A stretch of 64,000 bases of DNA from an uncultured Candidatus Binatia bacterium (GCA_965242525.1 OZ251459.1:3712001-3776000); one strand, 5' to 3'. Counted from the first letter of the stretch, positions 1 to 64,000 are shown. Translations and numbers: made by a program. Notes: generated by a model not told the origin, from the sequence alone.

Positions 1-1
1 C

Positions 2-1447
2 GTGGCCCACCTGGCCCAGGAGAAGGTCGGGCAGGGGTTGGACCTGCTGGAGGCCGTGCGCGAGACCATCCGCGAGATCCGGGGCTCCTACGCCATGATC
101 TTCATGAGCCAGCGCGAACCCCACCGGCTCGTGGTGGCCAAGAGCGCCTCGCCTATAGTCATCGGGCAGGCCCGGGGGGAGACCTTCGTGGCCTCGGACA
201 TCCCCGCGCTGCTGGAATACACCCGGGACGTGGTCTTCCTGGAGGACGGGGAACTGGCCGAAGTGCGGGCGGACGGTTTCCGCATACTCGACTCCGAATC
301 GAGACCCCTGGAGCGGGAAACCCGGCGGATCACCTGGGACGCCCTTGCGGCGCAGAAGGGCGGCTACCGCCATTTCATGCTGAAGGAGATCCACGAGCAG
401 CCCCAGGCCGTGACCGACACCCTGCGGGGACGCACCTCCCTCGAATCCGGCGCGGTGGACTTCGCCGGCCCCAACCTCACCCGGGAGCGACTGGCGCGCA
501 CGAGGAAGGTCCACCTGGTGGGCTGCGGCACGGCGTGGCACGCGGCGCTGGTGGGCAAGTTCCTGCTGGAGGAACTGGCCGGGGTCCCCGTCGAAGTGGA
601 TTACGGCTCGGAGTTCCGCCACCGGACGCCGCTCATCGAACCGGATTCGCTCATCCTGCTCGTCAGCCAGTCGGGGGAGACCGCGGACACCCTGGCCGCG
701 GTGGAGACCGCCCGGCAACGAGGCGCCGGGGTCCTCTCCATCTGCAACGTGGTGGATTCGTCCCTCGCCCGGAAGTCCGACGGCGTCTTCTACACCCACG
801 CCGGACCGGAGATCAGCGTGGCCAGCACCAAGGCGTTCACCACGCAACTCGCCGCCCTCTACGTGCTGGCGGTCCGACTGGGGCAACTTGGCGGCCGCCT
901 CGGGCCCGCGGAGGCCGCCCGCCTGCTGGAAGACGCCGCCCGCCTGCCCGGATGGATCGAGACCGCCCTGAAGCTCGAGCAACCCGTGGCCGAGCTCGCC
1001 CACGGACTGAGCCACGCCAGCCACGTGCTCTACCTGGGGCGGGGCATCAACTACCCCATCGCCCTGGAAGGCGCCCTCAAGCTGAAGGAGATCTCCTACA
1101 TCCACGCCGAAGGATACCCCGCGGGCGAGCTGAAGCACGGCCCCATCGCCCTGGTGGACGAGGACATGCCGGTGGTGCTGCTCCTGCCCCGGGACCGCTA
1201 CTACCCCAAGACCCTCGGCAACCTGAAGGAAGTCGAGTCCCGCGGCGGGAACGTGCTGGTGGTCACCGACGATCCCGACGGGAGCGTCGAAGCGAAGCCC
1301 GCCCTCGTGGTCCCCAAGGTCCCCTACCACTTGGCGCCGGTGGTGTTGACCATCCCCTTGCAGCTACTGGCCTACCACATCGCAGTCCACCGGGGCACCG
1401 ACGTGGACCAGCCCCGCAACCTGGCCAAGAGCGTGACCGTGGAGTAG
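2..1447 (+). CDS. glmS: Glutamine-fructose-6-phosphate aminotransferase (5' truncated by window edge)
   Basis: SIS-domain motifs SQSGETADT, VASTKAFT, EGALKLKEISYIHAEG and C-terminal DVDQPRNLAKSVTVE. Confidence 0.97.
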   Translation: MAHLAQEKVGQGLDLLEAVRETIREIRGSYAMIFMSQREPHRLVVAKSASPIVIGQARGETFVASDIPALLEYTRDVVFLEDGELAEVRADGFRILDSESRPLERETRRITWDALAAQKGGYRHFMLKEIHEQPQAVTDTLRGRTSLESGAVDFAGPNLTRERLARTRKVHLVGCGTAWHAALVGKFLLEELAGVPVEVDYGSEFRHRTPLIEPDSLILLVSQSGETADTLAAVETARQRGAGVLSICNVVDSSLARKSDGVFYTHAGPEISVASTKAFTTQLAALYVLAVRLGQLGGRLGPAEAARLLEDAARLPGWIETALKLEQPVAELAHGLSHASHVLYLGRGINYPIALEGALKLKEISYIHAEGYPAGELKHGPIALVDEDMPVVLLLPRDRYYPKTLGNLKEVESRGGNVLVVTDDPDGSVEAKPALVVPKVPYHLAPVVLTIPLQLLAYHIAVHRGTDVDQPRNLAKSVTVE

Positions 1448-1459
1448 CGGAACGCGGGA

Positions 1460-1532
1460 TGAATGCGCCCTTCGACTCCGCTTCGCTACGCTCAGGACGA
1501 ACGGGGACAAGAGGGTCAGGGTGAGGGAAACC
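1460..1532 (-). repeat. Partial MITE-A / CGTC-hairpin repeat overlapping the rlmE stop codon
   Basis: ccttcgactccgcttcgctacgctcaggacgaacgggg...gggtcagggtgagggaa matches the repeat seen more than 20 times in the window. Confidence 0.8.
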
Positions 1533-2133
1533 GGCCTCCGCCTCTCCGGAAACCCTGGGCCGTCACGTAGATCTCCGACGACCCCTTGCGCGTGGCGGCG
1601 GAGCGGACCCGTCGCACCACGGGGAAGTCCGACGACAACTCCTCCAGCAGGGCGGGCAGGTCGGCGCCGGTGAAGGTCTTGAAGAGCAAGGCGCCGCGGG
1701 GCTTCAGGACCGTGCGAGCAATCTCCCACGCCTTTCGGGCCAGTTCCAGGGCGCGCCCTTCGTCCGCGTCGCGGACGCCTGACAGGCGCGGGGCCATGTC
1801 GGAGAGGACGCAGTCCGCGGCGCATCCCAAGAGCGCGCCGATGCGCTCCGCGGCGTCCTCCGCTAGCACGTCCAGCTCGAACGCGGTCACGTTCCCGCCA
1901 GGCAGGGGCCGTATGGGCTGAAGGTCGAAGCCCATCACCCTTCCCCGGGGGCCGGCGAACTCGGATGCCACCTGGAGCCACCCTCCGGGCGCCGCGCCCA
2001 AGTCCACCACCGCGCTGTCGGCCCGGATCAGGCGAAGCCGCCGGTTGATCTCCAGCAGCTTGTAGGCCGCCCGCGAACGATAACCCTCGCGCTTGGCCTT
2101 GCGAAAGAACCCGTCCTGCGGTCGATACGCCAT
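1516..2133 (-). CDS. rlmE: 23S rRNA Um2552 2'-O-methyltransferase RlmE/FtsJ
   Basis: YRSRAAYKL, VVDLGAAPGGW, VLSDMAP and SSEIY motifs. Confidence 0.95.
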   Translation of the reverse strand: MAYRPQDGFFRKAKREGYRSRAAYKLLEINRRLRLIRADSAVVDLGAAPGGWLQVASEFAGPRGRVMGFDLQPIRPLPGGNVTAFELDVLAEDAAERIGALLGCAADCVLSDMAPRLSGVRDADEGRALELARKAWEIARTVLKPRGALLFKTFTGADLPALLEELSSDFPVVRRVRSAATRKGSSEIYVTAQGFRRGGGRFPSP

Positions 2134-2149
2134 GCCTCACACACGGGAA

Positions 2150-2275
2150 GGAAACCCTGAACAACGACCCCCGTTCATCTTGAGACACGAAGCGAAGATC
2201 CCATGCATCTGAGCGTAGCGGAGGCCTCCGTTCGTCCTGAGCGTAGCGAAGCGAAGTCGAAGGACGCGCCTTCCC
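2150..2275 (+). repeat. MITE-B-like repeat with two degenerate partial units before one full hairpin core
   Basis: Begins ggaaaccctgaac and ends ccgttcgtcctgagcgtagcgaagcgaagtcgaaggacgcg. Confidence 0.75.
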
Positions 2276-2354
2276 ATGAAGCCGTCCGCGCCCGGTGGAC
2301 GGGCGGCAGACCCGATACTTGACTTCATCGAACCTTAGATGATATTTGCGACGG

Positions 2355-4301
2355 ATGCTATTCCAGAGTCTATTCCACAGTATCCGCAGCAGGCTTTTCC
2401 TCCTGCTGGTTCCGGCGCTCGCGGTGGGGGCTTTCACCTGGGGCGGCGAGGCCCGGGCGCTGGAGTTCGGCTCCGGCGAGGTCGAGGCGAGCCTCGACAC
2501 CACCCTCTCCTACGGCGCGACCTTCCGGGTAGCGGACCGTGACCCGGAGTTGACGGCGGACATCAACGGCAACGACGGCGACCTCAACTACAAGACCGGC
2601 GTCGTCAGCAACGCCGTCAAGTTCACCAGCGAGTTCGACCTGGGCTACCGCAACTTCGGGTTGTTCGTTCGCGGCACCGGGTTCTTCGACGCCGAGAACG
2701 AGAACGGCACGCGGGAACGCACGCCCCTGTCCCCCAAGGCCAAGCGCATGGTCGGGAAGGACATCGACCTGCTCGACGCCTACGCCACCGGGACCTTCGA
2801 CCTCGGTGAGGTCACCGCGGACCTGCGGGTCGGCAAGCACGTGCTCAACTGGGGCGAGAGCACCTTCATCCAGGGCGGCGTCAACGCCATCAACCCGTTC
2901 GACGTGAGCAAGCTCCGGGTGCCCGGGGCGGAGTTGCGCGAGGCGCTGGTGGCGGTCCCCCTCGTATCCACGGTGCTGGAGTTCCCGGTTGGCCTTTCGG
3001 CGGAGGGCTTCTACCAGCTCGACTGGGACAAGACCGAGATCGACCCGGTGGGAAGCTACTTCTCGGTGACGGACTATGTGGGCCCCGGCGCGACCAGGGC
3101 GGTGGTCCCCATCAGCGGCAGCGGCGTGACCGACGTGGGATTCGGCTTCGGTCCTCTCACGCAGTACATCAACGCCGACCTTGGCGGTGCGCGGCAGCCC
3201 CTCCAGCCGGATTTCGACCCCGGTTTCCTGAACGTGGTGCGCGGCCCCGACCGCAACCCCGCGGACTCGGGACAGTGGGGAGTCGCCTTCCGCTACCTCG
3301 CCGAGCAGTTGAACGAGACCGAGTTCGGCCTCTACTTCGTCAACTACCATAGCCGCCTGCCCACGGTCGGCGCCATCACCGGCACCCGGGCCGGAGTCCA
3401 GGCCGGTCTCGCCGCGGCCCAGGCCGTGGGCTCGTCCACCTCCAACACCACCCAGGCGGTCACTGCGCAGGTCACTGCGGACGTCCAGGCCGGACAAATC
3501 GCTCCCGCAGCCGCCCCGACGATGATCGGGCAACGGGTGGGCGCGGCCGCCGGCGCCCTCGGAGTAGATCGGTACACGAAGACCGCGAGCTACTTCATCG
3601 AGTACCCCGAGGACATCCAGCTCATCGGCCTGAGCTTCAACACCGACCTCGGAACCACGGGGTGGGCGTTGCAGGGCGAGTACTCCTTCCGCAAGGACCA
3701 GCCGCTGCAGCGGGCCGAGCGCGCCCTGTTCGAAGAAGGTCTGGGTCCGTTCCTGAGGCTCGTGCGCACGGAACGTCCGGATTACCTTCCCCCTGCCGAA
3801 GTCCCCGGTTACCTTGCGGCCTACCAACCGACAAGGGTACAGGGCTACATCAAGCGCGACGTGAGCCAGGCCCAGGCCACCGCCACCCGGGTCTTCGGGC
3901 CGACGCTGGGGGCGGACAGCCTCATCTTCCTTACGGAAGTGGCGGGCATGTTCGTGCATGACATGCCCAAGCAGGCCGACTCTCCCATCGAAAGCCCCGC
4001 GGGCGGGAGCGACGCGGACGCCACCTCCTGGGGTTACCGGGTGGCGTCGCGTCTCGACTACAACAACGCCGTCGGCGCCGTGAACCTGTTTCCGTACTTG
4101 CAGTTCCAGCACGACGTGAGCGGCGACAGCCCATCGCCCAGCGGCTCGTTCGTGCAGGGGCGGACCGCGCTGACCGTGGGGGTGCGCGCCAGCTACCTCG
4201 CGAGCTGGGAGGCCAACCTCGGCTACACCAGCTTCTCCGGCCGGAGAAACGAGTTGCGCGACCGCGATTTCGTCGCCGCCACCGTCAAGTACTCCTTCTA
4301 G
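2355..4301 (+). CDS. DUF1302 family outer-membrane protein
   Basis: Signal peptide, LDTTLSYG, NGNDGDLNY, VLNWGES and C-terminal DRDFVAATVKYSF with terminal Phe; typical operon context. Start is ATG 2355 or TTG 2346. Confidence 0.85.
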   Translation: MLFQSLFHSIRSRLFLLLVPALAVGAFTWGGEARALEFGSGEVEASLDTTLSYGATFRVADRDPELTADINGNDGDLNYKTGVVSNAVKFTSEFDLGYRNFGLFVRGTGFFDAENENGTRERTPLSPKAKRMVGKDIDLLDAYATGTFDLGEVTADLRVGKHVLNWGESTFIQGGVNAINPFDVSKLRVPGAELREALVAVPLVSTVLEFPVGLSAEGFYQLDWDKTEIDPVGSYFSVTDYVGPGATRAVVPISGSGVTDVGFGFGPLTQYINADLGGARQPLQPDFDPGFLNVVRGPDRNPADSGQWGVAFRYLAEQLNETEFGLYFVNYHSRLPTVGAITGTRAGVQAGLAAAQAVGSSTSNTTQAVTAQVTADVQAGQIAPAAAPTMIGQRVGAAAGALGVDRYTKTASYFIEYPEDIQLIGLSFNTDLGTTGWALQGEYSFRKDQPLQRAERALFEEGLGPFLRLVRTERPDYLPPAEVPGYLAAYQPTRVQGYIKRDVSQAQATATRVFGPTLGADSLIFLTEVAGMFVHDMPKQADSPIESPAGGSDADATSWGYRVASRLDYNNAVGAVNLFPYLQFQHDVSGDSPSPSGSFVQGRTALTVGVRASYLASWEANLGYTSFSGRRNELRDRDFVAATVKYSF

Positions 4302-4311
4302 CATCACAGCC

Positions 4312-5679
4312 ATGAACACCAGAACACCGATGATTCGATTCGCCGCGGCGTTGGCTCTGGCGTGCGCCCTCGCCCATCCTGCCGCGGCAGAGATTTCGGC
4401 CGACGAGGTCGCGCGGCTCGGCCGCGACCTGACCCCCCTGGGGGGAGAACGGGCGGGCAACGCCGATGGCTCCATCCCCGAGTGGACCGGCGGCATCACC
4501 CGACCGCCGGCCGGCTACGAGGTCGGCCAGCACCACCCGGACCCCTACGCCGCGGACCGGCCGCTCTTCGTCATCGACGCCGCCAACCTGGACCGGCACC
4601 GCGACAAGCTCTCGGTGGGCCACCAGCGAATGCTGGAGACCTATCCGGGTTTCCGGCTGAACGTCTATCCCACCCGGCGCAGCGCGTCCGTCCCCCAGCG
4701 CATCTACGACGCCACCCGGCGGGCCGCCGCCACCGCCAGGCTGGTGGACGACGGCAACGGCGTCGGCGGCGCGGTCATCGGCACCCCGTTCCCCATCCCC
4801 AGGAACGGCCTGGAGGTCATCTGGAACCACCTGCTGCGCTACCGGGGCGAGACGGTGACCTGCACCGTGGGCCAAGCCGCGGTCACCCGCGGCGGCGCCT
4901 ACACCATGGTGAAGTACGCCCTCGACATCAAGGTGCGCTACTCCCTCCCGGGCATGACCGAGGAAGAACTCGGCAATTCCATGGTCCTGTTCAAGCAGAA
5001 GGTGGTGGCGCCGGCGCGGCTCGCGGGGGACCTCCTGCTGGTGCATGAAACCATGAACCAGGCCCGGGAGCCGCGGCGCGCATGGACCTACAACCCCGGC
5101 CAACGGCGGGTGCGCCGGGCCCCGAACGTGGCCTACGACAACCCCGGCACCACCTCCGACGGACTGCGCACCGCGGACCAGTTCGACATGTTCAACGGCG
5201 CGGTGGACCGCTACGACTGGAAGCTCGTGGGCAAGCGGGAGATGTACGTGCCCTACAACTCCTACAAGCTGCACAGCGACCGGCTCGCCTTCACCGACAT
5301 CCTCAAGCCGCTGCACGTGAACCCGGAGCACCTGCGCTACGAGCTGCACCGGGTGTGGGTGCTGGAAGCGACCCTCAAGGAAGGCGCGCGCCACATCTAC
5401 AAGCGGCGCACCCTGTACGTGGACGAGGACTCCTGGCAGATCCTGCTCGCGGACATCTACGACAACCGCGACCAGCTCTGGCGCATGTCGGAAGGCCACG
5501 TCATCAACTTCTACGAAAAGCCGATGGTATGGCCGACGCTGGAAGTGCACACCGACCTGCAGGCGGGACGCTACCTCGCCCTCGGCCTGGACAACGAGTT
5601 TCCCATATGCACCTTCGACATGGAGTACACGTCCCGGGACTTCACGCCGGCGTCCCTGCGCCGAGAGGGCAGACGCTGA
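4312..5679 (+). CDS. DUF1329 domain periplasmic protein
   Basis: LTPLGGERAGNADGSIPEWTG, AWTYNPGQRRVRRAP and YELHRVWVLEATLK motifs; follows DUF1302. Confidence 0.9.
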   Translation: MNTRTPMIRFAAALALACALAHPAAAEISADEVARLGRDLTPLGGERAGNADGSIPEWTGGITRPPAGYEVGQHHPDPYAADRPLFVIDAANLDRHRDKLSVGHQRMLETYPGFRLNVYPTRRSASVPQRIYDATRRAAATARLVDDGNGVGGAVIGTPFPIPRNGLEVIWNHLLRYRGETVTCTVGQAAVTRGGAYTMVKYALDIKVRYSLPGMTEEELGNSMVLFKQKVVAPARLAGDLLLVHETMNQAREPRRAWTYNPGQRRVRRAPNVAYDNPGTTSDGLRTADQFDMFNGAVDRYDWKLVGKREMYVPYNSYKLHSDRLAFTDILKPLHVNPEHLRYELHRVWVLEATLKEGARHIYKRRTLYVDEDSWQILLADIYDNRDQLWRMSEGHVINFYEKPMVWPTLEVHTDLQAGRYLALGLDNEFPICTFDMEYTSRDFTPASLRREGRR

Positions 5680-5800
5680 GCCCGCCAGCCGGCTGAAACC
5701 CCGGCGCTCACCGAAGCCGGAACTGCGCCGGCCGCCGCCCGACGCCGGCCGGCACGGCCGGAGGATCCCCGAAGCCGTTTCGGGCTTCGTGCTGTGTTAC

Positions 5801-5898
5801 GGAACGTCTGAACGATGTCATACCTCCCTTGGGAATGCGCGTCCTTCGACTTCGCTTCGCTACGCTCAGGACGAACGGAATGGTTGCTCAGGGTTTCC
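5801..5898. mobile_element. MITE-B-like element
   Basis: ggaacgtctgaacgat...cagggtttcc termini enclosing the hairpin core. Confidence 0.65.
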
Positions 5899-5901
5899 TT
5901 G

Positions 5902-6240
5902 GGAACCTCTGAACAATCGAGACATCCGGGATGGATTCCCGATGCTCTCACCCTGACGCCCCTGTCCCTATTCGTCCCGAGCGTAGCGAAGCAGAGACCT
6001 CCGTTCATCCCGAGCGTAGCGAAACGAAGACCTCCGTTCATCCTGAGCGTAGCGAAGCGAAGACTTCCGTTCATCCTGAGCGTAGCGAAGCGGAGACTTC
6101 CGTTCATCCTGAGCGTAGCGAAGCGGAGACTTCCGTTCATCCTGAGCGTAGCGAAGCGGAGACCCCCGTTCATCCTGAGCGTAGCGAAGCGAAGTCGAAG
6201 GATGCGCTCATTCCCCCTGTCCGGGCTGTTCAGAGGTTCC
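5902..6240 (+). mobile_element. MITE-A with an internal 33-bp x7 tandem expansion
   Basis: TIRs ggaacctctgaaca / tgttcagaggttcc; unit ccgttcatcctgagcgtagcgaagcggagactt at 5968-6201. Confidence 0.85.
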
Positions 6241-6258
6241 CCTACGCCTCGGTAACCC

Positions 6259-7236
6259 ATGCAGGCGATACCCTGCCTTGCGGGCAGCTTGCCGAGACGC
6301 GCCCGCGTCCTGACCGGTCTGTTGCTCGCACTCGTCCCGGGACTCCCGGGACTTGCCCATGCCGACGCCAAACCGGCCATCCACGCGCCCCTGGCGGTCG
6401 AGTCGCTGCTGCTCGACGGGGCGGTGGCGGGTTCGCGGGTGGTAGTGGTGGGCGAACGCGGCCACATCCTGGTCTCCACCGACCGCGGCGACAACTGGAA
6501 ACAGGCGCAGACCCCCACCCGGGCCTTGCTGACCGCGGTGCACATGCACGATGAGCGCACCGGCTGGGCGGTGGGGCACGACGCGGTGATCCTCCGCACC
6601 GACGATGGCGGCGACACTTGGCGGCTGTTGCACCGGGCGCCGGAAGAGGAGCGCCCGCTGCTGGACGTGTGGTTCCGGGACCGGGAGACGGGCTTTGCGG
6701 TGGGCGCCTACGGTTATTTCCTGGCCACCCGGGACGGCGGCGCCGCCTGGACGTCCCGCGCCGTCAGCAAGGACGACTTCCACTTGAACGCCATCGCGCC
6801 CGCGGGGGACCGGCGGCTGTTCATGGCCGCAGAGGCCGGGGTGGTATATCGCTCCGAAGACCGCGGCGATACGTGGCAGGAGCTGCCCTCGCCCTACGCC
6901 GGCTCGTGGTTCGGCGTCCTCCCCCTGGACGAGGACCGGGTACTGCTGATGGGGCTTCGGGGCCACCTGTTCCGCTCCGAGGACGCGGGCGAGAGCTGGA
7001 CGCAGGTGGCCACCGGCACCACCGCGACCCTCACCGGCGCGGTTCGGCTGCCGCGCGGCGAGGTGCTGGTCACGGGCCTCGGGGGGACCCTGCTCCGCAG
7101 CCGGGACCGCGGGCGCACCGTATCCGCCACGCGGCTGCCCATGCGCCAGGGCGTCTCCTCGGCGCTGGCGCTGGCCGACGGCAGCGTGCTGCTGACCGGA
7201 GAGTTCGGCGTCCGTCGTCTGCCCCGGCCCGAATAG
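6259..7236 (+). CDS. YCF48/BNR-repeat beta-propeller protein
   Basis: Repeated Asp-box motifs (STDRGDNW, TDDGGDTW, SEDRGDTW, SEDAGESW) and VVGERGHIL. Confidence 0.88.
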   Translation: MQAIPCLAGSLPRRARVLTGLLLALVPGLPGLAHADAKPAIHAPLAVESLLLDGAVAGSRVVVVGERGHILVSTDRGDNWKQAQTPTRALLTAVHMHDERTGWAVGHDAVILRTDDGGDTWRLLHRAPEEERPLLDVWFRDRETGFAVGAYGYFLATRDGGAAWTSRAVSKDDFHLNAIAPAGDRRLFMAAEAGVVYRSEDRGDTWQELPSPYAGSWFGVLPLDEDRVLLMGLRGHLFRSEDAGESWTQVATGTTATLTGAVRLPRGEVLVTGLGGTLLRSRDRGRTVSATRLPMRQGVSSALALADGSVLLTGEFGVRRLPRPE

Positions 7237-7243
7237 ACGCCCC

Positions 7244-9628
7244 ATGGCTGCCGCACCCGACGTTTCCCGGCCGAACCCGCTCGCCGCCCGCATGGAGCGC
7301 TTCCTGTTCGGCCGCCGCGCGCTCGTCATCGCGGCCTTCGCCCTCGTCACCCTGGTCATGGGGTGGTTCGCCGCGCAGTTGCGGGTGGACGCCGGTTTCC
7401 TCAAGCTGGTTCCCCTCCAGCATCCCTACATGCAGACCTTCCTCCAGCACCGGGAGGAGTTCGGCGACGCCAACCGGGTGGTGGTGGCGCTCATGGCGCG
7501 CGAGGGCGACATCTTCACCCCCGAGTTCTTCGACGTGCTGCGCCAGGTCACCGACGCGGTGTTCTTCCTGCCCGGGGTCGATCGCACCCAGGTCTATTCC
7601 ATCCTCACCCCCAACGTGCGCTACATCGAGGTGCTGGAGGACGGCGTCAGCGCCGACAACGTGCTGCCCGCGGACTTCCGCCCCACCGAGGCCGGCCTTG
7701 CCCGCGTGCGCGACAACGCCATCAAGGCCGGCGTCGTGGGCCGGCTGGTGGCCAACGACTTCACCGGCGCCATCGTCAGCGCCAAGCTCCAGGAGTTCCA
7801 CCCGAACACCGGCGAGCGGCTCGACTACGTGGAGGTGGCGCGCCAGCTCGAGGAGATCCGCAGCCGGGCGGAGGAGCGCGCCCGTGTGGATGTGCACGTC
7901 ATCGGGTTCGCCAAGCTGGTGGGGGACATCGCCGCGGGGGCCACGCGGGTGGCGGCGTTCTTCGGCATCGCGTTCCTGGTCACCGCCCTGTTCGTGTACC
8001 TCTACACCCGGTCGGTGCGCCTGACCGTCCCGCCGCTGGCGTGCTCGCTGACCGCGTTGGTATGGCAACTCGGCGCGGTGACGGCCCTGGGCTTCGGCAT
8101 CGACCCCCTGTCCATCCTGGTGCCGTTCCTGGTGTTTGCGGTGGGGGTGAGCCACGGCGTGCAGATGGTCAACTCGGTGCGCTCCGAGGTGGTGGCCGGG
8201 GCCGCGGGCCTGGACGCCGCCCGCGCCAGTTTCCGCCGCCTGCTCCTGCCCGGGGCCGTGGCCCTCGCCTCCGATTCGGTGGGCTTCATCACCATCTCGC
8301 TCATCCAAGTGCAGGTCATCCGAGAGACGGCCATCACCGCCAGCATCGGCATCGTCGCCATCATCCTCACCAACCTGGCGCTGCTGCCGGTGCTGCTCTC
8401 GTACTTCCGCATGAGCGATGCGGAGCGGCAGGCCGCGGCCGGACGCGACAGCCTCTTGCGGCCGTTGTGGTCACGGGTGGCGCGGCTGGCGCGCCGTGGT
8501 CCGGCCGCGGCCACCATGGCCCTGTCGGCGCTGCTCGTGGCGGTGGGCGCCCACTACGCGCTCCAGGTCCGCGTGGGCGACGACCACCAGGGGGTTCCGG
8601 AACTGCGCGCCCAGTCCGTTTACAACCGTGACGTGGCCGCCATCACCGAGCGTTTCAAGATCGGCGTGGACGTGCTCACGGTGTATGCCGAAACGAAGCC
8701 GGACGGCTGCATCGACTACGAGGTGCTCCGCGCCCTGGACGAGTTCGAATGGCGCATGCGCAACGTGGAGGGGGTCCAGTCGGTGCTGGGGCTTGCGGGC
8801 GTCGCCCGCAACATCAACGCGGGCTGGCACGAGGGCAGCCTCAAGTGGCGCACCCTGCCGCGCAACCGCTATACGCTGGTGCAGTCCGTCTCGCCCGTGT
8901 CCACCAGCAGCGGGCTCATCAACACCGATTGCAGCGTGTTGCCGGTGCTGATCTACACCGCGGACCACAAGGCCGACACCATCCAGCGCATCGTGGACGC
9001 GGTGAACGACTTCCAGCGCGCCAACACCCTGGACCGCCTCACCCTTCGGCTGGCCGGCGGCAACGTGGGCGTCATGGCGGCAACCAACGAGGAAGTGGCC
9101 GCGTCCCAGTTCCCGATCCTCGACTACGTGTTCGCCGCGGTGGTCATCCTGTGCCTGGTGTCGTTCCGCTCGGTGGCCGCCACCGTGTGCATCATCGTGC
9201 CGCTGGCCGCGGTGTCCCTGCTGGCTTACGGGCTCATGGCGATCCTCGAGATCGGACTCAAGATCTCGACCCTGCCGGTGGTGGCCCTGGGGGTGGGCAT
9301 CGGGGTGGACTACGCCATCTACATCTACGGCCGGCTCCGTACCCACCTCGACCAGGGTCTCGACTTCGCCGACGCCTACGAGCGGACGCTCAACGTCACC
9401 GGGGCGAGCGTGGCGCTGACCGGCCTGACCCTCGCCGCGGGAGTGGCCACGTGGATCGCGGCCCCGCTCAAGTTCCAGGCCGACATGGGCACCGTGTTGA
9501 TGTTCATGTTCCTGGTGAACATGGTCGCCGCGGTGGTGCTGCTGCCCGCCCTCGGCGCCTGGCTGGTGCGGCCGAAGCGCGCGAAGAAACCCGCGGACGG
9601 ATCCCCCGCCGGCTCGCCCGAGGGTTGA
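7244..9628 (+). CDS. MMPL/RND family transporter
   Basis: Two TM bundles with periplasmic loops; GVSHGVQM and GIGVDYAIY motifs. Confidence 0.9.
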   Translation: MAAAPDVSRPNPLAARMERFLFGRRALVIAAFALVTLVMGWFAAQLRVDAGFLKLVPLQHPYMQTFLQHREEFGDANRVVVALMAREGDIFTPEFFDVLRQVTDAVFFLPGVDRTQVYSILTPNVRYIEVLEDGVSADNVLPADFRPTEAGLARVRDNAIKAGVVGRLVANDFTGAIVSAKLQEFHPNTGERLDYVEVARQLEEIRSRAEERARVDVHVIGFAKLVGDIAAGATRVAAFFGIAFLVTALFVYLYTRSVRLTVPPLACSLTALVWQLGAVTALGFGIDPLSILVPFLVFAVGVSHGVQMVNSVRSEVVAGAAGLDAARASFRRLLLPGAVALASDSVGFITISLIQVQVIRETAITASIGIVAIILTNLALLPVLLSYFRMSDAERQAAAGRDSLLRPLWSRVARLARRGPAAATMALSALLVAVGAHYALQVRVGDDHQGVPELRAQSVYNRDVAAITERFKIGVDVLTVYAETKPDGCIDYEVLRALDEFEWRMRNVEGVQSVLGLAGVARNINAGWHEGSLKWRTLPRNRYTLVQSVSPVSTSSGLINTDCSVLPVLIYTADHKADTIQRIVDAVNDFQRANTLDRLTLRLAGGNVGVMAATNEEVAASQFPILDYVFAAVVILCLVSFRSVAATVCIIVPLAAVSLLAYGLMAILEIGLKISTLPVVALGVGIGVDYAIYIYGRLRTHLDQGLDFADAYERTLNVTGASVALTGLTLAAGVATWIAAPLKFQADMGTVLMFMFLVNMVAAVVLLPALGAWLVRPKRAKKPADGSPAGSPEG

Positions 9629-9702
9629 CGCCCTGGTCTCGAAGGATGAGCGGGCGGATGGGGCTGGGGACGGATGGGCCGGATGGCTCCCGATAGGCAG
9701 GA

Positions 9703-10341
9703 CTAGGCGGCGAACGAAGCCTGCACTTCCTTCTCGTAGTCCAACGCCTTCCGGACGCTCGCCCTCGCCTTCATGCGCTCGAAATGCGCCCGGCAGCCGG
9801 GATATGCGGACAGGTCCATGTCGAACTGCGTGGCGCGGCGGACGCACCAGAAGAAATGCGCGTCCGCGGCCGTGAAGTGGTCGAAGAAGTACTCGCGTCC
9901 GGCCAGCAGGCCTTCGGCGATGCCCAACGCTTCGTGCACGAAACCGGCCGCCAGACGGCGCACGCTCTCCTCGGCGTCCGCCGCGTCGCATACCTTCGCG
10001 GGCGAGTTGATCCGGCTCAGGTAAGGGTGGATGCCGGAAGCGCACCAGGACATCATCGACACCGCCTGGACCTCCTTCCAGGGGTCCGCGGGCAACAGCT
10101 TGGCGTCCGGGAAGCGGCGCGCGATCCAGATCTGGATGGCGACGTTCTCGGAAAGGGGCTGTCCGTCCACCACCAGCAACGGCACCTTGTGCTTGGGGTT
10201 CAACTTCATGTAGTCGTCGGCCCGGTTCTGCCCCTTGCGAAAGTCGAGGGGCCGCACCTCGAACGCCGCGTTCGCCTCGGTCAGCGTGACGTAGGGAACG
10301 AGCGCACAGGTGGTGGGAGCATAGTAGAGTCGAATGTCCAT
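9703..10341 (-). CDS. Glutathione S-transferase family protein
   Basis: LNPKHKVPLL, LSENVAI and FTAADAH motifs; start MDIRLYY with GGAGG upstream. The ORF-track N-terminal extension is repeat DNA. Confidence 0.92.
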   Translation of the reverse strand: MDIRLYYAPTTCALVPYVTLTEANAAFEVRPLDFRKGQNRADDYMKLNPKHKVPLLVVDGQPLSENVAIQIWIARRFPDAKLLPADPWKEVQAVSMMSWCASGIHPYLSRINSPAKVCDAADAEESVRRLAAGFVHEALGIAEGLLAGREYFFDHFTAADAHFFWCVRRATQFDMDLSAYPGCRAHFERMKARASVRKALDYEKEVQASFAA

Positions 10342-10400
10342 GAGACGCCTCCGTATGATTCCAGGAACCTCTGATTTATTCCCTATTCCGGGAGGATAAA

Positions 10401-10706
10401 GGGGCTCTTCCGGCTTTCGTGTGGGTTGTGACACTCCCCACCCAGGCGATGATGTTGCTTCCCTCCCCTTCCCTGGTTTGGCGCCGCAGACGCCCCACCC
10501 CGTCATTCCCGCGAAAGCGGGAATCCATCCATTCTTACGAAAACCCCCGTGTTCCCATCCTTCCGACCCAACCCCAGGGTGCCCTGCATGATGGATTCCC
10601 GCTTTCGCGGGAATGACGTAGGATGGGAGTCTGCGGGAGTGAGCGCGTGATCCTTTTCGCTCCCCTTTCCCTTCTACCTTGCCCACACGAAAGCCGGAAG
10701 AGCCCC
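10401..10706. mobile_element. Nested inverted-repeat element (MITE-C)
   Basis: 25-bp outer IR at 10401-10425/10682-10706 and 29-bp inner IR at 10501-10529/10590-10618 (cgtcattcccgcgaaagcgggaatccatc). Confidence 0.85.
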
Positions 10707-10807
10707 CTTTTCCCCAGCGGTATCATAATGGTTTCTTCCTGGTATTCATAAGGATTCGTTCTTTATCCAATCAACAGAAGTTTGCTGGAACCCGGAAGAA
10801 CCCCTTT

Positions 10808-10913
10808 GGAGGCTCTGAACAATTGGGCAGAGAGGATGAGCGCGCCCTTCGACTCCGCTTCGCTACGCTCAGGACGAACGGGGATCGGAGGGTCAGGGCG
10901 AGGGAATCCATCC
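10808..10913 (-). repeat. Partial MITE-A downstream of tRNA-Leu
   Basis: ctctgaacaat...ccttcgactccgcttcgctacgctcaggacgaacgggg...gagggaatccatcc. Confidence 0.75.
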
Positions 10914-11084
10914 TCTATCTCTCGTTTATTCAGCCGCTCCTTTTATCGAAACCGGAAAGACAGGCGCGCCGTTTGCGAGACCTCGACCGCCCGACTTCCG
11001 GCCTGCGCTCGAACGCCCATGCAGTCCTTCCGCTCGTGGAAGGTAGAGCGAAGCGCGGCCCGGACAGCAAAAGATTGGCGCGCC

Positions 11085-11171
11085 TGGTGCCGGAGGGGGG
11101 ACTCGAACCCCCACAGGGTTGCCCCTACTGGATTTTGAGTCCAGCGCGTCTACCAATTCCACCACTCCGGC
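11085..11171 (-). tRNA. tRNA-Leu (CAA)
   Basis: GCCGGAGTGGTGGAATTGGTAGAC...CTGGA-CTCAAAA-TCCAG, long variable arm, GTTCGAGTC T-loop, encoded CCA. Confidence 0.97.
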
Positions 11172-11241
11172 ACGGGAACGAAAGCCACCCGGGACCCGTC
11201 TCGCTCGTGGGACGGGAGCGTAGCCCATGGACGAATAGAGG

Positions 11242-11529
11242 TCAAGGTTGCCGCGGCCCGGAGCCGTGCTCGTCCGCAAATCCCTCCAGCGGGATCGCTG
11301 CTTCCACGAGCAGGACCGGGACGTCCTTGCGGATCGGGTAGAGATACCGCCGGTCCCGGCGCACCAGCCCGCCATCGATGGGCTCGTCGACCTTCTCGCC
11401 CCCCCGGTCCACCAGCCTCCCGGCCTTGATCTCCCGGTTGATCCGGTCCACGAGCGTCCCGTCGGCGAGGGACACGCTTTCCCGGGTCTCCGGACATGCC
11501 AAGAGTTCGAGCAAACCCTCGTCCATCAT
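11242..11529 (-). CDS. Trm112-like protein
   Basis: LLELLACPET...YPIRKDVPVLLVEAA pattern. Confidence 0.85.
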   Translation of the reverse strand: MMDEGLLELLACPETRESVSLADGTLVDRINREIKAGRLVDRGGEKVDEPIDGGLVRRDRRYLYPIRKDVPVLLVEAAIPLEGFADEHGSGPRQP

Positions 11530-11567
11530 GGTTGGGATCCCGTCACGAGCATGGGCGACGCGGACGT

Positions 11568-11750
11568 TTACCCCAGGAAGCTCTTGGCCACCAGGCTGAC
11601 GACGCCGGCAAGGATCAGCGCCACCATGACCTCCAGGCGTATCAGACGACGCTCGAAACCCGCGATCTCTTCCGCTGCCTCGCGGGCCTTCTGGTCCGAA
11701 GCGCCAGCCTCCTTGAACGCGTCATAGGTCTTGGAAAGCATCATGGGCAT
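11568..11750 (-). CDS. Small coiled-coil protein with C-terminal TM helix (CCDC90/DUF1640-like)
   Basis: YDAFKEAGASDQKAREAAEEIA followed by a hydrophobic tail; promoter directly upstream. Confidence 0.65.
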   Translation of the reverse strand: MPMMLSKTYDAFKEAGASDQKAREAAEEIAGFERRLIRLEVMVALILAGVVSLVAKSFLG

Positions 11751-11756
11751 GGGCAA

Positions 11757-11784
11757 ATTATAGCGCCTCACCGGACAGTGTAAA
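11757..11784 (-). promoter_or_regulatory. Sigma70-like promoter TTTACA-N16-TATAAT, probably leaderless
   Basis: -10 at 11757-11762 lies 6 nt from the ATG at 11750; no SD. Confidence 0.55.
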
Positions 11785-11980
11785 GGAACATCTGAACGAG
11801 CGCGTCCTTCGACTTCGCTTCGCTACGCTCAGGACGAACGGAGGGCAGGGTTTCCCGGATCTCCTTTCAGGAACCTCTGAACAATCGAGGGATCCGGGAT
11901 GGATTCCCGATTCCCTCATCCTGACGCCCCCATCCCCGTTCGTCCTGAGCGTAGCGAAGCGGAGCCGAAGGACGCGCTTT
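11785..11980. repeat. Adjacent MITE-B (11785-11854) and partial MITE-A (11870-11977)
   Basis: Same termini and hairpin core as the other copies, in opposite orientations. Confidence 0.8.
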
Positions 11981-12053
11981 CCCGTGGGAGGGGAACCGCG
12001 GCCCGGTTGCTACGGCCGGGGGTCTTGGCTATGTTCCGGTCGGGAGGTGGACC

Positions 12054-13628
12054 ATGAACGCGACGTTCCGGGATTACATCGAGTTGCTGCGCGGCCACGA
12101 CGAGTTGCTGGACATACGCAAGCCGGTGGACATGAGGGACGTGGCGGCCCTCACGGCCCAGAGCGACCGCGCGCTGCTGTTCGAGAACCCGGTGGGGTAC
12201 TCGTTCCCGGTGGTGTCGGGGCTGCTCCAGAAGAGGGAACGCCTGGGTCTGGCCCTGGACGCCCCCTACCCCGAGATCCACGAGCGGTTCCAGTGGGCCA
12301 TGTCCAACTCCATCGAGCCGGTGCTGGTGGAGGACGCGCCGGTCAAGGAGTTCGTGCAACAGGGCGACGACGTGGACCTGTTCCGACTGCCGGTGCCCAT
12401 CTTCTCGACCCTGGACGGCGCGCCCATGATTACCGCCGCGGTGGTCATCTCGGAAGATCCCGAGCACGGCATGAACGCCGGGGTCTATCGCCTGATGCTG
12501 AAGGAGCGGAACGTCACCGGCATCGACATCGTCACCCCCAACAACCTCCGAAGGTTCGCCGAGCGCGCCCTGGCGGAGAAACGGCCGCTGCCCATCTCCA
12601 TGTCCATCGGCGCCCACCCGCGGGAGCTGATGGGCGCCCTCTTCAAGGCGTCCCTGGGAACCAACGAGCTGGGTTTCGCCGGCGCCCTCGGAGGGAGCCC
12701 GGTGGAGCTCACGCCGGGCGTCACCGGGCCGGTTCCGTCCATCGCCGGCGCCGAGTTCGTCCTGGAGGGCGAGATACCCCCGGAGGGCTGGGTGCACCCC
12801 GAAGGCCCCTTCGGCGAGTTCTCGCGCCTGGTGGGGGGCACCCACCGCAACCCCAACGTCCACGTGAAGGCCGTGCTGCACCGACGCGACCCCCTCTACT
12901 ACGCGCTCCACATGCCCTGGGAGAACCTGTGGATGAGCGCGCCCATCTACGAGGCCGCGGCCTGGCGGGTGCTGGCGGAGACCGGGGTGCAGGTCACCGC
13001 GGTCAACGTCACCCCCGGGGGTTGCTGCCACTGGCACGTGGTGGCCGCCATCCGGAAGATCCCGGGGGACGGCAAGAACGCCATCGCCGCGCTGTTGTCC
13101 ATCGCCGACATCAAGTACGCAGTGGTGACCGACGACGACATCGACATCTACGACCCCCAGGAAGTGGAGTGGGCCATCGCCACCCGGGTGCAGGCGGACC
13201 GGGACACGGTGATCCTCTCCCACGCCCGCTCCAAGCCCCTGGACCCGTCCATCCCGCCGAGCTCCAACGGCGTCCCCACCACCGCCAAGATGGGCATCGA
13301 CGCCACCATCCCGGAGAACGTCCCGCGCTACCGCTACAACCGCATCGTCTATCACAACCAGGACAAGGCGAGGCTCGAAGACTACCTGGGCGAGGCCCCG
13401 GTGACGCCGCTGGCCGGAGCGGTGGAAGAGTCCGTCGAATCGCTGACGGAGCGGACCGAGGCCATGCTGCGCGACCGGCGGATGACCTTCAGCGAGCTGC
13501 TCGACGCTTTCCCGGACGCGCCCTTCGCCTCGGTCATGGCCGCGGTGGGGCGGCTCAACGAACGGAAGCGCATCACCCTGGACGAAGAGGGGAAGTACAT
13601 GCCCGCCGCGGACCACCCGCCCGAGTGA
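12054..13628 (+). CDS. UbiD family (prFMN-dependent) decarboxylase
   Basis: EGPFGEF, VTDDDIDIYDPQEVEWAIATRVQ and KMGIDAT motifs. Confidence 0.93.
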   Translation: MNATFRDYIELLRGHDELLDIRKPVDMRDVAALTAQSDRALLFENPVGYSFPVVSGLLQKRERLGLALDAPYPEIHERFQWAMSNSIEPVLVEDAPVKEFVQQGDDVDLFRLPVPIFSTLDGAPMITAAVVISEDPEHGMNAGVYRLMLKERNVTGIDIVTPNNLRRFAERALAEKRPLPISMSIGAHPRELMGALFKASLGTNELGFAGALGGSPVELTPGVTGPVPSIAGAEFVLEGEIPPEGWVHPEGPFGEFSRLVGGTHRNPNVHVKAVLHRRDPLYYALHMPWENLWMSAPIYEAAAWRVLAETGVQVTAVNVTPGGCCHWHVVAAIRKIPGDGKNAIAALLSIADIKYAVVTDDDIDIYDPQEVEWAIATRVQADRDTVILSHARSKPLDPSIPPSSNGVPTTAKMGIDATIPENVPRYRYNRIVYHNQDKARLEDYLGEAPVTPLAGAVEESVESLTERTEAMLRDRRMTFSELLDAFPDAPFASVMAAVGRLNERKRITLDEEGKYMPAADHPPE

Positions 13629-13671
13629 CCCGCCGGGGTTCCGGGCAGGCGCTCCAAGTCCGCGTCGATAA

Positions 13672-13800
13672 GCGCGTCCTTCGACTTCGCTTCGCTACGC
13701 TCAGGACGAACGGTGTCCAAGCTCTTCCGGCTTTCGTGTGGGCAGAGTCTCACGGGCGCACGTTCCCTCCCCCCTTGAGGGGGAGGGCAGGGTGAGGGGT
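13672..13800. repeat. Repeat cluster: hairpin core, MITE-C left end and ccctcccccttgaggggggaggg-type palindrome
   Basis: Direct match to other copies; ctcttccggctttcgtgtggg at about 13722-13743. Confidence 0.75.
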
Positions 13801-13847
13801 GCCCGCAGCGACGGACTCGGGACGAACGGGGGTTTCGTTCCGGGTTT

Positions 13848-14498
13848 CTAATGGATGCCGGTGATCTTGACGCTGGCGTGCTTCGACTTGTAGCGGCGGT
13901 TGAGGGCGATCAACACGCCGGTGAGTCCTTCCACCACGTAGGCGTTGGCCGCGGGGCCGGCGTCCAGGCCGGTGGCGCCGATGCGTTCCAGCAGCTCGAT
14001 GACGCGCTCCTTGGCTTCCTTGTCGTCGCCGCAGACCAGGACGTCGCCCAAGGGCTCGTCCGGCCGGCTGAGATCGAGGGCGGAGATGTTGTGCAGGGCG
14101 CCGATTACCGGGGTGCCGTCACCGAGGATCTTCTGCGCTTCCAGCAGCGCCGAGCCGGCTTCGGGTACGAACGGCCTTCCCTTGCGAAGCGGCACCACCG
14201 CGTCGATGACGACCTTCCCCCGCAACTCCTCGACCAGGTCGCTGACCATCTGCTCCTGGCCTTCGTAGGGCACGGAGATGACCGCCATCTCCGCCTCCCG
14301 CACCGCATCGGCGTTGACCATGCCCTCCACGAGGTCCTGGCCCAGCTTCTCGTTCAACCCGCCGGCCGCGTCCCGGCCCCGTTGCGCGTCCCGGGAGCCG
14401 ATGATGACCCGCACTCCGGGCCGGGCCAAGCGGCCCGCCAAGCCGAGCCCGAGGCTCCCGGTGCCCCCCACGATAGCAATCGATATGGAATCCTGCAT
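13848..14498 (-). CDS. npdG: NADPH-dependent F420 reductase (F420:NADP oxidoreductase)
   Basis: IAIVGGTGSLG, IIGSRD, IDAVVPL and DVLVCGDD motifs; F420 cluster context. Start could be 14510. Confidence 0.9.
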   Translation of the reverse strand: MQDSISIAIVGGTGSLGLGLAGRLARPGVRVIIGSRDAQRGRDAAGGLNEKLGQDLVEGMVNADAVREAEMAVISVPYEGQEQMVSDLVEELRGKVVIDAVVPLRKGRPFVPEAGSALLEAQKILGDGTPVIGALHNISALDLSRPDEPLGDVLVCGDDKEAKERVIELLERIGATGLDAGPAANAYVVEGLTGVLIALNRRYKSKHASVKITGIH

Positions 14499-14541
14499 GG
14501 GGAGTCTCATACCATGACCGCGCCGGACCCGACAAACCGGA

Positions 14542-14981
14542 GGAACCTCTGAACAATCGAGACATCCAGGATGGATTCCCGATTCCCTCACCCTGACGCC
14601 CCTATTCCCGTTCGTCCTGAGCGTAGCGAAGCGGAGTCGAAGGACGCGCTCATGCCCTCTGTCTCGATTGTTCAGAGGTTCCTTGACTCCGTTCGTCCTG
14701 AGCGTAGCGAAGCGAAGTCGAAGGACGCGCTCATGCCCTCTGTCCCGATTGTTCAGAGGTTCCTTGACTCCGTTCGTCCTGAGCGTAGCGAAGCGAAGTC
14801 GAAGGACGCGCTTTCCCACAGGGAGATGGAGTTCAAGCCAGGTTTGTACAACGAGAGCGATGAAACTGGATTCCCGCTTTCGCGGGAATGACGGGGCAGG
14901 CGTCTGCGGAGCAGTGACCGCGTGATCCTTTTCGCTCCCCTTTCCCTCCTGCCTTGCTGACACGAAAGCCGGAAAAGCCCC
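14542..14981. mobile_element. Full MITE-A (14542-14682), 81-bp tandem duplication, ATTCCC palindrome and MITE-C right end
   Basis: TIRs ggaacctctgaacaatc/gattgttcagaggttcc; ggattcccgctttcgcgggaatgacg; cacgaaagccggaaaagcccc. Confidence 0.85.
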
Positions 14982-14982
14982 T

Positions 14983-15744
14983 TCACCTGCGGGCCCGGAA
15001 CAGGTCGTCCGCCAGCGGCCGCAGCAGGTCTTGGGCCGACCCGCGGCGCCGCGGCAGGTCGCAGCCGCGCACCACCGCCGCGGGCACCCGGCCGGTCTTT
15101 CCCATGACCAGTTCCGCGGCGCCGGCCACCTGGTCCGCTACGGCCGTGACCGAGGCCTTGAGCTCGTACCCGTAACCGTCCCGCTGGCCGCGGTAGTCGA
15201 TCAAGGGGCCGAAGCCTGCCACGCCGATGGCCACGTCGGTCGTACCCAGGCGCCAGGGACGCCCGAAAGTGTCGGTGACGACCACGCCCACCGACGCGCC
15301 CGTGAGCCGCCGCACCTCCTCGCGGACGCGCCGGGCGGAGCCGTCGGGGTCCTCGGGGAGCAGCAGGGCCCGGTGGACGCCCACGTTGGACAGGTCGATG
15401 CCGGCGTTGGCGCACACGAAGCCGTGGCGGGTCTCCACCACGAGGGTGCTGCGCCCCTTGGCCACGATGGCCCGGCTCTCCCGGAGTACGAGCTCCAGCA
15501 GGCGGGGGTCCTTGTCTTCGAGCTCGGCCGACAGCCTCGACGCCTCTTCCGACGGGGTGACGCCGCGAAGGTCCACGATGCGGCTTTCGGCCTTGGACAC
15601 GACCTTCTGGGCCAGGGCGAGGACGTCGCCGTCCCGCAGCCCCAGGCCCATGCGCGCGCAGGCGTCCACCACCAGCCGTCCCAACCGGGCGCCGGCCTCC
15701 ACTTCGCCCATCCCCTCCACCCCGATGACCTCCACGCGCCGCAT
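14983..15744 (-). CDS. cofE: Coenzyme F420-0:L-glutamate ligase
   Basis: QKVVSKAE, GFVCANAGIDLSN, TDTFGRPWRLG and DLFR motifs. Confidence 0.93.
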   Translation of the reverse strand: MRRVEVIGVEGMGEVEAGARLGRLVVDACARMGLGLRDGDVLALAQKVVSKAESRIVDLRGVTPSEEASRLSAELEDKDPRLLELVLRESRAIVAKGRSTLVVETRHGFVCANAGIDLSNVGVHRALLLPEDPDGSARRVREEVRRLTGASVGVVVTDTFGRPWRLGTTDVAIGVAGFGPLIDYRGQRDGYGYELKASVTAVADQVAGAAELVMGKTGRVPAAVVRGCDLPRRRGSAQDLLRPLADDLFRARR

Positions 15745-15745
15745 A

Positions 15746-16423
15746 TCAACCCGCGTCGGCAAAGAAACGGCTGCCGTTGCCCTTCATGGCCTCGATGCGG
15801 TCACGGGTCCGTCCGCCCTCCAGCCGGCAGGCGAGCCTTCGGAGGTCCCGGGGTTCGTCCACGTCCAGGGCGATGCGCGGGTTCTCCACCACGCGGACGG
15901 AGACGCCGCGGGAGGCGGCCTCGTCCAGGTGGTAACGGAAGCTGTCGTGGCCGAAACGGAGCCGGAGCAGGTCCGGAGGCGCCAGCAACAGGGCGTTGGT
16001 GCCCATGCGGTCGTGGGAGGGCACGAGGGTGGCGAAGGGCGGGACCGCGCGGCCCCCGGTCGGGAGCAGGCCCTCCACGTCCGCGGTGCGCAACAGCGGG
16101 ATGTCCCCCGGCAGCACCAGGGCGGCGTCCATGCCCGCCTCCTTCATCACCCCCAGGCCGAAATGGACCGCGTCGGTCTCGCCGGTCTCGTCCCGTTCGC
16201 GGATGACCTCCACCCCCGGGGCGGCGACCCAACGCGCGACCTCCGGGGAGCCCGTGACCACGAAGGTGGCGTGGATCCCCCTGGCCCGGACCACTTCTGT
16301 GAGCACGTCCCGCACCATGGCCTTCATCAGGTCCGAGCGCTCGGACGCGCTCAGCCGGGCGGCGAGCCGCTGCTTGGCGCCCCGGAACCCCTTGACCGGA
16401 ACCAGCGCGCCGACCCTCGTCAT
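15746..16423 (-). CDS. cofC: 2-phospho-L-lactate/PEP guanylyltransferase
   Basis: LVPVK...AKQRL, PGDIP, GTNAL, FGHDSF and DVDEPRDL motifs. Confidence 0.92.
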   Translation of the reverse strand: MTRVGALVPVKGFRGAKQRLAARLSASERSDLMKAMVRDVLTEVVRARGIHATFVVTGSPEVARWVAAPGVEVIRERDETGETDAVHFGLGVMKEAGMDAALVLPGDIPLLRTADVEGLLPTGGRAVPPFATLVPSHDRMGTNALLLAPPDLLRLRFGHDSFRYHLDEAASRGVSVRVVENPRIALDVDEPRDLRRLACRLEGGRTRDRIEAMKGNGSRFFADAG

Positions 16424-16508
16424 CGAACGGAAACCCCGCGCATTTCGTACAACTCCTTGGCACGTGGGACGGACGCCGGCGCCCGGTCGGGACCTCCGCG
16501 CCCCCCGG

Positions 16509-17432
16509 TCAGGACGAGAGCCGCAGGATTTCCCGCGCCAGCCGTCTCTTGTCGTCCAGGGTGTCCATGCGGATGGACGTGGCCAGCGCCCGGACCCCGA
16601 GCTTCTCGATCTCCGGCCCCAGGTCCCGGTCTTCCGCGTCCACCACCAGCACGCGCACGAAGTCCCGGTAGGCGCGGGCCAGCCCCGCGGCCGAAGCCTC
16701 CAGCCCCAGGGCGCGCATGAGCTTGTGGGCCGGACCGCTGAAGGAGCGCCCCCGCACCACCGGGCTCACGGCCGCCACCACCGCGGGAGTCTCCCGCAAC
16801 GCCTCCCGGACGCCGGGCACCGCGAGTATGGGACCGATGCTGGTGGCCGGGTTGCTGGGGCAGACCACCACCATGTCCGCGTCCCGGATGGCTTCCACCA
16901 CGCCCGGGGCCGGGCGGCACCGTTGGACGCCCCGGTAGTCCAGGCTCCGTACCTCCGGTTGCCAGCGCTCCTTCACGAAATACTCTTGGAAGGAGATCTC
17001 GCCCTCCGGGGTCGCGAGCCGCGTCTCCACCCGCTGGTCGGACATGGGCAGCACCGCGGACTCCACCCCCAGCGCCCGGCAAAGCGAGGCGGTGACGCGC
17101 GACAGGGGCTGCCCCTGGGCCAGCAGGCGGGTGCGGGTCAGGTGGGTGGCCATGTCCCGATCCCCGATGCGGAACCAGGTCTCGTTGCCGAGCCGGCCCA
17201 GTTGCTCCAGCACCGTGAAGGTGTCGTCCCGGACGCCCCACCCCTTGGCCGGGTCGATGAGGCCGGCCAGGGTATAGACGATGGTGTCGATGTCAGGGGA
17301 TACGTGGAGCCCGTGCGCCACCGAGTCGTCCGCGGTGTTGCACACCACCGTCAGGCGCCCGGGCGCCGTCTCCTCCCGGAAGCCCAGCACCAGCTTTGCG
17401 CCCCCGGTGCCTCCGGTCAGGAGGACGACCAT
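16509..17432 (-). CDS. cofD: 2-phospho-L-lactate transferase
   Basis: LTGGTGGAKL, NTADD, SPDIDT, IGDRD and CPSNPATSIGPIL motifs. Confidence 0.95.
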   Translation of the reverse strand: MVVLLTGGTGGAKLVLGFREETAPGRLTVVCNTADDSVAHGLHVSPDIDTIVYTLAGLIDPAKGWGVRDDTFTVLEQLGRLGNETWFRIGDRDMATHLTRTRLLAQGQPLSRVTASLCRALGVESAVLPMSDQRVETRLATPEGEISFQEYFVKERWQPEVRSLDYRGVQRCRPAPGVVEAIRDADMVVVCPSNPATSIGPILAVPGVREALRETPAVVAAVSPVVRGRSFSGPAHKLMRALGLEASAAGLARAYRDFVRVLVVDAEDRDLGPEIEKLGVRALATSIRMDTLDDKRRLAREILRLSS

Positions 17433-17435
17433 CGC

Positions 17436-18680
17436 TCACAGGCCGGCCGGCGGCTGGACCGGAGGGCCGTCGGACCGGAGGAACCCGCCCTCCGGGAGGT
17501 CGGACTCGTCCTCCCAGGCGCGAAGGACCTCGTATCCGGTGGAGCGTTCCGCGGGCACGCGGTCGATCTCGCGGATCAGGGCCCGGAACTCGTGGGGCCA
17601 GATCATCTGCCCTTCGGTGGAGCCCGCCAGCCGCGAGATGCTCTCTTCCATGAGCGTGCCGCCGAAGTCGTTGGCGCCGGCCCGCAGGCAGAGCTGCGAC
17701 ATCCGCCGGCCCATCTTCACCCACGACACCTGCACGTTGGGGATGGCGTCGTTCAGCAGCACCCGGGCGAGGGCATGGACCCGTACGTCCTCCTCCTCGG
17801 TGGGTCCCGGACGGGCGAGCCCCTGCTGGAAGAGCGCGGTGTTCTCGTGCACGAACCCCAGCGGGACGAACTCGGTGAAGCCGCCGGTCTCCTTCTGGAT
17901 GTCCCGCAGCAGCAGCATGTGATCGACCCAGTGGCGGCCCTCCTCCCGGTGGCCGTACATCATGGTGGAGGTGGTGAAGATGCCCACACGATGGGCCGTC
18001 TCGATCACCCGGACCCACTGCTCGGTGCTGACCTTGTTCTTGGAGAGCACCATGCGGACCTCGTCGTCGAGGATCTCCGCGGCCGTGCCCGGAACGCTGT
18101 CGAGGCCGGCGTCGCGCAACATCAGCAGGTAGTCCTCCAGGGGCATGCCGGTGAGTTCGACGCCGTAGGTGATCTCCATGGGCGAGTAGGCGTGGATGTG
18201 GATGCCGGGCGTCCGCGAACGGATGGCCCGCAACAGGTCCCGGTAGTAGTAGGGCTGCATGTTGCGGGGCAGGCCCCCCTGCATGCAGACCTCGGTGGCG
18301 CCGCGGTTCCACGCCTCCTCCGCCTTGAGGCCCACCTCCTCCAGCGAGTTGTCCCAGCTTCCGGGCTTGTTGGGGCCGGTGTGGAAGGCGCAGAACTTGC
18401 AGCCCACGTAGCACACGTTGGTGAAGTTGATGTTGCGGCAGACCACGTAGGTGACGCGGTCGCCCACCCGGGCCTGCCGCAGCAGGTCCGCGGCCGCGGC
18501 GAGGGCGGCGAGCTCGCCGCCCTCCACCTCGCACAAGGCCAAGCCTTCCTCCCGGGTCACCTCGCGGCCCTCCAGGGCGCGTTCCAGTATGCGCGCGACC
18601 GGAGCCTCGATCCGGGGCAGGAGCCGGTTCAGCCGCTCGGCGCCGCCGTCATGGTCGAACATCGCTTCGATCTGGCTCAT
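17436..18680 (-). CDS. cofH: FO synthase subunit 2 (radical SAM)
   Basis: RNINFTNVCYVGCKFCAF, PGTAAEILDD, GGFTEFVPL and GGTLMEESI motifs; GGAGG before the ATG. Confidence 0.93.
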   Translation of the reverse strand: MSQIEAMFDHDGGAERLNRLLPRIEAPVARILERALEGREVTREEGLALCEVEGGELAALAAAADLLRQARVGDRVTYVVCRNINFTNVCYVGCKFCAFHTGPNKPGSWDNSLEEVGLKAEEAWNRGATEVCMQGGLPRNMQPYYYRDLLRAIRSRTPGIHIHAYSPMEITYGVELTGMPLEDYLLMLRDAGLDSVPGTAAEILDDEVRMVLSKNKVSTEQWVRVIETAHRVGIFTTSTMMYGHREEGRHWVDHMLLLRDIQKETGGFTEFVPLGFVHENTALFQQGLARPGPTEEEDVRVHALARVLLNDAIPNVQVSWVKMGRRMSQLCLRAGANDFGGTLMEESISRLAGSTEGQMIWPHEFRALIREIDRVPAERSTGYEVLRAWEDESDLPEGGFLRSDGPPVQPPAGL

Positions 18681-19860
18681 GGTGTCCTCCGTAGGCGGCG
18701 AGCCCATCCTCGCCGCACAGCCGCTCCAGGTAGGGGATCAGGCCGGGCGCCAGGAACCGCTCCGCCCGGGATATGTACTCCGGGTAGATGGGCAGCCGGG
18801 GCTTCAGCACGAAACCGGCCGCCGCGGTCCTGCGGGCCAGCTCCACCAGCTCGGGCCAGGGAGCTTCCGGGTTGATGAAGTCGCGGGTCACGGGCGAGAC
18901 CCCGCCCCAGTCGTTGATGCCCGCATCGAGGTACCACTCATAGCGTTCGGGGGTCAGGTTGGGGGGCGCCTGGATGTTCATGCCGCCCCCCAGGATCAGC
19001 CGCGCCAGCGCGATGGTCGCGGCCTCCTCGCGGTAGTCCGGCTGGGGATGGCCGGCCATGGGGATGCCGGGCTTCACGCGGAAGTTCTGCACGATCACTT
19101 CCTGGATGTGGCCGTAGCGTTGCTGCAACTCCGCGATGGCGTACAGCGACGCGATCCTCTCCTCCCAGGTCTCGCCGATGCCGATGAGTATCCCGGTGGT
19201 GAAGGGGATGGCCAACCTGCCCGCTTCGGCCAGGGTGCGGAGCCGCGCCGAAGGCTTCTTGTCCGGCGCGTCGGCATGGGGGCCGCCGGGCGCCATGAGG
19301 CGGTCGCTGACGTTCTCCAGCATGAGGCCCATGCTCACGTTGACCTGCCTGAGCCGCTCCAGGTCCGAGGACGCCATGATCCCGGGGTTGGCGTGGGGCA
19401 ACAGGCCTGTCTCTTCCAGCACCGCCCGGCACGCGTCGTACAGGTATTCCAGGGTCCTGCGGTAACCCGCCCGCGCCAGGAACTCCCTCATCTCGGGGTA
19501 GATGGCTTCGGGCTTGTCCCCCAGGCTGAACAGCGCCTCGGTGCAACCCATGGCCTCGGCCCGGCGCGCCGCCTCCAGCACTTCGTCCAGGGACAGGGTC
19601 CTGGCGCCGTCCTCTCCCGGAGCCTTGCGGAAAGTGCAGTAGCCGCAGAAGTCCCGGCACAGGTTGGTGAGCGGGATGAAGACCTTGGGGGAGAAGGTGA
19701 CGGTCCGGCCCTTGTGACGGTCGCGCAACGCCGCGGCCGCGCCCAGGAGCGCGGTGAACTCGTCTTCCTCGACGCCGGACAGCAGCAGGGCGTCGCCCGG
19801 CGTCAAGGCCCCACCATTGAGGCATTCCTTCAGCAGTCGTGGGACTCGGCGCGTCGTCAT
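18649..19860 (-). CDS. cofG: FO synthase subunit 1 (radical SAM)
   Basis: VFIPLTNLCRDFCGYCTF, LPHANPG, FTTGILIGIGE and DWGGVSPVT motifs. Confidence 0.94.
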   Translation of the reverse strand: MTTRRVPRLLKECLNGGALTPGDALLLSGVEEDEFTALLGAAAALRDRHKGRTVTFSPKVFIPLTNLCRDFCGYCTFRKAPGEDGARTLSLDEVLEAARRAEAMGCTEALFSLGDKPEAIYPEMREFLARAGYRRTLEYLYDACRAVLEETGLLPHANPGIMASSDLERLRQVNVSMGLMLENVSDRLMAPGGPHADAPDKKPSARLRTLAEAGRLAIPFTTGILIGIGETWEERIASLYAIAELQQRYGHIQEVIVQNFRVKPGIPMAGHPQPDYREEAATIALARLILGGGMNIQAPPNLTPERYEWYLDAGINDWGGVSPVTRDFINPEAPWPELVELARRTAAAGFVLKPRLPIYPEYISRAERFLAPGLIPYLERLCGEDGLAAYGGHHEPDRSDVRP

Positions 19861-20028
19861 GGGCAAACGCTCAAACGGTTTGAATAACGGATACGGGTAT
19901 CCGGGTCAACCCGCGGCGGGCCGGCGGGGAGGCCGCGGGGGTCTTGCATTTTCGTCGCGGATGACACAATGTTTTCCCCTGAGGTTCCAACGCGCGTCTC
20001 CCGTGCAACGGAGACAAGGAGTCCGTCC

Positions 20029-20157
20029 ATGTCCACCGAAGACCCGCAAGACGACAGCAAGCCCCCGTCGCGTCCGACGCCCTCGAGGCTCGCCCTCGTC
20101 CTTCCGCATGGTTTCCCCGAAGTCCTGAACGCTCCACCGGGACGCATGCGCCCCTAG
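20029..20157 (+). CDS. Putative proline-rich leader peptide (42 aa)
   Basis: AAGGAG upstream of the ATG; 10 Pro in 42 aa; lies in the 5' region of the CNNM/HlyC gene. Confidence 0.4.
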   Translation: MSTEDPQDDSKPPSRPTPSRLALVLPHGFPEVLNAPPGRMRP

Positions 20158-20259
20158 ACCGAACCGAACGTCCGCAGCGAACGCCGCCTCGGGCCCGACC
20201 CGATGCGGGGTCCTTCGGTGTCTTTTTGCGTCCGGGCGTTCCGGACGGGAGAGGTTTCG

Positions 20260-21582
20260 ATGTTTGACAGCATATGGTTGGGCGGAACGGTCATCTTCCT
20301 GTTGATCCTGGCCAACGGTTTCTTCGCCGCGGCGGAGATCGCGGTGATCGCGACCCGCAAGACGCGCATCGACCAGTTGCTCGACCGGGGCGCGCGCTCC
20401 GCCGCGGCCCTGGGCCGGTTGAAGGAGGAGCCCGACCGGTTCCTCGCCACGGTCCAGATCGGCATCACCTTCGTGGGGGTGCTGGCCTCCGCCATCGGCG
20501 GCGCCGGGGCCATCGAGTTCCTGGCGCCGCGCCTCCGGTCGCTGCCGGTGCCCTACGCCGAGGCCTGGGGCTACTACGCGGCCATCCTCATGGTCGTGGT
20601 GCCCATCGCCTACCTGACCCTGGTCCTGGGGGAGCTCGTTCCCAAGTCCCTGGCGCTGCGTTTCTCCGAGCGCATCGCCTTCCTCGTGGCGCTGCCCATC
20701 GACGCCATCTCCCGGAGCACGTCCTTCCTGGTGAAGCTGTTGACCCGTTCCAGCAACGTGGTCCTCCGGCTCTTCGGCGGCAAGGACACGGGCGCCGCCT
20801 TCGTCTCCGAGGAAGACGTGAAGTCGCTCATCCGGGAAGGCACGGCCAAGGGGATCTTCGACGAGACCGAGAAGGAGCTGATCCACAGCGTCTTCGACTT
20901 CGCGGACACCCCCGTGAGGGCGGTGATGATCCCCCGGACCGAGATCCACGCGGTCCACGCGGCCACGGAGGCGGACGACCTGCTCCGGCATTTCGTGGAG
21001 AGCGGCTTCTCCAGGCTGCCGGTGTACGACAACGACATGGACCAGATCCTGGGCATCCTCTACAACAAGGACATCCTGCGGGCCATGCAGGCCAACGAGC
21101 CCATCGAGCTGCGCAAGCTCATGCACCCCGCCTTCTTCGTGCCCAGCTCGCTGCCCATCAGCCAGCTCCTGAAGGACCTGCAACGGCGCCGCATGGCCCT
21201 GGCCATGGTGGTGAACGAGTACGGCGAGGTGGAAGGGCTGGCGACCCTGGAGGACATCATCGAGGAGATCGTCGGCGAGATCCGCGACGAGTACGACGGC
21301 GAGGAACGGGGGCCGGTGGAGCGGCTGCCGGACGGCTCCCTGGTGGTGTCGGGTTCCGCCCTGCTCAAGGACCTCCAGTCGGACTACGGCCTGCCCTTCG
21401 AGGAGTCCCTGGACTACCATACCCTGGCCGGGTTCGTGCTGGCCAAGCTGAAGCGCATCCCCAGGGGCGGCGAGAAGATCGAGTCCGACGGCCACAGGCT
21501 GACCATCGTGGACGTGGAGGGCCGAAGGGTCGTCAAGGTCCGGGTGGAGGAGAACCGGCGCGCCGCGGACGCCGGGCAATAG
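20260..21582 (+). CDS. HlyC/CorC (CNNM/DUF21-CBS-CorC) family divalent cation transporter
   Basis: LANGFFAAAEIA, FLATVQIGIT, GELVPKSLA, CBS pair, TLEDIIEEIVGEI and TLAGFV. Confidence 0.93.
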   Translation: MFDSIWLGGTVIFLLILANGFFAAAEIAVIATRKTRIDQLLDRGARSAAALGRLKEEPDRFLATVQIGITFVGVLASAIGGAGAIEFLAPRLRSLPVPYAEAWGYYAAILMVVVPIAYLTLVLGELVPKSLALRFSERIAFLVALPIDAISRSTSFLVKLLTRSSNVVLRLFGGKDTGAAFVSEEDVKSLIREGTAKGIFDETEKELIHSVFDFADTPVRAVMIPRTEIHAVHAATEADDLLRHFVESGFSRLPVYDNDMDQILGILYNKDILRAMQANEPIELRKLMHPAFFVPSSLPISQLLKDLQRRRMALAMVVNEYGEVEGLATLEDIIEEIVGEIRDEYDGEERGPVERLPDGSLVVSGSALLKDLQSDYGLPFEESLDYHTLAGFVLAKLKRIPRGGEKIESDGHRLTIVDVEGRRVVKVRVEENRRAADAGQ

Positions 21583-21637
21583 GAAGCGGAACGGGAAGTC
21601 GAACGCCGGGCCCCGGCGCGAACCCGGACGAGGCGGC

Positions 21638-22714
21638 TTACGAAGCCCTTTGCGTTGCCTTGCGCCCTTGCAGCAGGGCTTCCGTCTCCCCGAGCAGCGC
21701 CCGGACCTCTCCGGGCCTGCCTACGGTCACCCGGATCATGCTGCGGAGCTCGGGGGTATCGAAGAAGCGCACCAGGACGCCCCTTTCCCTGAGCCCGTCG
21801 TGGAGCCACCGGAGGCTGTCCCGGCCCAGCCGCGCCATCACGAAGTTCGCCTGGGACGGGTGCACCGCGAAGCCGAGTTTGCGAAGCCCGCGGACCAGGG
21901 TCTTGCGGGTCCCTTGGATGCGCCGGACGTTCCGCCTCATCCAGTCCATGTCCTGCAGCGCCGCGGAGGCCGCGGCCAGGCTGATCCGGCAGAGGTTGTA
22001 GGAGTCCTTGACCTTGGCCATGTTCCGCACCACGTCCTCCGAGCCGAAGGCCAGCCCCACACGCATGCCCGCCAACGAGAAGGACTTGGAGAACGTGCGC
22101 AGCACCGCCAGGTTCGGGACCCGCTTCACCAGCGCGATGGCGCTCTCGTCCCCGTCCGCGAAGTCCATGTACGCCTCGTCCACGACCAGGAGGCCGGAAA
22201 CGGAGCGCGCCAAGCGGGCCACCTCGCCCACGGGCGCAAGCGTCCCCGAAGGGGCGTTGGGGTTGCACAGGATGGTGACCTTGCCCGTTTGCGAGAAGAG
22301 GGCGGACGGCAGGGCGAAGTCATCGGGATAGGGGACCTCCAGGCTACTGCCGCCCTGTATGGCCACCAGGGTAGGGTACAGGGAGTAGGTCGGGACCGGG
22401 TAGGCCACGGCGTCGCCCTCCCCCACGTAACAGCGCATGAGTATCGAAAGCAGCTCGTCCGAGCCGTTGCCCGCCACGACGTTCCCGGGCCTTACGCCGT
22501 AGGCCGCTGCCGCGAGACGGCGCAACTCCCGCGCCGCGGGGTCGGGATAGAGGCGCAACGAGGCGAGCTCCCGGCGCACCGCGGCCAGCACCCGAGGCGA
22601 CGGCGGATAGGGGCTCTCGTTGGTGTTGAGCTTGACGACGCCGGCCCCTTCGGGCTGCTCCCCGGGCGTGTAACCCTCCATCTCCTCGATGTTTTTCCTC
22701 GCCAAAGCCCGCAT
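21638..22714 (-). CDS. hisC: Histidinol-phosphate aminotransferase
   Basis: KLNTNESP, GNGSDE, DEAY and RTFSKSFSLAGMRVG motifs. Confidence 0.94.
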   Translation of the reverse strand: MRALARKNIEEMEGYTPGEQPEGAGVVKLNTNESPYPPSPRVLAAVRRELASLRLYPDPAARELRRLAAAAYGVRPGNVVAGNGSDELLSILMRCYVGEGDAVAYPVPTYSLYPTLVAIQGGSSLEVPYPDDFALPSALFSQTGKVTILCNPNAPSGTLAPVGEVARLARSVSGLLVVDEAYMDFADGDESAIALVKRVPNLAVLRTFSKSFSLAGMRVGLAFGSEDVVRNMAKVKDSYNLCRISLAAASAALQDMDWMRRNVRRIQGTRKTLVRGLRKLGFAVHPSQANFVMARLGRDSLRWLHDGLRERGVLVRFFDTPELRSMIRVTVGRPGEVRALLGETEALLQGRKATQRAS

Positions 22715-22799
22715 CCGCCCGATTCTAGCGACCCCGCCCGGCCATTGCAAACCCGGCTTCTCGGCCCGATTCCGCATCTCGTGTCTCCGGTCAGGTAAA

Positions 22800-23044
22800 G
22801 AAACCCCGAACAATCGGGACAGAGGCAAGAGCGCGTCCTTCGACTCCGCTTCGCTACGCTCAGGACGAACGGATGAGGAGGGTCAGGGTGAGGGAATCCA
22901 TCCTGGATGTCCCGATTGTTCAGAGGTTCCTAAAGAAAACTCCGAACAGTTGTCTCCGTTCGTCCTGAGCGTAGCGAAGCGAAGTCGAAGGACAAGCCTT
23001 CCTACAGGCAGAGGGAGTTCGAGCCGGAATAGGTCAGAGGTTCC
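22800..23044. mobile_element. Tandem MITE-A (22800-22930, flanked by TAAA on both sides) and MITE-B-like copy (22935-23044)
   Basis: TIRs and hairpin cores; the right TIR contains the stop codon of the ParA-like gene. Confidence 0.8.
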
Positions 23045-24026
23045 CGATACTGCACCTGTCGGCGATGGATTTGGCGAGGGCCTCGAATTCATCGTAGCAG
23101 TCCTGCACCGCGTAGATGTGGCCGCCCAGGGCGCCGTCCGCGGCCCTGAGGTGGAACGCCGGCTTGCGCGCCTCTTGGGCCATGGGCATGAGGCTGCGGT
23201 AGTGCTTCAGGGTAGCGAGACATGCGGGGTCGGTGTCGGTGGAGGAAACGTTCGCGCCGGTCTCGCCAAGCGCTTCCTCGTGATAGACCCCGGGAATACG
23301 CCGCATCCACTTCCGGTAGGCCTGGGCGGGACGCCCTGCCCGCACCGCCTGCTGCATCACGACGTAGCCCGCGGGCGTGATCTCCCCCGACGGCAGCGAC
23401 AGGTTCGAGTCGCCGGGCAGTCGGTCGAAGCGGTCCTTCCACTCCGTGCGCCAATCCCGGAGGGTCGGGCCGAGGTTTCGGAGACCCTGGAGCGAGAACA
23501 GGTCGGGGGCGAGGGGGAACACGACGAAGTCCGCGGCGATGATCGCCGACCGGTTGACGGCCCCCAGGTTGGGGGCGACGTCGATCAATACCAAGTCGGC
23601 ATCCCGTTCCTCCGCGGCTGCAAGAACCACGTGGTGAAACGCGGACTCGGTCCGAAACGCGGACTCGTCCCCGTCCAGGCAAGCCGACCACGCCGCGGAA
23701 AGCTTCGCCTCGAAACGGGAGAGACCCAGGTCGCCGACTACCACCCCGCATTGCAGTGCGACTTCCTCCACGTGCGGTTTGCCGATGTCACCGATCCCCT
23801 TCAAGAGCGGGGAAAGCGAACCCAGGATGCTCCGGCGTCCATCGCCGTCGGGCCACAGCTCTTCCAGCCGGTCCTCGTCCAGGAACATGACGCTCAGGTT
23901 CGCTTGCGGGTCCAAGTCTGCCGCAACCACGGAAAAGCCGAGTTCGGCATACATCCAGGCCAGGTGATAGACCAAGGTGGTCTTGCCCACGCCGCCCTTG
24001 TCGTTGAAGAACGCGATGGTCTTCAC
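23034..24026 (-). CDS. ParA/MinD-like ATPase (AAA_31)
   Basis: Deviant Walker A KGGVGKTT, DLDPQANL and LIDVAPNLG. Confidence 0.88.
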   Translation of the reverse strand: MKTIAFFNDKGGVGKTTLVYHLAWMYAELGFSVVAADLDPQANLSVMFLDEDRLEELWPDGDGRRSILGSLSPLLKGIGDIGKPHVEEVALQCGVVVGDLGLSRFEAKLSAAWSACLDGDESAFRTESAFHHVVLAAAEERDADLVLIDVAPNLGAVNRSAIIAADFVVFPLAPDLFSLQGLRNLGPTLRDWRTEWKDRFDRLPGDSNLSLPSGEITPAGYVVMQQAVRAGRPAQAYRKWMRRIPGVYHEEALGETGANVSSTDTDPACLATLKHYRSLMPMAQEARKPAFHLRAADGALGGHIYAVQDCYDEFEALAKSIADRCSIGNL

Positions 24027-25207
24027 GGCTTTCTCCGAATGGTCGCGAGCACGTATGACGTCTCGAACGTGAACTCCGCCTGCGGATTGCCATTCCTGCG
24101 CAAGGCTTCCTGCGCGCGCCTCACGCCGCGGCCGAACGCGTTGACGTACCCCAGCGTGGCCATGGCCTCCGCGACCACGGGATTGCGATAGTCCGTCTGT
24201 TCCGGGAAGTTCTCGGGCGAGGCCATTCCGTACAGGCCGCCCGGACTCTGGATTTCGATGCGGTCCTCGTAGCAGTAGAACCGCACGGGCGCGTTGGACT
24301 CGTACGAACGGTGCATGACCGCGTTCAGCAGCAGTTCGCGGATGGCCACCGTCGGATAATCCATGTCCGCCCGCTCCCGGAGAGCGGACTCGGCCACCGG
24401 ATGGACCTGCGTCTGGAGCGGCACGAACGCCTGGATCTCCCGCAGCACCGAGAGCAGGTCGCCGCTGAAGCTCTTTTCACCGACGGGGTCGTCCGCCATA
24501 CTCGCCCCGGCCCATCGGACGAACTGGACCCGGGCGCCGGGAATCCACTGGATAGGCTGCTTGGCGAACAGCAAGGCTCCCGCATTCGTCGGACAGTCCG
24601 CGGCCAGGTCGAAACAGCGAAGAGAAGCCATTTGTTCCCTGACGTCGCGGTCGTTCTCCTCGATCACGTCCCGGCTGACTGCGGCCGGCAGGTAACCCAC
24701 CAGGAACAGCTCCAGGGCCAGGTCGTCGATGGCGCAGCCGTGGCAGGGACTGGAATCGAAAGTCCTTTGCAGGGCGACTCGTCTCTCCACGAGAAGCCGC
24801 TCCTCCTGTTGGTTCGCGGCTCGCCGGGACGGCCCCACACGGATCCAGACACGGCCCTTGTAGCGAACGGGGGGCAGGTCCGACGGCAGGACTTCCACCA
24901 CCGCCACGTCCCCGTCGGGCAACGTGCATTTCTGCACGGTCATGGCCGGAAGCGGTTTCAGGTTGACGTTCGAACGCAGGTCCCCGAGCTTGCGCAGCAG
25001 TCCGTCGGTGACGGTCAAGCCGCTGGCCTGGCCGCGGTCGTCCACTCCTACCAGGAGGTATCCGGGTTGCCGGTGGTTCGGAAAGTCGTTGGCAAAGGCA
25101 CAGACGGCCTGGCCGAACTTGTCCGTGTCGTTCGTGCCCACGGTCATCTCGACCCGGTCGGATTCATGGTCCGCCATCATCGCTTGCAACCGCTCCGTGG
25201 TCAGCAT
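24023..25207 (-). CDS. Schlafen/AlbA_2 domain plus HATPase_c_4 (RecG-C-like) protein
   Basis: ESDRVE, CAFAND, LLVGVDD and RELLLNAVMHRSY...DRIEIQSPGGL...RNP motifs; 4-nt overlap with the ParA-like gene. Confidence 0.85.
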   Translation of the reverse strand: MLTTERLQAMMADHESDRVEMTVGTNDTDKFGQAVCAFANDFPNHRQPGYLLVGVDDRGQASGLTVTDGLLRKLGDLRSNVNLKPLPAMTVQKCTLPDGDVAVVEVLPSDLPPVRYKGRVWIRVGPSRRAANQQEERLLVERRVALQRTFDSSPCHGCAIDDLALELFLVGYLPAAVSRDVIEENDRDVREQMASLRCFDLAADCPTNAGALLFAKQPIQWIPGARVQFVRWAGASMADDPVGEKSFSGDLLSVLREIQAFVPLQTQVHPVAESALRERADMDYPTVAIRELLLNAVMHRSYESNAPVRFYCYEDRIEIQSPGGLYGMASPENFPEQTDYRNPVVAEAMATLGYVNAFGRGVRRAQEALRRNGNPQAEFTFETSYVLATIRRKP

Positions 25208-25358
25208 GGTCTCGTCTTCCGATGACTGCACATCGAATCCCGGTCCAAGGCGAAGTCCTGCCTGGGGGAATCGAAACGACAGGCAGCCTGGCATCCGCGC
25301 CGCCGGGCCGCCAAGAGGACTTGCTCGGGTGCGGCGGCGTCGGCGAGGGAGTTGGACG

Positions 25359-27977
<2,619 letters not shown>

Positions 27978-28225
27978 GACTCCTCCGGCTCCCTCCGCGA
28001 GCGTTCCCCCCGCGAGCCCGCCATGACCGCGGGCAAGGTCTGAAACCGACTTGGCGCGGGGTATCCCGCGTCCGGTGGACCGCCATGACCGCGGGCAGGG
28101 CGGAAACGGTCCCGTTCGTCAGGAAGTTAGCCACGGATCCGCGAAAGTCAACGCGGACTTCCGGCTGCACGGAGTCCGCCCGGACGAAGGTTCCTTGGTT
28201 CGTCCGTCGGTTTTCTGCTATCTAG

Positions 28226-28303
28226 GGAAACCCTGAACGATTACCCCCGTTCGTCCTGAGCGTAGCGAAGCGAAGTCGAAGGACGCGCTTTCCCGCGGGA
28301 GAG
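28226..28303 (+). repeat. Partial MITE-B preceded by CTAG
   Basis: ctag-ggaaaccctgaacgatt followed by the hairpin core. Confidence 0.75.
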
Positions 28304-28341
28304 GTAATCCTGGCGGCCTGTCCGCACCGGGGACCGGAGCC

Positions 28342-29511
28342 GTGTCCGACTTCATCGAACGTAGTCTGGAAGAGATCCGAAGCCGCAACCTCTACCGGCA
28401 GTTGCAGGTGGTGGACGGCGAGCAAGGCCCCACCGTGCGCCTGGACGGGCGGGAGGTGTTGAATCTCTCCTCCAACAACTACCTGGGGTTGGCCGACCAT
28501 CCGGCTCTCAAGGCCGCGGGGAAGGACGCGCTGGACCGCTACGGCTGCGGTTCGGGCGCCTCCCGGCTGATCTCGGGCAACATGGCCCTGCACGAGGAGT
28601 TGGAGCGGCGCATCGCCAGGTTCAAGGGAACCGAGGCGGCGCTGCTGTTCAACAGCGGTTTCCAGGCCAACGCGGGCATCATCGGCGCCCTCGCGGGAAA
28701 GGGCGACGCGGTCTTCAGCGACCGGCTGAACCACGCCAGCATCATCGACGGGTGCCGGCTTTCGCGCGCCTCTGTGTCCATCTATGACCACTGCGACGTG
28801 GACCACATGGAGGACCAATTGAAGCGCGCTCCGGCCGCGGCCCGGAAGCTCGTGGTCACCGAGTCCGTCTTCAGCATGGACGGGGACGTGGCGCCCCTGG
28901 AGGAAATAGTAGAGATGGCCGAGCGCTACGACGCCCGGGTCATGGTGGACGAAGCCCACGCCACCGGGGTCCGTGGTCCCAACGGCGCGGGGGTGGTGGC
29001 GGAGTTGGGCCTCGGGGACAGGGTCCTGGTGCAGATGGGGACCCTGGGGAAGGCATTGGGCGTCTTCGGCGCGTACGCCGCGGGCAGCGCCAGGCTCAGG
29101 GAGTTGCTCATCAACCGCGCGCGCAGCTTCATCTTCACCACATCCCTCCCTCCGGTGGTGCTGGCCATGGCCGCGGCCTCGCTGGACCTGGCGGAGCGGG
29201 AACGGACCCGGCAGTGCGCGTTGCAGCGCAATACCGAGCAGTTGAGGGACGGCTTGCGGAGGCTCGGCTACCAGGTCCGCGGCAGCACCCAGATCATCCC
29301 CGTCATGGTGGGCGAGGAGCGGCGGTGCATGGAACTCGCGCGCGCCCTCCTGGACCGGGGGTTCTACGTGCAGGGCATACGTCCGCCCACCGTCCCGGAG
29401 GGCACGTCGAGACTGCGCGCCACCACCATGGCGACCCACACCCCCGCGCAACTCGACCGGGCCCTCGACGCGTTCGCGCGCGCCAGGGGCATGGGGTCCG
29501 GCGAGGGTTAG
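28342..29511 (+). CDS. bioF: 8-amino-7-oxononanoate synthase
   Basis: SSNNYLGL, GSGASRL, NHASIIDG, DEAHA, TLGKA and IRPPTVP motifs. Confidence 0.95.
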   Translation: MSDFIERSLEEIRSRNLYRQLQVVDGEQGPTVRLDGREVLNLSSNNYLGLADHPALKAAGKDALDRYGCGSGASRLISGNMALHEELERRIARFKGTEAALLFNSGFQANAGIIGALAGKGDAVFSDRLNHASIIDGCRLSRASVSIYDHCDVDHMEDQLKRAPAAARKLVVTESVFSMDGDVAPLEEIVEMAERYDARVMVDEAHATGVRGPNGAGVVAELGLGDRVLVQMGTLGKALGVFGAYAAGSARLRELLINRARSFIFTTSLPPVVLAMAAASLDLAERERTRQCALQRNTEQLRDGLRRLGYQVRGSTQIIPVMVGEERRCMELARALLDRGFYVQGIRPPTVPEGTSRLRATTMATHTPAQLDRALDAFARARGMGSGEG

Positions 29512-29618
29512 ACGGACCGCGGCGAGGCCGGGCGGCGGTGGTCCCGTGCGGCTGCGCCGGCCGACCGAAGGCAACGGAGGGCGCGGGCGGCGCCCCGGGA
29601 ACGGACACGGAACGGACC

Positions 29619-30980
29619 ATGAGCGATACCTACGAGCGCCTCAAGCGCATGGACCACACGCACCTGTGGCACCCCTTCACCCAGATGCAGGAGTGGATGG
29701 GGGAGGCCCCCTGCATCATCGCCGGGGGCGAAGGCAGCTACCTCGTGGACGTGGACGGCGTCCGTTACCTGGACGGGGTCTCCTCGCTCTGGTGCAACCT
29801 GTTCGGCCACCGGCGCCCGGAACTGGACGAGGCGCTCAAGGCCCAGACCGACCGCATCGCGCATTCCACCTTTCTCGGGCTCACGCACGCGCCGGGCATC
29901 GAGCTTGCAGCGAAGTTGACGGCCATCGCGCCCCCGGGCCTTGCGCGGGTGTTCTACTCGGACAGCGGCGCCACCGCGGTGGAGGTGGCCCTCAAGCTCG
30001 CCCTCCAGTACTGGCAACTCCGGGGAGAGACCCGCAAGGACCGGTTCGCCCGCCTGGAGGAGTCCTACCACGGCGACACCGCGGGAGCCATGAGCGTGGG
30101 CTACAGCGAGACCTTCCATCGGTTCCACCGCGCCATGCTGTTCCCGACCCTGACCGTGAAGCCTCCCTATGCGTACCGGAAGGAGCAGGGCCTGGGCGAG
30201 GCGGAGGCGCTGGAGCGGGCCGTGCAGGAAGCGCGCGCCGAGGTGCGCCGGGAAAGGGACCGCCTGGCGGCCTTCATCATGGAGCCGGTCATGCAGGGGG
30301 CGGCCGGCATGTGGCCGCAACCCGCGGGCTACGTGAAGGCGGTCCGGGACGTCTGCAAGGACAACGGCGTCCTGTTCATTGCCGACGAGGTGGCCACGGG
30401 CTTCGGCCATACCGGACGCCTGTTCGCGTGCGAGCACGACGGCGTGAGCCCGGACCTCATGTGCGTGGGCAAGGGCATTACCGGAGGCTACCTGCCGCTG
30501 GCCGCAACCCTTTCCACGGAAGAGGTCTTCTCGGCGTTCCTGGGCGAGTACGCGGAGTTCAAGAGCTTCTTCCACGGCCATACCTACACGGGCAACCCCC
30601 TCGGCTGCGCGGTGGCCCTGGCGGGGCTGGAGATCTTCGAGAAGGACTCGCTGATCGAGAAGCTGGGGACCAAGATCCGCTATCTCGAGGAGAGGCTGGC
30701 GCGGGACGTCCTCGGCCTCGCCCACGTGGGCGAAGTACGGCAGCGCGGGTTCATGGTGGGCATCGAGCTCGCCCGGGACAAGTCCAAGGGCGAACCCTAT
30801 GACCCGGGCGCGAGGATGGCCAACCGGGTGGTGGTCGAGGCGCGCCGACGCGGCGTCATCGTCCGTCCCCTGGGCGACACCCTCATCATGCTGCCGCCCC
30901 TCACCATCGGCGACCACGAGCTTGCGACGCTGGTGGACGTGGTGCGGGACTCCATCGACTGCGTGACGGGGGGTTCGTGA
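29619..30980 (+). CDS. bioA: Adenosylmethionine-8-amino-7-oxononanoate aminotransferase
   Basis: HLWHPFTQM, SSLW, YHGDT, DEVATGFG, KGITGGYLPL and FFHGHTYTGNPL motifs. Confidence 0.95.
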   Translation: MSDTYERLKRMDHTHLWHPFTQMQEWMGEAPCIIAGGEGSYLVDVDGVRYLDGVSSLWCNLFGHRRPELDEALKAQTDRIAHSTFLGLTHAPGIELAAKLTAIAPPGLARVFYSDSGATAVEVALKLALQYWQLRGETRKDRFARLEESYHGDTAGAMSVGYSETFHRFHRAMLFPTLTVKPPYAYRKEQGLGEAEALERAVQEARAEVRRERDRLAAFIMEPVMQGAAGMWPQPAGYVKAVRDVCKDNGVLFIADEVATGFGHTGRLFACEHDGVSPDLMCVGKGITGGYLPLAATLSTEEVFSAFLGEYAEFKSFFHGHTYTGNPLGCAVALAGLEIFEKDSLIEKLGTKIRYLEERLARDVLGLAHVGEVRQRGFMVGIELARDKSKGEPYDPGARMANRVVVEARRRGVIVRPLGDTLIMLPPLTIGDHELATLVDVVRDSIDCVTGGS

Positions 30981-31699
30981 GCCGGGGCTTCTTCATCACC
31001 GGCACGGACACGGGCGTGGGCAAGACCGTGGTGGCGTGCGGCATGGCCGCGGCCTTCCGGGAATCGGGGTTCAAGGTCGGGGTGATGAAGCCGGCGGAGT
31101 CCGGCTGCAGGAACGAGGGGGGGCGGCTGGCGCCCCGGGACGCGGCCTTCCTCAAGGCCGCTTCGGGCAGCCAGGAGCCCATCGACCGGATCTGCCCCTA
31201 CCGCCTGGGGGTCCCCGCGGCCCCGAGCGTCGCCGCGGCCCGGGCCGGGGTCCAGATCCGCCCGGACTTCCTGGTGCGCCTGTGCCGCGACATGGGCGGC
31301 GCGTTCGACCTCATGCTGGTGGAGGGAGCGGGCGGCCTGCTGGTCCCCCTGGTCTCCACCTACACCTACGCAGACCTGGCCCGGGAGTTGGGCCTTGCGG
31401 TGGTGGTGGTGGTGGGCAACCGGCTCGGCGCGGTCAACCATGCCATCCTCACCCTGGAGCACGCGGCCTGCCTCGGCCTGAACGTTTCGGGCTACATCCT
31501 CAACGACGTGGAGAGCGAGAGCACTCCGGCCACCGACACCAACGCGCAGACCATCCGGGAGATGACCCGGACGCCGTGCCTGGGGCGGCTCCCGTTCCTT
31601 CGAGGTCAGACGGACGCCCGGGAGCCGGAGACGCGGCCGGACCTGGGCAGCCTGTTCAAGAGGCACACCGAGTTCCGCCACCTGGAAGAGATCATGTGA
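30977..31699 (+). CDS. bioD: Dethiobiotin synthase
   Basis: FITGTDTGVGKT, MKPAESG, VEGAGG and LGAVNH motifs. Confidence 0.95.
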   Translation: MSRGFFITGTDTGVGKTVVACGMAAAFRESGFKVGVMKPAESGCRNEGGRLAPRDAAFLKAASGSQEPIDRICPYRLGVPAAPSVAAARAGVQIRPDFLVRLCRDMGGAFDLMLVEGAGGLLVPLVSTYTYADLARELGLAVVVVVGNRLGAVNHAILTLEHAACLGLNVSGYILNDVESESTPATDTNAQTIREMTRTPCLGRLPFLRGQTDAREPETRPDLGSLFKRHTEFRHLEEIM

Positions 31700-31701
31700 G
31701 A

Positions 31702-32871
31702 TCAGGCGCGGTCCGCGAAGCACCGGGCCACCTCGTCGTAGAGGACCTTGAGGGGGACCCGCCTCGACTCGGCGACCTTCCGCAACTCGTCGTACTCCGG
31801 AGCGGCCCTCGCGCGCCCGTCGGGATCTTCGGCCACCTTTACAGTCAGGGTCCCGAAACGGGTCTCGAGCTTCAGGGGTTTCCGCGGCAGCACCATCCTG
31901 TCCACCATGTGGCAACGGACCCCGAGGGTCGAGGTCTCCCGGAGTACGACCTCCGCGAGGGCCTCCCGGAGGCGGGGCTCCGCCACCACGCGCAACAGGG
32001 TGCCGGGGCGGTTCTTCTTCATCTGCACCGGGGAGAGCGTCACGTCACGGGCCCCCGCCTCGAACAGACGGTCGAGCACGTAGTCGTAGATCTCCGGGTT
32101 CATGTCGTCGATGTGGGTCTCCATGACGAGCATCCGCTCATGGCCGAGGGCCGGCGCGCTCTCGCCCAGGACCACCCGCAGCACGTTGGGCCGGTCGGGA
32201 AACTCCATGGCGCCCGCGCCGTAGCCCGTCCTTTCGATGCGCATTTCGGGAAGTTCGCCCGGCTGCGCGACAAGGGCCGAAAGGATGGCCGCGCCGGTGG
32301 GGGTGACGTTCTCCCGGTCCAGGTCCGTCCCCTGGACCGGAAACCCCTTCAGCAACTCCAGCGTGGCCGGGGCGGGTGCCGGAAGCGCCCCGTGCCGGGA
32401 ACCGACGAGGCCCCGGCCCAAGGGGACCACGGAGCAGGCGAAGCGGTGGACGTCCAGGCGGCAGGCGCCGACGGCGGCAGCCACCACGTCCACGATGGAA
32501 TCGACCGCGCCCACTTCGTGGAAGTGGACGTCGTCCGGCGGGACCCCGTGGACCTTGCCCTCGGCCTCGGCCAGCCCGGAGAATATGGCGAGGCTCCGGG
32601 ACTTCACCTCCGCGGAGAGGCGGCTGCGCTCGATCAGCCGCCGGATGCCTGCCCAGCTTCGCTCCGGCTGGGCCTCTCCGGGCAGGACCTGGAACCGGGT
32701 CGCCCGGATCCCGTTGACCACCTTCTTGCCCACCCGGATGCGGAAGCCGACGCCCGGCAGCTTGTCCAGCTCTTCCTGGAGCACCCTGCGCGGAAGCCCC
32801 AGGTCCATCAGCGCGGCCACCGTCATGTCCCCGCTGATGCCCGAGACCAGATCGAAGTACGCGACCCTCAT
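31702..32871 (-). CDS. larC: Nickel pincer cofactor Ni-insertase LarC family
   Basis: GISGDM, VHFHEVGAVDSIVD, PAPAT, TPTGAA, MKKNRPG, ETSTLGVR and PEYDE motifs. Confidence 0.93.
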   Translation of the reverse strand: MRVAYFDLVSGISGDMTVAALMDLGLPRRVLQEELDKLPGVGFRIRVGKKVVNGIRATRFQVLPGEAQPERSWAGIRRLIERSRLSAEVKSRSLAIFSGLAEAEGKVHGVPPDDVHFHEVGAVDSIVDVVAAAVGACRLDVHRFACSVVPLGRGLVGSRHGALPAPAPATLELLKGFPVQGTDLDRENVTPTGAAILSALVAQPGELPEMRIERTGYGAGAMEFPDRPNVLRVVLGESAPALGHERMLVMETHIDDMNPEIYDYVLDRLFEAGARDVTLSPVQMKKNRPGTLLRVVAEPRLREALAEVVLRETSTLGVRCHMVDRMVLPRKPLKLETRFGTLTVKVAEDPDGRARAAPEYDELRKVAESRRVPLKVLYDEVARCFADRA

Positions 32872-32936
32872 GCGAAGTGATGCCTACGAACTCGCTCGGA
32901 CCGTGTCAAGGGTGCGGACGGTCCATCCATGTTCGG

Positions 32937-33079
32937 GGAACCTCCGAACAACCGAGACATCCGGGATGGATTCCCGATTCCTTCACCCTGACGCCCCTAT
33001 TTCCGTTCGTCCCGAGCGTAGCGAAGCGAAGTCGAAGGACGCTCTCATGCCCCCTCTGCCCCGATCGTTCGGATGTTCC
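32937..33079 (+). mobile_element. MITE-A copy
   Basis: ggaacctccgaac...gttcggatgttcc with the same internal sequence as 14542-14682. Confidence 0.85.
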
Positions 33080-33108
33080 TTTACTTGAAGGTCGAAGGCT
33101 GTTATCTT
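33080..33108 (+). promoter_or_regulatory. Putative tRNA promoter TTTACT-N17-TATCTT with extended -10 TG
   Basis: 17-bp spacing, about 20 nt upstream of tRNA-Ala. Confidence 0.5.
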
Positions 33109-33128
33109 GCAGACTCTGCCTGAACGGT

Positions 33129-33204
33129 GGGGCCGTAGCTCAGCTGGGAGAGCGCCAGGTTCGCAATCTGGAGGTCGTGGGTTCGACCCCCATCGGCTCC
33201 ACCA
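33129..33204 (+). tRNA. tRNA-Ala (CGC)
   Basis: GGGGCCGTAGCTCAGCTGGGAGAGCG, anticodon loop TTCGCAA, GTTCGA T-loop, G3:U70 and ACCA end. Confidence 0.97.
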
Positions 33205-33253
33205 ACTCCACCTTCCACATCCGGGGGCGCGTCCGTCCCGACCCCCGTCCTCC

Positions 33254-36200
33254 CTACTCCGTTTCGAAGCCTTGATCCTGGAACTTTAGTGTGCGCCCGT
33301 TCTCCGTGACCGTGCGAACGACGTGGTCCGGCGCGCCGTCGGGGAGTTCGGCTTCGATCTCCAAAGTCACCACTACCTTCGCTCCGACGAGGCCGGAGAG
33401 ATGCGCGACCACTTCCTCGGCGATGCGGCTCGCGTCCCGGCCCACACGGGCGGTGTCCAGGGTCACCGCGCCGTGGAAGCGACGGACCTTCTTTTCAGGA
33501 GTCGGCGGCGCCGGTTGCGCGTCCCGCACCGCGTCCACCCCGGCGCCGGCAGGGGCTTCGGCGGTCGAGGGCAAGGGCGGGGGCGTTTCCGCGTCCAGTT
33601 GCCGGCGGGCGGCTGACGGTTCGACCAGCAAGGCCGCGCTCTCCGGCGGTACGCCGGCGGCCTGTCCGCCCGCCCGCAGGCCGCGATAGCGCCCCGCGGC
33701 CTCGTCATGGCTGTCGGCGAACGCGAAGGCGTCGGTCTCCCAGGTCAGCAGCGCCAGGCCGCCCTCGACCGCCCGTGCGAGCACCTCAGGGCCGGCCAAG
33801 CGGGGCAGGTACGGATAACGGGCGAAGTCCTCCACGAGTTGCCGAACCGCCACGTGCTCGCCGCGCCACAGCGGCACTTCGTCCATGTGCCTGCGCAGGA
33901 CGGTGGCGCCGAGGGACGCAACCAGCAACTCGTCGTTGCGCAGCCGCTTGCCGGCGCGCTCCGCCAGCGCGCCCGCCCCCGTCAGGCGAATGGCCTGCCA
34001 GGACAGCGCCGATTGCGGCGTGGCCTGCTCCGGCGCCAGCAGCCACTGGTACGCCTCCGGCAGCCGCGCGACCACCGTGTCGTCGGCCGCCTGGAGCCGG
34101 GTCTCCGCCTGCCGGGTCTGGTGGGGGTCCAGGTTGAGGTCCTCCTTGTCCTTCAGGATCGAGGTCCAGGCCAGGTACTGGCGCAGGGCCTCGTCCAGGT
34201 CCTGGTAGCGCACCCGGTCCGCGGCCAGGAAGACCAGGGTGTTGCGGTACAGCCGGGGCGCGCTGCCGCGGGATTCCAGGATCGCCCCGGCCGCGGCCTC
34301 GGCCGCGTTGCCCGGCTCCCGGGAAAAGAGGTGCTCCGCGGACAGCACCACCAGCCGCGCATCCAGTTCGTCGGGCACGTCCGCGCCGGAGCGGGGCAGG
34401 GCGTGGATGCGGTCGAAGTCTCCGCGGGCGCGCAGGTCCGCCTTCAGCCGATCCTCCAACTCCTTCGCCGCCGGGTCCGGATTGCGCCGCAACTCCTCGG
34501 CCCGGTCCTCGGCGAGCTTGGTCACCGTGGGCTGCGTGGCGTACCACACCCGCGCGCCGTCCTGGTAGAGGTAGGTGGCGGCCGCGGCCAGACGGCGCAG
34601 CGCGTCGCCGAAGAGCGCCGGGGTCTCCCCCGGCATGACGCAGCCGAGCTTGACCCGTCCGTCGTCGATGCCGCGGTGGGCCGCCGCGGTGGTGGGGGCG
34701 GATCCGAGATAGACGGTGCGCGCCACCCGCCGCGCCGCGGAGAGCTTGCCGAGGCTCGGGGTTTCGGCATCGATCCTGAGGGGCAGCGAGTTCGGGCCGT
34801 CCACGTCCTTCTCGATCACCGGCGTCCAGTGCTCCGGGAGGTAGCGCGTGAGCTCGTTCTGCACCCGCGGGTCTTCGATGGGGATGGTGGAGGGCAGGAT
34901 GAGGGAGTTGCGGTCGCCGCTCTCCCACAGGCTGTGGACCACCGCGGCCATCAGGCGCAGCACGCCGCGGGTGCGCTGGAACCGGGCCAGCGCGGACCAG
35001 TCCGTGTAGAGGCGGTCGAAGATCTCGGGATGGATGGGGAAGGCGGCCCGGATGCGCCGCTCGTAGTCCGCGGAACGGCATTCGGAAGGGAACTCCACGC
35101 GCTGCGCACGGTAGGCGTCCGCGAACGCCCGGGCGGTCACGTCGCGCTGCTTGAACGCTTCCGGCCCTTCGAGAGGCTCGAACAGACGCCGCCGCACGAT
35201 CTCGAAGCCTTCCTCCGCGCTCGCGGCCCGCCAGGGGGATTCCACCCGCGCCACCACGTTGCGAAGCCGGTCCAGGGCTTCGCGCCCGCGGAGGCCGCCC
35301 ACCTCCGCGTCGTCCGCCTCGGCATGGGGCGAGCCGGCGCCCGACGGCGACGCATCGGAGGACGGCAGCGAGACCACCAGCAGGCAGTCCTTCGTCACCT
35401 TCACCGCCTCGGTGAGCGCCTGGGCAAAGGTGAACTGGGTCTCGAAACTGCCCGCGGGCAGGTCGCTGCCGTCGTGGAGCTGGCGCGCATAGGAGACCCA
35501 CTCGTCGATGAGCACCAGGCACGGCCCGTGGCTTTCGAGCAACTCCCGCAGCACGTCGCCGGGGTTGGTGGCGCGCTCGTCGTCGGCCCGCACCCGCTCG
35601 AAGGCCTCGGCGCCGCCGAGCTGGTGCGCGAGTTCGCCCCACAGCGTGCGCACCACCGTGCCGTCCGGCTTGGTGACCGGGTTGCCGGGCGAGATCTTGT
35701 TGCCCACCAGCACCACGCGGCGCACCGCCGCCACCGCATCGGCATCGGCCGCGGCCAACACTTCGTCGGCGCCCGTCAACTCCCGGGGCGCGACGCCCGA
35801 GAACAGGTGGTACAGGGCCAGCATGGAGTGGGTCTTGCCGCCGCCGAAGTTGGTCTGGAGTTGCACCACCGGGTCGCCGTCCCGTCCGGCTAGGCGCCGC
35901 ACCGCGGTGGCAAGCAGCCCCTTCAGGCTCTCGGTCAGGAACGTGCGCCGGAAGAACTCGTGGGGGTCCCGGTACTCGTCCGCGCCCTCGCCCAGGTGCA
36001 CCTGCCACAGGTCCGCGGCGAACTCCGCCTGCTGGTAGCGCCCGCTCGCCACGTCCGGGTGCGGCGTCGCCACCTCGCGCCAGGGTTTGAGCGCCCCGCT
36101 CCCCGCCGCCTCCACCAGCGCGCCGGCCGCCTTGCGCTTCTCGCCGCGCACCTGCTCGTCGAACATCAGCCGGCGAAGCTCCCTCTTGATCTTTGCGACC

Positions 36201-36589
36201 TCGCCGGCCTGCGGCGCCGACACCGCGGCGAGCAGCCGCTCCGCCGAATCCATCGCCCGGTCCGCATCGTCGCCCGAGAAGCGTTCCTGGTGCGCCCACT
36301 TGTTGCGCCACTCGCGCAACTCCGACACCAGACTCCGTTCGCTGAAGCCCAGGGTGTGCCGAAACACGTCGTTCCAGGTCTCCCACATCAGCCGGAGCAG
36401 CCCGGAGACGTCCCACTCCTCCATCGGCCTGTCCGCCAACATCGGGTCCTCGACGAAGCGCCGGATGGCGTCCATGCGCACGGCCTGGACCTTGACCCGC
36501 TCTGTGACCTCACGGGCAACGAAGGGCGCAAGCCCGGCGCGGAGCAGTTCCATCGCCTTGCCGACGCGGTCGTGGTTGGTGGTGGCCAT
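33254..36589 (-). CDS. Swt1-like HEPN plus DUF499 AAA+ ATPase
   Basis: N-terminal RNKWAH (Rx4H), FAADL, QTNFGGGKTH, VLIDE and FQRTRGVLRLMA motifs. Confidence 0.88.
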   Translation of the reverse strand: MATTNHDRVGKAMELLRAGLAPFVAREVTERVKVQAVRMDAIRRFVEDPMLADRPMEEWDVSGLLRLMWETWNDVFRHTLGFSERSLVSELREWRNKWAHQERFSGDDADRAMDSAERLLAAVSAPQAGEVAKIKRELRRLMFDEQVRGEKRKAAGALVEAAGSGALKPWREVATPHPDVASGRYQQAEFAADLWQVHLGEGADEYRDPHEFFRRTFLTESLKGLLATAVRRLAGRDGDPVVQLQTNFGGGKTHSMLALYHLFSGVAPRELTGADEVLAAADADAVAAVRRVVLVGNKISPGNPVTKPDGTVVRTLWGELAHQLGGAEAFERVRADDERATNPGDVLRELLESHGPCLVLIDEWVSYARQLHDGSDLPAGSFETQFTFAQALTEAVKVTKDCLLVVSLPSSDASPSGAGSPHAEADDAEVGGLRGREALDRLRNVVARVESPWRAASAEEGFEIVRRRLFEPLEGPEAFKQRDVTARAFADAYRAQRVEFPSECRSADYERRIRAAFPIHPEIFDRLYTDWSALARFQRTRGVLRLMAAVVHSLWESGDRNSLILPSTIPIEDPRVQNELTRYLPEHWTPVIEKDVDGPNSLPLRIDAETPSLGKLSAARRVARTVYLGSAPTTAAAHRGIDDGRVKLGCVMPGETPALFGDALRRLAAAATYLYQDGARVWYATQPTVTKLAEDRAEELRRNPDPAAKELEDRLKADLRARGDFDRIHALPRSGADVPDELDARLVVLSAEHLFSREPGNAAEAAAGAILESRGSAPRLYRNTLVFLAADRVRYQDLDEALRQYLAWTSILKDKEDLNLDPHQTRQAETRLQAADDTVVARLPEAYQWLLAPEQATPQSALSWQAIRLTGAGALAERAGKRLRNDELLVASLGATVLRRHMDEVPLWRGEHVAVRQLVEDFARYPYLPRLAGPEVLARAVEGGLALLTWETDAFAFADSHDEAAGRYRGLRAGGQAAGVPPESAALLVEPSAARRQLDAETPPPLPSTAEAPAGAGVDAVRDAQPAPPTPEKKVRRFHGAVTLDTARVGRDASRIAEEVVAHLSGLVGAKVVVTLEIEAELPDGAPDHVVRTVTENGRTLKFQDQGFETE

Positions 36590-36612
36590 GGGGTCCTCCG
36601 TTTATCCTGCTT

Positions 36613-37185
36613 CTATCCGGCATCGGGCGGCATCGCCGCTTGCAGGCGTTCGACTCCTTCCAGGAAAACCTGGAAGCTGCGCGAACGGTTCTCCCGCGAC
36701 AGATGGCTCGCCATGCGCCTTGCCCCCAGACGCTTCTGGAACTCGGGTATCTGCTTGGCGATAGCCTTGGAGGGATGGACGACGGTATCCGGATTCCGGT
36801 ATTGCGCTCGGTTCAGTTCGCGGAGCGGGCGTCTTCGAGATTCCGGGAACGCCCGCACGAGCGCTTCCGGGTCACCGACGTACCAGGCTTCGAGCTCCCG
36901 GCAGACCACCCGAACGAGCGCATCGGGATGCCCGGCACTCCGGCACAGGTCGGCCAGCCTCGCCTTGAGTTGCCGACAGTCCGCGCTGTCCTGATCCCGC
37001 GCCACGACGAAACCCACGCCAGGCTCCCGCCAAGCCCGCAGCTTCCGCGGGATGCTCCTCTCCAAATCCTGCTTTCCGTCGTGGGGGACGCACTGGAACC
37101 GAAGTGCGGGAAAGAGCCTCGGCAGGAGACCGTCCAGCAAATCCGCCATCGACGGTTCCTCCACCAGAAAGACGATCTTCGTCAT
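36613..37185 (-). CDS. DUF4276 family (TOPRIM-like) protein
   Basis: FLVEEPS, DQD, ELEAWY and NRSRSF motifs; 4-nt overlap with the upstream ATPase. Confidence 0.8.
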   Translation of the reverse strand: MTKIVFLVEEPSMADLLDGLLPRLFPALRFQCVPHDGKQDLERSIPRKLRAWREPGVGFVVARDQDSADCRQLKARLADLCRSAGHPDALVRVVCRELEAWYVGDPEALVRAFPESRRRPLRELNRAQYRNPDTVVHPSKAIAKQIPEFQKRLGARRMASHLSRENRSRSFQVFLEGVERLQAAMPPDAG

Positions 37186-38357
37186 TGCGGATCCGCGCCT
37201 TCGAACAGCCGCTGTCGCCAAAGCGCGCCGGGGAGGTCTCCTTCTTCGACCAGACCGCGCAGGAGTTGGCTGTCGCTTCCGCGCCGAACCACGGAGAACC
37301 CGTTCACCTTTTGCAGCCAGTAGATCTCGTCGAGTTTCGCGCCGCTCAGGAAATCGGGCGAGTGGGTCGAAACGAATGCCTGCCCGCCCCGGCGTGCGTA
37401 GTCCCTGAATTCTTCGATCAACTCGCCGAGCAGCGAAGGATAGAGCTGGTTCTCCGGCTCTTCTATGGCGAGGAGCGGATGTGGCTTCGGGTCGTGGAGC
37501 AACACCAGATAGGCGAACATCTTGATCGTGCCGTCCGAGACGTAGCGGGCGATGAACGGGTCCTTGAAGCTGCCGTCCCGGAACCGCAGCACCAAGCGGC
37601 CGTCCTCCGTAGGCTTCGCCTCTACAGCCTTCACCCCAGGGACGCGCGCGCGCATGGCTTCGAGCACACGCTTGAACTGCTTGGGGTGATGCTCGTACAG
37701 GTATTGGGCAACCTGCGCCACGTTGTCCCCTCGGCTAGAAAGATGTTCGGCATAACCGGCCTCAGCGCTTGGCCTCGCATCGGCGATATGAAAGTTCGAA
37801 ATGTGCCAGTTCTCGATCAGGCTTCGGAATTCCGAGACGACACGAAACTCTCGGAACTGGCCAAGGCCCTTGATCGCCAGGATGCTGGGATCGTCCAGCT
37901 CGTATTCTTCCCGCTCTTCGTCCGCGCCCGTCCCGTAAACAGACTCGTTCGTGATTGCTGTACCCTTGCCATTCGAGAAATCGACGAAGTGCCACGGGCG
38001 ACCGGACCCCTGACCTCTCCGATAGCGTAGCACCTCACGACCAACCACCACTCGGCTACCGTCAGCCGCTATTTCGAGTATGTACGTGGCCAGACGGCCA
38101 CCGCTCTCTCGAAACTTCACCGTAATCGCGATTGGACCTCGTTTCCCACGACTGACCAGTTCCCGGAACCCGCCGCGCCGAGCGACCGCGGAAGCGGCGT
38201 TGCCGGCGAGGGCATCCTTCAGGAACGTGAACACGTCGAACAGCGTCGATTTACCCGTTCCGTTTGCGCCGATGACTACAGCCATGGGAGGCAGCATCGT
38301 CAGTCCGACGTGACGGAACACGCGGTAATTCTTGATCTCTATCTGTTCGATCTGCAT
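37182..38357 (-). CDS. ABC-type ATPase (AAA_21)
   Basis: IGANGTGKS, VSDGT signature, AIEEPENQLYP and STHS. Confidence 0.88.
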   Translation of the reverse strand: MQIEQIEIKNYRVFRHVGLTMLPPMAVVIGANGTGKSTLFDVFTFLKDALAGNAASAVARRGGFRELVSRGKRGPIAITVKFRESGGRLATYILEIAADGSRVVVGREVLRYRRGQGSGRPWHFVDFSNGKGTAITNESVYGTGADEEREEYELDDPSILAIKGLGQFREFRVVSEFRSLIENWHISNFHIADARPSAEAGYAEHLSSRGDNVAQVAQYLYEHHPKQFKRVLEAMRARVPGVKAVEAKPTEDGRLVLRFRDGSFKDPFIARYVSDGTIKMFAYLVLLHDPKPHPLLAIEEPENQLYPSLLGELIEEFRDYARRGGQAFVSTHSPDFLSGAKLDEIYWLQKVNGFSVVRRGSDSQLLRGLVEEGDLPGALWRQRLFEGADPQ

Positions 38358-38458
38358 TGAAGCCCGTCCTTACGAGATTCGTTGAACAAGACAGCGGCCA
38401 AGCTCGTAGCTCGGCGTCCAGGGAGGGATCGTCCCAACCGGGTGGTTGGTGGTGGCCA

Positions 38459-40024
38459 TTATTGCAGTTCCCTCCAGAGGCCGATTCGCTCCTCCAGCCC
38501 TCGGACCAGGTCGCCAACCTGGTATCCCATGGTCTCCGCCTCTTGCCGGCCAACGATCCTGGCCAAGTCCGCGACGCTCCTGTTCAGGCGACGGGCAAGT
38601 TCGCTCACCATCCGTTTTGCAGGCGCTCCCTTCTCCAAACTACGCGCCATCAACTGCTCGATAGCCCGCATCTGCTCTTCGATGTCGCCGGCGGACATAC
38701 CCAAGGAGGTTTCGTAGGCGTCAGGCCGGCGTTCCAGCACCTCCCAGACCCACTGCTCGGGTGGCCCATCGCTTGGCAGAAACAGCGGGCGGAAACCGTG
38801 ACCGTAGCGTTCGGCTATGCTTCTCAATTCCTCCTCCCGGTCCCTCGAATCGCCATCCAACACGAAAATGAAGCTCGAGAGGCCACGGAACTTGCCGAGC
38901 GCCCGGATGTGCGCCGGAAACTCGTCCCTGCCCGTGTTCCGGCCAATCAGGAAGTCGTCCGGGCGTAGTTGCAGCCGCGGCTGCAGGACATCGAGCACGC
39001 CAAGGAGGACTCCCTCCGCCACTTCGTCCTCGCAAAGGATGGAGAGTTGCTCGCGGGATTGACCGTACAGGGCCTTCTGGAAGATGTCCCGATGCGGTGG
39101 CAGCATCTGGACATCCAACGTCCGTTCGTCTCGATCCAGGAACAGCCTGCCTTCCGGAGGCACACTGTCGAGCACCACCGGACTGTGCGACGCCACGATG
39201 ATCTGCAATCTCTGGCGCAAGGCCAACCGCTGAAGCTCCAGCATGAGCTGCTGTTGCGTATAGGGGTGCAGGCCGGTCTCTATCTCGTCGATCAACACGA
39301 GCGCGTCTTCAAGGCCGGAGACGTCCCTGGAAATGCGCAATACCGTGCGTTCGCCGGAAGACATGTGGAACTCCGAATAGCGGGCATCCTCGTTGTCCTT
39401 TGCCTCCGCAAACAGAATGTCCCGCCCTTCGGCGCTGATGACGGACACTTGCCGGTAGCGCTGGGGCAAGATACTGTCGGAGAGCCGGAGCAGGTCCGGC
39501 GTTATGGTCGATGAAAGGTAGTTCTTGCGCATGAGCTGAAGCACGCCTCGCGTATCCGCAGGATTCGTGAGGTTGGGCAGCGTCCGCAGATAGACCTGTC
39601 GCGTGGGCTGCTTCGCCCCCCTGCGTCCCATGAAGCCCCGACTCCACGTTTTGCGCCGCCGCCACGTCATGGAAGTCCGCTCGCCGCCATCCACGTAGAA
39701 GTAGGCGAACTCAGCCTCCTCGATGCGATCCGACAGGGCGCCTCGCAGCCGATCGGTGAAGGCCGGAAACAGGCTGGCCGGCCGGAGCGCCGAGGACGCG
39801 ACGCCAAGCGGCTGGTACGCGCATGCGCAGGCGAGCAGCACCGTGGTCTTGCCGCAGCCATTGCCTCCCGCCAAAACCGATACGGGATAACGCAAAACCA
39901 CCCGCAGATCCTTGACGCCGCGGAAGTTCCTGACCCGAACCTCTTCCAGGCTGAAGTCACGTTGCGGATTCGTTGCCCGCAACACATTCCAAACGGTAGC
40001 CAGCTCTGCGCCAATCAACGACAT
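38459..40024 (-). CDS. ABC ATPase fused to TOPRIM (OLD-like ATP-dependent nuclease)
   Basis: GGNGCGKT, MSSGE, LIDEIETGLHP and ASHS, then LCED and LDGD TOPRIM acidic motifs. Confidence 0.8.
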   Translation of the reverse strand: MSLIGAELATVWNVLRATNPQRDFSLEEVRVRNFRGVKDLRVVLRYPVSVLAGGNGCGKTTVLLACACAYQPLGVASSALRPASLFPAFTDRLRGALSDRIEEAEFAYFYVDGGERTSMTWRRRKTWSRGFMGRRGAKQPTRQVYLRTLPNLTNPADTRGVLQLMRKNYLSSTITPDLLRLSDSILPQRYRQVSVISAEGRDILFAEAKDNEDARYSEFHMSSGERTVLRISRDVSGLEDALVLIDEIETGLHPYTQQQLMLELQRLALRQRLQIIVASHSPVVLDSVPPEGRLFLDRDERTLDVQMLPPHRDIFQKALYGQSREQLSILCEDEVAEGVLLGVLDVLQPRLQLRPDDFLIGRNTGRDEFPAHIRALGKFRGLSSFIFVLDGDSRDREEELRSIAERYGHGFRPLFLPSDGPPEQWVWEVLERRPDAYETSLGMSAGDIEEQMRAIEQLMARSLEKGAPAKRMVSELARRLNRSVADLARIVGRQEAETMGYQVGDLVRGLEERIGLWRELQ

Positions 40025-40062
40025 GTCGGTTCCCAAAGGCACACTTCGGTGGTTGTTGGTCC

Positions 40063-43000
40063 TCAAGCGGTTGCGCTTGGCTGTTCGAGCAGGGTCCCCT
40101 GCTCGCCGCGCTCTTCGCGTGCGAGGCGGGCGATCTCCGGCCAGCTCTGGACGAGCGCGTTGTAGGACGAGGCTTCCGCGGCGCGGCTCCGGCGCTCGGC
40201 GACAGCGTAGAGGCGGTAGGCGAGCTCGCGGGCGGTCTCGGCGACCCCGCCGAGTTTGCGGACGAGTCCCGCGGCCGCGGTCTCGCCCCCGGTTTCGAGG
40301 GCGCGAACGAGTTGATGGACCGTTTCCCAAGCGGTCAGCCTCGGGTCCGCGGCCGGGTCCCAATCCGCGGAAAGCTCCTCGGGCTCCAGCAACCGGACCT
40401 TGCCCGCCTTCGATGCGAGGACGCCGGCCTCCACCAGTCCGCCGACGCTGGTGTTCTTGGCCTTGGAGAGCGTCTCCGCGGCGCCGTACTCGCCCGCTTC
40501 GAATCCGTGCTGCTCGAACCACGCCAGCGCCCAACGGCTGTCGGCGTCGAAGTCGCCCTCCTGCTCCGCAAGGGTTTCGTCCAGGGTCTGGTTGATGAGC
40601 GCCAGCGCCTCCCGGACCGACACCGACTTGCCGGAGGCGTCCAGCACCCTGGCGTAGCGGGTATAGACCGCCATGCCGGGGCCGATGGCCGCCTGCGCCA
40701 GATCCACCGGCGCGATGTTGCCGGATTGCAGGTGGGCGAGGGCAGCGGGAAGCTCGGCTTTGAGCGCCGCCACGAACTCCCGGCGGGTGGCGAGGGAGGC
40801 GTCGGCCGGGCGTTTGCGGCAGACGAGGACGATGGAGGATGCGAGGGCGTTGGCGCCCATCCCGATCATGCGATTGCCGAGCTCAGTACGCATCGGCCAG
40901 GTACCGGTAACGGCGAAACCGGCACGGATCACGGCGTCGAGGAAGGTCTCCCATCCATTGCTGACCCCTGGGAGCGCGGGCGTCCCGCCCGCATTCGTCC
41001 TGCGGATACTCTCCGATTGCTTGAACGCATAGTAGATCGTGACCGGAAAGGAGGGATATGTCTGTTCGGCGAGGCGCTGCATGGCCCGCGTCATCCCGTC
41101 AAGAAAGAAGGTTTCGGCCTCGTCCTTGCCCCCGTGCCGGTAAGGAGTAGCGACCAGTTCCTCCGCCTTCGGGACGGCGAGCGTGGCGAAGAGATCGGGG
41201 AACGTCGAGCGTAATGACCGGCGCAGCCAGACGTAGAAGAAGTCGGACAGATCCGCGTAGCCGACGTTGTCGTAGTAGGGCGGGTCAGTTGATACCAACT
41301 TCCAAGTCGACAAATCTTGTTGAGCAGTAGCATCGAGCTGACAGGATCGCCCGAGTGTTCCACTTCGAAATTGTTTTTCTACGACTTCATAGACGGACTT
41401 CGTAGTTCCGAAGACATCGCCTCCGGCTCCGGCAAGAGGATTGGTCTCTGCGAAATCCCATACCATCGGCAGCGCTTGGCGACTGAATGTACCGACAAGC
41501 TTGTCTCGTTGTTCCCACCGACACAGGCCGGTGTTTCGGTCACACGCCTTGCTCTGCGCGAAGGCCAGATACACTCCCACCGCCTCGGCATACGCTGTTG
41601 CGCTCGTGCCACCGTCACGCAGGGGGAGATCGTCCCCTGGGAGCGCGGGCGTCCCGCCCGCATTTTCCTTGAGCGGGCGGGACGCCCGCGCTCCCAGGAT
41701 GTCCTGCTTGATCCGCGCGATTGCTTCCGTCACCAAGTCGGAGAAGGTGGTCAACGCGACCAGTTGGCGGGGGGTGAAGAGGTCCCCCCAGATCGTCAGG
41801 CCGTAGGGCACGCAGGTTCCGCCGGTGAGCCTCGCCGGAACGTCGCCGTCCGGCCGCCACTCCGGCTCCGCCTCCCGGGCGCGCTCCTCATGCTCCGACG
41901 TGGGCGCCAGATAGACGCGCCCGTGATCTCCCTCCGCGACGATGGCCATCAACCGGGCGCCCATGCGGCCAGCCTTCCCTTCGGCCTTGATGTAGTCACC
42001 GGCGACCGGCATGTCGGACATCAGGCAGCGGAAATTCGCGCCGCGGCCCAGCTTGGTTCCTTGTGTGGGCGGGAAGCCCGCGTCCTCCCGGGACACGCCG
42101 TTCCCGGAATGCATGGATTCCCGCTTACGCGGGAATGACGAGGATGGGGTCGGGATGTCCGCGCTACCAGGAGCGCCGGCCTTTGGTGCGCCGGTTCCAG
42201 GAGGACCTACCTTCACCGTGAAGCGGTAGCCGTCCTCCCCGACTACCGGCTCGACATACGCCTCCTTGCCCTTCTTCGTCGAGAGCATGAAGGTCGAGGC
42301 CAGCGGTACGTCCACGTCCCGGAACGCCGGGTTCGGGCTCTTGACCGTGCGTGCCCACAGCCACGCGATGACGGTCAGCTTCCGGCCCACGTACCGTTCC
42401 AGGTCCGGCCGCTCCCGCGCCATCGCCGCGGTGACCTCGACCTTCGGATACAGATGCCCGATGCGCTTTTCGGCCTCGTCGCGCATCCATCGACCGTAGT
42501 AGCGCACGTCCTCGGCCAGCCCTTGCGCGCCCTTCCAATCCTCCCGCTCAATCAGCGACTCCTTGGCGGCCGGTGCGTCGGGGCGGGCCTCGGGGTTCAC
42601 CGGCGGGCGGCCGGCGAACTTCGGCGGGATCTCGATCATCGCCTTGTTGATGAGCACCGCCACCGGGTTCAAGTCCGAGGCATGGGCTTCCAGCCCCAGG
42701 CGCTGCGCTTCCAGCGGCAGCGCGCCGCCGCCCGCGAACGGATCGTGGAAGGCCGGCAGCCGGTCGGGGTCGAACAGTTCGTCCGCCCGCGGATGGTCGC
42801 GATTCTCCGCGCAGGTCCGCCGCCAGCTTGTCCGGATCTCGTCGCGGGCGGCCTGCAACAGCGCCTCGTTCGTGGTGTTCTCCCACTTCACCAGTTCCTC
42901 GATGAGGCGGAACAGCCGCCGCCGTTCCTTCTCCTGGGCTTCCTCCGTGGGGAACCGGTCCGGCGACGCGGAGGGGTCGTCCACCATCTGCGCGAAGATC

Positions 43001-43158
43001 ACCGCCCGCGCCGCGGCCAACGGGCGCCGCGCCCACCACAGATGCAGCGTGCTCGGATGCCCGTGCCGGATGGACTTCTCCCGCGCGGAAGCCGCATTGA
43101 CGGCGTCGAGTGGCAGCGCCACTTCGATGAGCTTCTTCCGTTCGTGTGATCGGATCAT
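40063..43158 (-). CDS. DUF1156 adenine-specific DNA methyltransferase
   Basis: [17 protein letters not shown] (SAM binding) and TDPPYYDN (catalytic) motifs. Confidence 0.92.
41637..41698. repeat. Intragenic REP doublet (26-bp inverted repeat) in frame within the methylase
   Basis: cctgggagcgcgggcgtcccgcccgc-N~11-gcgggcgggacgcccgcgctcccagg; encodes [21 protein letters not shown]. Confidence 0.85.
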
Positions 43159-43269
43159 CAAATTCAGTACCAGTGCAGTCGATGACACATACTGAATACC
43201 GAGATCATACAAGCATTGACCAGAAGTTCCGATATTAAACTGCGGCCTCATGTACCGATCATTCTTCGG

Positions 43270-44448
43270 TCACCCGTCTGGAAGCGCATCTGCCGCATCG
43301 TAACCTTCTTTGGTTACTTTGAATACTTCACCTTTGTGTCCGGCATCCTTGATGTACCGCCGCCGTCGCAGCTCTTCAAGACCCTCTTCCCAACGAGCGA
43401 GTGTTCGTGGTTTCTCATCCTGATTCATTACTTTTCCATTCACTTGAATCCAGGTACCTCCAAGAGTACCCATTAAAAAGATAAAGCCATCAGCCTTCAC
43501 AGCTTCTCGCAAGATGGCCTTAGCTTCTTCCGAGAGTCCAGAGGCTGTCGATGGTATTTCGTGTGCCTCGGTAATGCTGGTTGTTCCCCCTTTCCAATCG
43601 ACGTTTCCCAGTGCAACCGGCAATGCTCGAAGGATTTCTCTGAGTGCCTGGAGCCGAGTATTCGGTGTTTTCCAGACATAGGGCTTCAAGAGTTCGGGAA
43701 CCCCTACCGTTCCACCTCCGGAATTCTCAAACAACAATGTGACGATGACAAATTTATCTCCCTTTTTACGCTTTTCCTGGATAGCGTAAGTTATCTCCGT
43801 CTCCAGATAACCTTCATCCTTGAAGAATGGAGTAATAAAAAACACCACGGCGCATGAATCTTGCATGCCCTGAAGAATTGCACGTTCAACCGGTGAACCG
43901 GCAGGCATTGCTTCTTCATCAAGCCAAGGCTCGTAGCCTAATGCCTCCAGTGTATCCTTGAAATCAATGACCATGTCCTTGTCTGAACCTTTATGGCTCA
44001 AGAATATCTTCTTCGAGTCACTGGTAGCCATGTCAGTCTCTCCTCCGCAGATGATGCAGTAGTACCTGTCCCTTTGATCTGCCTTGATGGTTTCTCCACA
44101 GCATCGAAAGTGCAGAACTTTCAAATGATCATCTGTGTCCACCGGGGATACTATGGGATCAGGGATGTTGGAAGCCACCTCAACACGGAAAAATTCATTT
44201 GATGTGCTCTTGAGTTGCCGTTGGAATTTTTCCAATTCAGGGCGAACGACAACATCGGTTACGGCTGACTGGATGTAGTCTATCTGTTCTGGAGTCCACC
44301 AGCAATCGTGCTCATTGTGGCAACAGTAGGGACAAAACGAAATGGGTTTGTCGCTGCCGGAACCGAAAAGCACCTTGAAGCGTTGTCGGCATGAGGGGCA
44401 CTCCTGTGACAGGAAACCGTCGGAATCCGTATCGAATCTCACTTCCAC
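43270..44448 (-). CDS. TIR-domain protein with N-terminal Cys-rich region
   Basis: KIFLSHKGSDK, EPWLDE and YLETEI; CPSC/CPYC/CIIC motifs; visibly AT-richer than its flanks. Confidence 0.82.
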   Translation of the reverse strand: MEVRFDTDSDGFLSQECPSCRQRFKVLFGSGSDKPISFCPYCCHNEHDCWWTPEQIDYIQSAVTDVVVRPELEKFQRQLKSTSNEFFRVEVASNIPDPIVSPVDTDDHLKVLHFRCCGETIKADQRDRYYCIICGGETDMATSDSKKIFLSHKGSDKDMVIDFKDTLEALGYEPWLDEEAMPAGSPVERAILQGMQDSCAVVFFITPFFKDEGYLETEITYAIQEKRKKGDKFVIVTLLFENSGGGTVGVPELLKPYVWKTPNTRLQALREILRALPVALGNVDWKGGTTSITEAHEIPSTASGLSEEAKAILREAVKADGFIFLMGTLGGTWIQVNGKVMNQDEKPRTLARWEEGLEELRRRRYIKDAGHKGEVFKVTKEGYDAADALPDG

Positions 44449-44692
44449 TGCGATGATCCTCGTAAATCTGGTGGATTCCTGTCGTTTGCCCTTACGGGGT
44501 ACTGAACTCCGTTCGGCTGGATCCTGAGTTTGGGCTCACCTTGTACATTATTCTACAATTCGCGGCGCGTTGTAGGGATGCCGAAGCTGTGCCGATGCTT
44601 CAGTTCCGCTCGAAGCTTCATCATACCCGAAAATGAGTGCCGCACTCAACACTCTACTCCCCGGAATACTTGCAGTCCCGCTCGATTCGCCG

Positions 44693-45904
44693 TCATGCCT
44701 GCGCCCTCACCGTGCAATGGACCCTGTTCGGCTCGACCTGGAACTCAGGCTCCGGTTGGCCGTTGGCCAGCAACTCCCGCCGTGCGGCGGGGATGCCGAA
44801 CCCGTATCGCTGCACCAGACCGAGCACGCGCATCGCCTCTGCAAGGATCGGGTTGCGGTAATCCACGACTCCGGGCTGGCCGAAGGCGCTCGTGGTCACG
44901 GCGCCGTAAGGGCCGCCGGGGCTGATGATCTCGATACGGTCGTCGAACCAGTACACCCGGACAGGGGCGTTCGTGCCCTCATAGGTCCGGTGCATGACCG
45001 CGTTGCGGACGAGTTGTTGCAGGGCGCCGAGGGGATAAGCGGAGCGGCGAGTTTCGACGGGGCCGGACGTGAAGTCCACCGCGGTGCGGTTGTGGGCGAT
45101 GAGCTTGTCGTCCAGCCGGCGGATCACGTCGGCCACCGGCCCGTCACATCGGGCTTCGTCAACCACCTCTCCGCCCCATTCGTTTCCGCCGATCCGAAGG
45201 AACTGGATATAGGCGCCCTGCAGGTGCTCCTGCGGGCGCTTGCCCAGGACGAGGACCCCTGCCACAGTAGGAATCGGGTCCTCGCCCGAGACGATCATCT
45301 TGGCCGCGGCCAACCGCTCCTCGGGCGTCCGGTCGTTTGCGGCCAGGGTCTCGGGGTCGATGGCGGCCGGCAGATATTCGTCCTTGAAGAGGCCCACTCT
45401 CAGATCCGCAAGGCCGGCAGTGTAAACCGGCCGCGCGTCGAAATGCGGGTCGTGGTGCCTGCGCTTCTCGTTCAGTATCCTCTCGTCCTGCGCACTCGCA
45501 ACGGCGCGGCGCGGTCCCACGCGGATCCAGGTCCGTCCCCGGTAGCGAACCGGCGGAGAGTCCGAGGGCAGGACGGTGACGACCGCAACGTCATGCCCGA
45601 AAAGATGGTGCTTGCCAACGGTCAAGGACGGCGGCGGCACGATGTTTCCATCGGTCTTGACGTCGGCAAGCTGCCGCAACAGTTCATCCGTGACCTCGAT
45701 ACCGCTGGGCCTGCCGCCGTCGTCCGCTCCCACGAAGACGACGCCCGGACGCCGGTGGTCCGGCAGGTCGTTGGCGAAAGCGCAGACCGCTTCCCGGACC
45801 CTCGCCGGGGAGTCGCCCTGCAACGACTCCTTTCGTTCGACCCGATCGGATTCGAGGTCCGCCATCATGGCTTCGAGTTCATCATCCGAATAGGCGTCCG
45901 TCAT
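44693..45904 (-). CDS. Schlafen/AlbA_2 plus HATPase_c_4 protein (paralogue of 24023-25207)
   Basis: ESDRVERKES, CAFANDLP, PPVRYRGRTWIRVGP, NAVMHRTY and DRIEIISPGG motifs. Confidence 0.85.
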   Translation of the reverse strand: MTDAYSDDELEAMMADLESDRVERKESLQGDSPARVREAVCAFANDLPDHRRPGVVFVGADDGGRPSGIEVTDELLRQLADVKTDGNIVPPPSLTVGKHHLFGHDVAVVTVLPSDSPPVRYRGRTWIRVGPRRAVASAQDERILNEKRRHHDPHFDARPVYTAGLADLRVGLFKDEYLPAAIDPETLAANDRTPEERLAAAKMIVSGEDPIPTVAGVLVLGKRPQEHLQGAYIQFLRIGGNEWGGEVVDEARCDGPVADVIRRLDDKLIAHNRTAVDFTSGPVETRRSAYPLGALQQLVRNAVMHRTYEGTNAPVRVYWFDDRIEIISPGGPYGAVTTSAFGQPGVVDYRNPILAEAMRVLGLVQRYGFGIPAARRELLANGQPEPEFQVEPNRVHCTVRAQA

Positions 45905-46031
45905 CGCGGTTACCCCCGCTTGTGCATGCCTCTTATCGGCGTTCCTCATGAAGCGGCTCGGCTATCGTTCGTCTGCCCACCGCAGCCGCAGTTTCAGGGC
46001 GTTCAGACGATTCCACGGCAGAAGCTCCTTA

Positions 46032-46814
46032 TTACTGCTTCCTCACATACCGGGACCACTCATTGATATCCACCTTGTCATCCGAAAACAGGCCGCGCAT
46101 GTCCTTGGCCTGGGGCAAAGGCCCACGTCCCAAGGGAGAGAACGAATCGACCTTGATCGACGTAGGTTCTCCCCGAACGTTGAACCTCACTTCGCCGCTC
46201 ACCGACAGGCGGCAGCCCAGATATTCGATCACCTGGTCCAGCGTCTCCCGGTCGCACCTGCACTGGATCCGGCGATCGGTGATGGCATCGTAAATGGCGA
46301 ACTGTACTCCGCCGTGTATGGAGAGAGCTTCCAGGGCGCCTTCTACGGAACCGATGGCAATCGACGTCGTCCCCATGAGCTGGTCCACGTGCACGACAAG
46401 GCGACTCGTAAGGGGTACTCGTTGCGCCGGTGTCGATCCTTCGCCTCCGAAGACGGCAATGGAGCCCGTATCGGGGGCAACGGAAACTGCGAGAGCCTTC
46501 GCCCGCTTGAGGGCGTCGTCCGTAAAGTGATCCGGGCGGCTTGGCTCCTTTTCGATCTTGCTGAGTCCGGAGAGAGCAGTGGCGATAATCCTGTCTGCAC
46601 AATCGGGTCCATATCGAGGTTCCGGATCCGGTCTTACGGCCAGACTGGCGCTGCCCATTCGCAAGTCCGATATAAACCAGTGAAGGTCCCGTGCGCCGGA
46701 TACGGCGAACTCCAGTTCGGACAACAGACCGGACAGCTCCCCGGCGGCACTGATAAAAACCTCGAGCGGGATATCGTCTCCCGTGAGATTCAATCCGATG
46801 TTCCGATTATCCAT
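46032..46814 (-). CDS. Hypothetical protein, possible C-terminal OB-like domain
   Basis: Normal globular composition, co-oriented, directly downstream of a promoter-like sequence. Confidence 0.65.
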   Translation of the reverse strand: MDNRNIGLNLTGDDIPLEVFISAAGELSGLLSELEFAVSGARDLHWFISDLRMGSASLAVRPDPEPRYGPDCADRIIATALSGLSKIEKEPSRPDHFTDDALKRAKALAVSVAPDTGSIAVFGGEGSTPAQRVPLTSRLVVHVDQLMGTTSIAIGSVEGALEALSIHGGVQFAIYDAITDRRIQCRCDRETLDQVIEYLGCRLSVSGEVRFNVRGEPTSIKVDSFSPLGRGPLPQAKDMRGLFSDDKVDINEWSRYVRKQ

Positions 46815-46879
46815 TGGTGCGGCCGCTCCAATACGGCGTGACCGGTGGAAATGACTTCGCGCCGACCCCGTTGGCTCCC

Positions 46880-46908
46880 ATTATACACCCGTCGTCCTTG
46901 CCCGTCGA
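46880..46908 (-). promoter_or_regulatory. Sigma70-like promoter TCGACG-N17-TATAAT
   Basis: Perfect -10 and 17-bp spacer; conserved in the second copy at 51138-51166. Confidence 0.65.
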
Positions 46909-46950
46909 GTCTGGCTTCAGCCGAAGAAATGGCCAGGTTTCCCGGTTCCC

Positions 46951-47030
46951 TCACCTCGGCGCATCCCTTCACGCCAGCATCTCGTGCAGCTCGTAGTTCA
47001 CGCTCACCACCCCGAAGTTCGGCTCACCGT
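46951..47030 (-). pseudogene. Remnant 3' tail of a second helicase-DUF3883 allele
   Basis: Translates EPNFGVVSVNYELHEMLA*RDAPR*, compared with the helicase end EPDFGAVSVNYKLDDLLARGEEPG*. Confidence 0.8.
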
Positions 47031-47048
47031 GCGAATAGGCGTCCGTCG

Positions 47049-48758
47049 TCATGCGAAGTCCGACCTCCACAAGTGCACCGCTCGTCCCGCAAGCCTGCGC
47101 TGGCGTTCGTCCATCAACTCCGGCGTCCATCGTTCGGGCGCCATCTCCGGGATCCGCCGGGTGAGGGCATAGGCGCTATTGCCATAGGCGTCGAGCTTGT
47201 CGGCATAGGGGCCGTTCCCCACGTTGCGGTTGGCGGCGGGTTCCAGGAGAGTGAGGTTGCCGAGCCGATAAACGGATGCTTCCCATCGTTCGGCGGGGAG
47301 AGCCTCTCTCCATGCCTCCGCTGGATTCTCCGGGAGGATATGCTCGATGCTGCCGGGGTCGGTCTCCGGATCGCAGGCATGGCCCGCGGCGTCTTGTTCG
47401 AGCCGCGCGAGGATATACTTCGCGAGCTTTTTCCTCTGGCCGCGGGTGTTGACCACAAGCAGGGCGAAGTTCTGCCGTGTCCTTTCGTCGTCCACGTAGA
47501 TCGGCTTGAGATGCTCGAACACGGCGGCCGGAGTGCGAGCATCGCCGTCCATGACCGCTTTCGCGGCACGGTGGTAAGCCGGTTCGAGGGCGTTGGTGTT
47601 GAGGCCGCTGACCACCGTGTAGCGGAACGAGATCACGCTGACGAGTTTCAACACGCGGACGAAGTCGTTTCCGTCCAGGGACTCCCAAGCGGCGAACAGC
47701 AGCGGCATGGCCTGCCGCACCCGGAACAGGTTGAGGTCGCGGATGTATTCCTTCGCATCGGGCAAGTCCATCCAGTAACCGTGGTTCGGGTCCGAGACCG
47801 CGGCGAACAACTCGGCGCGGCCTTCGAGATCGTCAAGGAGCTGGAACACATCGGCCGCCGTCCTCGTCCGGTCCCGCACCAGCTTGAACAGACGCTGGCT
47901 CCGAACCTTCGGCTGCTCGCAAAGCAGGTGGTAGCGAAGGAACTCCGGGAAACGCTCCTGGTCCACCGTGGCCATGAGCGACCGCCAGCGGCGATGGAGG
48001 GCTTCGAGATCGGTAGGAACGCTGATCCGGGAGAACAGGTAGTTCTTGAGCAAGTCGGTAGTCGTCAACTCCAGGCCGCGCGCATTGAGCGTCTCGAAGA
48101 CGGTATAGGCGTTCAGCTCGTCTTCCACCGTGATCAGGATGAAGAGAAGCTGACGGGCCACCGTCTCGGAGAGAAGGCCGGCCACGGCCTGACCGTCGTC
48201 GCGCAATTCATCCAGGGTGTCGAGTTGCTTGCCAAAGTAACGGAAACAATCCCGGAGGAGGCGGTTCGACTTCGGCAACCCCCTCGGGTTGCGCGGCTCC
48301 CTGAGTTGGACCAGGTAGTCCTGGTAGAAGGCGTTGTCCGTTTCGTTCAGGTAGAGGCGGCTGCTTTCGATGAGCGACGCCGGGTCTTTCTCCCCAACGA
48401 AGCGGTTGCGGAGCTCCTGTCCCCGTTCCCTGTTCGCGTCGGACTCGATTCCGCGTTCGGCCAAGGCCCACAGCCTGGCGATCACCGCGAGCGCGAGAAG
48501 GCTGAGCGTGGCGAGACGCTGCTGGCCGTCGATGACGAGGAACTCGCGGTCGTTCTTCCCTTCGACGACGAGGGCGCCCAGGTAATGGCGGTCTTCCGGG
48601 CGCGGCCTCAGATCGACGAGGTCGTTCCAGAGGTCCTCCCACTGTTCCTCCGACCAGGAGTAGTCGCGCTGGTACGGAGGGACCCGATACGACCTGCCGT
48701 TGCCGATCAACTCCAGGTAGTTGATCGTGCGAGTATCCAGGATGTTCGTTCCTGCCAC
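47049..48758 (-). CDS. DUF262-DUF1524 protein (GmrSD-like modification-dependent restriction nuclease)
   Basis: VPPYQRDYSW, IDGQQRL and FETLNARG; HNH-like IEHILPE...LGNLTLL. Confidence 0.9.
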   Translation of the reverse strand: MAGTNILDTRTINYLELIGNGRSYRVPPYQRDYSWSEEQWEDLWNDLVDLRPRPEDRHYLGALVVEGKNDREFLVIDGQQRLATLSLLALAVIARLWALAERGIESDANRERGQELRNRFVGEKDPASLIESSRLYLNETDNAFYQDYLVQLREPRNPRGLPKSNRLLRDCFRYFGKQLDTLDELRDDGQAVAGLLSETVARQLLFILITVEDELNAYTVFETLNARGLELTTTDLLKNYLFSRISVPTDLEALHRRWRSLMATVDQERFPEFLRYHLLCEQPKVRSQRLFKLVRDRTRTAADVFQLLDDLEGRAELFAAVSDPNHGYWMDLPDAKEYIRDLNLFRVRQAMPLLFAAWESLDGNDFVRVLKLVSVISFRYTVVSGLNTNALEPAYHRAAKAVMDGDARTPAAVFEHLKPIYVDDERTRQNFALLVVNTRGQRKKLAKYILARLEQDAAGHACDPETDPGSIEHILPENPAEAWREALPAERWEASVYRLGNLTLLEPAANRNVGNGPYADKLDAYGNSAYALTRRIPEMAPERWTPELMDERQRRLAGRAVHLWRSDFA

Positions 48759-48882
48759 CGGGAGTATCCCTTCCGATCCTTCACGCGGACCTCAATCGCT
48801 GCCGTTCCTCCAACACCACCCCCGGGGAGACGGCAGAGTCGGGCGCGTATCGATTGGTCACCTTCGCCACGTTCCGTCCGTA

Positions 48883-49353
48883 TCAACCATCATCCAGCGC
48901 GTCTTTCAGTGTTCCACCGCACCGCACCAGCGCGACTCGTCTCGTTTGTCCGCGCAGGCGGACTTTGCGGGAGCGGAATTCGTTTCGCTGCCTGATCCGA
49001 AGATCCCTCCCGTGAGCGAGAACCGGGACGAACTGGAACGCGCTGTCGTCCGGAAGCCATGCCTCCACGGTTTCAGCCCCACCCTGCAGTTGGTCGACGA
49101 CCTCCGCTGCATCGAAACGCCCGCTTTTCAACTCGATCGGAGCGACCCAGGCTTTGGTATTCTTCTCACCGACGAAAACGTAATCGCACCGCTTCCGGTC
49201 ATCCGGAATATGCAGATCGTGACAATCGAGATCGACCAGTACCCTCTTCACCCTGGCTATACTGACGGAAAGCGTACATCCTTCCTTACTGCAAGAGTTG
49301 AAACGGCACCGGTCGGGAACGGTGTCGGAGACGACCGCAACGAGGCCCTTCAT
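48883..49353 (-). CDS. Small putative PD-(D/E)xK nuclease
   Basis: RCDYVF...IELKSG...DQL pattern; ATGA overlap with the upstream ATPase. Confidence 0.65.
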   Translation of the reverse strand: MKGLVAVVSDTVPDRCRFNSCSKEGCTLSVSIARVKRVLVDLDCHDLHIPDDRKRCDYVFVGEKNTKAWVAPIELKSGRFDAAEVVDQLQGGAETVEAWLPDDSAFQFVPVLAHGRDLRIRQRNEFRSRKVRLRGQTRRVALVRCGGTLKDALDDG

Positions 49354-50906
49354 CCGCGGGTGCTTTCTTGCGCACGGTTGAAAATGGCGGCGCTTGCGTT
49401 GTACAGCGCCTCGCTCACGACGCCGTAATCGGTGGGATACATGCCGGTTTCCGGATTGAACGGCACTTCCTCCACGACCGACCCCTTCGGTCGCTTCGTA
49501 GGCTTGAACAGCCACGCGCCGACCTCGTCCGGGCTGAGCGCGACGTCGGCCCCTGTAATTCCCGCCTGCCGGTTCGCGGGCAAGGAAGAAAGTCCGACGA
49601 GGTTGCCGATCTGTTCGAGAAACCACTCGCTGTGCGTCGTCATGACGATACGCACGCCGGCACGAACCAGCCTCGCCAGTTCGAGCGCAAACGCCGCCTG
49701 CATGGCAGGGTGCAGGTGAGCTTCCGGCTCCTCGATGATGAGCAACTCACCAGGCCGGACCACGTACCGCAGATACAGCACGACCGGCGCGAGTTCCGAC
49801 ACCATGGACGAAGCCCGCATCAGCGGCAGGTCGTCCTTCCAGCCCTCGGGGCGATAGGCGAACGTCGGGTAGCCGGTCTCCGAACGCTCCAGACGAACCC
49901 TTCCCTGGAGGATGTTCTTTTCCAGAAACGCCTCGAGCTTGGGCGCCGGTTTCCCGAAAGGACGCCTTGCAACGGGCCTTCCCGGTGCGCTCATTTCAAT
50001 CAGTTGGCTCAGAAAATCCCCCAACACGCCGGACAGCATCGGGACGTCACGAGAAGGGCGGAGTCCTGCGGTCGTGGCGTTCTGGACCAACGTGCTCACG
50101 ACCACCTGATGACTGTGCATGACACCGGTGCGGTCGGCTGGCAGGTAGTACGCGTTTCGGGAGACCGGGCCAAGCAGGGAAGCGAATATGGGCCTCGGTA
50201 AAAACCTCAAGAGGGAGTCCAACTCTTCGTCATCGTCTTCTTCTTCTGTTTGAAACATCCCGAGCTCCATCACATGCGTCACATTTTCGGGCGAAATTCC
50301 GGACGTCAACGAGATTGTCCTGGGAACTTCGCTGGACAAGTGAATTTCTTTCTGGCCGAATTCGAGTTGATATCGAACCTGCCCGGCGTCGGTTTCCTGT
50401 GGAAGATGCATCCTGACGCTTGTACGGGGATGAGTGTCCACACGCCGCACCAACTCACCAAGACGATCGACACCGAAACATCGACATATCTCCTGCTCCA
50501 GACTGCCCTCAAGACCCTTGTACCGTTCCAGCATTTCCCGGATAGATACGGCAAGGTTTTCAGGGAATGTCGGAAGCACGGCGTTTTCCGACACTTTCGA
50601 AAGCCAATCCTTCAGGTTTCTCCGCATTGAAGGAGTGATCGGGCGAACGGGTTCGAACGGCGGCAAACGGATAGAACCACGGAGTAGGCGGTATCCTCGG
50701 CGGTCATAAGGAAAACTATTCTGCCCGCCGAAACACTGGTGCAGGGCGTAGATCAGAATCGCCAAATAGGATTTGCCGGTGTTGCTCGGGCCGATGAACA
50801 CCGTGAGCGGCCGCAGGTCCACGCTGGCTTTGGCGATCGGCCCGAAATTGGTCACGTCGAGGCGATAATCGCCGACTATTTGCGACTCAGGGGCGGACGT
50901 GTTCAT
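49350..50906 (-). CDS. ABC-type ATPase (AAA_15/AAA_21)
   Basis: NFGPI, IGPSNTGKSY, LPADR, ASSMVSE, IIEEPEAHLHP and TTHS motifs. Confidence 0.88.
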   Translation of the reverse strand: MNTSAPESQIVGDYRLDVTNFGPIAKASVDLRPLTVFIGPSNTGKSYLAILIYALHQCFGGQNSFPYDRRGYRLLRGSIRLPPFEPVRPITPSMRRNLKDWLSKVSENAVLPTFPENLAVSIREMLERYKGLEGSLEQEICRCFGVDRLGELVRRVDTHPRTSVRMHLPQETDAGQVRYQLEFGQKEIHLSSEVPRTISLTSGISPENVTHVMELGMFQTEEEDDDEELDSLLRFLPRPIFASLLGPVSRNAYYLPADRTGVMHSHQVVVSTLVQNATTAGLRPSRDVPMLSGVLGDFLSQLIEMSAPGRPVARRPFGKPAPKLEAFLEKNILQGRVRLERSETGYPTFAYRPEGWKDDLPLMRASSMVSELAPVVLYLRYVVRPGELLIIEEPEAHLHPAMQAAFALELARLVRAGVRIVMTTHSEWFLEQIGNLVGLSSLPANRQAGITGADVALSPDEVGAWLFKPTKRPKGSVVEEVPFNPETGMYPTDYGVVSEALYNASAAIFNRAQESTRG

Positions 50907-51137
50907 GTTCGTCTCCCGTATCAACCGTCTGCCGGGAACTGCACGCTGTCTTCAACATCCTCTCGAACCCCAGGCCGGCCGCGGTTTCGCAGAACCGGAT
51001 CTCTTCTTCATCTGCGGTCTGGATGGCGGTCCATTCCTCTTGCAGGAAAGTATCCTCGATACCGCGAACTACGAGCCGCCGAAACGCAGGTTCGCATCCG
51101 ATCGAGCGGCGCCTTCGCGCCGACCCCGTTGGCTCCC

Positions 51138-51166
51138 AGTATACAACCGTCGTCTTTGCCCGTCGA
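51138..51166 (-). promoter_or_regulatory. Sigma70-like promoter TCGACG-N17-TATACT just after the helicase stop
   Basis: Second copy of the unit at 46880-46908. Confidence 0.6.
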
Positions 51167-51208
51167 CCCTGGCTTCGGCCGGGCAAGCGGCCAGGTTTCC
51201 CGGAGCCG

Positions 51209-54200
51209 TCACCCCGGCTCCTCCCCTCGCGCCAGCAGATCGTCCAGCTTGTAGTTGACGCTCACCGCCCCGAAGTCCGGCTCCCGCTCGAAGGGCTCGC
51301 GCACGTAGCGCACCCGGGGTTCCCCTTCGTCCGGGAACACGACGATGGCCAGGATGAAGTCCTCCGGTTTGTTCAGGGCGGTGAGGATCTCGTTCTTGGT
51401 CACCGTGACGCTGTCTGCGTCCGCAACGCGCCCCTTCACCTCGATGAAGCGCAGCCGGCCGGTTCCGGGGACGCGGCTCTCGATGTCGTAGCCGAGCTTT
51501 TCGGTCTCGCGGTCCACCGGCTCGAACCCGAGCCGGCGCTCGACCTCCATCACCACGGCGCGCGCCCGGGCTGCGGACGCCTGGGTGTCCGCTACCCGCG
51601 GCGTTGCCGGGCCTCCTCCGGTCATGGCGGCGACCAGCCCCATGGGCGCGACCACGAGGCCGCCGATGACCACCGGCGGCAACGCCGAAATCCGCGCTTC
51701 GCCGTCGAGTCGGGCCATGCGCCGTTCCAGGCGTTCCTGCAGGTCGTCCGCACGCCGGCGCGCCTCGCCGGAGTTGAGCCGCGCCCCCGCCTTGCCGGCC
51801 TGCTCCTGGAGCTTGAGCTGGTCGGCGCGGTGGTCCCAGTAGGCGATCTCCTTGGTCAGGCGTTCCTTGACCGCGGCCCGGGTCTTGTCGATCCACGCCA
51901 GGCGGCGGTCGCGGACCTCTGCGGCGTGCTCGGGCGCCACGTGGGCGATGGCCTCGCGCCGCGCCGTCTCCTCCAGCCCGGGGGCGATCCACGCGCACTC
52001 GGGCCGGTCGAGGACGTCGGCCGCGGCCGGTTCGCCTTCCGCGAGCGGGCGGTAGTCGAGGTACGGCGCGTGGCGGAGACGGTGCGCGTTTCCGGCGGCG
52101 TCGAGCTCCACGTACAGCATGCGCCGGGAGATCGTGCGGCCCTCGCCGTCCGGCAGGGGACTGGCGTCCCGGATGGCGTGCTCCAAGGTGAACAGCACGC
52201 GGGTGTCGAGTCCGGGGTCGCGTTCGTCCACCAGGACCGCGCCGCGCCGGAGGAGGCCGCGCCCGCGCTCCAGGGTGAGGTCCAGGACGGCGTCCAGGAG
52301 GGGATGCCCCGGGCAGAGGAAGGCGGCGGGGGGTTGCGTTCCCGCGGGAGGGGCGGTTTGGGTCTCCGCGGCGGAAGTTGCAAGCGGGCGGGACGCCCGC
52401 GTTCCCAGGGAGGACGGGGCGGAAGGCTCTTGGGGGCGGGGCGGCGGCGTTCCCGGGGAGGCCGGGCCGGAAGGCTCGCGGGAACGGGCCGCCCGCGTGT
52501 CCGGCGGGGCCAGCAGGGCCTTGTCGAAGACAATGCGCTCGTAGCGTTGCAACACCGGCTCGCCGGCGCCGTTCCGACGGTCCCGGTTGCGTACCGGGGC
52601 GGGGACGTGGGTGACCTCGTAGCGGCGCGGTTCGCGCTGGCGCACGGCGCCGCCGAGGCGGCGGAAGGCTTCGAGGAAGAACGACTCCACGTAGTGCGGC
52701 TGCAACCGGCGGGCCTCGGCGCGTTCCATGTCTTCCCGCACGCGGGCCACGCGGGTCGAATCCATTGCGTCGTGGGCGAGGGCCCGCTCCTCGACCAGCG
52801 CTTGCAGGCGCGGGCGGTCCACCGCCTGGCTCACCGCGCGGGCGAGCCGCGCCCGCACATCGGGACGGTCGCCGTAGCGGACCGCCTCGACCAGCAGGTC
52901 GCGCAGGCGGCTGCCCTCGAACCGGAGCTTGCCGAGCACGTCGAAGACCTGGCCGCCGAGGGCGTGCCGGGCCTGCTCCAGCTTGTCCAGGAGTGTCCGG
53001 TACACGTCGCCCTCGCGGGTCTCCTCCGCCACCAGGTTCCACAGGTGGCAGACCTCGGTCTGGCCGATGCGGTGGATGCGTCCGAAACGCTGCTCCAGGC
53101 GGTTCGGGTTCCAGGGCAGGTCGTAGTTCACCATCAGGTGGGCGCGTTGCAGGTTGATGCCCTCGCCGGCCGCGTCGGTGGCGAGCAGGATACGGACTTG
53201 CGGGTCGTACAGGAACGCCTCCTGGGCCTTGCGGCGTTCTTCCCGGCCCGTGCCGCCGTGGATGACGGCGATGGCTTCGGGGCGGCCGAGGAGCGTCCCG
53301 ATCCGCCGTTGCAGGTAGTCGAGGGTGTCCCGGTGCTCGGTGAACAACACCAGCTTCTGGCCGGGCGAGGGAACCGGCGGCGGGATGGCGCCGCTGCCGT
53401 AGGGGGCGGGGTCTTCGGCCACGTGGCCGCCGGCGTCCAGCCCGGCCGGCGTGAAGACCTCCCCCAGCAGGCTCGACAGTTCCCGCCACTTGGCGTCGCC
53501 GCCGCTGCGGAGTACCTGCCCCGCAAGCGCTTCGAGGCGCTTGAGCGATGCGATCTCGGCGTCGAGCTCCGCGATGGTGCTTGCTGCGGTGGCCTGATCC
53601 AGCACCGCGGCCTCCGCGGCTTCGAGCTCGGCGCCGGGGGCCTCGTCGAGGTCCTCCACGTCCTCGGCTTCAAGCAGCGGCCCGCCGTCCGCAAGGGAAG
53701 GTGCGCCGGGACCCAGGGGGCGCACGTCCTCGGCGTCGAGAGGCGGACCGCCGCCCCTGAAGCCATGCGTCTCCGCGGCGCCGCGCCCTGCGCCGCGTTC
53801 GAGGAGCGCCAACTCCCGCAGTCGGCTTTCCAGCCGTTCGCGCCGCCTTCGCAACGACTGGTAGATGGCCTCCGGGGACGAGGCAAGGCGGCGTTGCAGG
53901 ATGGTGAGGGCAAAGCCGACGGCGCCGGCGCGCTTGTCGTTCTGCAGCGCCTCGGCACGGTTGAACTCGCCGCGCACGTAGTCGGTGACCTCCTCGTACA
54001 GGCGGGCCTCCGGGGCCGAAAGCCGGTAGGGCACGCTGTAGGCGATGCGCTCGGGAAAGAGCGGCCGGCCGTCGAACTTCCGCAGGTTCTCCTTCACCAT
54101 GCGGCGCATCAGGTCGGAGACGTCCACTTGGTGCACTCCGTCCCGGAAGCGGCCCTCGAAGCGGTCGCCGTCGAGCAGCGACATGAAGAGCTGGAAGTCC

Positions 54201-55030
54201 TCCTCCTTGCCGTTGTGCGGCGTCGCCGTCATCAGCAGGAAGTGGCGAGTGAGGCTCGACAGAAGCCGTCCCAGCCGGTACCGCTTGGTGTACTTGACCT
54301 CGCCGCCGAAGAAGGCGGCCGACAGCTTGTGCGCCTCGTCGCACACCACGAGGTCGTAACCGCAGTCCGGCGCCCTGAGCTTGGCCTGGATGTCCTCGCT
54401 TCGGGCCAGCTTGTCCAGCCGCGCGATGGCCAAGTCGTTTTCGAGGAACCAGTTGCCGGTGCGGGCGGCCTCCAGCTTGTCGTTGGTCAGGACCTCGAAG
54501 GGGAGTTGAAAGCGGCGGTACAGTTCGTCCTGCCATTGCTCGGCCAGGTTCCCGGGACACACCACCAGGCAGCGCTGCAAGTCTCCTCGGGCCATCAGCT
54601 CCTTGACGAGCAGCCCGGCCATGATGGTCTTGCCGGCGCCCGGGTCATCGGCCAGCAGGAAGCGGAGCGGCTGGCGCGGCAGCATGGCTTCGTAAACCGC
54701 GGTGATCTGGTGCGGCAGCGGCTCCACCAGCGACGTGTGGACCGCCAGCAGCGGATCGAACAGGTGCGCGAGGCGGATGCGCTGCGCCTCGGACACCAGA
54801 CGGAACATGGCCCCGTCTCCGTCGAAGCTCCACGCGCGCCCCTGCTCGACCACCTCGAGCCGCGCCTCGTCGTGACGGTAGAGCAACTCGTTCGCCACCT
54901 TGCCGCCCGGCGTCTCGTAGGTCAGCTCGATGGCCTCCGACCCGTACCACTGCACGCTGACCACGGTGACCGGACCGTCGGCAAGAACGCCGCGCAGAGT
55001 GGCCTGGGAACGAATGTCTTCCAGTTTCAT
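51209..55030 (-). CDS. SNF2-family helicase with C-terminal DUF3883 (PD-(D/E)xK) domain
   Basis: LLADDPGAGKT, DEAH, TATPH, GEGINLQ and LEQRFGRIHRIGQ; then GYDIES...FIEVKGR...TKNE. Confidence 0.93.
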   Translation of the reverse strand: MKLEDIRSQATLRGVLADGPVTVVSVQWYGSEAIELTYETPGGKVANELLYRHDEARLEVVEQGRAWSFDGDGAMFRLVSEAQRIRLAHLFDPLLAVHTSLVEPLPHQITAVYEAMLPRQPLRFLLADDPGAGKTIMAGLLVKELMARGDLQRCLVVCPGNLAEQWQDELYRRFQLPFEVLTNDKLEAARTGNWFLENDLAIARLDKLARSEDIQAKLRAPDCGYDLVVCDEAHKLSAAFFGGEVKYTKRYRLGRLLSSLTRHFLLMTATPHNGKEEDFQLFMSLLDGDRFEGRFRDGVHQVDVSDLMRRMVKENLRKFDGRPLFPERIAYSVPYRLSAPEARLYEEVTDYVRGEFNRAEALQNDKRAGAVGFALTILQRRLASSPEAIYQSLRRRRERLESRLRELALLERGAGRGAAETHGFRGGGPPLDAEDVRPLGPGAPSLADGGPLLEAEDVEDLDEAPGAELEAAEAAVLDQATAASTIAELDAEIASLKRLEALAGQVLRSGGDAKWRELSSLLGEVFTPAGLDAGGHVAEDPAPYGSGAIPPPVPSPGQKLVLFTEHRDTLDYLQRRIGTLLGRPEAIAVIHGGTGREERRKAQEAFLYDPQVRILLATDAAGEGINLQRAHLMVNYDLPWNPNRLEQRFGRIHRIGQTEVCHLWNLVAEETREGDVYRTLLDKLEQARHALGGQVFDVLGKLRFEGSRLRDLLVEAVRYGDRPDVRARLARAVSQAVDRPRLQALVEERALAHDAMDSTRVARVREDMERAEARRLQPHYVESFFLEAFRRLGGAVRQREPRRYEVTHVPAPVRNRDRRNGAGEPVLQRYERIVFDKALLAPPDTRAARSREPSGPASPGTPPPRPQEPSAPSSLGTRASRPLATSAAETQTAPPAGTQPPAAFLCPGHPLLDAVLDLTLERGRGLLRRGAVLVDERDPGLDTRVLFTLEHAIRDASPLPDGEGRTISRRMLYVELDAAGNAHRLRHAPYLDYRPLAEGEPAAADVLDRPECAWIAPGLEETARREAIAHVAPEHAAEVRDRRLAWIDKTRAAVKERLTKEIAYWDHRADQLKLQEQAGKAGARLNSGEARRRADDLQERLERRMARLDGEARISALPPVVIGGLVVAPMGLVAAMTGGGPATPRVADTQASAARARAVVMEVERRLGFEPVDRETEKLGYDIESRVPGTGRLRFIEVKGRVADADSVTVTKNEILTALNKPEDFILAIVVFPDEGEPRVRYVREPFEREPDFGAVSVNYKLDDLLARGEEPG

Positions 55031-55079
55031 GTTCTTCGGTCTCGCTTCCGGTGGGCGACCGATCCAATCATACCATTAC

Positions 55080-55464
55080 GGAACCCCTGAACAATCGGGA
55101 CAGGGGGCATGAGGCGTCCTTCGACTTCGCTACGCTACGCTCAGGACGAACGGGGACAGGAGTGTCGGCAAGCTCAACGACTCCGGGTATCCCTTCCAGG
55201 CAAGCGACTCTCCCGGGAACGCGGGCGTCTCGCCCGCACCGGCGGCATGCGCCGGTCTCCGGCAGCGCGCTCCCAAGATCTCCGCCGACGCCCACGCCCC
55301 TCGCCCTGCCCCGAGGTTTCATGTATGGAAACCCTGAACGATTACTCCCGTTCGTCCTGAGCATAGTGAAGACCCTCCGTTCGTCCTGAGCGTAGCGTAG
55401 CGAAGTCGAAGGACGCGCTTTCCACAGGCAGATGGGGTTCAAGCCGGAATTGTTCAGAGTTTCC
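55080..55464. repeat. Repeat cluster: partial MITE-A, GC-rich REP-like pair and MITE-B (55327-55464)
   Basis: TIRs and cores as elsewhere; gggaacgcgggcgtctcgcccgc resembles the intragenic REP. Confidence 0.8.
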
Positions 55465-55519
55465 GTAGCGCACTCGTCCGGACGATCATGCGCTCTCGAG
55501 CACCACAGGGAGGCACCCC

Positions 55520-56692
55520 ATGAGCGGCAACCTTCGAGGCAGGTACGCCATTGCGGGAGTGGGGCAGAGCGCCCTGGGCAAGGTCCCGGAGCTTGGCCCC
55601 ATCGGGCTGTTTGCGGTGGCGGCCCGGAACGCCATCGAAGACGCGGGCCTGACCAAGGCGGACGTGGACGGGCTCATCACCCGGGGCCCGGACGACGTGT
55701 ACTGCCACCACCAGCGCGTGGGCGAGGCCCTGGGCCTGGACGTCGCCTACAGCACCTCCACGGACAACGGCGGCGCGAGCCAAGTGCTGGGCGTGGCCAT
55801 GGCCTGCATGGCCATCGACGCGGGCCTGTGCCACACGGTCATCGTCGGGTTCGGACGGGACACCTGGTCCCGGACGCACCGCACCGCGGCCGCCCGCCGG
55901 CGGGTGAGCATCGGCATCCAGAACCAGGGCGAGTTCGGACCGGAGTTCGGCTGGTTCGGCGCCCCGGCCAACTACGCGGTGTCCGCCAGACGCCACATGC
56001 AGCTATACGGCACCACCCGGGAGCAACTGGGGAGCATCGCCCTGGCGTTCCGCGGCCACGCGAGCCGGAACCCCCACGCCTTCTTCCGGAAGCCCCTGAC
56101 CATGGAGGAATACCTGAACGCGCGGCTCATCGTCGATCCGCTCTGCCTCTACGACTGCAGCATCTACATCGACGGCGCCGGCGCGGTGGTGGTGACTTCC
56201 GCGGAACGCGCCAGGGACCTGAAGAACCCTCCGGCCTACGTCATGGGGTTCGGCTTCGGGAACCGTCTCAGCGGCTGGTTCGAGCACGACAACATGCTGA
56301 CCACCGGCGCCAGGGAGGCGGGCGAGGCGGCCTACCGCATGGCCGGCATCGGCCCCGGGGACGTGGACACCGCGCAGCTCTACGACTGCTTCACCCAGAT
56401 GGTGCTGCTCCAACTGGAGGACTACGGCTTCTGCAAGAAGGGCGAGGGAGGCCCCTTCGCCGCTTCCGGAGCGCTGGCCCTGGACGGCGCCCTGCCCACC
56501 AACACCTCGGGCGGACAGCTTTCGGAGGGGCATACCGAAGGGATGCTCCAGATCCTGGAAGGGGTCCGGCAGGTCCGGCGCGAGCACGCGCCCGACCGAC
56601 AGGCCCCCGACGCCGAGGTGGCACTGGTCAGCGGCCACGGCGGCAACACCGCCTGCCAGTCGGCGCTGATCCTGGCGCGGGAGGCGTCATGA
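55520..56692 (+). CDS. Thiolase-superfamily protein (SCP-x/Ltp2-like)
   Basis: AIAGVG, DGAGAVVVTS, QLYDCF and NTSGGQLSEGH motifs; coupled to a DUF35 gene. Confidence 0.88.
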   Translation: MSGNLRGRYAIAGVGQSALGKVPELGPIGLFAVAARNAIEDAGLTKADVDGLITRGPDDVYCHHQRVGEALGLDVAYSTSTDNGGASQVLGVAMACMAIDAGLCHTVIVGFGRDTWSRTHRTAAARRRVSIGIQNQGEFGPEFGWFGAPANYAVSARRHMQLYGTTREQLGSIALAFRGHASRNPHAFFRKPLTMEEYLNARLIVDPLCLYDCSIYIDGAGAVVVTSAERARDLKNPPAYVMGFGFGNRLSGWFEHDNMLTTGAREAGEAAYRMAGIGPGDVDTAQLYDCFTQMVLLQLEDYGFCKKGEGGPFAASGALALDGALPTNTSGGQLSEGHTEGMLQILEGVRQVRREHAPDRQAPDAEVALVSGHGGNTACQSALILAREAS

Positions 56693-57099
56693 GCGACTAC
56701 GCCAAGCCCTTGCCCGTTCCCACGGTGGAGTCGGAGCCGTTCTGGGAAGGCTGCAAGCGCCACGAACTGCTGCTGCCCCAGTGCCGCCAATGCGCCGGTT
56801 ACCGGTTCCCGCCGGCCCCCACCTGCCCGCACTGCTGGAGCACCGAGTGGGACTGGCGGAAGGCCTCGGGCCGGGGCGTCATCTACTCGTTCGGGGTCTA
56901 TCACCGGGTCTATCACCCCGGCTTCGAAAGCGAGGTCCCCTACGTGCTCGCCGTGGTCGAACTGGAGGAAGGGCCGCGGCTCGTGAGCAACGTGGTGGGC
57001 CGGAAGCCGGAAGACCTCCGTTGCGGCCTTCCCGTGGAGGTGGTGTTCGAGGACGTCACCCCGGACGTAACGCTCTACAAGTTCACTCCCGCGGATTAG
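56689..57099 (+). CDS. DUF35 Zn-ribbon/OB-fold protein
   Basis: PFW, CRQC...CPHC, ASGRG and VVELEEGPR motifs; ATGA overlap. Confidence 0.9.
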   Translation: MSDYAKPLPVPTVESEPFWEGCKRHELLLPQCRQCAGYRFPPAPTCPHCWSTEWDWRKASGRGVIYSFGVYHRVYHPGFESEVPYVLAVVELEEGPRLVSNVVGRKPEDLRCGLPVEVVFEDVTPDVTLYKFTPAD

Positions 57100-57268
57100 A
57101 GCCGCCTCTGGACAATCGAGACATCCGGGATGGGTTCCCTCACCCTGACCCTCCCATCCCCGTTCGTCCTGAGCGTAGCGGAGCGAAGTTTCCCCATTCA
57201 TCCTGAGCGTAGCGGAGCGGAGTCGAAGGACGCGCTCTTGCCTCTGTCCCGATCGTGCAGCGGTTCCC
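57100..57268 (+). mobile_element. Degenerate MITE-A with two core units
   Basis: caatcgagacatccgggatgg...; duplicated cctgagcgtagcgg. Confidence 0.75.
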
Positions 57269-57280
57269 GGAGCCGCGCCG

Positions 57281-58021
57281 TCAGCGCGCCGTCTCGGTGA
57301 GCGTCTGGACGAGGGAGTCCGCCTGGTCGTTCCTGAACTTCCCCGAGAACAGGATGTCCGCAGGCAGGATGCCGGGCTGTCCGTAATAGGTCTCGTTGCG
57401 GCTCCGGTTGACGATGACCCCCCCGCCCTCCACGGACAGGCCCCCGAACAGTCCCTTGAGACGGGCAAACGAGAAGATGTCGAACACTTCGGCCTTGGCT
57501 CCGATGCCTTCCGGACCCACGCCGATGCTCGCGTCGGCGCCGAGATGGAGCTTGTCGTCCAGGAACCGCCTCAAGCCCGCATCCGTCATGATCATGAGGA
57601 TGACCTGCCCGGTGGCGAAACCGAACTGGAAACCGATGGATCCCGCGAGCAGGTCGTAGAAGGCCGGCTGGCTCCAGTTGCCGTCCCGGTCCTGGGCCAG
57701 GAGCACGCCGTGGCCGGTGTAACCGCCCACGAAGAAGCCTCCCTTGTACATGGCCGGCACGATCAGCAGTCCCTTGGCGTAACGCAGGTTGGCCCGGAAC
57801 CACGTCATCCGTTCATCCTTCTGGAAGTCCCGGAAGGTCCACAGGGCCCTGGTGACCGTTCTCTCGAGGTCCTGCCTCGCCGTTTCGTCGGAGTCCTGGG
57901 GCGCTGTTTCGTCGGAGTCCTGGGGCGTCGGTTCGTCGGGACCCTGGGGCGTCGGTTGCGCGCCGACCGGCGCCGCGGACAACGTGACGAACAGAAGCAC
58001 GACGGCAAGCGATACGCGCAT
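57281..58021 (-). CDS. Lipid-binding SYLF (Ysc84) domain protein
   Basis: KGGFFVGG, WSQPAF, SIGFQFG and KGLFGGLSVEG motifs; signal peptide; 8-aa tandem repeat PQDSDETA. Confidence 0.88.
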   Translation of the reverse strand: MRVSLAVVLLFVTLSAAPVGAQPTPQGPDEPTPQDSDETAPQDSDETARQDLERTVTRALWTFRDFQKDERMTWFRANLRYAKGLLIVPAMYKGGFFVGGYTGHGVLLAQDRDGNWSQPAFYDLLAGSIGFQFGFATGQVILMIMTDAGLRRFLDDKLHLGADASIGVGPEGIGAKAEVFDIFSFARLKGLFGGLSVEGGGVIVNRSRNETYYGQPGILPADILFSGKFRNDQADSLVQTLTETAR

Positions 58022-58144
58022 AGGGCGCCCCTTCTTCCGGTGTTCTTCCGGTAATGAGCGGCAAGCGTGGACGGCCCGTCTCTCCTCTGCGGGCCAACCG
58101 CTCCCGCTTGCCCGTCTCGGACTCGGCAACCGATTCCGACATTC

Positions 58145-58253
58145 GGAAACCCTGAACGATTCCGGCTCGAACTCCATCTCCCTTCGGGAAAGCGCGTCCT
58201 TCGACTTCGCTTCGCTACGCTCAGGACGAACGGGGTAATCGTTCAGGGTTTCC
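58145..58253. mobile_element. Complete MITE-B
   Basis: 17-bp TIR ggaaaccctgaacgatt/aatcgttcagggtttcc; flanks attc/gttc. Confidence 0.85.
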
Positions 58254-58311
58254 GTTCACCATTCTACCGGGATTCCGATCCAATATCACGCAGAACCGCA
58301 AAAGCCCGCCC

Positions 58312-58500
58312 CGTCATTCCCGCAAGCACTCCACCCTCGCCATTCCCACAGGTGCCCCGCTCCCCGTCATTCCCGCAAGCACCCCACCCCTCGTCATTCC
58401 CACAGGCGCCCCACTCTCCGTCATTCCCGCAAACGTCCCACCCTCGTCATTCCCGCAGGCGCCCTACTCCCCGTCATTCCCGCGAAAGCGGGAATCCATC
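58312..58500 (+). repeat. Tandem array of seven 26-27 bp units ending in one complete ATTCCC palindrome
   Basis: cgtcattccc-type starts at 58312, 58338, 58365, 58392, 58419, 58445 and 58472. Confidence 0.88.
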
Positions 58501-58516
58501 CCTTGAAAACGCTGAA

Positions 58517-58686
58517 GGAACCTCTGAACAATCGAGACACCCAGGATGGATTCCCGATTCCCTCACCCTGACGCCCCTATCCCCGTTCGTCCTGAGCGTA
58601 GACTCCCATCCCCGTTCATCCTGAGCGTAGCGAAGCGAAGTCGAAGGACGCGCTCATGCCCCCTGTCCGGATCGTTCAGAGGTTCC
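58517..58686 (+). mobile_element. MITE-A flanked by a TGAA direct repeat
   Basis: tgaa-ggaacctctgaac...gttcagaggttcc-tgaa. Confidence 0.85.
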
Positions 58687-58783
58687 TGAAACGGAAGCGA
58701 GCATCGAACATTCCCGCCCCCGCTTCCACTTCCGCGAAGACATGCTTTCGCGGGAATGCCAGGGTCGCGCTTCGCCAGAGATC

Positions 58784-60499
58784 CTAACCGCGCAGCATAA
58801 AGTAGCGGTGCCCCCCGGCCGCCACCTCCTTCACCACCCGATCCTGCCAGTCGGTCCTGCCGGCGCCGTAAATGGACTCGACCGCGCTCCAGGCCAGGAC
58901 CACCACGGAGCCCGGATGCTCTTCCAGGAACCGGGCCACGGCGTCTTCCGTGGCCAGGAACTCGACCTTGCGCCGGGTATGGTAGGTGAAGGCCGCCACC
59001 TTGCCGCGCTCCCGGTGCGAGACCGCGACTCCGAAGACCTGCTCCGAACCCATTTGCTGCCGGATCCAGCGCCCCACCGGCTCGTAGCTCTTCACCGGGT
59101 CGAACTTCGGCATGATCCAGCTAAACGCCAGGAAATAGAGGGGGACCGTCACCACCGCGATACGGAGCAGGGCCTGCGGCAGGTCCGGATAACGCCGGGC
59201 GCGCAGGACCCATAGCCCTCCGGCCAGGCTCAAGGCGCCGACCGCCAGCCCCGGGCCGCGAAGGCTCGTGAAGACGAAAGCGTGCAAAGGCTCCAGGGCC
59301 AGCCACGGGGCGAGCAGGCCGGAAAAGAGGCTGGCGGCCGCCAGGCTCCCGCCCATGAGGACGAGGGCCGCGGCCGCCGCGGTGATGGAGGCGGCGGCCC
59401 AGCGGCGCTCCCACGTGTCGAGGACTTCCCGGCCGCGGACGGCGATCCACTGGCCCAGGAGCAGCGCAGCCGCGGGATACGCGGGAAGCAGGTAGAGCTG
59501 GCGTTTGGTGACCGCAAGGGAGAGGAAGACGAAGAACGCTCCCAACCACCACAACAGCAGTTGCCGTCGGGGGTCGCGCCATGCCCCGCAGCGATGGACG
59601 CGCCAGAGCGCCAACGGCAACAGCAGGCTCCACGGCGCCAAGTCCAACCACACGTTCACCGCATAGTAGTAGAGCGGTCTCACGTGGCCGCGAACGCCGC
59701 TTCCGAAACGGGCGAAGTTCTGCAGCCAGAGCTCCTCGACGACGCTGCCCGCGCCCGCCTGGTGGGCGCAGGCAACGAACCAGGCCAAGTAGATGGCAAG
59801 GCTCACCAGGCCGAGGGGCGCCAGCGCCGCCAGCCGGCGCCATTCCCGGCGCGTCCCGTGCCACAGGGCCAGCACCAGTCCGGGCAGCAGGAGCCCCAGG
59901 GGTCCTTTGGTCAGCATGGCCAGCCCGAGCAGTGCGAAGCCCGCGACACGCAGCTTCCAGGACGGTTCGGAGTCCGCGCCGGCAGCGTAGGCGAACAGCC
60001 CCGCGGCGATGAAGAGGCCGAACAGCATGTCGGGGCGGTAGCCGATGGCCTGGAGCGCGAACTGCGGGAACGTCAGCAGCAGGAAACCGGCCCACAACCC
60101 CGCGGACGGCCCGAACCAGCGCGAGCCCGCGAAGCAGGTGACGAGCGAGAGCGCGATGGCCCCGATAGCGGAAGGCAGCCGCAGGGAGAACGCGCTCATC
60201 TCCCCGAACACCGCGGACGAAGCGGCCCCCGCCCAGTAGAGCAACGGGGGATAATCGACCCAGACCTCCCCCATGCGGCGGGGCGTCACCCAATCGCCGC
60301 TCAGGAACATGGCCTGGGCCACGTCCGCCACGTTGGGCTCGTTGGGAAACCAGAGGTCCCGCCACCCGAGGCCGGTGACGTAGAGGAGCGCGCCGATGGC
60401 GGCCAGGAGCAGGAAACGGTGGTGTTCGAGGACCCCGGTCACGGCCTCGCGCCCGGGCGAGCCGGGACCGGGGTTGGGCGGGCTGTCTTTGGGCGACAT
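58784..60499 (-). CDS. ArnT/PMT-family membrane glycosyltransferase
   Basis: GDWVTPR, DYPPLLYW, LTKGPLG and TKRQLYLLP motifs; multiple TM helices. Confidence 0.88.
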   Translation of the reverse strand: MSPKDSPPNPGPGSPGREAVTGVLEHHRFLLLAAIGALLYVTGLGWRDLWFPNEPNVADVAQAMFLSGDWVTPRRMGEVWVDYPPLLYWAGAASSAVFGEMSAFSLRLPSAIGAIALSLVTCFAGSRWFGPSAGLWAGFLLLTFPQFALQAIGYRPDMLFGLFIAAGLFAYAAGADSEPSWKLRVAGFALLGLAMLTKGPLGLLLPGLVLALWHGTRREWRRLAALAPLGLVSLAIYLAWFVACAHQAGAGSVVEELWLQNFARFGSGVRGHVRPLYYYAVNVWLDLAPWSLLLPLALWRVHRCGAWRDPRRQLLLWWLGAFFVFLSLAVTKRQLYLLPAYPAAALLLGQWIAVRGREVLDTWERRWAAASITAAAAALVLMGGSLAAASLFSGLLAPWLALEPLHAFVFTSLRGPGLAVGALSLAGGLWVLRARRYPDLPQALLRIAVVTVPLYFLAFSWIMPKFDPVKSYEPVGRWIRQQMGSEQVFGVAVSHRERGKVAAFTYHTRRKVEFLATEDAVARFLEEHPGSVVVLAWSAVESIYGAGRTDWQDRVVKEVAAGGHRYFMLRG

Positions 60500-60612
60500 G
60501 CGTCAGGGGCCGGGAGCCGTCCGGGCAGGCGAGTCCGGGCAGGCGAATCGCAGCCAGAGGCAGGGAAGCCGAAAAGTCTCCCGGCTCTCCGTCCCGATTC
60601 CCCCGGCGCGCG

Positions 60613-61461
60613 TCAGCCGTGGGACCGGGTGAACTCCAGCGTCCGTTCGCACACGTTCTCGGTGGTCTGGTCCGGCGGCATGACGTTCCAGAACTCCGGG
60701 TGGGGCAGGCACTCGCGCAGGTAGTGGGCCCCCGACGTGGCGTGGGACGGGTCGTCCCCCGGTATCACCAGGGCCGGCGCCTTGACCCCCATGAGCTCCT
60801 CCGGCTGGGCGCCGGTGGCGGTGTCCCGATCGAACATGTCCGGCCCGGTGGCGGCGACGATCCCCAGGTAGCGATCCTGGTCCTGGGCCGCGAACCCCTC
60901 GGCGAACTCGCCGTCCCGGGCGATGACGGAAGCCCACGGACCGGACTCGGGATCGGTCCAGAACGTGGTCCCCTTGCGCGCCCGGTCCACCACCGCCCGG
61001 AGACCGTTCTCCCGCACGAAGCGCAGGTGGTCGGCGAACCGCGCGTGGTTCGAAACCTTCCAGCGGTATCCCCCCACCGGCCAGTGGAGGACCAGGCCGC
61101 GGGTCCTCTCGGGATAGTGGACGCCGAAGGAAAGGGCCACCGAGCAGCCCATGCAACCGCCCATGACGAAGGCCGAATCCACCTGGAGGTGGTCCAGGAG
61201 CTGCATTCCCTGCCGTGCGTAGGCGGCCCAACCGAGGCGCTCCACCCGGCCGCCCGACTCCCCCGACTCGCGCCGGTCGTAGGCGATCACCCGGTGTTGC
61301 GAGGCCAGCCTGGCCAGGGCGTCGATGCCGGTCCAGGCGCTGGCCGCGCGCCACTTCTCGATGGTGGAATCGAACCCTCCGGGCGCCAGCATCAGGAGCG
61401 GCGTTCCCGATCCCCAGGTTTCGTAATGGACCTCGATACCATCGAGGACGGCGGTTGACAT
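60613..61461 (-). CDS. Alpha/beta-fold hydrolase
   Basis: HYETWGSG, IAYDRR, nucleophile elbow GGCMG and LVIPGDD. Confidence 0.85.
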   Translation of the reverse strand: MSTAVLDGIEVHYETWGSGTPLLMLAPGGFDSTIEKWRAASAWTGIDALARLASQHRVIAYDRRESGESGGRVERLGWAAYARQGMQLLDHLQVDSAFVMGGCMGCSVALSFGVHYPERTRGLVLHWPVGGYRWKVSNHARFADHLRFVRENGLRAVVDRARKGTTFWTDPESGPWASVIARDGEFAEGFAAQDQDRYLGIVAATGPDMFDRDTATGAQPEELMGVKAPALVIPGDDPSHATSGAHYLRECLPHPEFWNVMPPDQTTENVCERTLEFTRSHG

Positions 61462-61554
61462 GGAGTTCCTCCCGAAACGCCCGTCCGCGCGCACGCGCGT
61501 GCCGGGCTTGCATGGTGTTGCCCAAGGCTTAGCCGAACCGCGGGAGCCAGTCAA

Positions 61555-61749
61555 GGAAACCCTGTTCGATCCGGGAAGGAGAGGGCGTCCTTCGACTTCG
61601 CTTCGCTACGCTCAGGACGAACGGGGATGGGACGCTTCGCTATGCTCAGGACGAACAGGGATGGGATGCTTCGCTACGACCGACGAATGGGGACGGAAGG
61701 GTCACGTGTGGGAATGCCCTCGCACATGGTTCGATGGTTCAGGGTTTCC
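61555..61749. mobile_element. MITE-B variant with one full and two decayed core units
   Basis: ggaaaccctg...cagggtttcc; flanks tcaa/tcga. Confidence 0.75.
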
Positions 61750-61853
61750 TCGAATTGGTGGTGGCCACGGCGGAGCCCAGCCCCACCAGCGCGAAAGTCG
61801 AAGTCCAACCCGGGAGACTCCACGCGACCGGCGCGGCGCCGGGCCTGCGGCCA

Positions 61854-61883
61854 TTGACCGGCTTCGGCGTCGGGTCCTATAAT
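61854..61883 (+). promoter_or_regulatory. Sigma70-like promoter TTGACC-N18-TATAAT
   Basis: Near-consensus boxes upstream of the amidohydrolase gene. Confidence 0.6.
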
Positions 61884-61957
61884 CAGCTTGCGCTGGCGCG
61901 GCCGGCAGGGTCACGACCCGGGCGGCCGCTTGGCGACGCCTCGCCTTGGAGGAACCC

Positions 61958-62887
61958 ATGCTCATCGACTGGCATTCACACCACACCGCCCCGGAACTGG
62001 TAGAAGCGTTCCGCAGGAAGACCGGGAAAGCGCCGAAAGTCGATCCTTGCGACTCGGCCGACTTCGAGGGGAGGCTCGCGGAGCTCGACCGGGCGGGGAT
62101 CGAGTTCCAACTGGTCTGCCAGGGGGCCAGCGAGGACGCGGACCAGCTCGACGCGGCCGACGCCATGGAGACGGCGCGCCTGTCCAACGACGTGCTGGCG
62201 GAGCGCATCGCGGGGCACACCGACCGGTTCGGCGGCGTCACCGCACTGTCCCTCAAGAACGTGCGGGAGTCGGTGGACGAGATCGAACGCATGGCCTCCC
62301 GAGGCTTCCGGGCGGTGCTCATCTACCCGCGCGTGGACGGCGAGATGAAGGTGGACCTGCCGGAGCTCGACCCGGTTTTCGCCAAGGCGTCGGAGCTGGG
62401 GCTGCCGCTCTTCCTCCACGGCAGCGGGGGGGCCAAGGACCCCACCCTGGGCAGGCTGGAGGACGGCGGCGCCGGCGTGGCCTACAGCGTGCTGTCGGAC
62501 GCGAGCGTGAACGAGTGCGTCATGCGCATGATCGCCAGCGGCCTCTTCGACCGTTACCCGAACCTGAAGGTGGTGATACGCAGCGGCGGCGGGGGCATCC
62601 CCCTGCTGGTCCAGCGGATGTTCTGGAAGCACAAGGGGCCGGATGGCGAGAAGCGGTACTCGGAAATCTTCCTGGAGCACTTCCTCATCGACACAGCCAG
62701 CGTCCGGCCCAACGCGCTGCCCTTCCTGCGCGAAGTGATGGGCGCCGGCGGCGTGGTCTTCGGCTCGGACTACTGCGGCGGCCTGGGGCCTCTCCACAAG
62801 GCGCTGGCGGTGGTGGACTCGCAGCCCGACGCGCCGGAAGTGCGCTCCTCCACGGAGCGGACCTCCCGGACCCTGTTGCGACTCTGA
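61958..62887 (+). CDS. Amidohydrolase_2 family (ACMSD-like) protein
   Basis: IDWHSH, PLFLHG, GLFDRYPNLKV and VFGSDY motifs. Confidence 0.85.
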   Translation: MLIDWHSHHTAPELVEAFRRKTGKAPKVDPCDSADFEGRLAELDRAGIEFQLVCQGASEDADQLDAADAMETARLSNDVLAERIAGHTDRFGGVTALSLKNVRESVDEIERMASRGFRAVLIYPRVDGEMKVDLPELDPVFAKASELGLPLFLHGSGGAKDPTLGRLEDGGAGVAYSVLSDASVNECVMRMIASGLFDRYPNLKVVIRSGGGGIPLLVQRMFWKHKGPDGEKRYSEIFLEHFLIDTASVRPNALPFLREVMGAGGVVFGSDYCGGLGPLHKALAVVDSQPDAPEVRSSTERTSRTLLRL

Positions 62888-62948
62888 GGCAGGTGGGGGG
62901 CGGGACGCCTGGCCGTGGAATCCTGCCCACCCGAAAGCCGGAAGCGCG

Positions 62949-63335
62949 CTATTCCTTCCGGGTGGTGAGTTCGATCTTGTAGCCGTTGGGGTCTTCGATG
63001 AACGCGATGACCCCGCCGCCGTGCTTCATGGGACCGGCGTCCCGGGTGACCTTCACCCCTTTCCTGCGCAGTTCGTCACAGGTGGCGTACACGTCGGGCA
63101 CCCCGATGGCGATGTGGCCGAAGCCGTCCCCCAGGTCGTACTCGTGCGTGTCCCAGTTGTAGGTGAGCTCGATGACCGCGCCGTCGTCCTCGGACCCGTA
63201 GCCCACGAAGCAGTTGGTGAAGCGCCCGGACTCGTAGTCCTTCTTCTTCAACAACTGCATCCCCAGCCCGTCGCAGTAGAAGGCGAGGCTTTCGTCCAGG
63301 CGCTTGACCCGTATCATGGTGTGAACGATTCTCAT
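62949..63335 (-). CDS. gloA: Lactoylglutathione lyase (glyoxalase I)
   Basis: HTMIRV, IELTYNW, GFGHIAIGV and DPNGYKIEL motifs. Confidence 0.95.
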   Translation of the reverse strand: MRIVHTMIRVKRLDESLAFYCDGLGMQLLKKKDYESGRFTNCFVGYGSEDDGAVIELTYNWDTHEYDLGDGFGHIAIGVPDVYATCDELRRKGVKVTRDAGPMKHGGGVIAFIEDPNGYKIELTTRKE

Positions 63336-63380
63336 GCGGTCCTCCTTCGTCGCGGCCGTCGTTCCGTTGCCGTCCGCCGG

Positions 63381-63995
63381 TCACTCGCCCATGCGCGACG
63401 GGTCGGCCACCACCTGGCGGATCTCCCAGCCCTTCGACCGGGTGAAGGCCACGTGGCTGAATTCGCAGGGTTTCAGGTGGAACGTGCGGTACTGGTTCAG
63501 CGGCGTCCCGCTGATGCGGCACAACACCGAGAGTATGGGGAAACTGTGGCTGACCACGACGATGACGTGGCCGTCGTCGTGGTTCCCGACGATGCGGTTG
63601 AGCGCGGACCAGGCCCGACGGTCCACGTCGAGCAACCGTTCGCCTCCGGGCAGCCATAGGCCCTCGGGTTGCGAACGCCACCGCTCGATCCATCCGTCGA
63701 ACTTCTCCTTCACCTCGACGAACGTGAGTCCTTCCATCTCGCCGTGGTCGAGCTCGCGCAGGTCCGGCTCGATCCTCACCGCGACTCCGTGGGGCTCCCC
63801 CACGATCTCGGCCGTCTGCCGGGCCCGCCGCAGTCGGCTCGAATAGACCGCGTCGATGCGGCGGCGGCCCAGGTGCGCGGCCACCTCGCCGGCCTGCCTG
63901 TGGCCGACCTCGTTGAGCTCGATGTCCGAGCTCCCCTGGCACCGGCCTTCCCGGTTCCAGCGGGTCTCGCCGTGGCGCAACAGGAAGATCTGCAT
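63381..63995 (-). CDS. Histidine phosphatase family protein
   Basis: LLRHGET, YSSRLRRARQTA, LRELDHG and VVSH motifs. Confidence 0.92.
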   Translation of the reverse strand: MQIFLLRHGETRWNREGRCQGSSDIELNEVGHRQAGEVAAHLGRRRIDAVYSSRLRRARQTAEIVGEPHGVAVRIEPDLRELDHGEMEGLTFVEVKEKFDGWIERWRSQPEGLWLPGGERLLDVDRRAWSALNRIVGNHDDGHVIVVVSHSFPILSVLCRISGTPLNQYRTFHLKPCEFSHVAFTRSKGWEIRQVVADPSRMGE

Positions 63996-64000
63996 GGTCC

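Follow-up and report, generated by a model that had tools for sequence, protein, structure and literature searches.

How did the 3' end of one helicase gene come to stand twice in a defence locus, each time ahead of a different block of genes? An earlier reading made from the sequence alone had proposed integrase-free, integron-like accretion of cassettes, with the helicase end as a recombination anchor carrying its own cargo promoter. We analysed the locus in the window, a 64,000-nt stretch from an uncultured Candidatus Binatia bacterium (GCA_965242525.1 OZ251459.1:3712001-3776000; genome G000). We consider it probable (about 65%) that the repeat is a recombination scar, and that modules were stacked here by sequential displacement via homology-anchored recombination.

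The Hma locus and its repeated helicase end

PADLOC identified an Hma system, a type of anti-phage defence, in the window, made up of the HmaA helicase, the HmaB DUF1156 methylase and the HmaC DUF499 ATPase, plus embedded cargo. By gene content this is an Hma locus, as all three hma genes are present and co-oriented on the minus strand inside 33254-55030. Pfam domains found in hmaA were Helicase_C, SNF2-rel_dom, ResIII and NOV_C (the last at E 2.2e-18). The core genes are:

51209..55030, minus strand: hmaA, SNF2 helicase with C-terminal NOV_C (DUF3883); 1273 aa, intact; PADLOC HmaA PDLC00659, 1602.5 bits
40063..43251, minus strand: hmaB, DUF1156 DNA methylase; PADLOC HmaB PDLC00660, 1500 bits; Pfam DUF1156, 2.8e-32
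33254..36589, minus strand: hmaC, DUF499 ATPase with N-terminal HEPN_Swt1 (Pfam); PADLOC HmaC PDLC00662, 1110.9 bits

A repeat search and MAFFT alignment gave an ungapped direct repeat of 171 nt at 46855-47025 and 51113-51283, 85% identical and with a spacing of 4258 nt. The longest identical run between the copies is 26 nt. Genome-wide blastn in G000 returned these two copies only (E 6.9e-85 and 1.2e-49), the next match being just 19 nt long.

51113..51283, minus strand: unit B, the last 25 hmaA codons (51209-51283) followed by 96 non-coding nt (51113-51208); promoter-like site, 51166-51138
46855..47025, minus strand: unit A, a dead hmaA tail remnant (46951-47025) followed by 96 non-coding nt; promoter-like site, 46908-46880

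Unit A begins 24 nt past the stop of a GmrSD gene and translates as EPNFGVVSVNYELHEMLA followed by a stop, where unit B gives EPDFGAVSVNYKLDDLLARGEEPG followed by a stop. A premature TGA at 46969-46971 in unit A stands opposite CGA at the matching codon of unit B, and no helicase ORF was found upstream of the remnant, which matches the HmaA-tail profile at E 0.044. Identity between the units is 63/75 in the tail (84%) and 82/96 in the non-coding part (85%). Among 88 other sampled hmaA tails, the closest allele to the unit A tail was unit B (49/57); the runner-up matched at 45/54 and same-genus alleles at 37-40 of 51-54. The anatomy given by the sequence-only reading was therefore correct: diverged direct repeats of about 170 bp, each with the last ~25 helicase codons, the copy at 47 kb dead with an internal stop, and about 95 bp of non-coding DNA keeping TCGACG-N17-TATA(A/C)T in both. 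The layout that it described (helicase, unit, block 1, unit, block 2, methylase) agrees with the PADLOC and Pfam annotation, so that helicase tail and promoter-like DNA do head two successive cargo blocks.

Cargo blocks, their edges and the promoter-like sites

The embedded DNA contains the following features.

50962..51084, minus strand: Peptidase_M78/IrrE relic, about 40 codons from the middle of a ~460-aa gene (blastn and ORF comparison)
49350..50906, minus strand: block 1 gene 1, ABC-type ATPase (AAA_15/AAA_21; PD-T4-4_A / PDC-M47A-like)
48883..49626, minus strand: block 1 gene 2, ATPase partner, a 247-aa ORF (nuc247)
47049..48758, minus strand: block 1 gene 3, GmrSD family, HEC-06 type (PADLOC HEC-06, 690.6 bits; Pfam GmrSD_N and GmrSD_C)
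46032..46814, minus strand: block 2 gene 1, hyp260, 260 aa, beginning 40 nt past unit A
44693..45949, minus strand: block 2 gene 2, Schlafen (Pfam AlbA_2 and HATPase_c_4)
43270..44448, minus strand: block 2 gene 3, TIR-domain protein (Pfam TIR_2; PADLOC PDC-M14A on the N-terminal part)
36613..40534, minus strand: hmaB-hmaC cargo, with a HEC-04-like ATPase (38459-40534), a HEC-01 ATPase (37182-38357) and a DUF4276 protein (36613-37221)

The peptidase relic is informative about the left edge of block 1. An intact Peptidase_M78 gene matching it is present elsewhere in three genomes (G004, G001 and G006; Pfam confirms the domain), with 54% identity over 59 aa by tblastn, and an intact counterpart is absent from its own genome, which has only a 34-37% paralogue. 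Since an internal piece of an unrelated gene lies at this edge, the left join of block 1 is illegitimate and not site-specific; at the level of sequence, this establishes that the DNA at the edge was imported.

Homologues of the block 1 ABC ATPase, 42-43% identical, come after hmaA in L037, L038 and L106. The ORFs right behind the ABC gene in these loci are 155-161 aa long and start at its stop or no more than about 15 nt from it, so the listed start of the 247-aa ORF is probably too far upstream. This ORF has no Pfam or NCBIfam family and only a weak PADLOC match to PDC-M47B (E 2e-6), which leaves the label 'nuclease', given to it earlier, unsupported. The true start of the HEC-04-like ORF probably lies further in as well, because the profile match begins at residue 196. 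In block 2, hyp260 has no family in Pfam, PADLOC or NCBIfam; its homologues (27-33%) were found in 3 of 400 phylum genomes, none of them Hma-linked. Schlafen-like homologues stand behind hmaA in many loci, for example 5 nt past its stop in L046 (68% identity). The hmaA-hmaB cargo varies among relatives, as had been anticipated: the gap ranges from 0 to 8.5 kb across 75 loci. No recombinase was detected in the 19 ORFs scanned in or beside the locus: none of the 11 locus and 8 flanking ORFs of at least 60 aa within 33254-62982 matched Phage_integrase.

Four sigma70-like sites were found in 43000-55600 on both strands, against 1.5 +/- 1.4 in shuffles. The unit A site (TCGACG-N17-TATAAT, 10/12) scores best, and the unit B site (TCGACG-N17-TATACT, 9/12) equals the other two. 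The non-coding part of the units may have promoter activity. A promoter as a general hmaA-linked feature, which the sequence-only reading had implied, was not borne out: sites downstream of hmaA occurred in 5 of 61 loci, with 2.5 +/- 1.5 expected from shuffles. Between G000 and a second species, G023, the -35 to -10 core is identical at 26/29 positions, a level no higher than that of third-codon positions in the flanking genes (87-88%) and one that does not demonstrate constraint. The units gave no structure signal relative to shuffles (z 0.02 and 0.93), and an Rfam search of 46500-51500 at E up to 1 returned no family for them, only two unrelated weak matches.

The junction in a second species and core-gene stubs in other loci

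G023, a single 4.0-Mb contig, has the same GmrSD/remnant/hyp260 junction at the orthologous site, colinear at ~90% identity, with flanks at 90-96%. Its GmrSD orthologue is 92.9% identical and its hyp260 91.7% (93.8, 94.2 and 86.9% at codon positions 1, 2 and 3). The remnant tail is mostly deleted in G023 (9/26 aligned, 43 gaps), which is how a dead stub should decay. As the junction is common to both genomes, the scar is an old one that did not arise in assembly, and the sequence comparison demonstrates its shared ancestry in two species. An artefact, or a chimera of two strains, can be given almost no credence on other grounds too. Copies that are 85% identical could in principle be two co-assembled alleles, and the X1 and X4 contigs terminate inside unit B or at its edge, but the contig that contains the window is at least 3.78 Mb long, and unit A is bridged by contigs from two runs, one of them from another study (X4 record 13, 46644-47148; X5 record 19, 46643-47068). 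The duplication is not, then, peculiar to this assembly, a possibility that the earlier reading had raised.

The non-coding copies are 89% identical for B and A' (the G023 copy), 85% for A and B and 81% for A and A'. If A and A' are orthologues, B would not be expected to be closer to A' than A is; the pattern requires that A changed faster or that the history was more involved. In G023, window positions 55281-48806 are missing and ~135 nt of filler stand in their place; judged by this alignment, the segment from hmaA to nuc247 may have been gained in this lineage or lost from G023. Two copies of the 96-nt element in G000 and one in G023 were the only ones found: the 60 relatives searched, G023 excepted, and 80 HmaA loci from other phyla had no match, and scanning metagenomes yielded a single 36-nt core match.

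We scored other Hma loci for an intact core-gene end, embedded DNA and a truncated copy of the same end on the same strand. Truncated second copies of hmaA, hmaB or hmaC ends bracket embedded DNA in 7 of 89 stretches and, in an independent sample, in 2 of 13 (L156 and L158), many of the sampled stretches being from metagenome bins, in which strain mixtures can fake tandem copies. Such scars are a minority (9/102 stretches in all; 8 loci besides the window), and in a repeat control only 7 of 15 core-end-touching pairs were true stubs. Examples are:

L044: hmaA tail duplicate, 93 nt, 81%
L040: hmaB tail duplicate, 143 nt, 92%, flanking M78 and DUF4411
L081: hmaC tail duplicate, 169 nt, 97%
L070, L080, L109: hmaB head duplicates, 72-80%
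L156: hmaA tail duplicate, 62 nt, 89%, flanking MqsR-MqsA-SecB

The layout of L156 is that of the window: a tail and a promoter-like site ahead of cargo, then a tail remnant and a second such site ahead of further cargo. Repeated tails thus recur in other loci, as the sequence-only reading had foreseen. In L040 a cargo ORF begins 4 nt ahead of the stop of intact hmaB, and in L044 the stop of the remnant overlaps the start of the next gene; both overlaps fit cargo travelling with a core-gene end. Leftovers of this kind in about 1 in 11 Hma clusters suggest that ordinary recombination, rather than integron-like machinery, stacks the extra defence genes.

The proposed displacement, its rivals and known arrays

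In the displacement account, the older state would have been hmaA, its own ~100-nt intergenic region (a weak hairpin, then a sigma70-like promoter), block 2 and hmaB. The incoming DNA would have brought a near relative of the resident hmaA allele, followed by the same downstream region, along with different cargo, namely the ABC ATPase pair and GmrSD. One crossover may have used homology in or upstream of hmaA, and the other join would have been illegitimate, about 20-30 codons ahead of the resident stop codon. The resident helicase would have been replaced, with its last codons and intergenic DNA left behind GmrSD and the promoter-like site of the stranded unit A still pointing at block 2. 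This order of events, the homologous crossover and the one-ended mechanism are what we infer. If correct, defence modules stack, each older block being kept behind the stub of a displaced core gene.

A Campbell-type insertion of a circle would yield the same end structure as allele displacement. Here the circle (unit, peptidase relic, ABC pair and GmrSD) would have entered by a single RecA-type crossover in the resident unit, and looping out could in principle free the block again to move into a further Hma locus that has a similar unit, as an integrase-free cassette. Direct repeats of the same extent do flank exactly one block, tail and non-coding part are equally diverged as if both copies came from a single event, units A and B are mutually closest alleles, L040, L081 and L156 have a like flanked geometry, and the ORF scan gave no recombinase. 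We nevertheless think this route improbable. An empty site (hmaA, unit and hyp260 without block 1) was seen in 0 of 60 relatives, the repeats of L040 and L044 end before the gene does or diverge at its end, in a way that allele replacement fits better, and the 85% identity and 26-nt longest run should make present-day excision rare; a run of this length is about the shortest that RecA recombines efficiently. Local tandem duplication of the hmaA 3' end and intergenic DNA by replication slippage or unequal exchange, with block 1 inserted between the copies later, appears less probable again. It agrees with the close relationship of A and B and with L044, where a gap of only ~110 nt, devoid of genes, separates the tail copies, but it needs two independent events at one spot, its intermediate states are absent among the relatives searched, and the peptidase relic is imported DNA at the junction. 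Moreover, the downstream copy in L044 is coupled to the next gene and the upstream intact gene ends differently, as in allele replacement.

The integron-like platform, in which helicase tail and promoter would serve as a dedicated site for recombination, taking up cassettes and expressing them, is very unlikely. The unit does head both blocks with a promoter-like site facing each, Hma cargo does vary between loci, and the mobility-associated share of Hma-embedded genes is put at only 3.1% by Payne et al. Against this, the ~100-nt element is confined to two genomes and has two copies only in G000, it has neither a fold signal nor an Rfam family, promoter-like sites past hmaA are not enriched, the scanned ORFs include no recombinase, the block edges are irregular, with an illegitimate join and a gene relic at one, and scars occur at several different gene ends instead of one site.

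Hma systems with embedded HEC-type cargo are an architecture already known from the preprint of Payne, Hughes, Fineran and Jackson (bioRxiv 10.1101/2024.01.29.577857), which reports embedded genes in 931 of 1,485 Hma systems, and 376 cassettes, and which admitted at most three embedded genes per pair of hma genes. Core trio and co-oriented embedded defence genes are the same in the window, with HEC-06 between hmaA and hmaB and HEC-04/HEC-01 between hmaB and hmaC, but six genes lie between hmaA and hmaB. On how embedding arises the preprint offers the 'genomic sink' idea only; 'recombination' occurs 0 times in its text, and its sections 5 and 11 contain no mention of duplicated core-gene ends flanking cargo.

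Genomic islands at gene 3' ends are likewise flanked by direct repeats of that end, the upstream copy completing the gene and the downstream copy being a stub. They use an integrase and a short identical core, whereas here no integrase was found in or beside the insert and the repeats are 171 nt at 85%. The insert between the units encodes the ABC ATPase, its partner and GmrSD only, which speaks against a site-specific island. Integron arrays similarly consist of cargo blocks in one orientation, set one after another behind a platform gene that stays fixed, with no mobility genes within cassettes. They differ in having IntI, structured attI/attC, a shared cassette boundary and one Pc, while the Hma locus gave no IntI-type recombinase among the scanned ORFs, no attC-like structure and no site recurring across arrays, its boundaries differ in kind, and each block has a promoter-like site.

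At rhs/cdiA loci, 3'-end stubs of a conserved gene precede displaced orphan toxin/immunity modules and can serve as homology for exchange; the stub there codes for a piece of the protein that delivers the toxin, which recombination re-arms. Nothing suggests such reuse of the Hma stub. In the T6SS effector-immunity arrays of Vibrio cholerae (Kirchberger et al. 2017, as summarised in PMC8189183), old modules stay downstream as orphans, and truncated remains of the displaced gene are kept with them, as in the window. The displaced gene there is an effector and immunity genes are retained, whereas in Hma it is the core helicase, methylase or ATPase, and whole defence modules are predicted to be retained. 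The window shares two traits with displacement arrays: a same-strand truncated core-gene remnant lies between newer and older modules (at unit A, and in 8 other loci), and the older modules are intact downstream of it, with hyp260, Schlafen-like and TIR ORFs all open and hyp260 conserved in G023.

The Hma locus and its repeated helicase tail

Pfam and PADLOC searches identified the locus as a Hma system, and it is an ordinary member of this published type. Every gene of the region is carried on the minus strand. The core genes hmaA (SNF2 helicase with DUF3883/NOV_C), hmaB and hmaC are interrupted by cargo, of which block 1 (ABC ATPase, partner and GmrSD) and block 2 (260-aa protein, Schlafen-like and TIR) lie between hmaA and hmaB.

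Features of the locus, in 5' to 3' order on the minus strand
51209-55030, minus: HmaA (PADLOC 1602 bits)
51113-51283, minus: unit B, then a spacer of about 200 nt
Block 1, minus: ABC-type ATPase (PD-T4-4_A / PDC-M47A-like)
Block 1, minus: partner ORF, weak PDC-M47B match only
Block 1, minus: GmrSD enzyme of HEC-06 type (691 bits), then a 24 nt spacer
46855-47025, minus: unit A, then a 40 nt spacer
46032-46814, minus: 260-aa protein of no known family (hyp260)
44693-45949, minus: Schlafen AlbA_2/HATPase_c_4 protein
Block 2, minus: TIR protein
40063-43251, minus: HmaB, DUF1156 methylase (1500 bits)
Between hmaB and hmaC, minus: HEC-04-like and HEC-01 genes
33254-36589, minus: HmaC, DUF499 ATPase (1111 bits) with an N-terminal HEPN_Swt1 domain (Swt1-like HEPN, Pfam 2.2e-33)

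The sequence-only reading had described a diverged direct repeat of about 170 bp, each copy holding a helicase tail, and both points were borne out. A repeat search found 46855-47025 and 51113-51283 to be a two-copy family of 171 nt with 85% identity and a spacing of 4258 nt, and MAFFT agreed. In the whole assembly (G000, 4.23 Mb in 7 contigs, the window being C1:3712001-3776000) copy A matched only two places by blastn, with E values of 6.9e-85 and 1.2e-49, the next best match being 19 nt. A genome-wide scan with the 24-nt core of the element gave two occurrences and none further at up to 3 mismatches. Unit B consists of the last 25 codons of hmaA and 96 nt of non-coding sequence. Unit A, which no helicase ORF precedes, reads EPNFGVVSVNYELHEMLA-stop, the corresponding sequence of unit B being EPDFGAVSVNYKLDDLLARGEEPG-stop. 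The tail part (63/75) and the non-coding part (82/96) have diverged equally. The closest allele to unit A was unit B itself (49/57), followed by one at 45/54, with genus alleles at 37-40 of 51-54; both helicases involved were therefore probably close relatives with the same downstream region.

No match for hyp260 was found in Pfam, PADLOC or NCBIfam. Homologues at 27-33% were present in 3 of 400 phylum genomes, all away from Hma genes, and an ancestral hmaA-unit-hyp260 order was not found among them.

Two other repeat families were seen at the locus. Copies of a REP-like palindromic element lie inside the hmaA ORF (52367-52510, three 48-nt tandem units) and hmaB (40965-40995 and 41634-41698); its core GCGGGCGGGACGCCCGCGYTCCCAGG has 37 copies in G000, against 0 for the reversed control. 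The stretches holding these copies are missing in relatives, as seen from alignment breaks, and represent in-frame insertions in defence genes. The second family (about 45-90 nt, core CGCTACGCTCAGGACGAACGGGG) occurs in both orientations on either side of the Hma island, at 55080-55470, 57135-57270, 58187-58690, 61578-61675 and 33003-33046, and also in the second species, G023, near the same flanks.

The junction in a second species and the joins of block 1

In G023 the flanks of the locus are conserved at 90-96% identity on both sides. After the flank, the orthologous site holds about 225 nt, including some 135 nt of unrelated filler. The GmrSD gene is 92.9% identical and is followed by the same 24-nt spacer as in the window. 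The hmaA tail remnant is largely deleted (9/26 aligned, 43 gaps), while the non-coding element is retained (83/102; 26/29 from -35 to -10, with a -10 reading TATAGT). Next come hyp260 (91.7% identical), parts of the Schlafen-like gene (partly replaced), a second hmaB and the other flank. At this site G023 has no hmaA, unit B, ABC pair, HEC-04, HEC-01 or hmaC. A complete 12-kb Hma system (hmaA-hmaB-HEC-01-hmaC), 72-85% identical to that of the window, lies about 9 kb further along its chromosome, just past about 7.5 kb of shared flank (L117); the corresponding place in the window is empty (25238/25358).

By this comparison, the GmrSD/remnant/block-2 junction is older than the split of the two species. 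The presence of the same junction in G023 ruled out an assembly chimera, and unit A was bridged by contigs of two runs, one of them from another study (X4 record 13 and X5 record 19), so the duplication is not peculiar to one assembly. The G023 junction is compatible with insertion of the hmaA-to-partner segment in the window lineage or with its deletion in G023. Pairwise identities of the non-coding copies were 89% for unit B and the G023 copy, 85% for units A and B, and 81% for unit A and the G023 copy; by our own arithmetic, this places B nearest the node shared by all three and gives A the fastest rate of change. Taken alone, this locus is a modest result: one old event inherited by two species.

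The edge of block 1 carries a trace of its arrival. Between unit B and the ABC gene, positions 51084-50962 are an internal fragment (about 40 codons) of a gene for a Peptidase_M78/IrrE-domain protein of about 460 aa. This gene is intact at other places in the relatives' genomes G004, G001 and G006, and G000 has only a 34-37% paralogue. Block 1 therefore came with a broken piece of foreign DNA at its edge, and since a site-specific cassette mechanism would leave no such fragment, the relic argues against one. The peptidase gene was not found as a normal partner of the ABC pair in the three other loci with that pair (L037, L038 and L106), nor was the pair found beside the intact peptidase copies. 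Judged from this relic, the joins of block 1 were ILLEGITIMATE.

A scan of the 11 locus ORFs and 8 flanking ORFs gave no recombinase domain. The four runs used for the read check consisted of contigs, which drop rare variants and are silent on excision; among the 15 joints listed, with 361 others beyond the listing, none skipped the approximately 4258 nt between the units, and none of the contigs listed bridged unit B into hmaA.

The promoter-like element

The non-coding parts contain TCGACG-17 nt-TATAAT in unit A and TCGACG-17 nt-TATACT in unit B, so the motif previously proposed to face the downstream genes is indeed present in both copies. The two units hold 2 of only 4 sigma70-like matches on both strands of 12.6 kb (shuffles 1.5 +/- 1.4); unit A scored best (10/12), and unit B (9/12) was tied with the other two. 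A structured RNA was rejected as a reading of the units, with no relevant Rfam match and no folding signal (z 0.02 and 0.93).

That this promoter would be conserved across related loci did not hold. Among 60 relatives, hmaA homologues were found in seven genomes of the same genus, and in each the match ends at about the stop codon; the non-coding part is thus not conserved behind their hmaA. G023 was the only one of these relatives matching the non-coding part (89%). A profile of the three non-coding copies found nothing in 80 HmaA loci from other phyla, or in the fetched genus stretches except the G023 copy. An exact-pattern scan of metagenome contigs (degenerate 22-mer, blind to diverged copies) gave one contig with a 36-nt match only. 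This match (L126, 1458-1492, 94% to the 3' end of unit B) has a context unrelated to Hma and takes in a small GC hairpin, CGGCGC-GAAG-GCGCCG, straddling the repeat boundary at 51113. In a plasmid collection two matches of about 100 nt lay within coding sequence and were not relevant, and a phage collection gave none.

We also looked for sigma70-like sites within the first 150 nt after the hmaA stop in the 61 loci whose hmaA-hmaB interval is 300 nt or longer. Such sites were found in 5/61, against 2.5 +/- 1.5 for mononucleotide shuffles, 3/61 on the opposite strand and 3/244 coding control windows, using a consensus that may not suit all phyla. Between the window and G023 the promoter-like core (26/29) is no more conserved than the flanking genes are at their third codon positions (87.7% and 86.9%), and with so few sites selection on it is not demonstrated. 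The unit is not a general device.

Duplicated core-gene ends and the proposed stacking of defence blocks

Defence systems embedded within other defence systems are known and have been exploited to discover new ones. In our set, the expected variation of cargo among relatives was evident: for 75 loci with a downstream hmaB, the hmaA-hmaB gap was up to 100 nt in 13, 100-500 nt in 5, 0.5-2 kb in 30 and above 2 kb in 27. Modules of the window occur singly behind other hmaA genes, namely the ABC pair (L037, L038, L106), GmrSD (L107, L120) and, in many loci, the Schlafen-like gene. Such variation is already published: in passages of the Hma preprint (Payne et al., bioRxiv 10.1101/2024.01.29.577857), 931 of 1,485 Hma systems carry embedded genes, in 376 distinct cassettes, with 3.1% of the embedded genes mobility-associated and 96.7% co-oriented with the flanking system. 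The same passages leave the origin of embedding open, offering only the idea of a 'genomic sink', and make no mention of core-gene-end stubs. Nor are they described in any paper that a full-text search on homology-facilitated illegitimate recombination and defence or phage listed.

To find further truncated second copies of core-gene ends (stubs), each locus was searched with its own hmaA end by blastn and with a six-frame HmaA-tail profile, which gave one more case. Searches by tblastn with the three core proteins, checked at the nucleotide level, gave five more.

Stubs at other Hma loci
L044: hmaA tail; intact hmaA, about 110 nt, then a remnant of about 30 codons whose stop overlaps the start of a Schlafen-like gene
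L040: hmaB tail, 143 nt, 92%, around Peptidase_M78 + DUF4411
L081: hmaC tail, 169 nt, 97%
L070, L080, L109: hmaB heads, 72-80%

Including the window, 7 of 89 stretches have a stub. Not counted were a distant SNF2 paralogue (L112), split alignments of one gene (L072, L121, L122), a second hmaA at the locus end (L101), a whole-gene tandem hmaB (L051) and an inverted hmaB (L119). As a control, direct-repeat pairs were collected from 1.39 Mb, with a length of 80 nt or more, an identity of 70% or more and a distance of 8 kb or less. Of these 29 pairs, 15 touch a core-gene end, although regions within 200 nt of such an end make up only 10% of the bases. These 15 comprise 7 true stubs, 6 repeat arrays near hmaA starts and 2 pairs from a whole-gene duplication. 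In an independent sample of 400 phylum genomes, HmaA was present in 13, and 2 of these 13 loci have stubs. In L158 the hmaB head stub is 84% identical to HmaB of the window and the resident gene 42%, so the stub appears to come from a different allele. L156 has the same layout as the window: intact hmaA, a promoter-like site (11/12), MqsR-MqsA-SecB, a 62-nt tail stub (89%), a second promoter-like site (10/12) and an AlbA_2 gene. Many stretches come from metagenome bins, where strain mixtures can give false repeats; the window and G023 are free of this weakness. Repeated tails thus recur as had been supposed, as a minority pattern that, in these sequences, also takes in hmaB and hmaC ends.

Some of these loci have features of their own. 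Peptidase_M78, the family of the relic in the window, also occurs as cargo, paired with DUF4411, between the hmaB-tail repeats of L040. Directly behind hmaA, L051 (2875-9140) has two hmaB genes in tandem, with 80-83% identity over 1.2-1.5 kb. In L119 (G011:C1:2253000-2272999, 4226-12192) two hmaB genes of opposite orientation (954 and 1008 aa) have 5' parts forming 1135-nt inverted repeats of 99% identity, the remainder being 78-89% alike, and enclose a tandem pair of tyrosine recombinase genes (Phage_integrase, 331 and 334 aa). By analogy with phase-variable Type I R-M loci, the arrangement resembles a methylase-specificity switch driven by a recombinase. Schlafen AlbA_2, often with HATPase_c_4, is the commonest gene directly after hmaA (L044, L046, L062, L156, L158 and 44693-45949 of the window). 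In some cases its start codon overlaps the preceding stop. In L044 and L156 it is also the gene behind the hmaA stub, and it is a possible semi-core partner of Hma.

The simplest account of the stubs is sequential displacement, in which cargo would travel attached to a core-gene end. One crossover would be homologous, within the core gene, and the other join illegitimate, a few dozen codons short of the end of the resident gene. The resident gene would be replaced, and its final codons and downstream DNA left as a stub ahead of the older cargo. The stubs that last would be short ones, since recombination between long direct repeats would remove the newly gained cargo. A circle inserted in the Campbell manner would give the same structure and would make the block reversible, but the copies now have only a single identical run, of 26 nt, in common by MAFFT alignment. 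An integron-like mechanism, as first proposed for this locus, was not upheld: the element is confined to G000 and G023, a peptidase relic lies at the block's edge, and the 19 ORFs scanned lack a recombinase. The other, weaker part of that proposal, that core-gene ends may serve as recombination anchors letting defence blocks stack, is supported at the comparative level by the stubs. Present at cargo boundaries here and in 8 other loci of unrelated lineages, these are physical traces of the insertions. They favour recombination anchored in homology over the machinery of mobile elements, and make the question of how defence systems become embedded testable.

In its broadest form, displacement would make the Hma core genes portable homology arms. 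By RecA-type recombination, any resident Hma locus would be able to take up modules attached to a core-gene end. Older modules would be pushed inward behind stubs, possibly with their own promoters, and flanking repeats would permit occasional loop-out and reuse. We regard this as unlikely in full, with a probability of roughly 0.15. The C-terminal 399 aa of HmaA have 62-75% protein identity across many phyla. If the idea is true, Hma, and perhaps BREX, DISARM and Type I R-M, would be recombinase-free cassette platforms for the pan-immune system.

Rhs and CDI orphan modules resemble the build-up known from T6SS loci. The closest described parallel to the Hma stubs is found in passages of PMC8189183, on the T6SS loci of Vibrio cholerae, where orphan immunity genes and truncated effectors accumulate by homologous and homology-facilitated illegitimate recombination.
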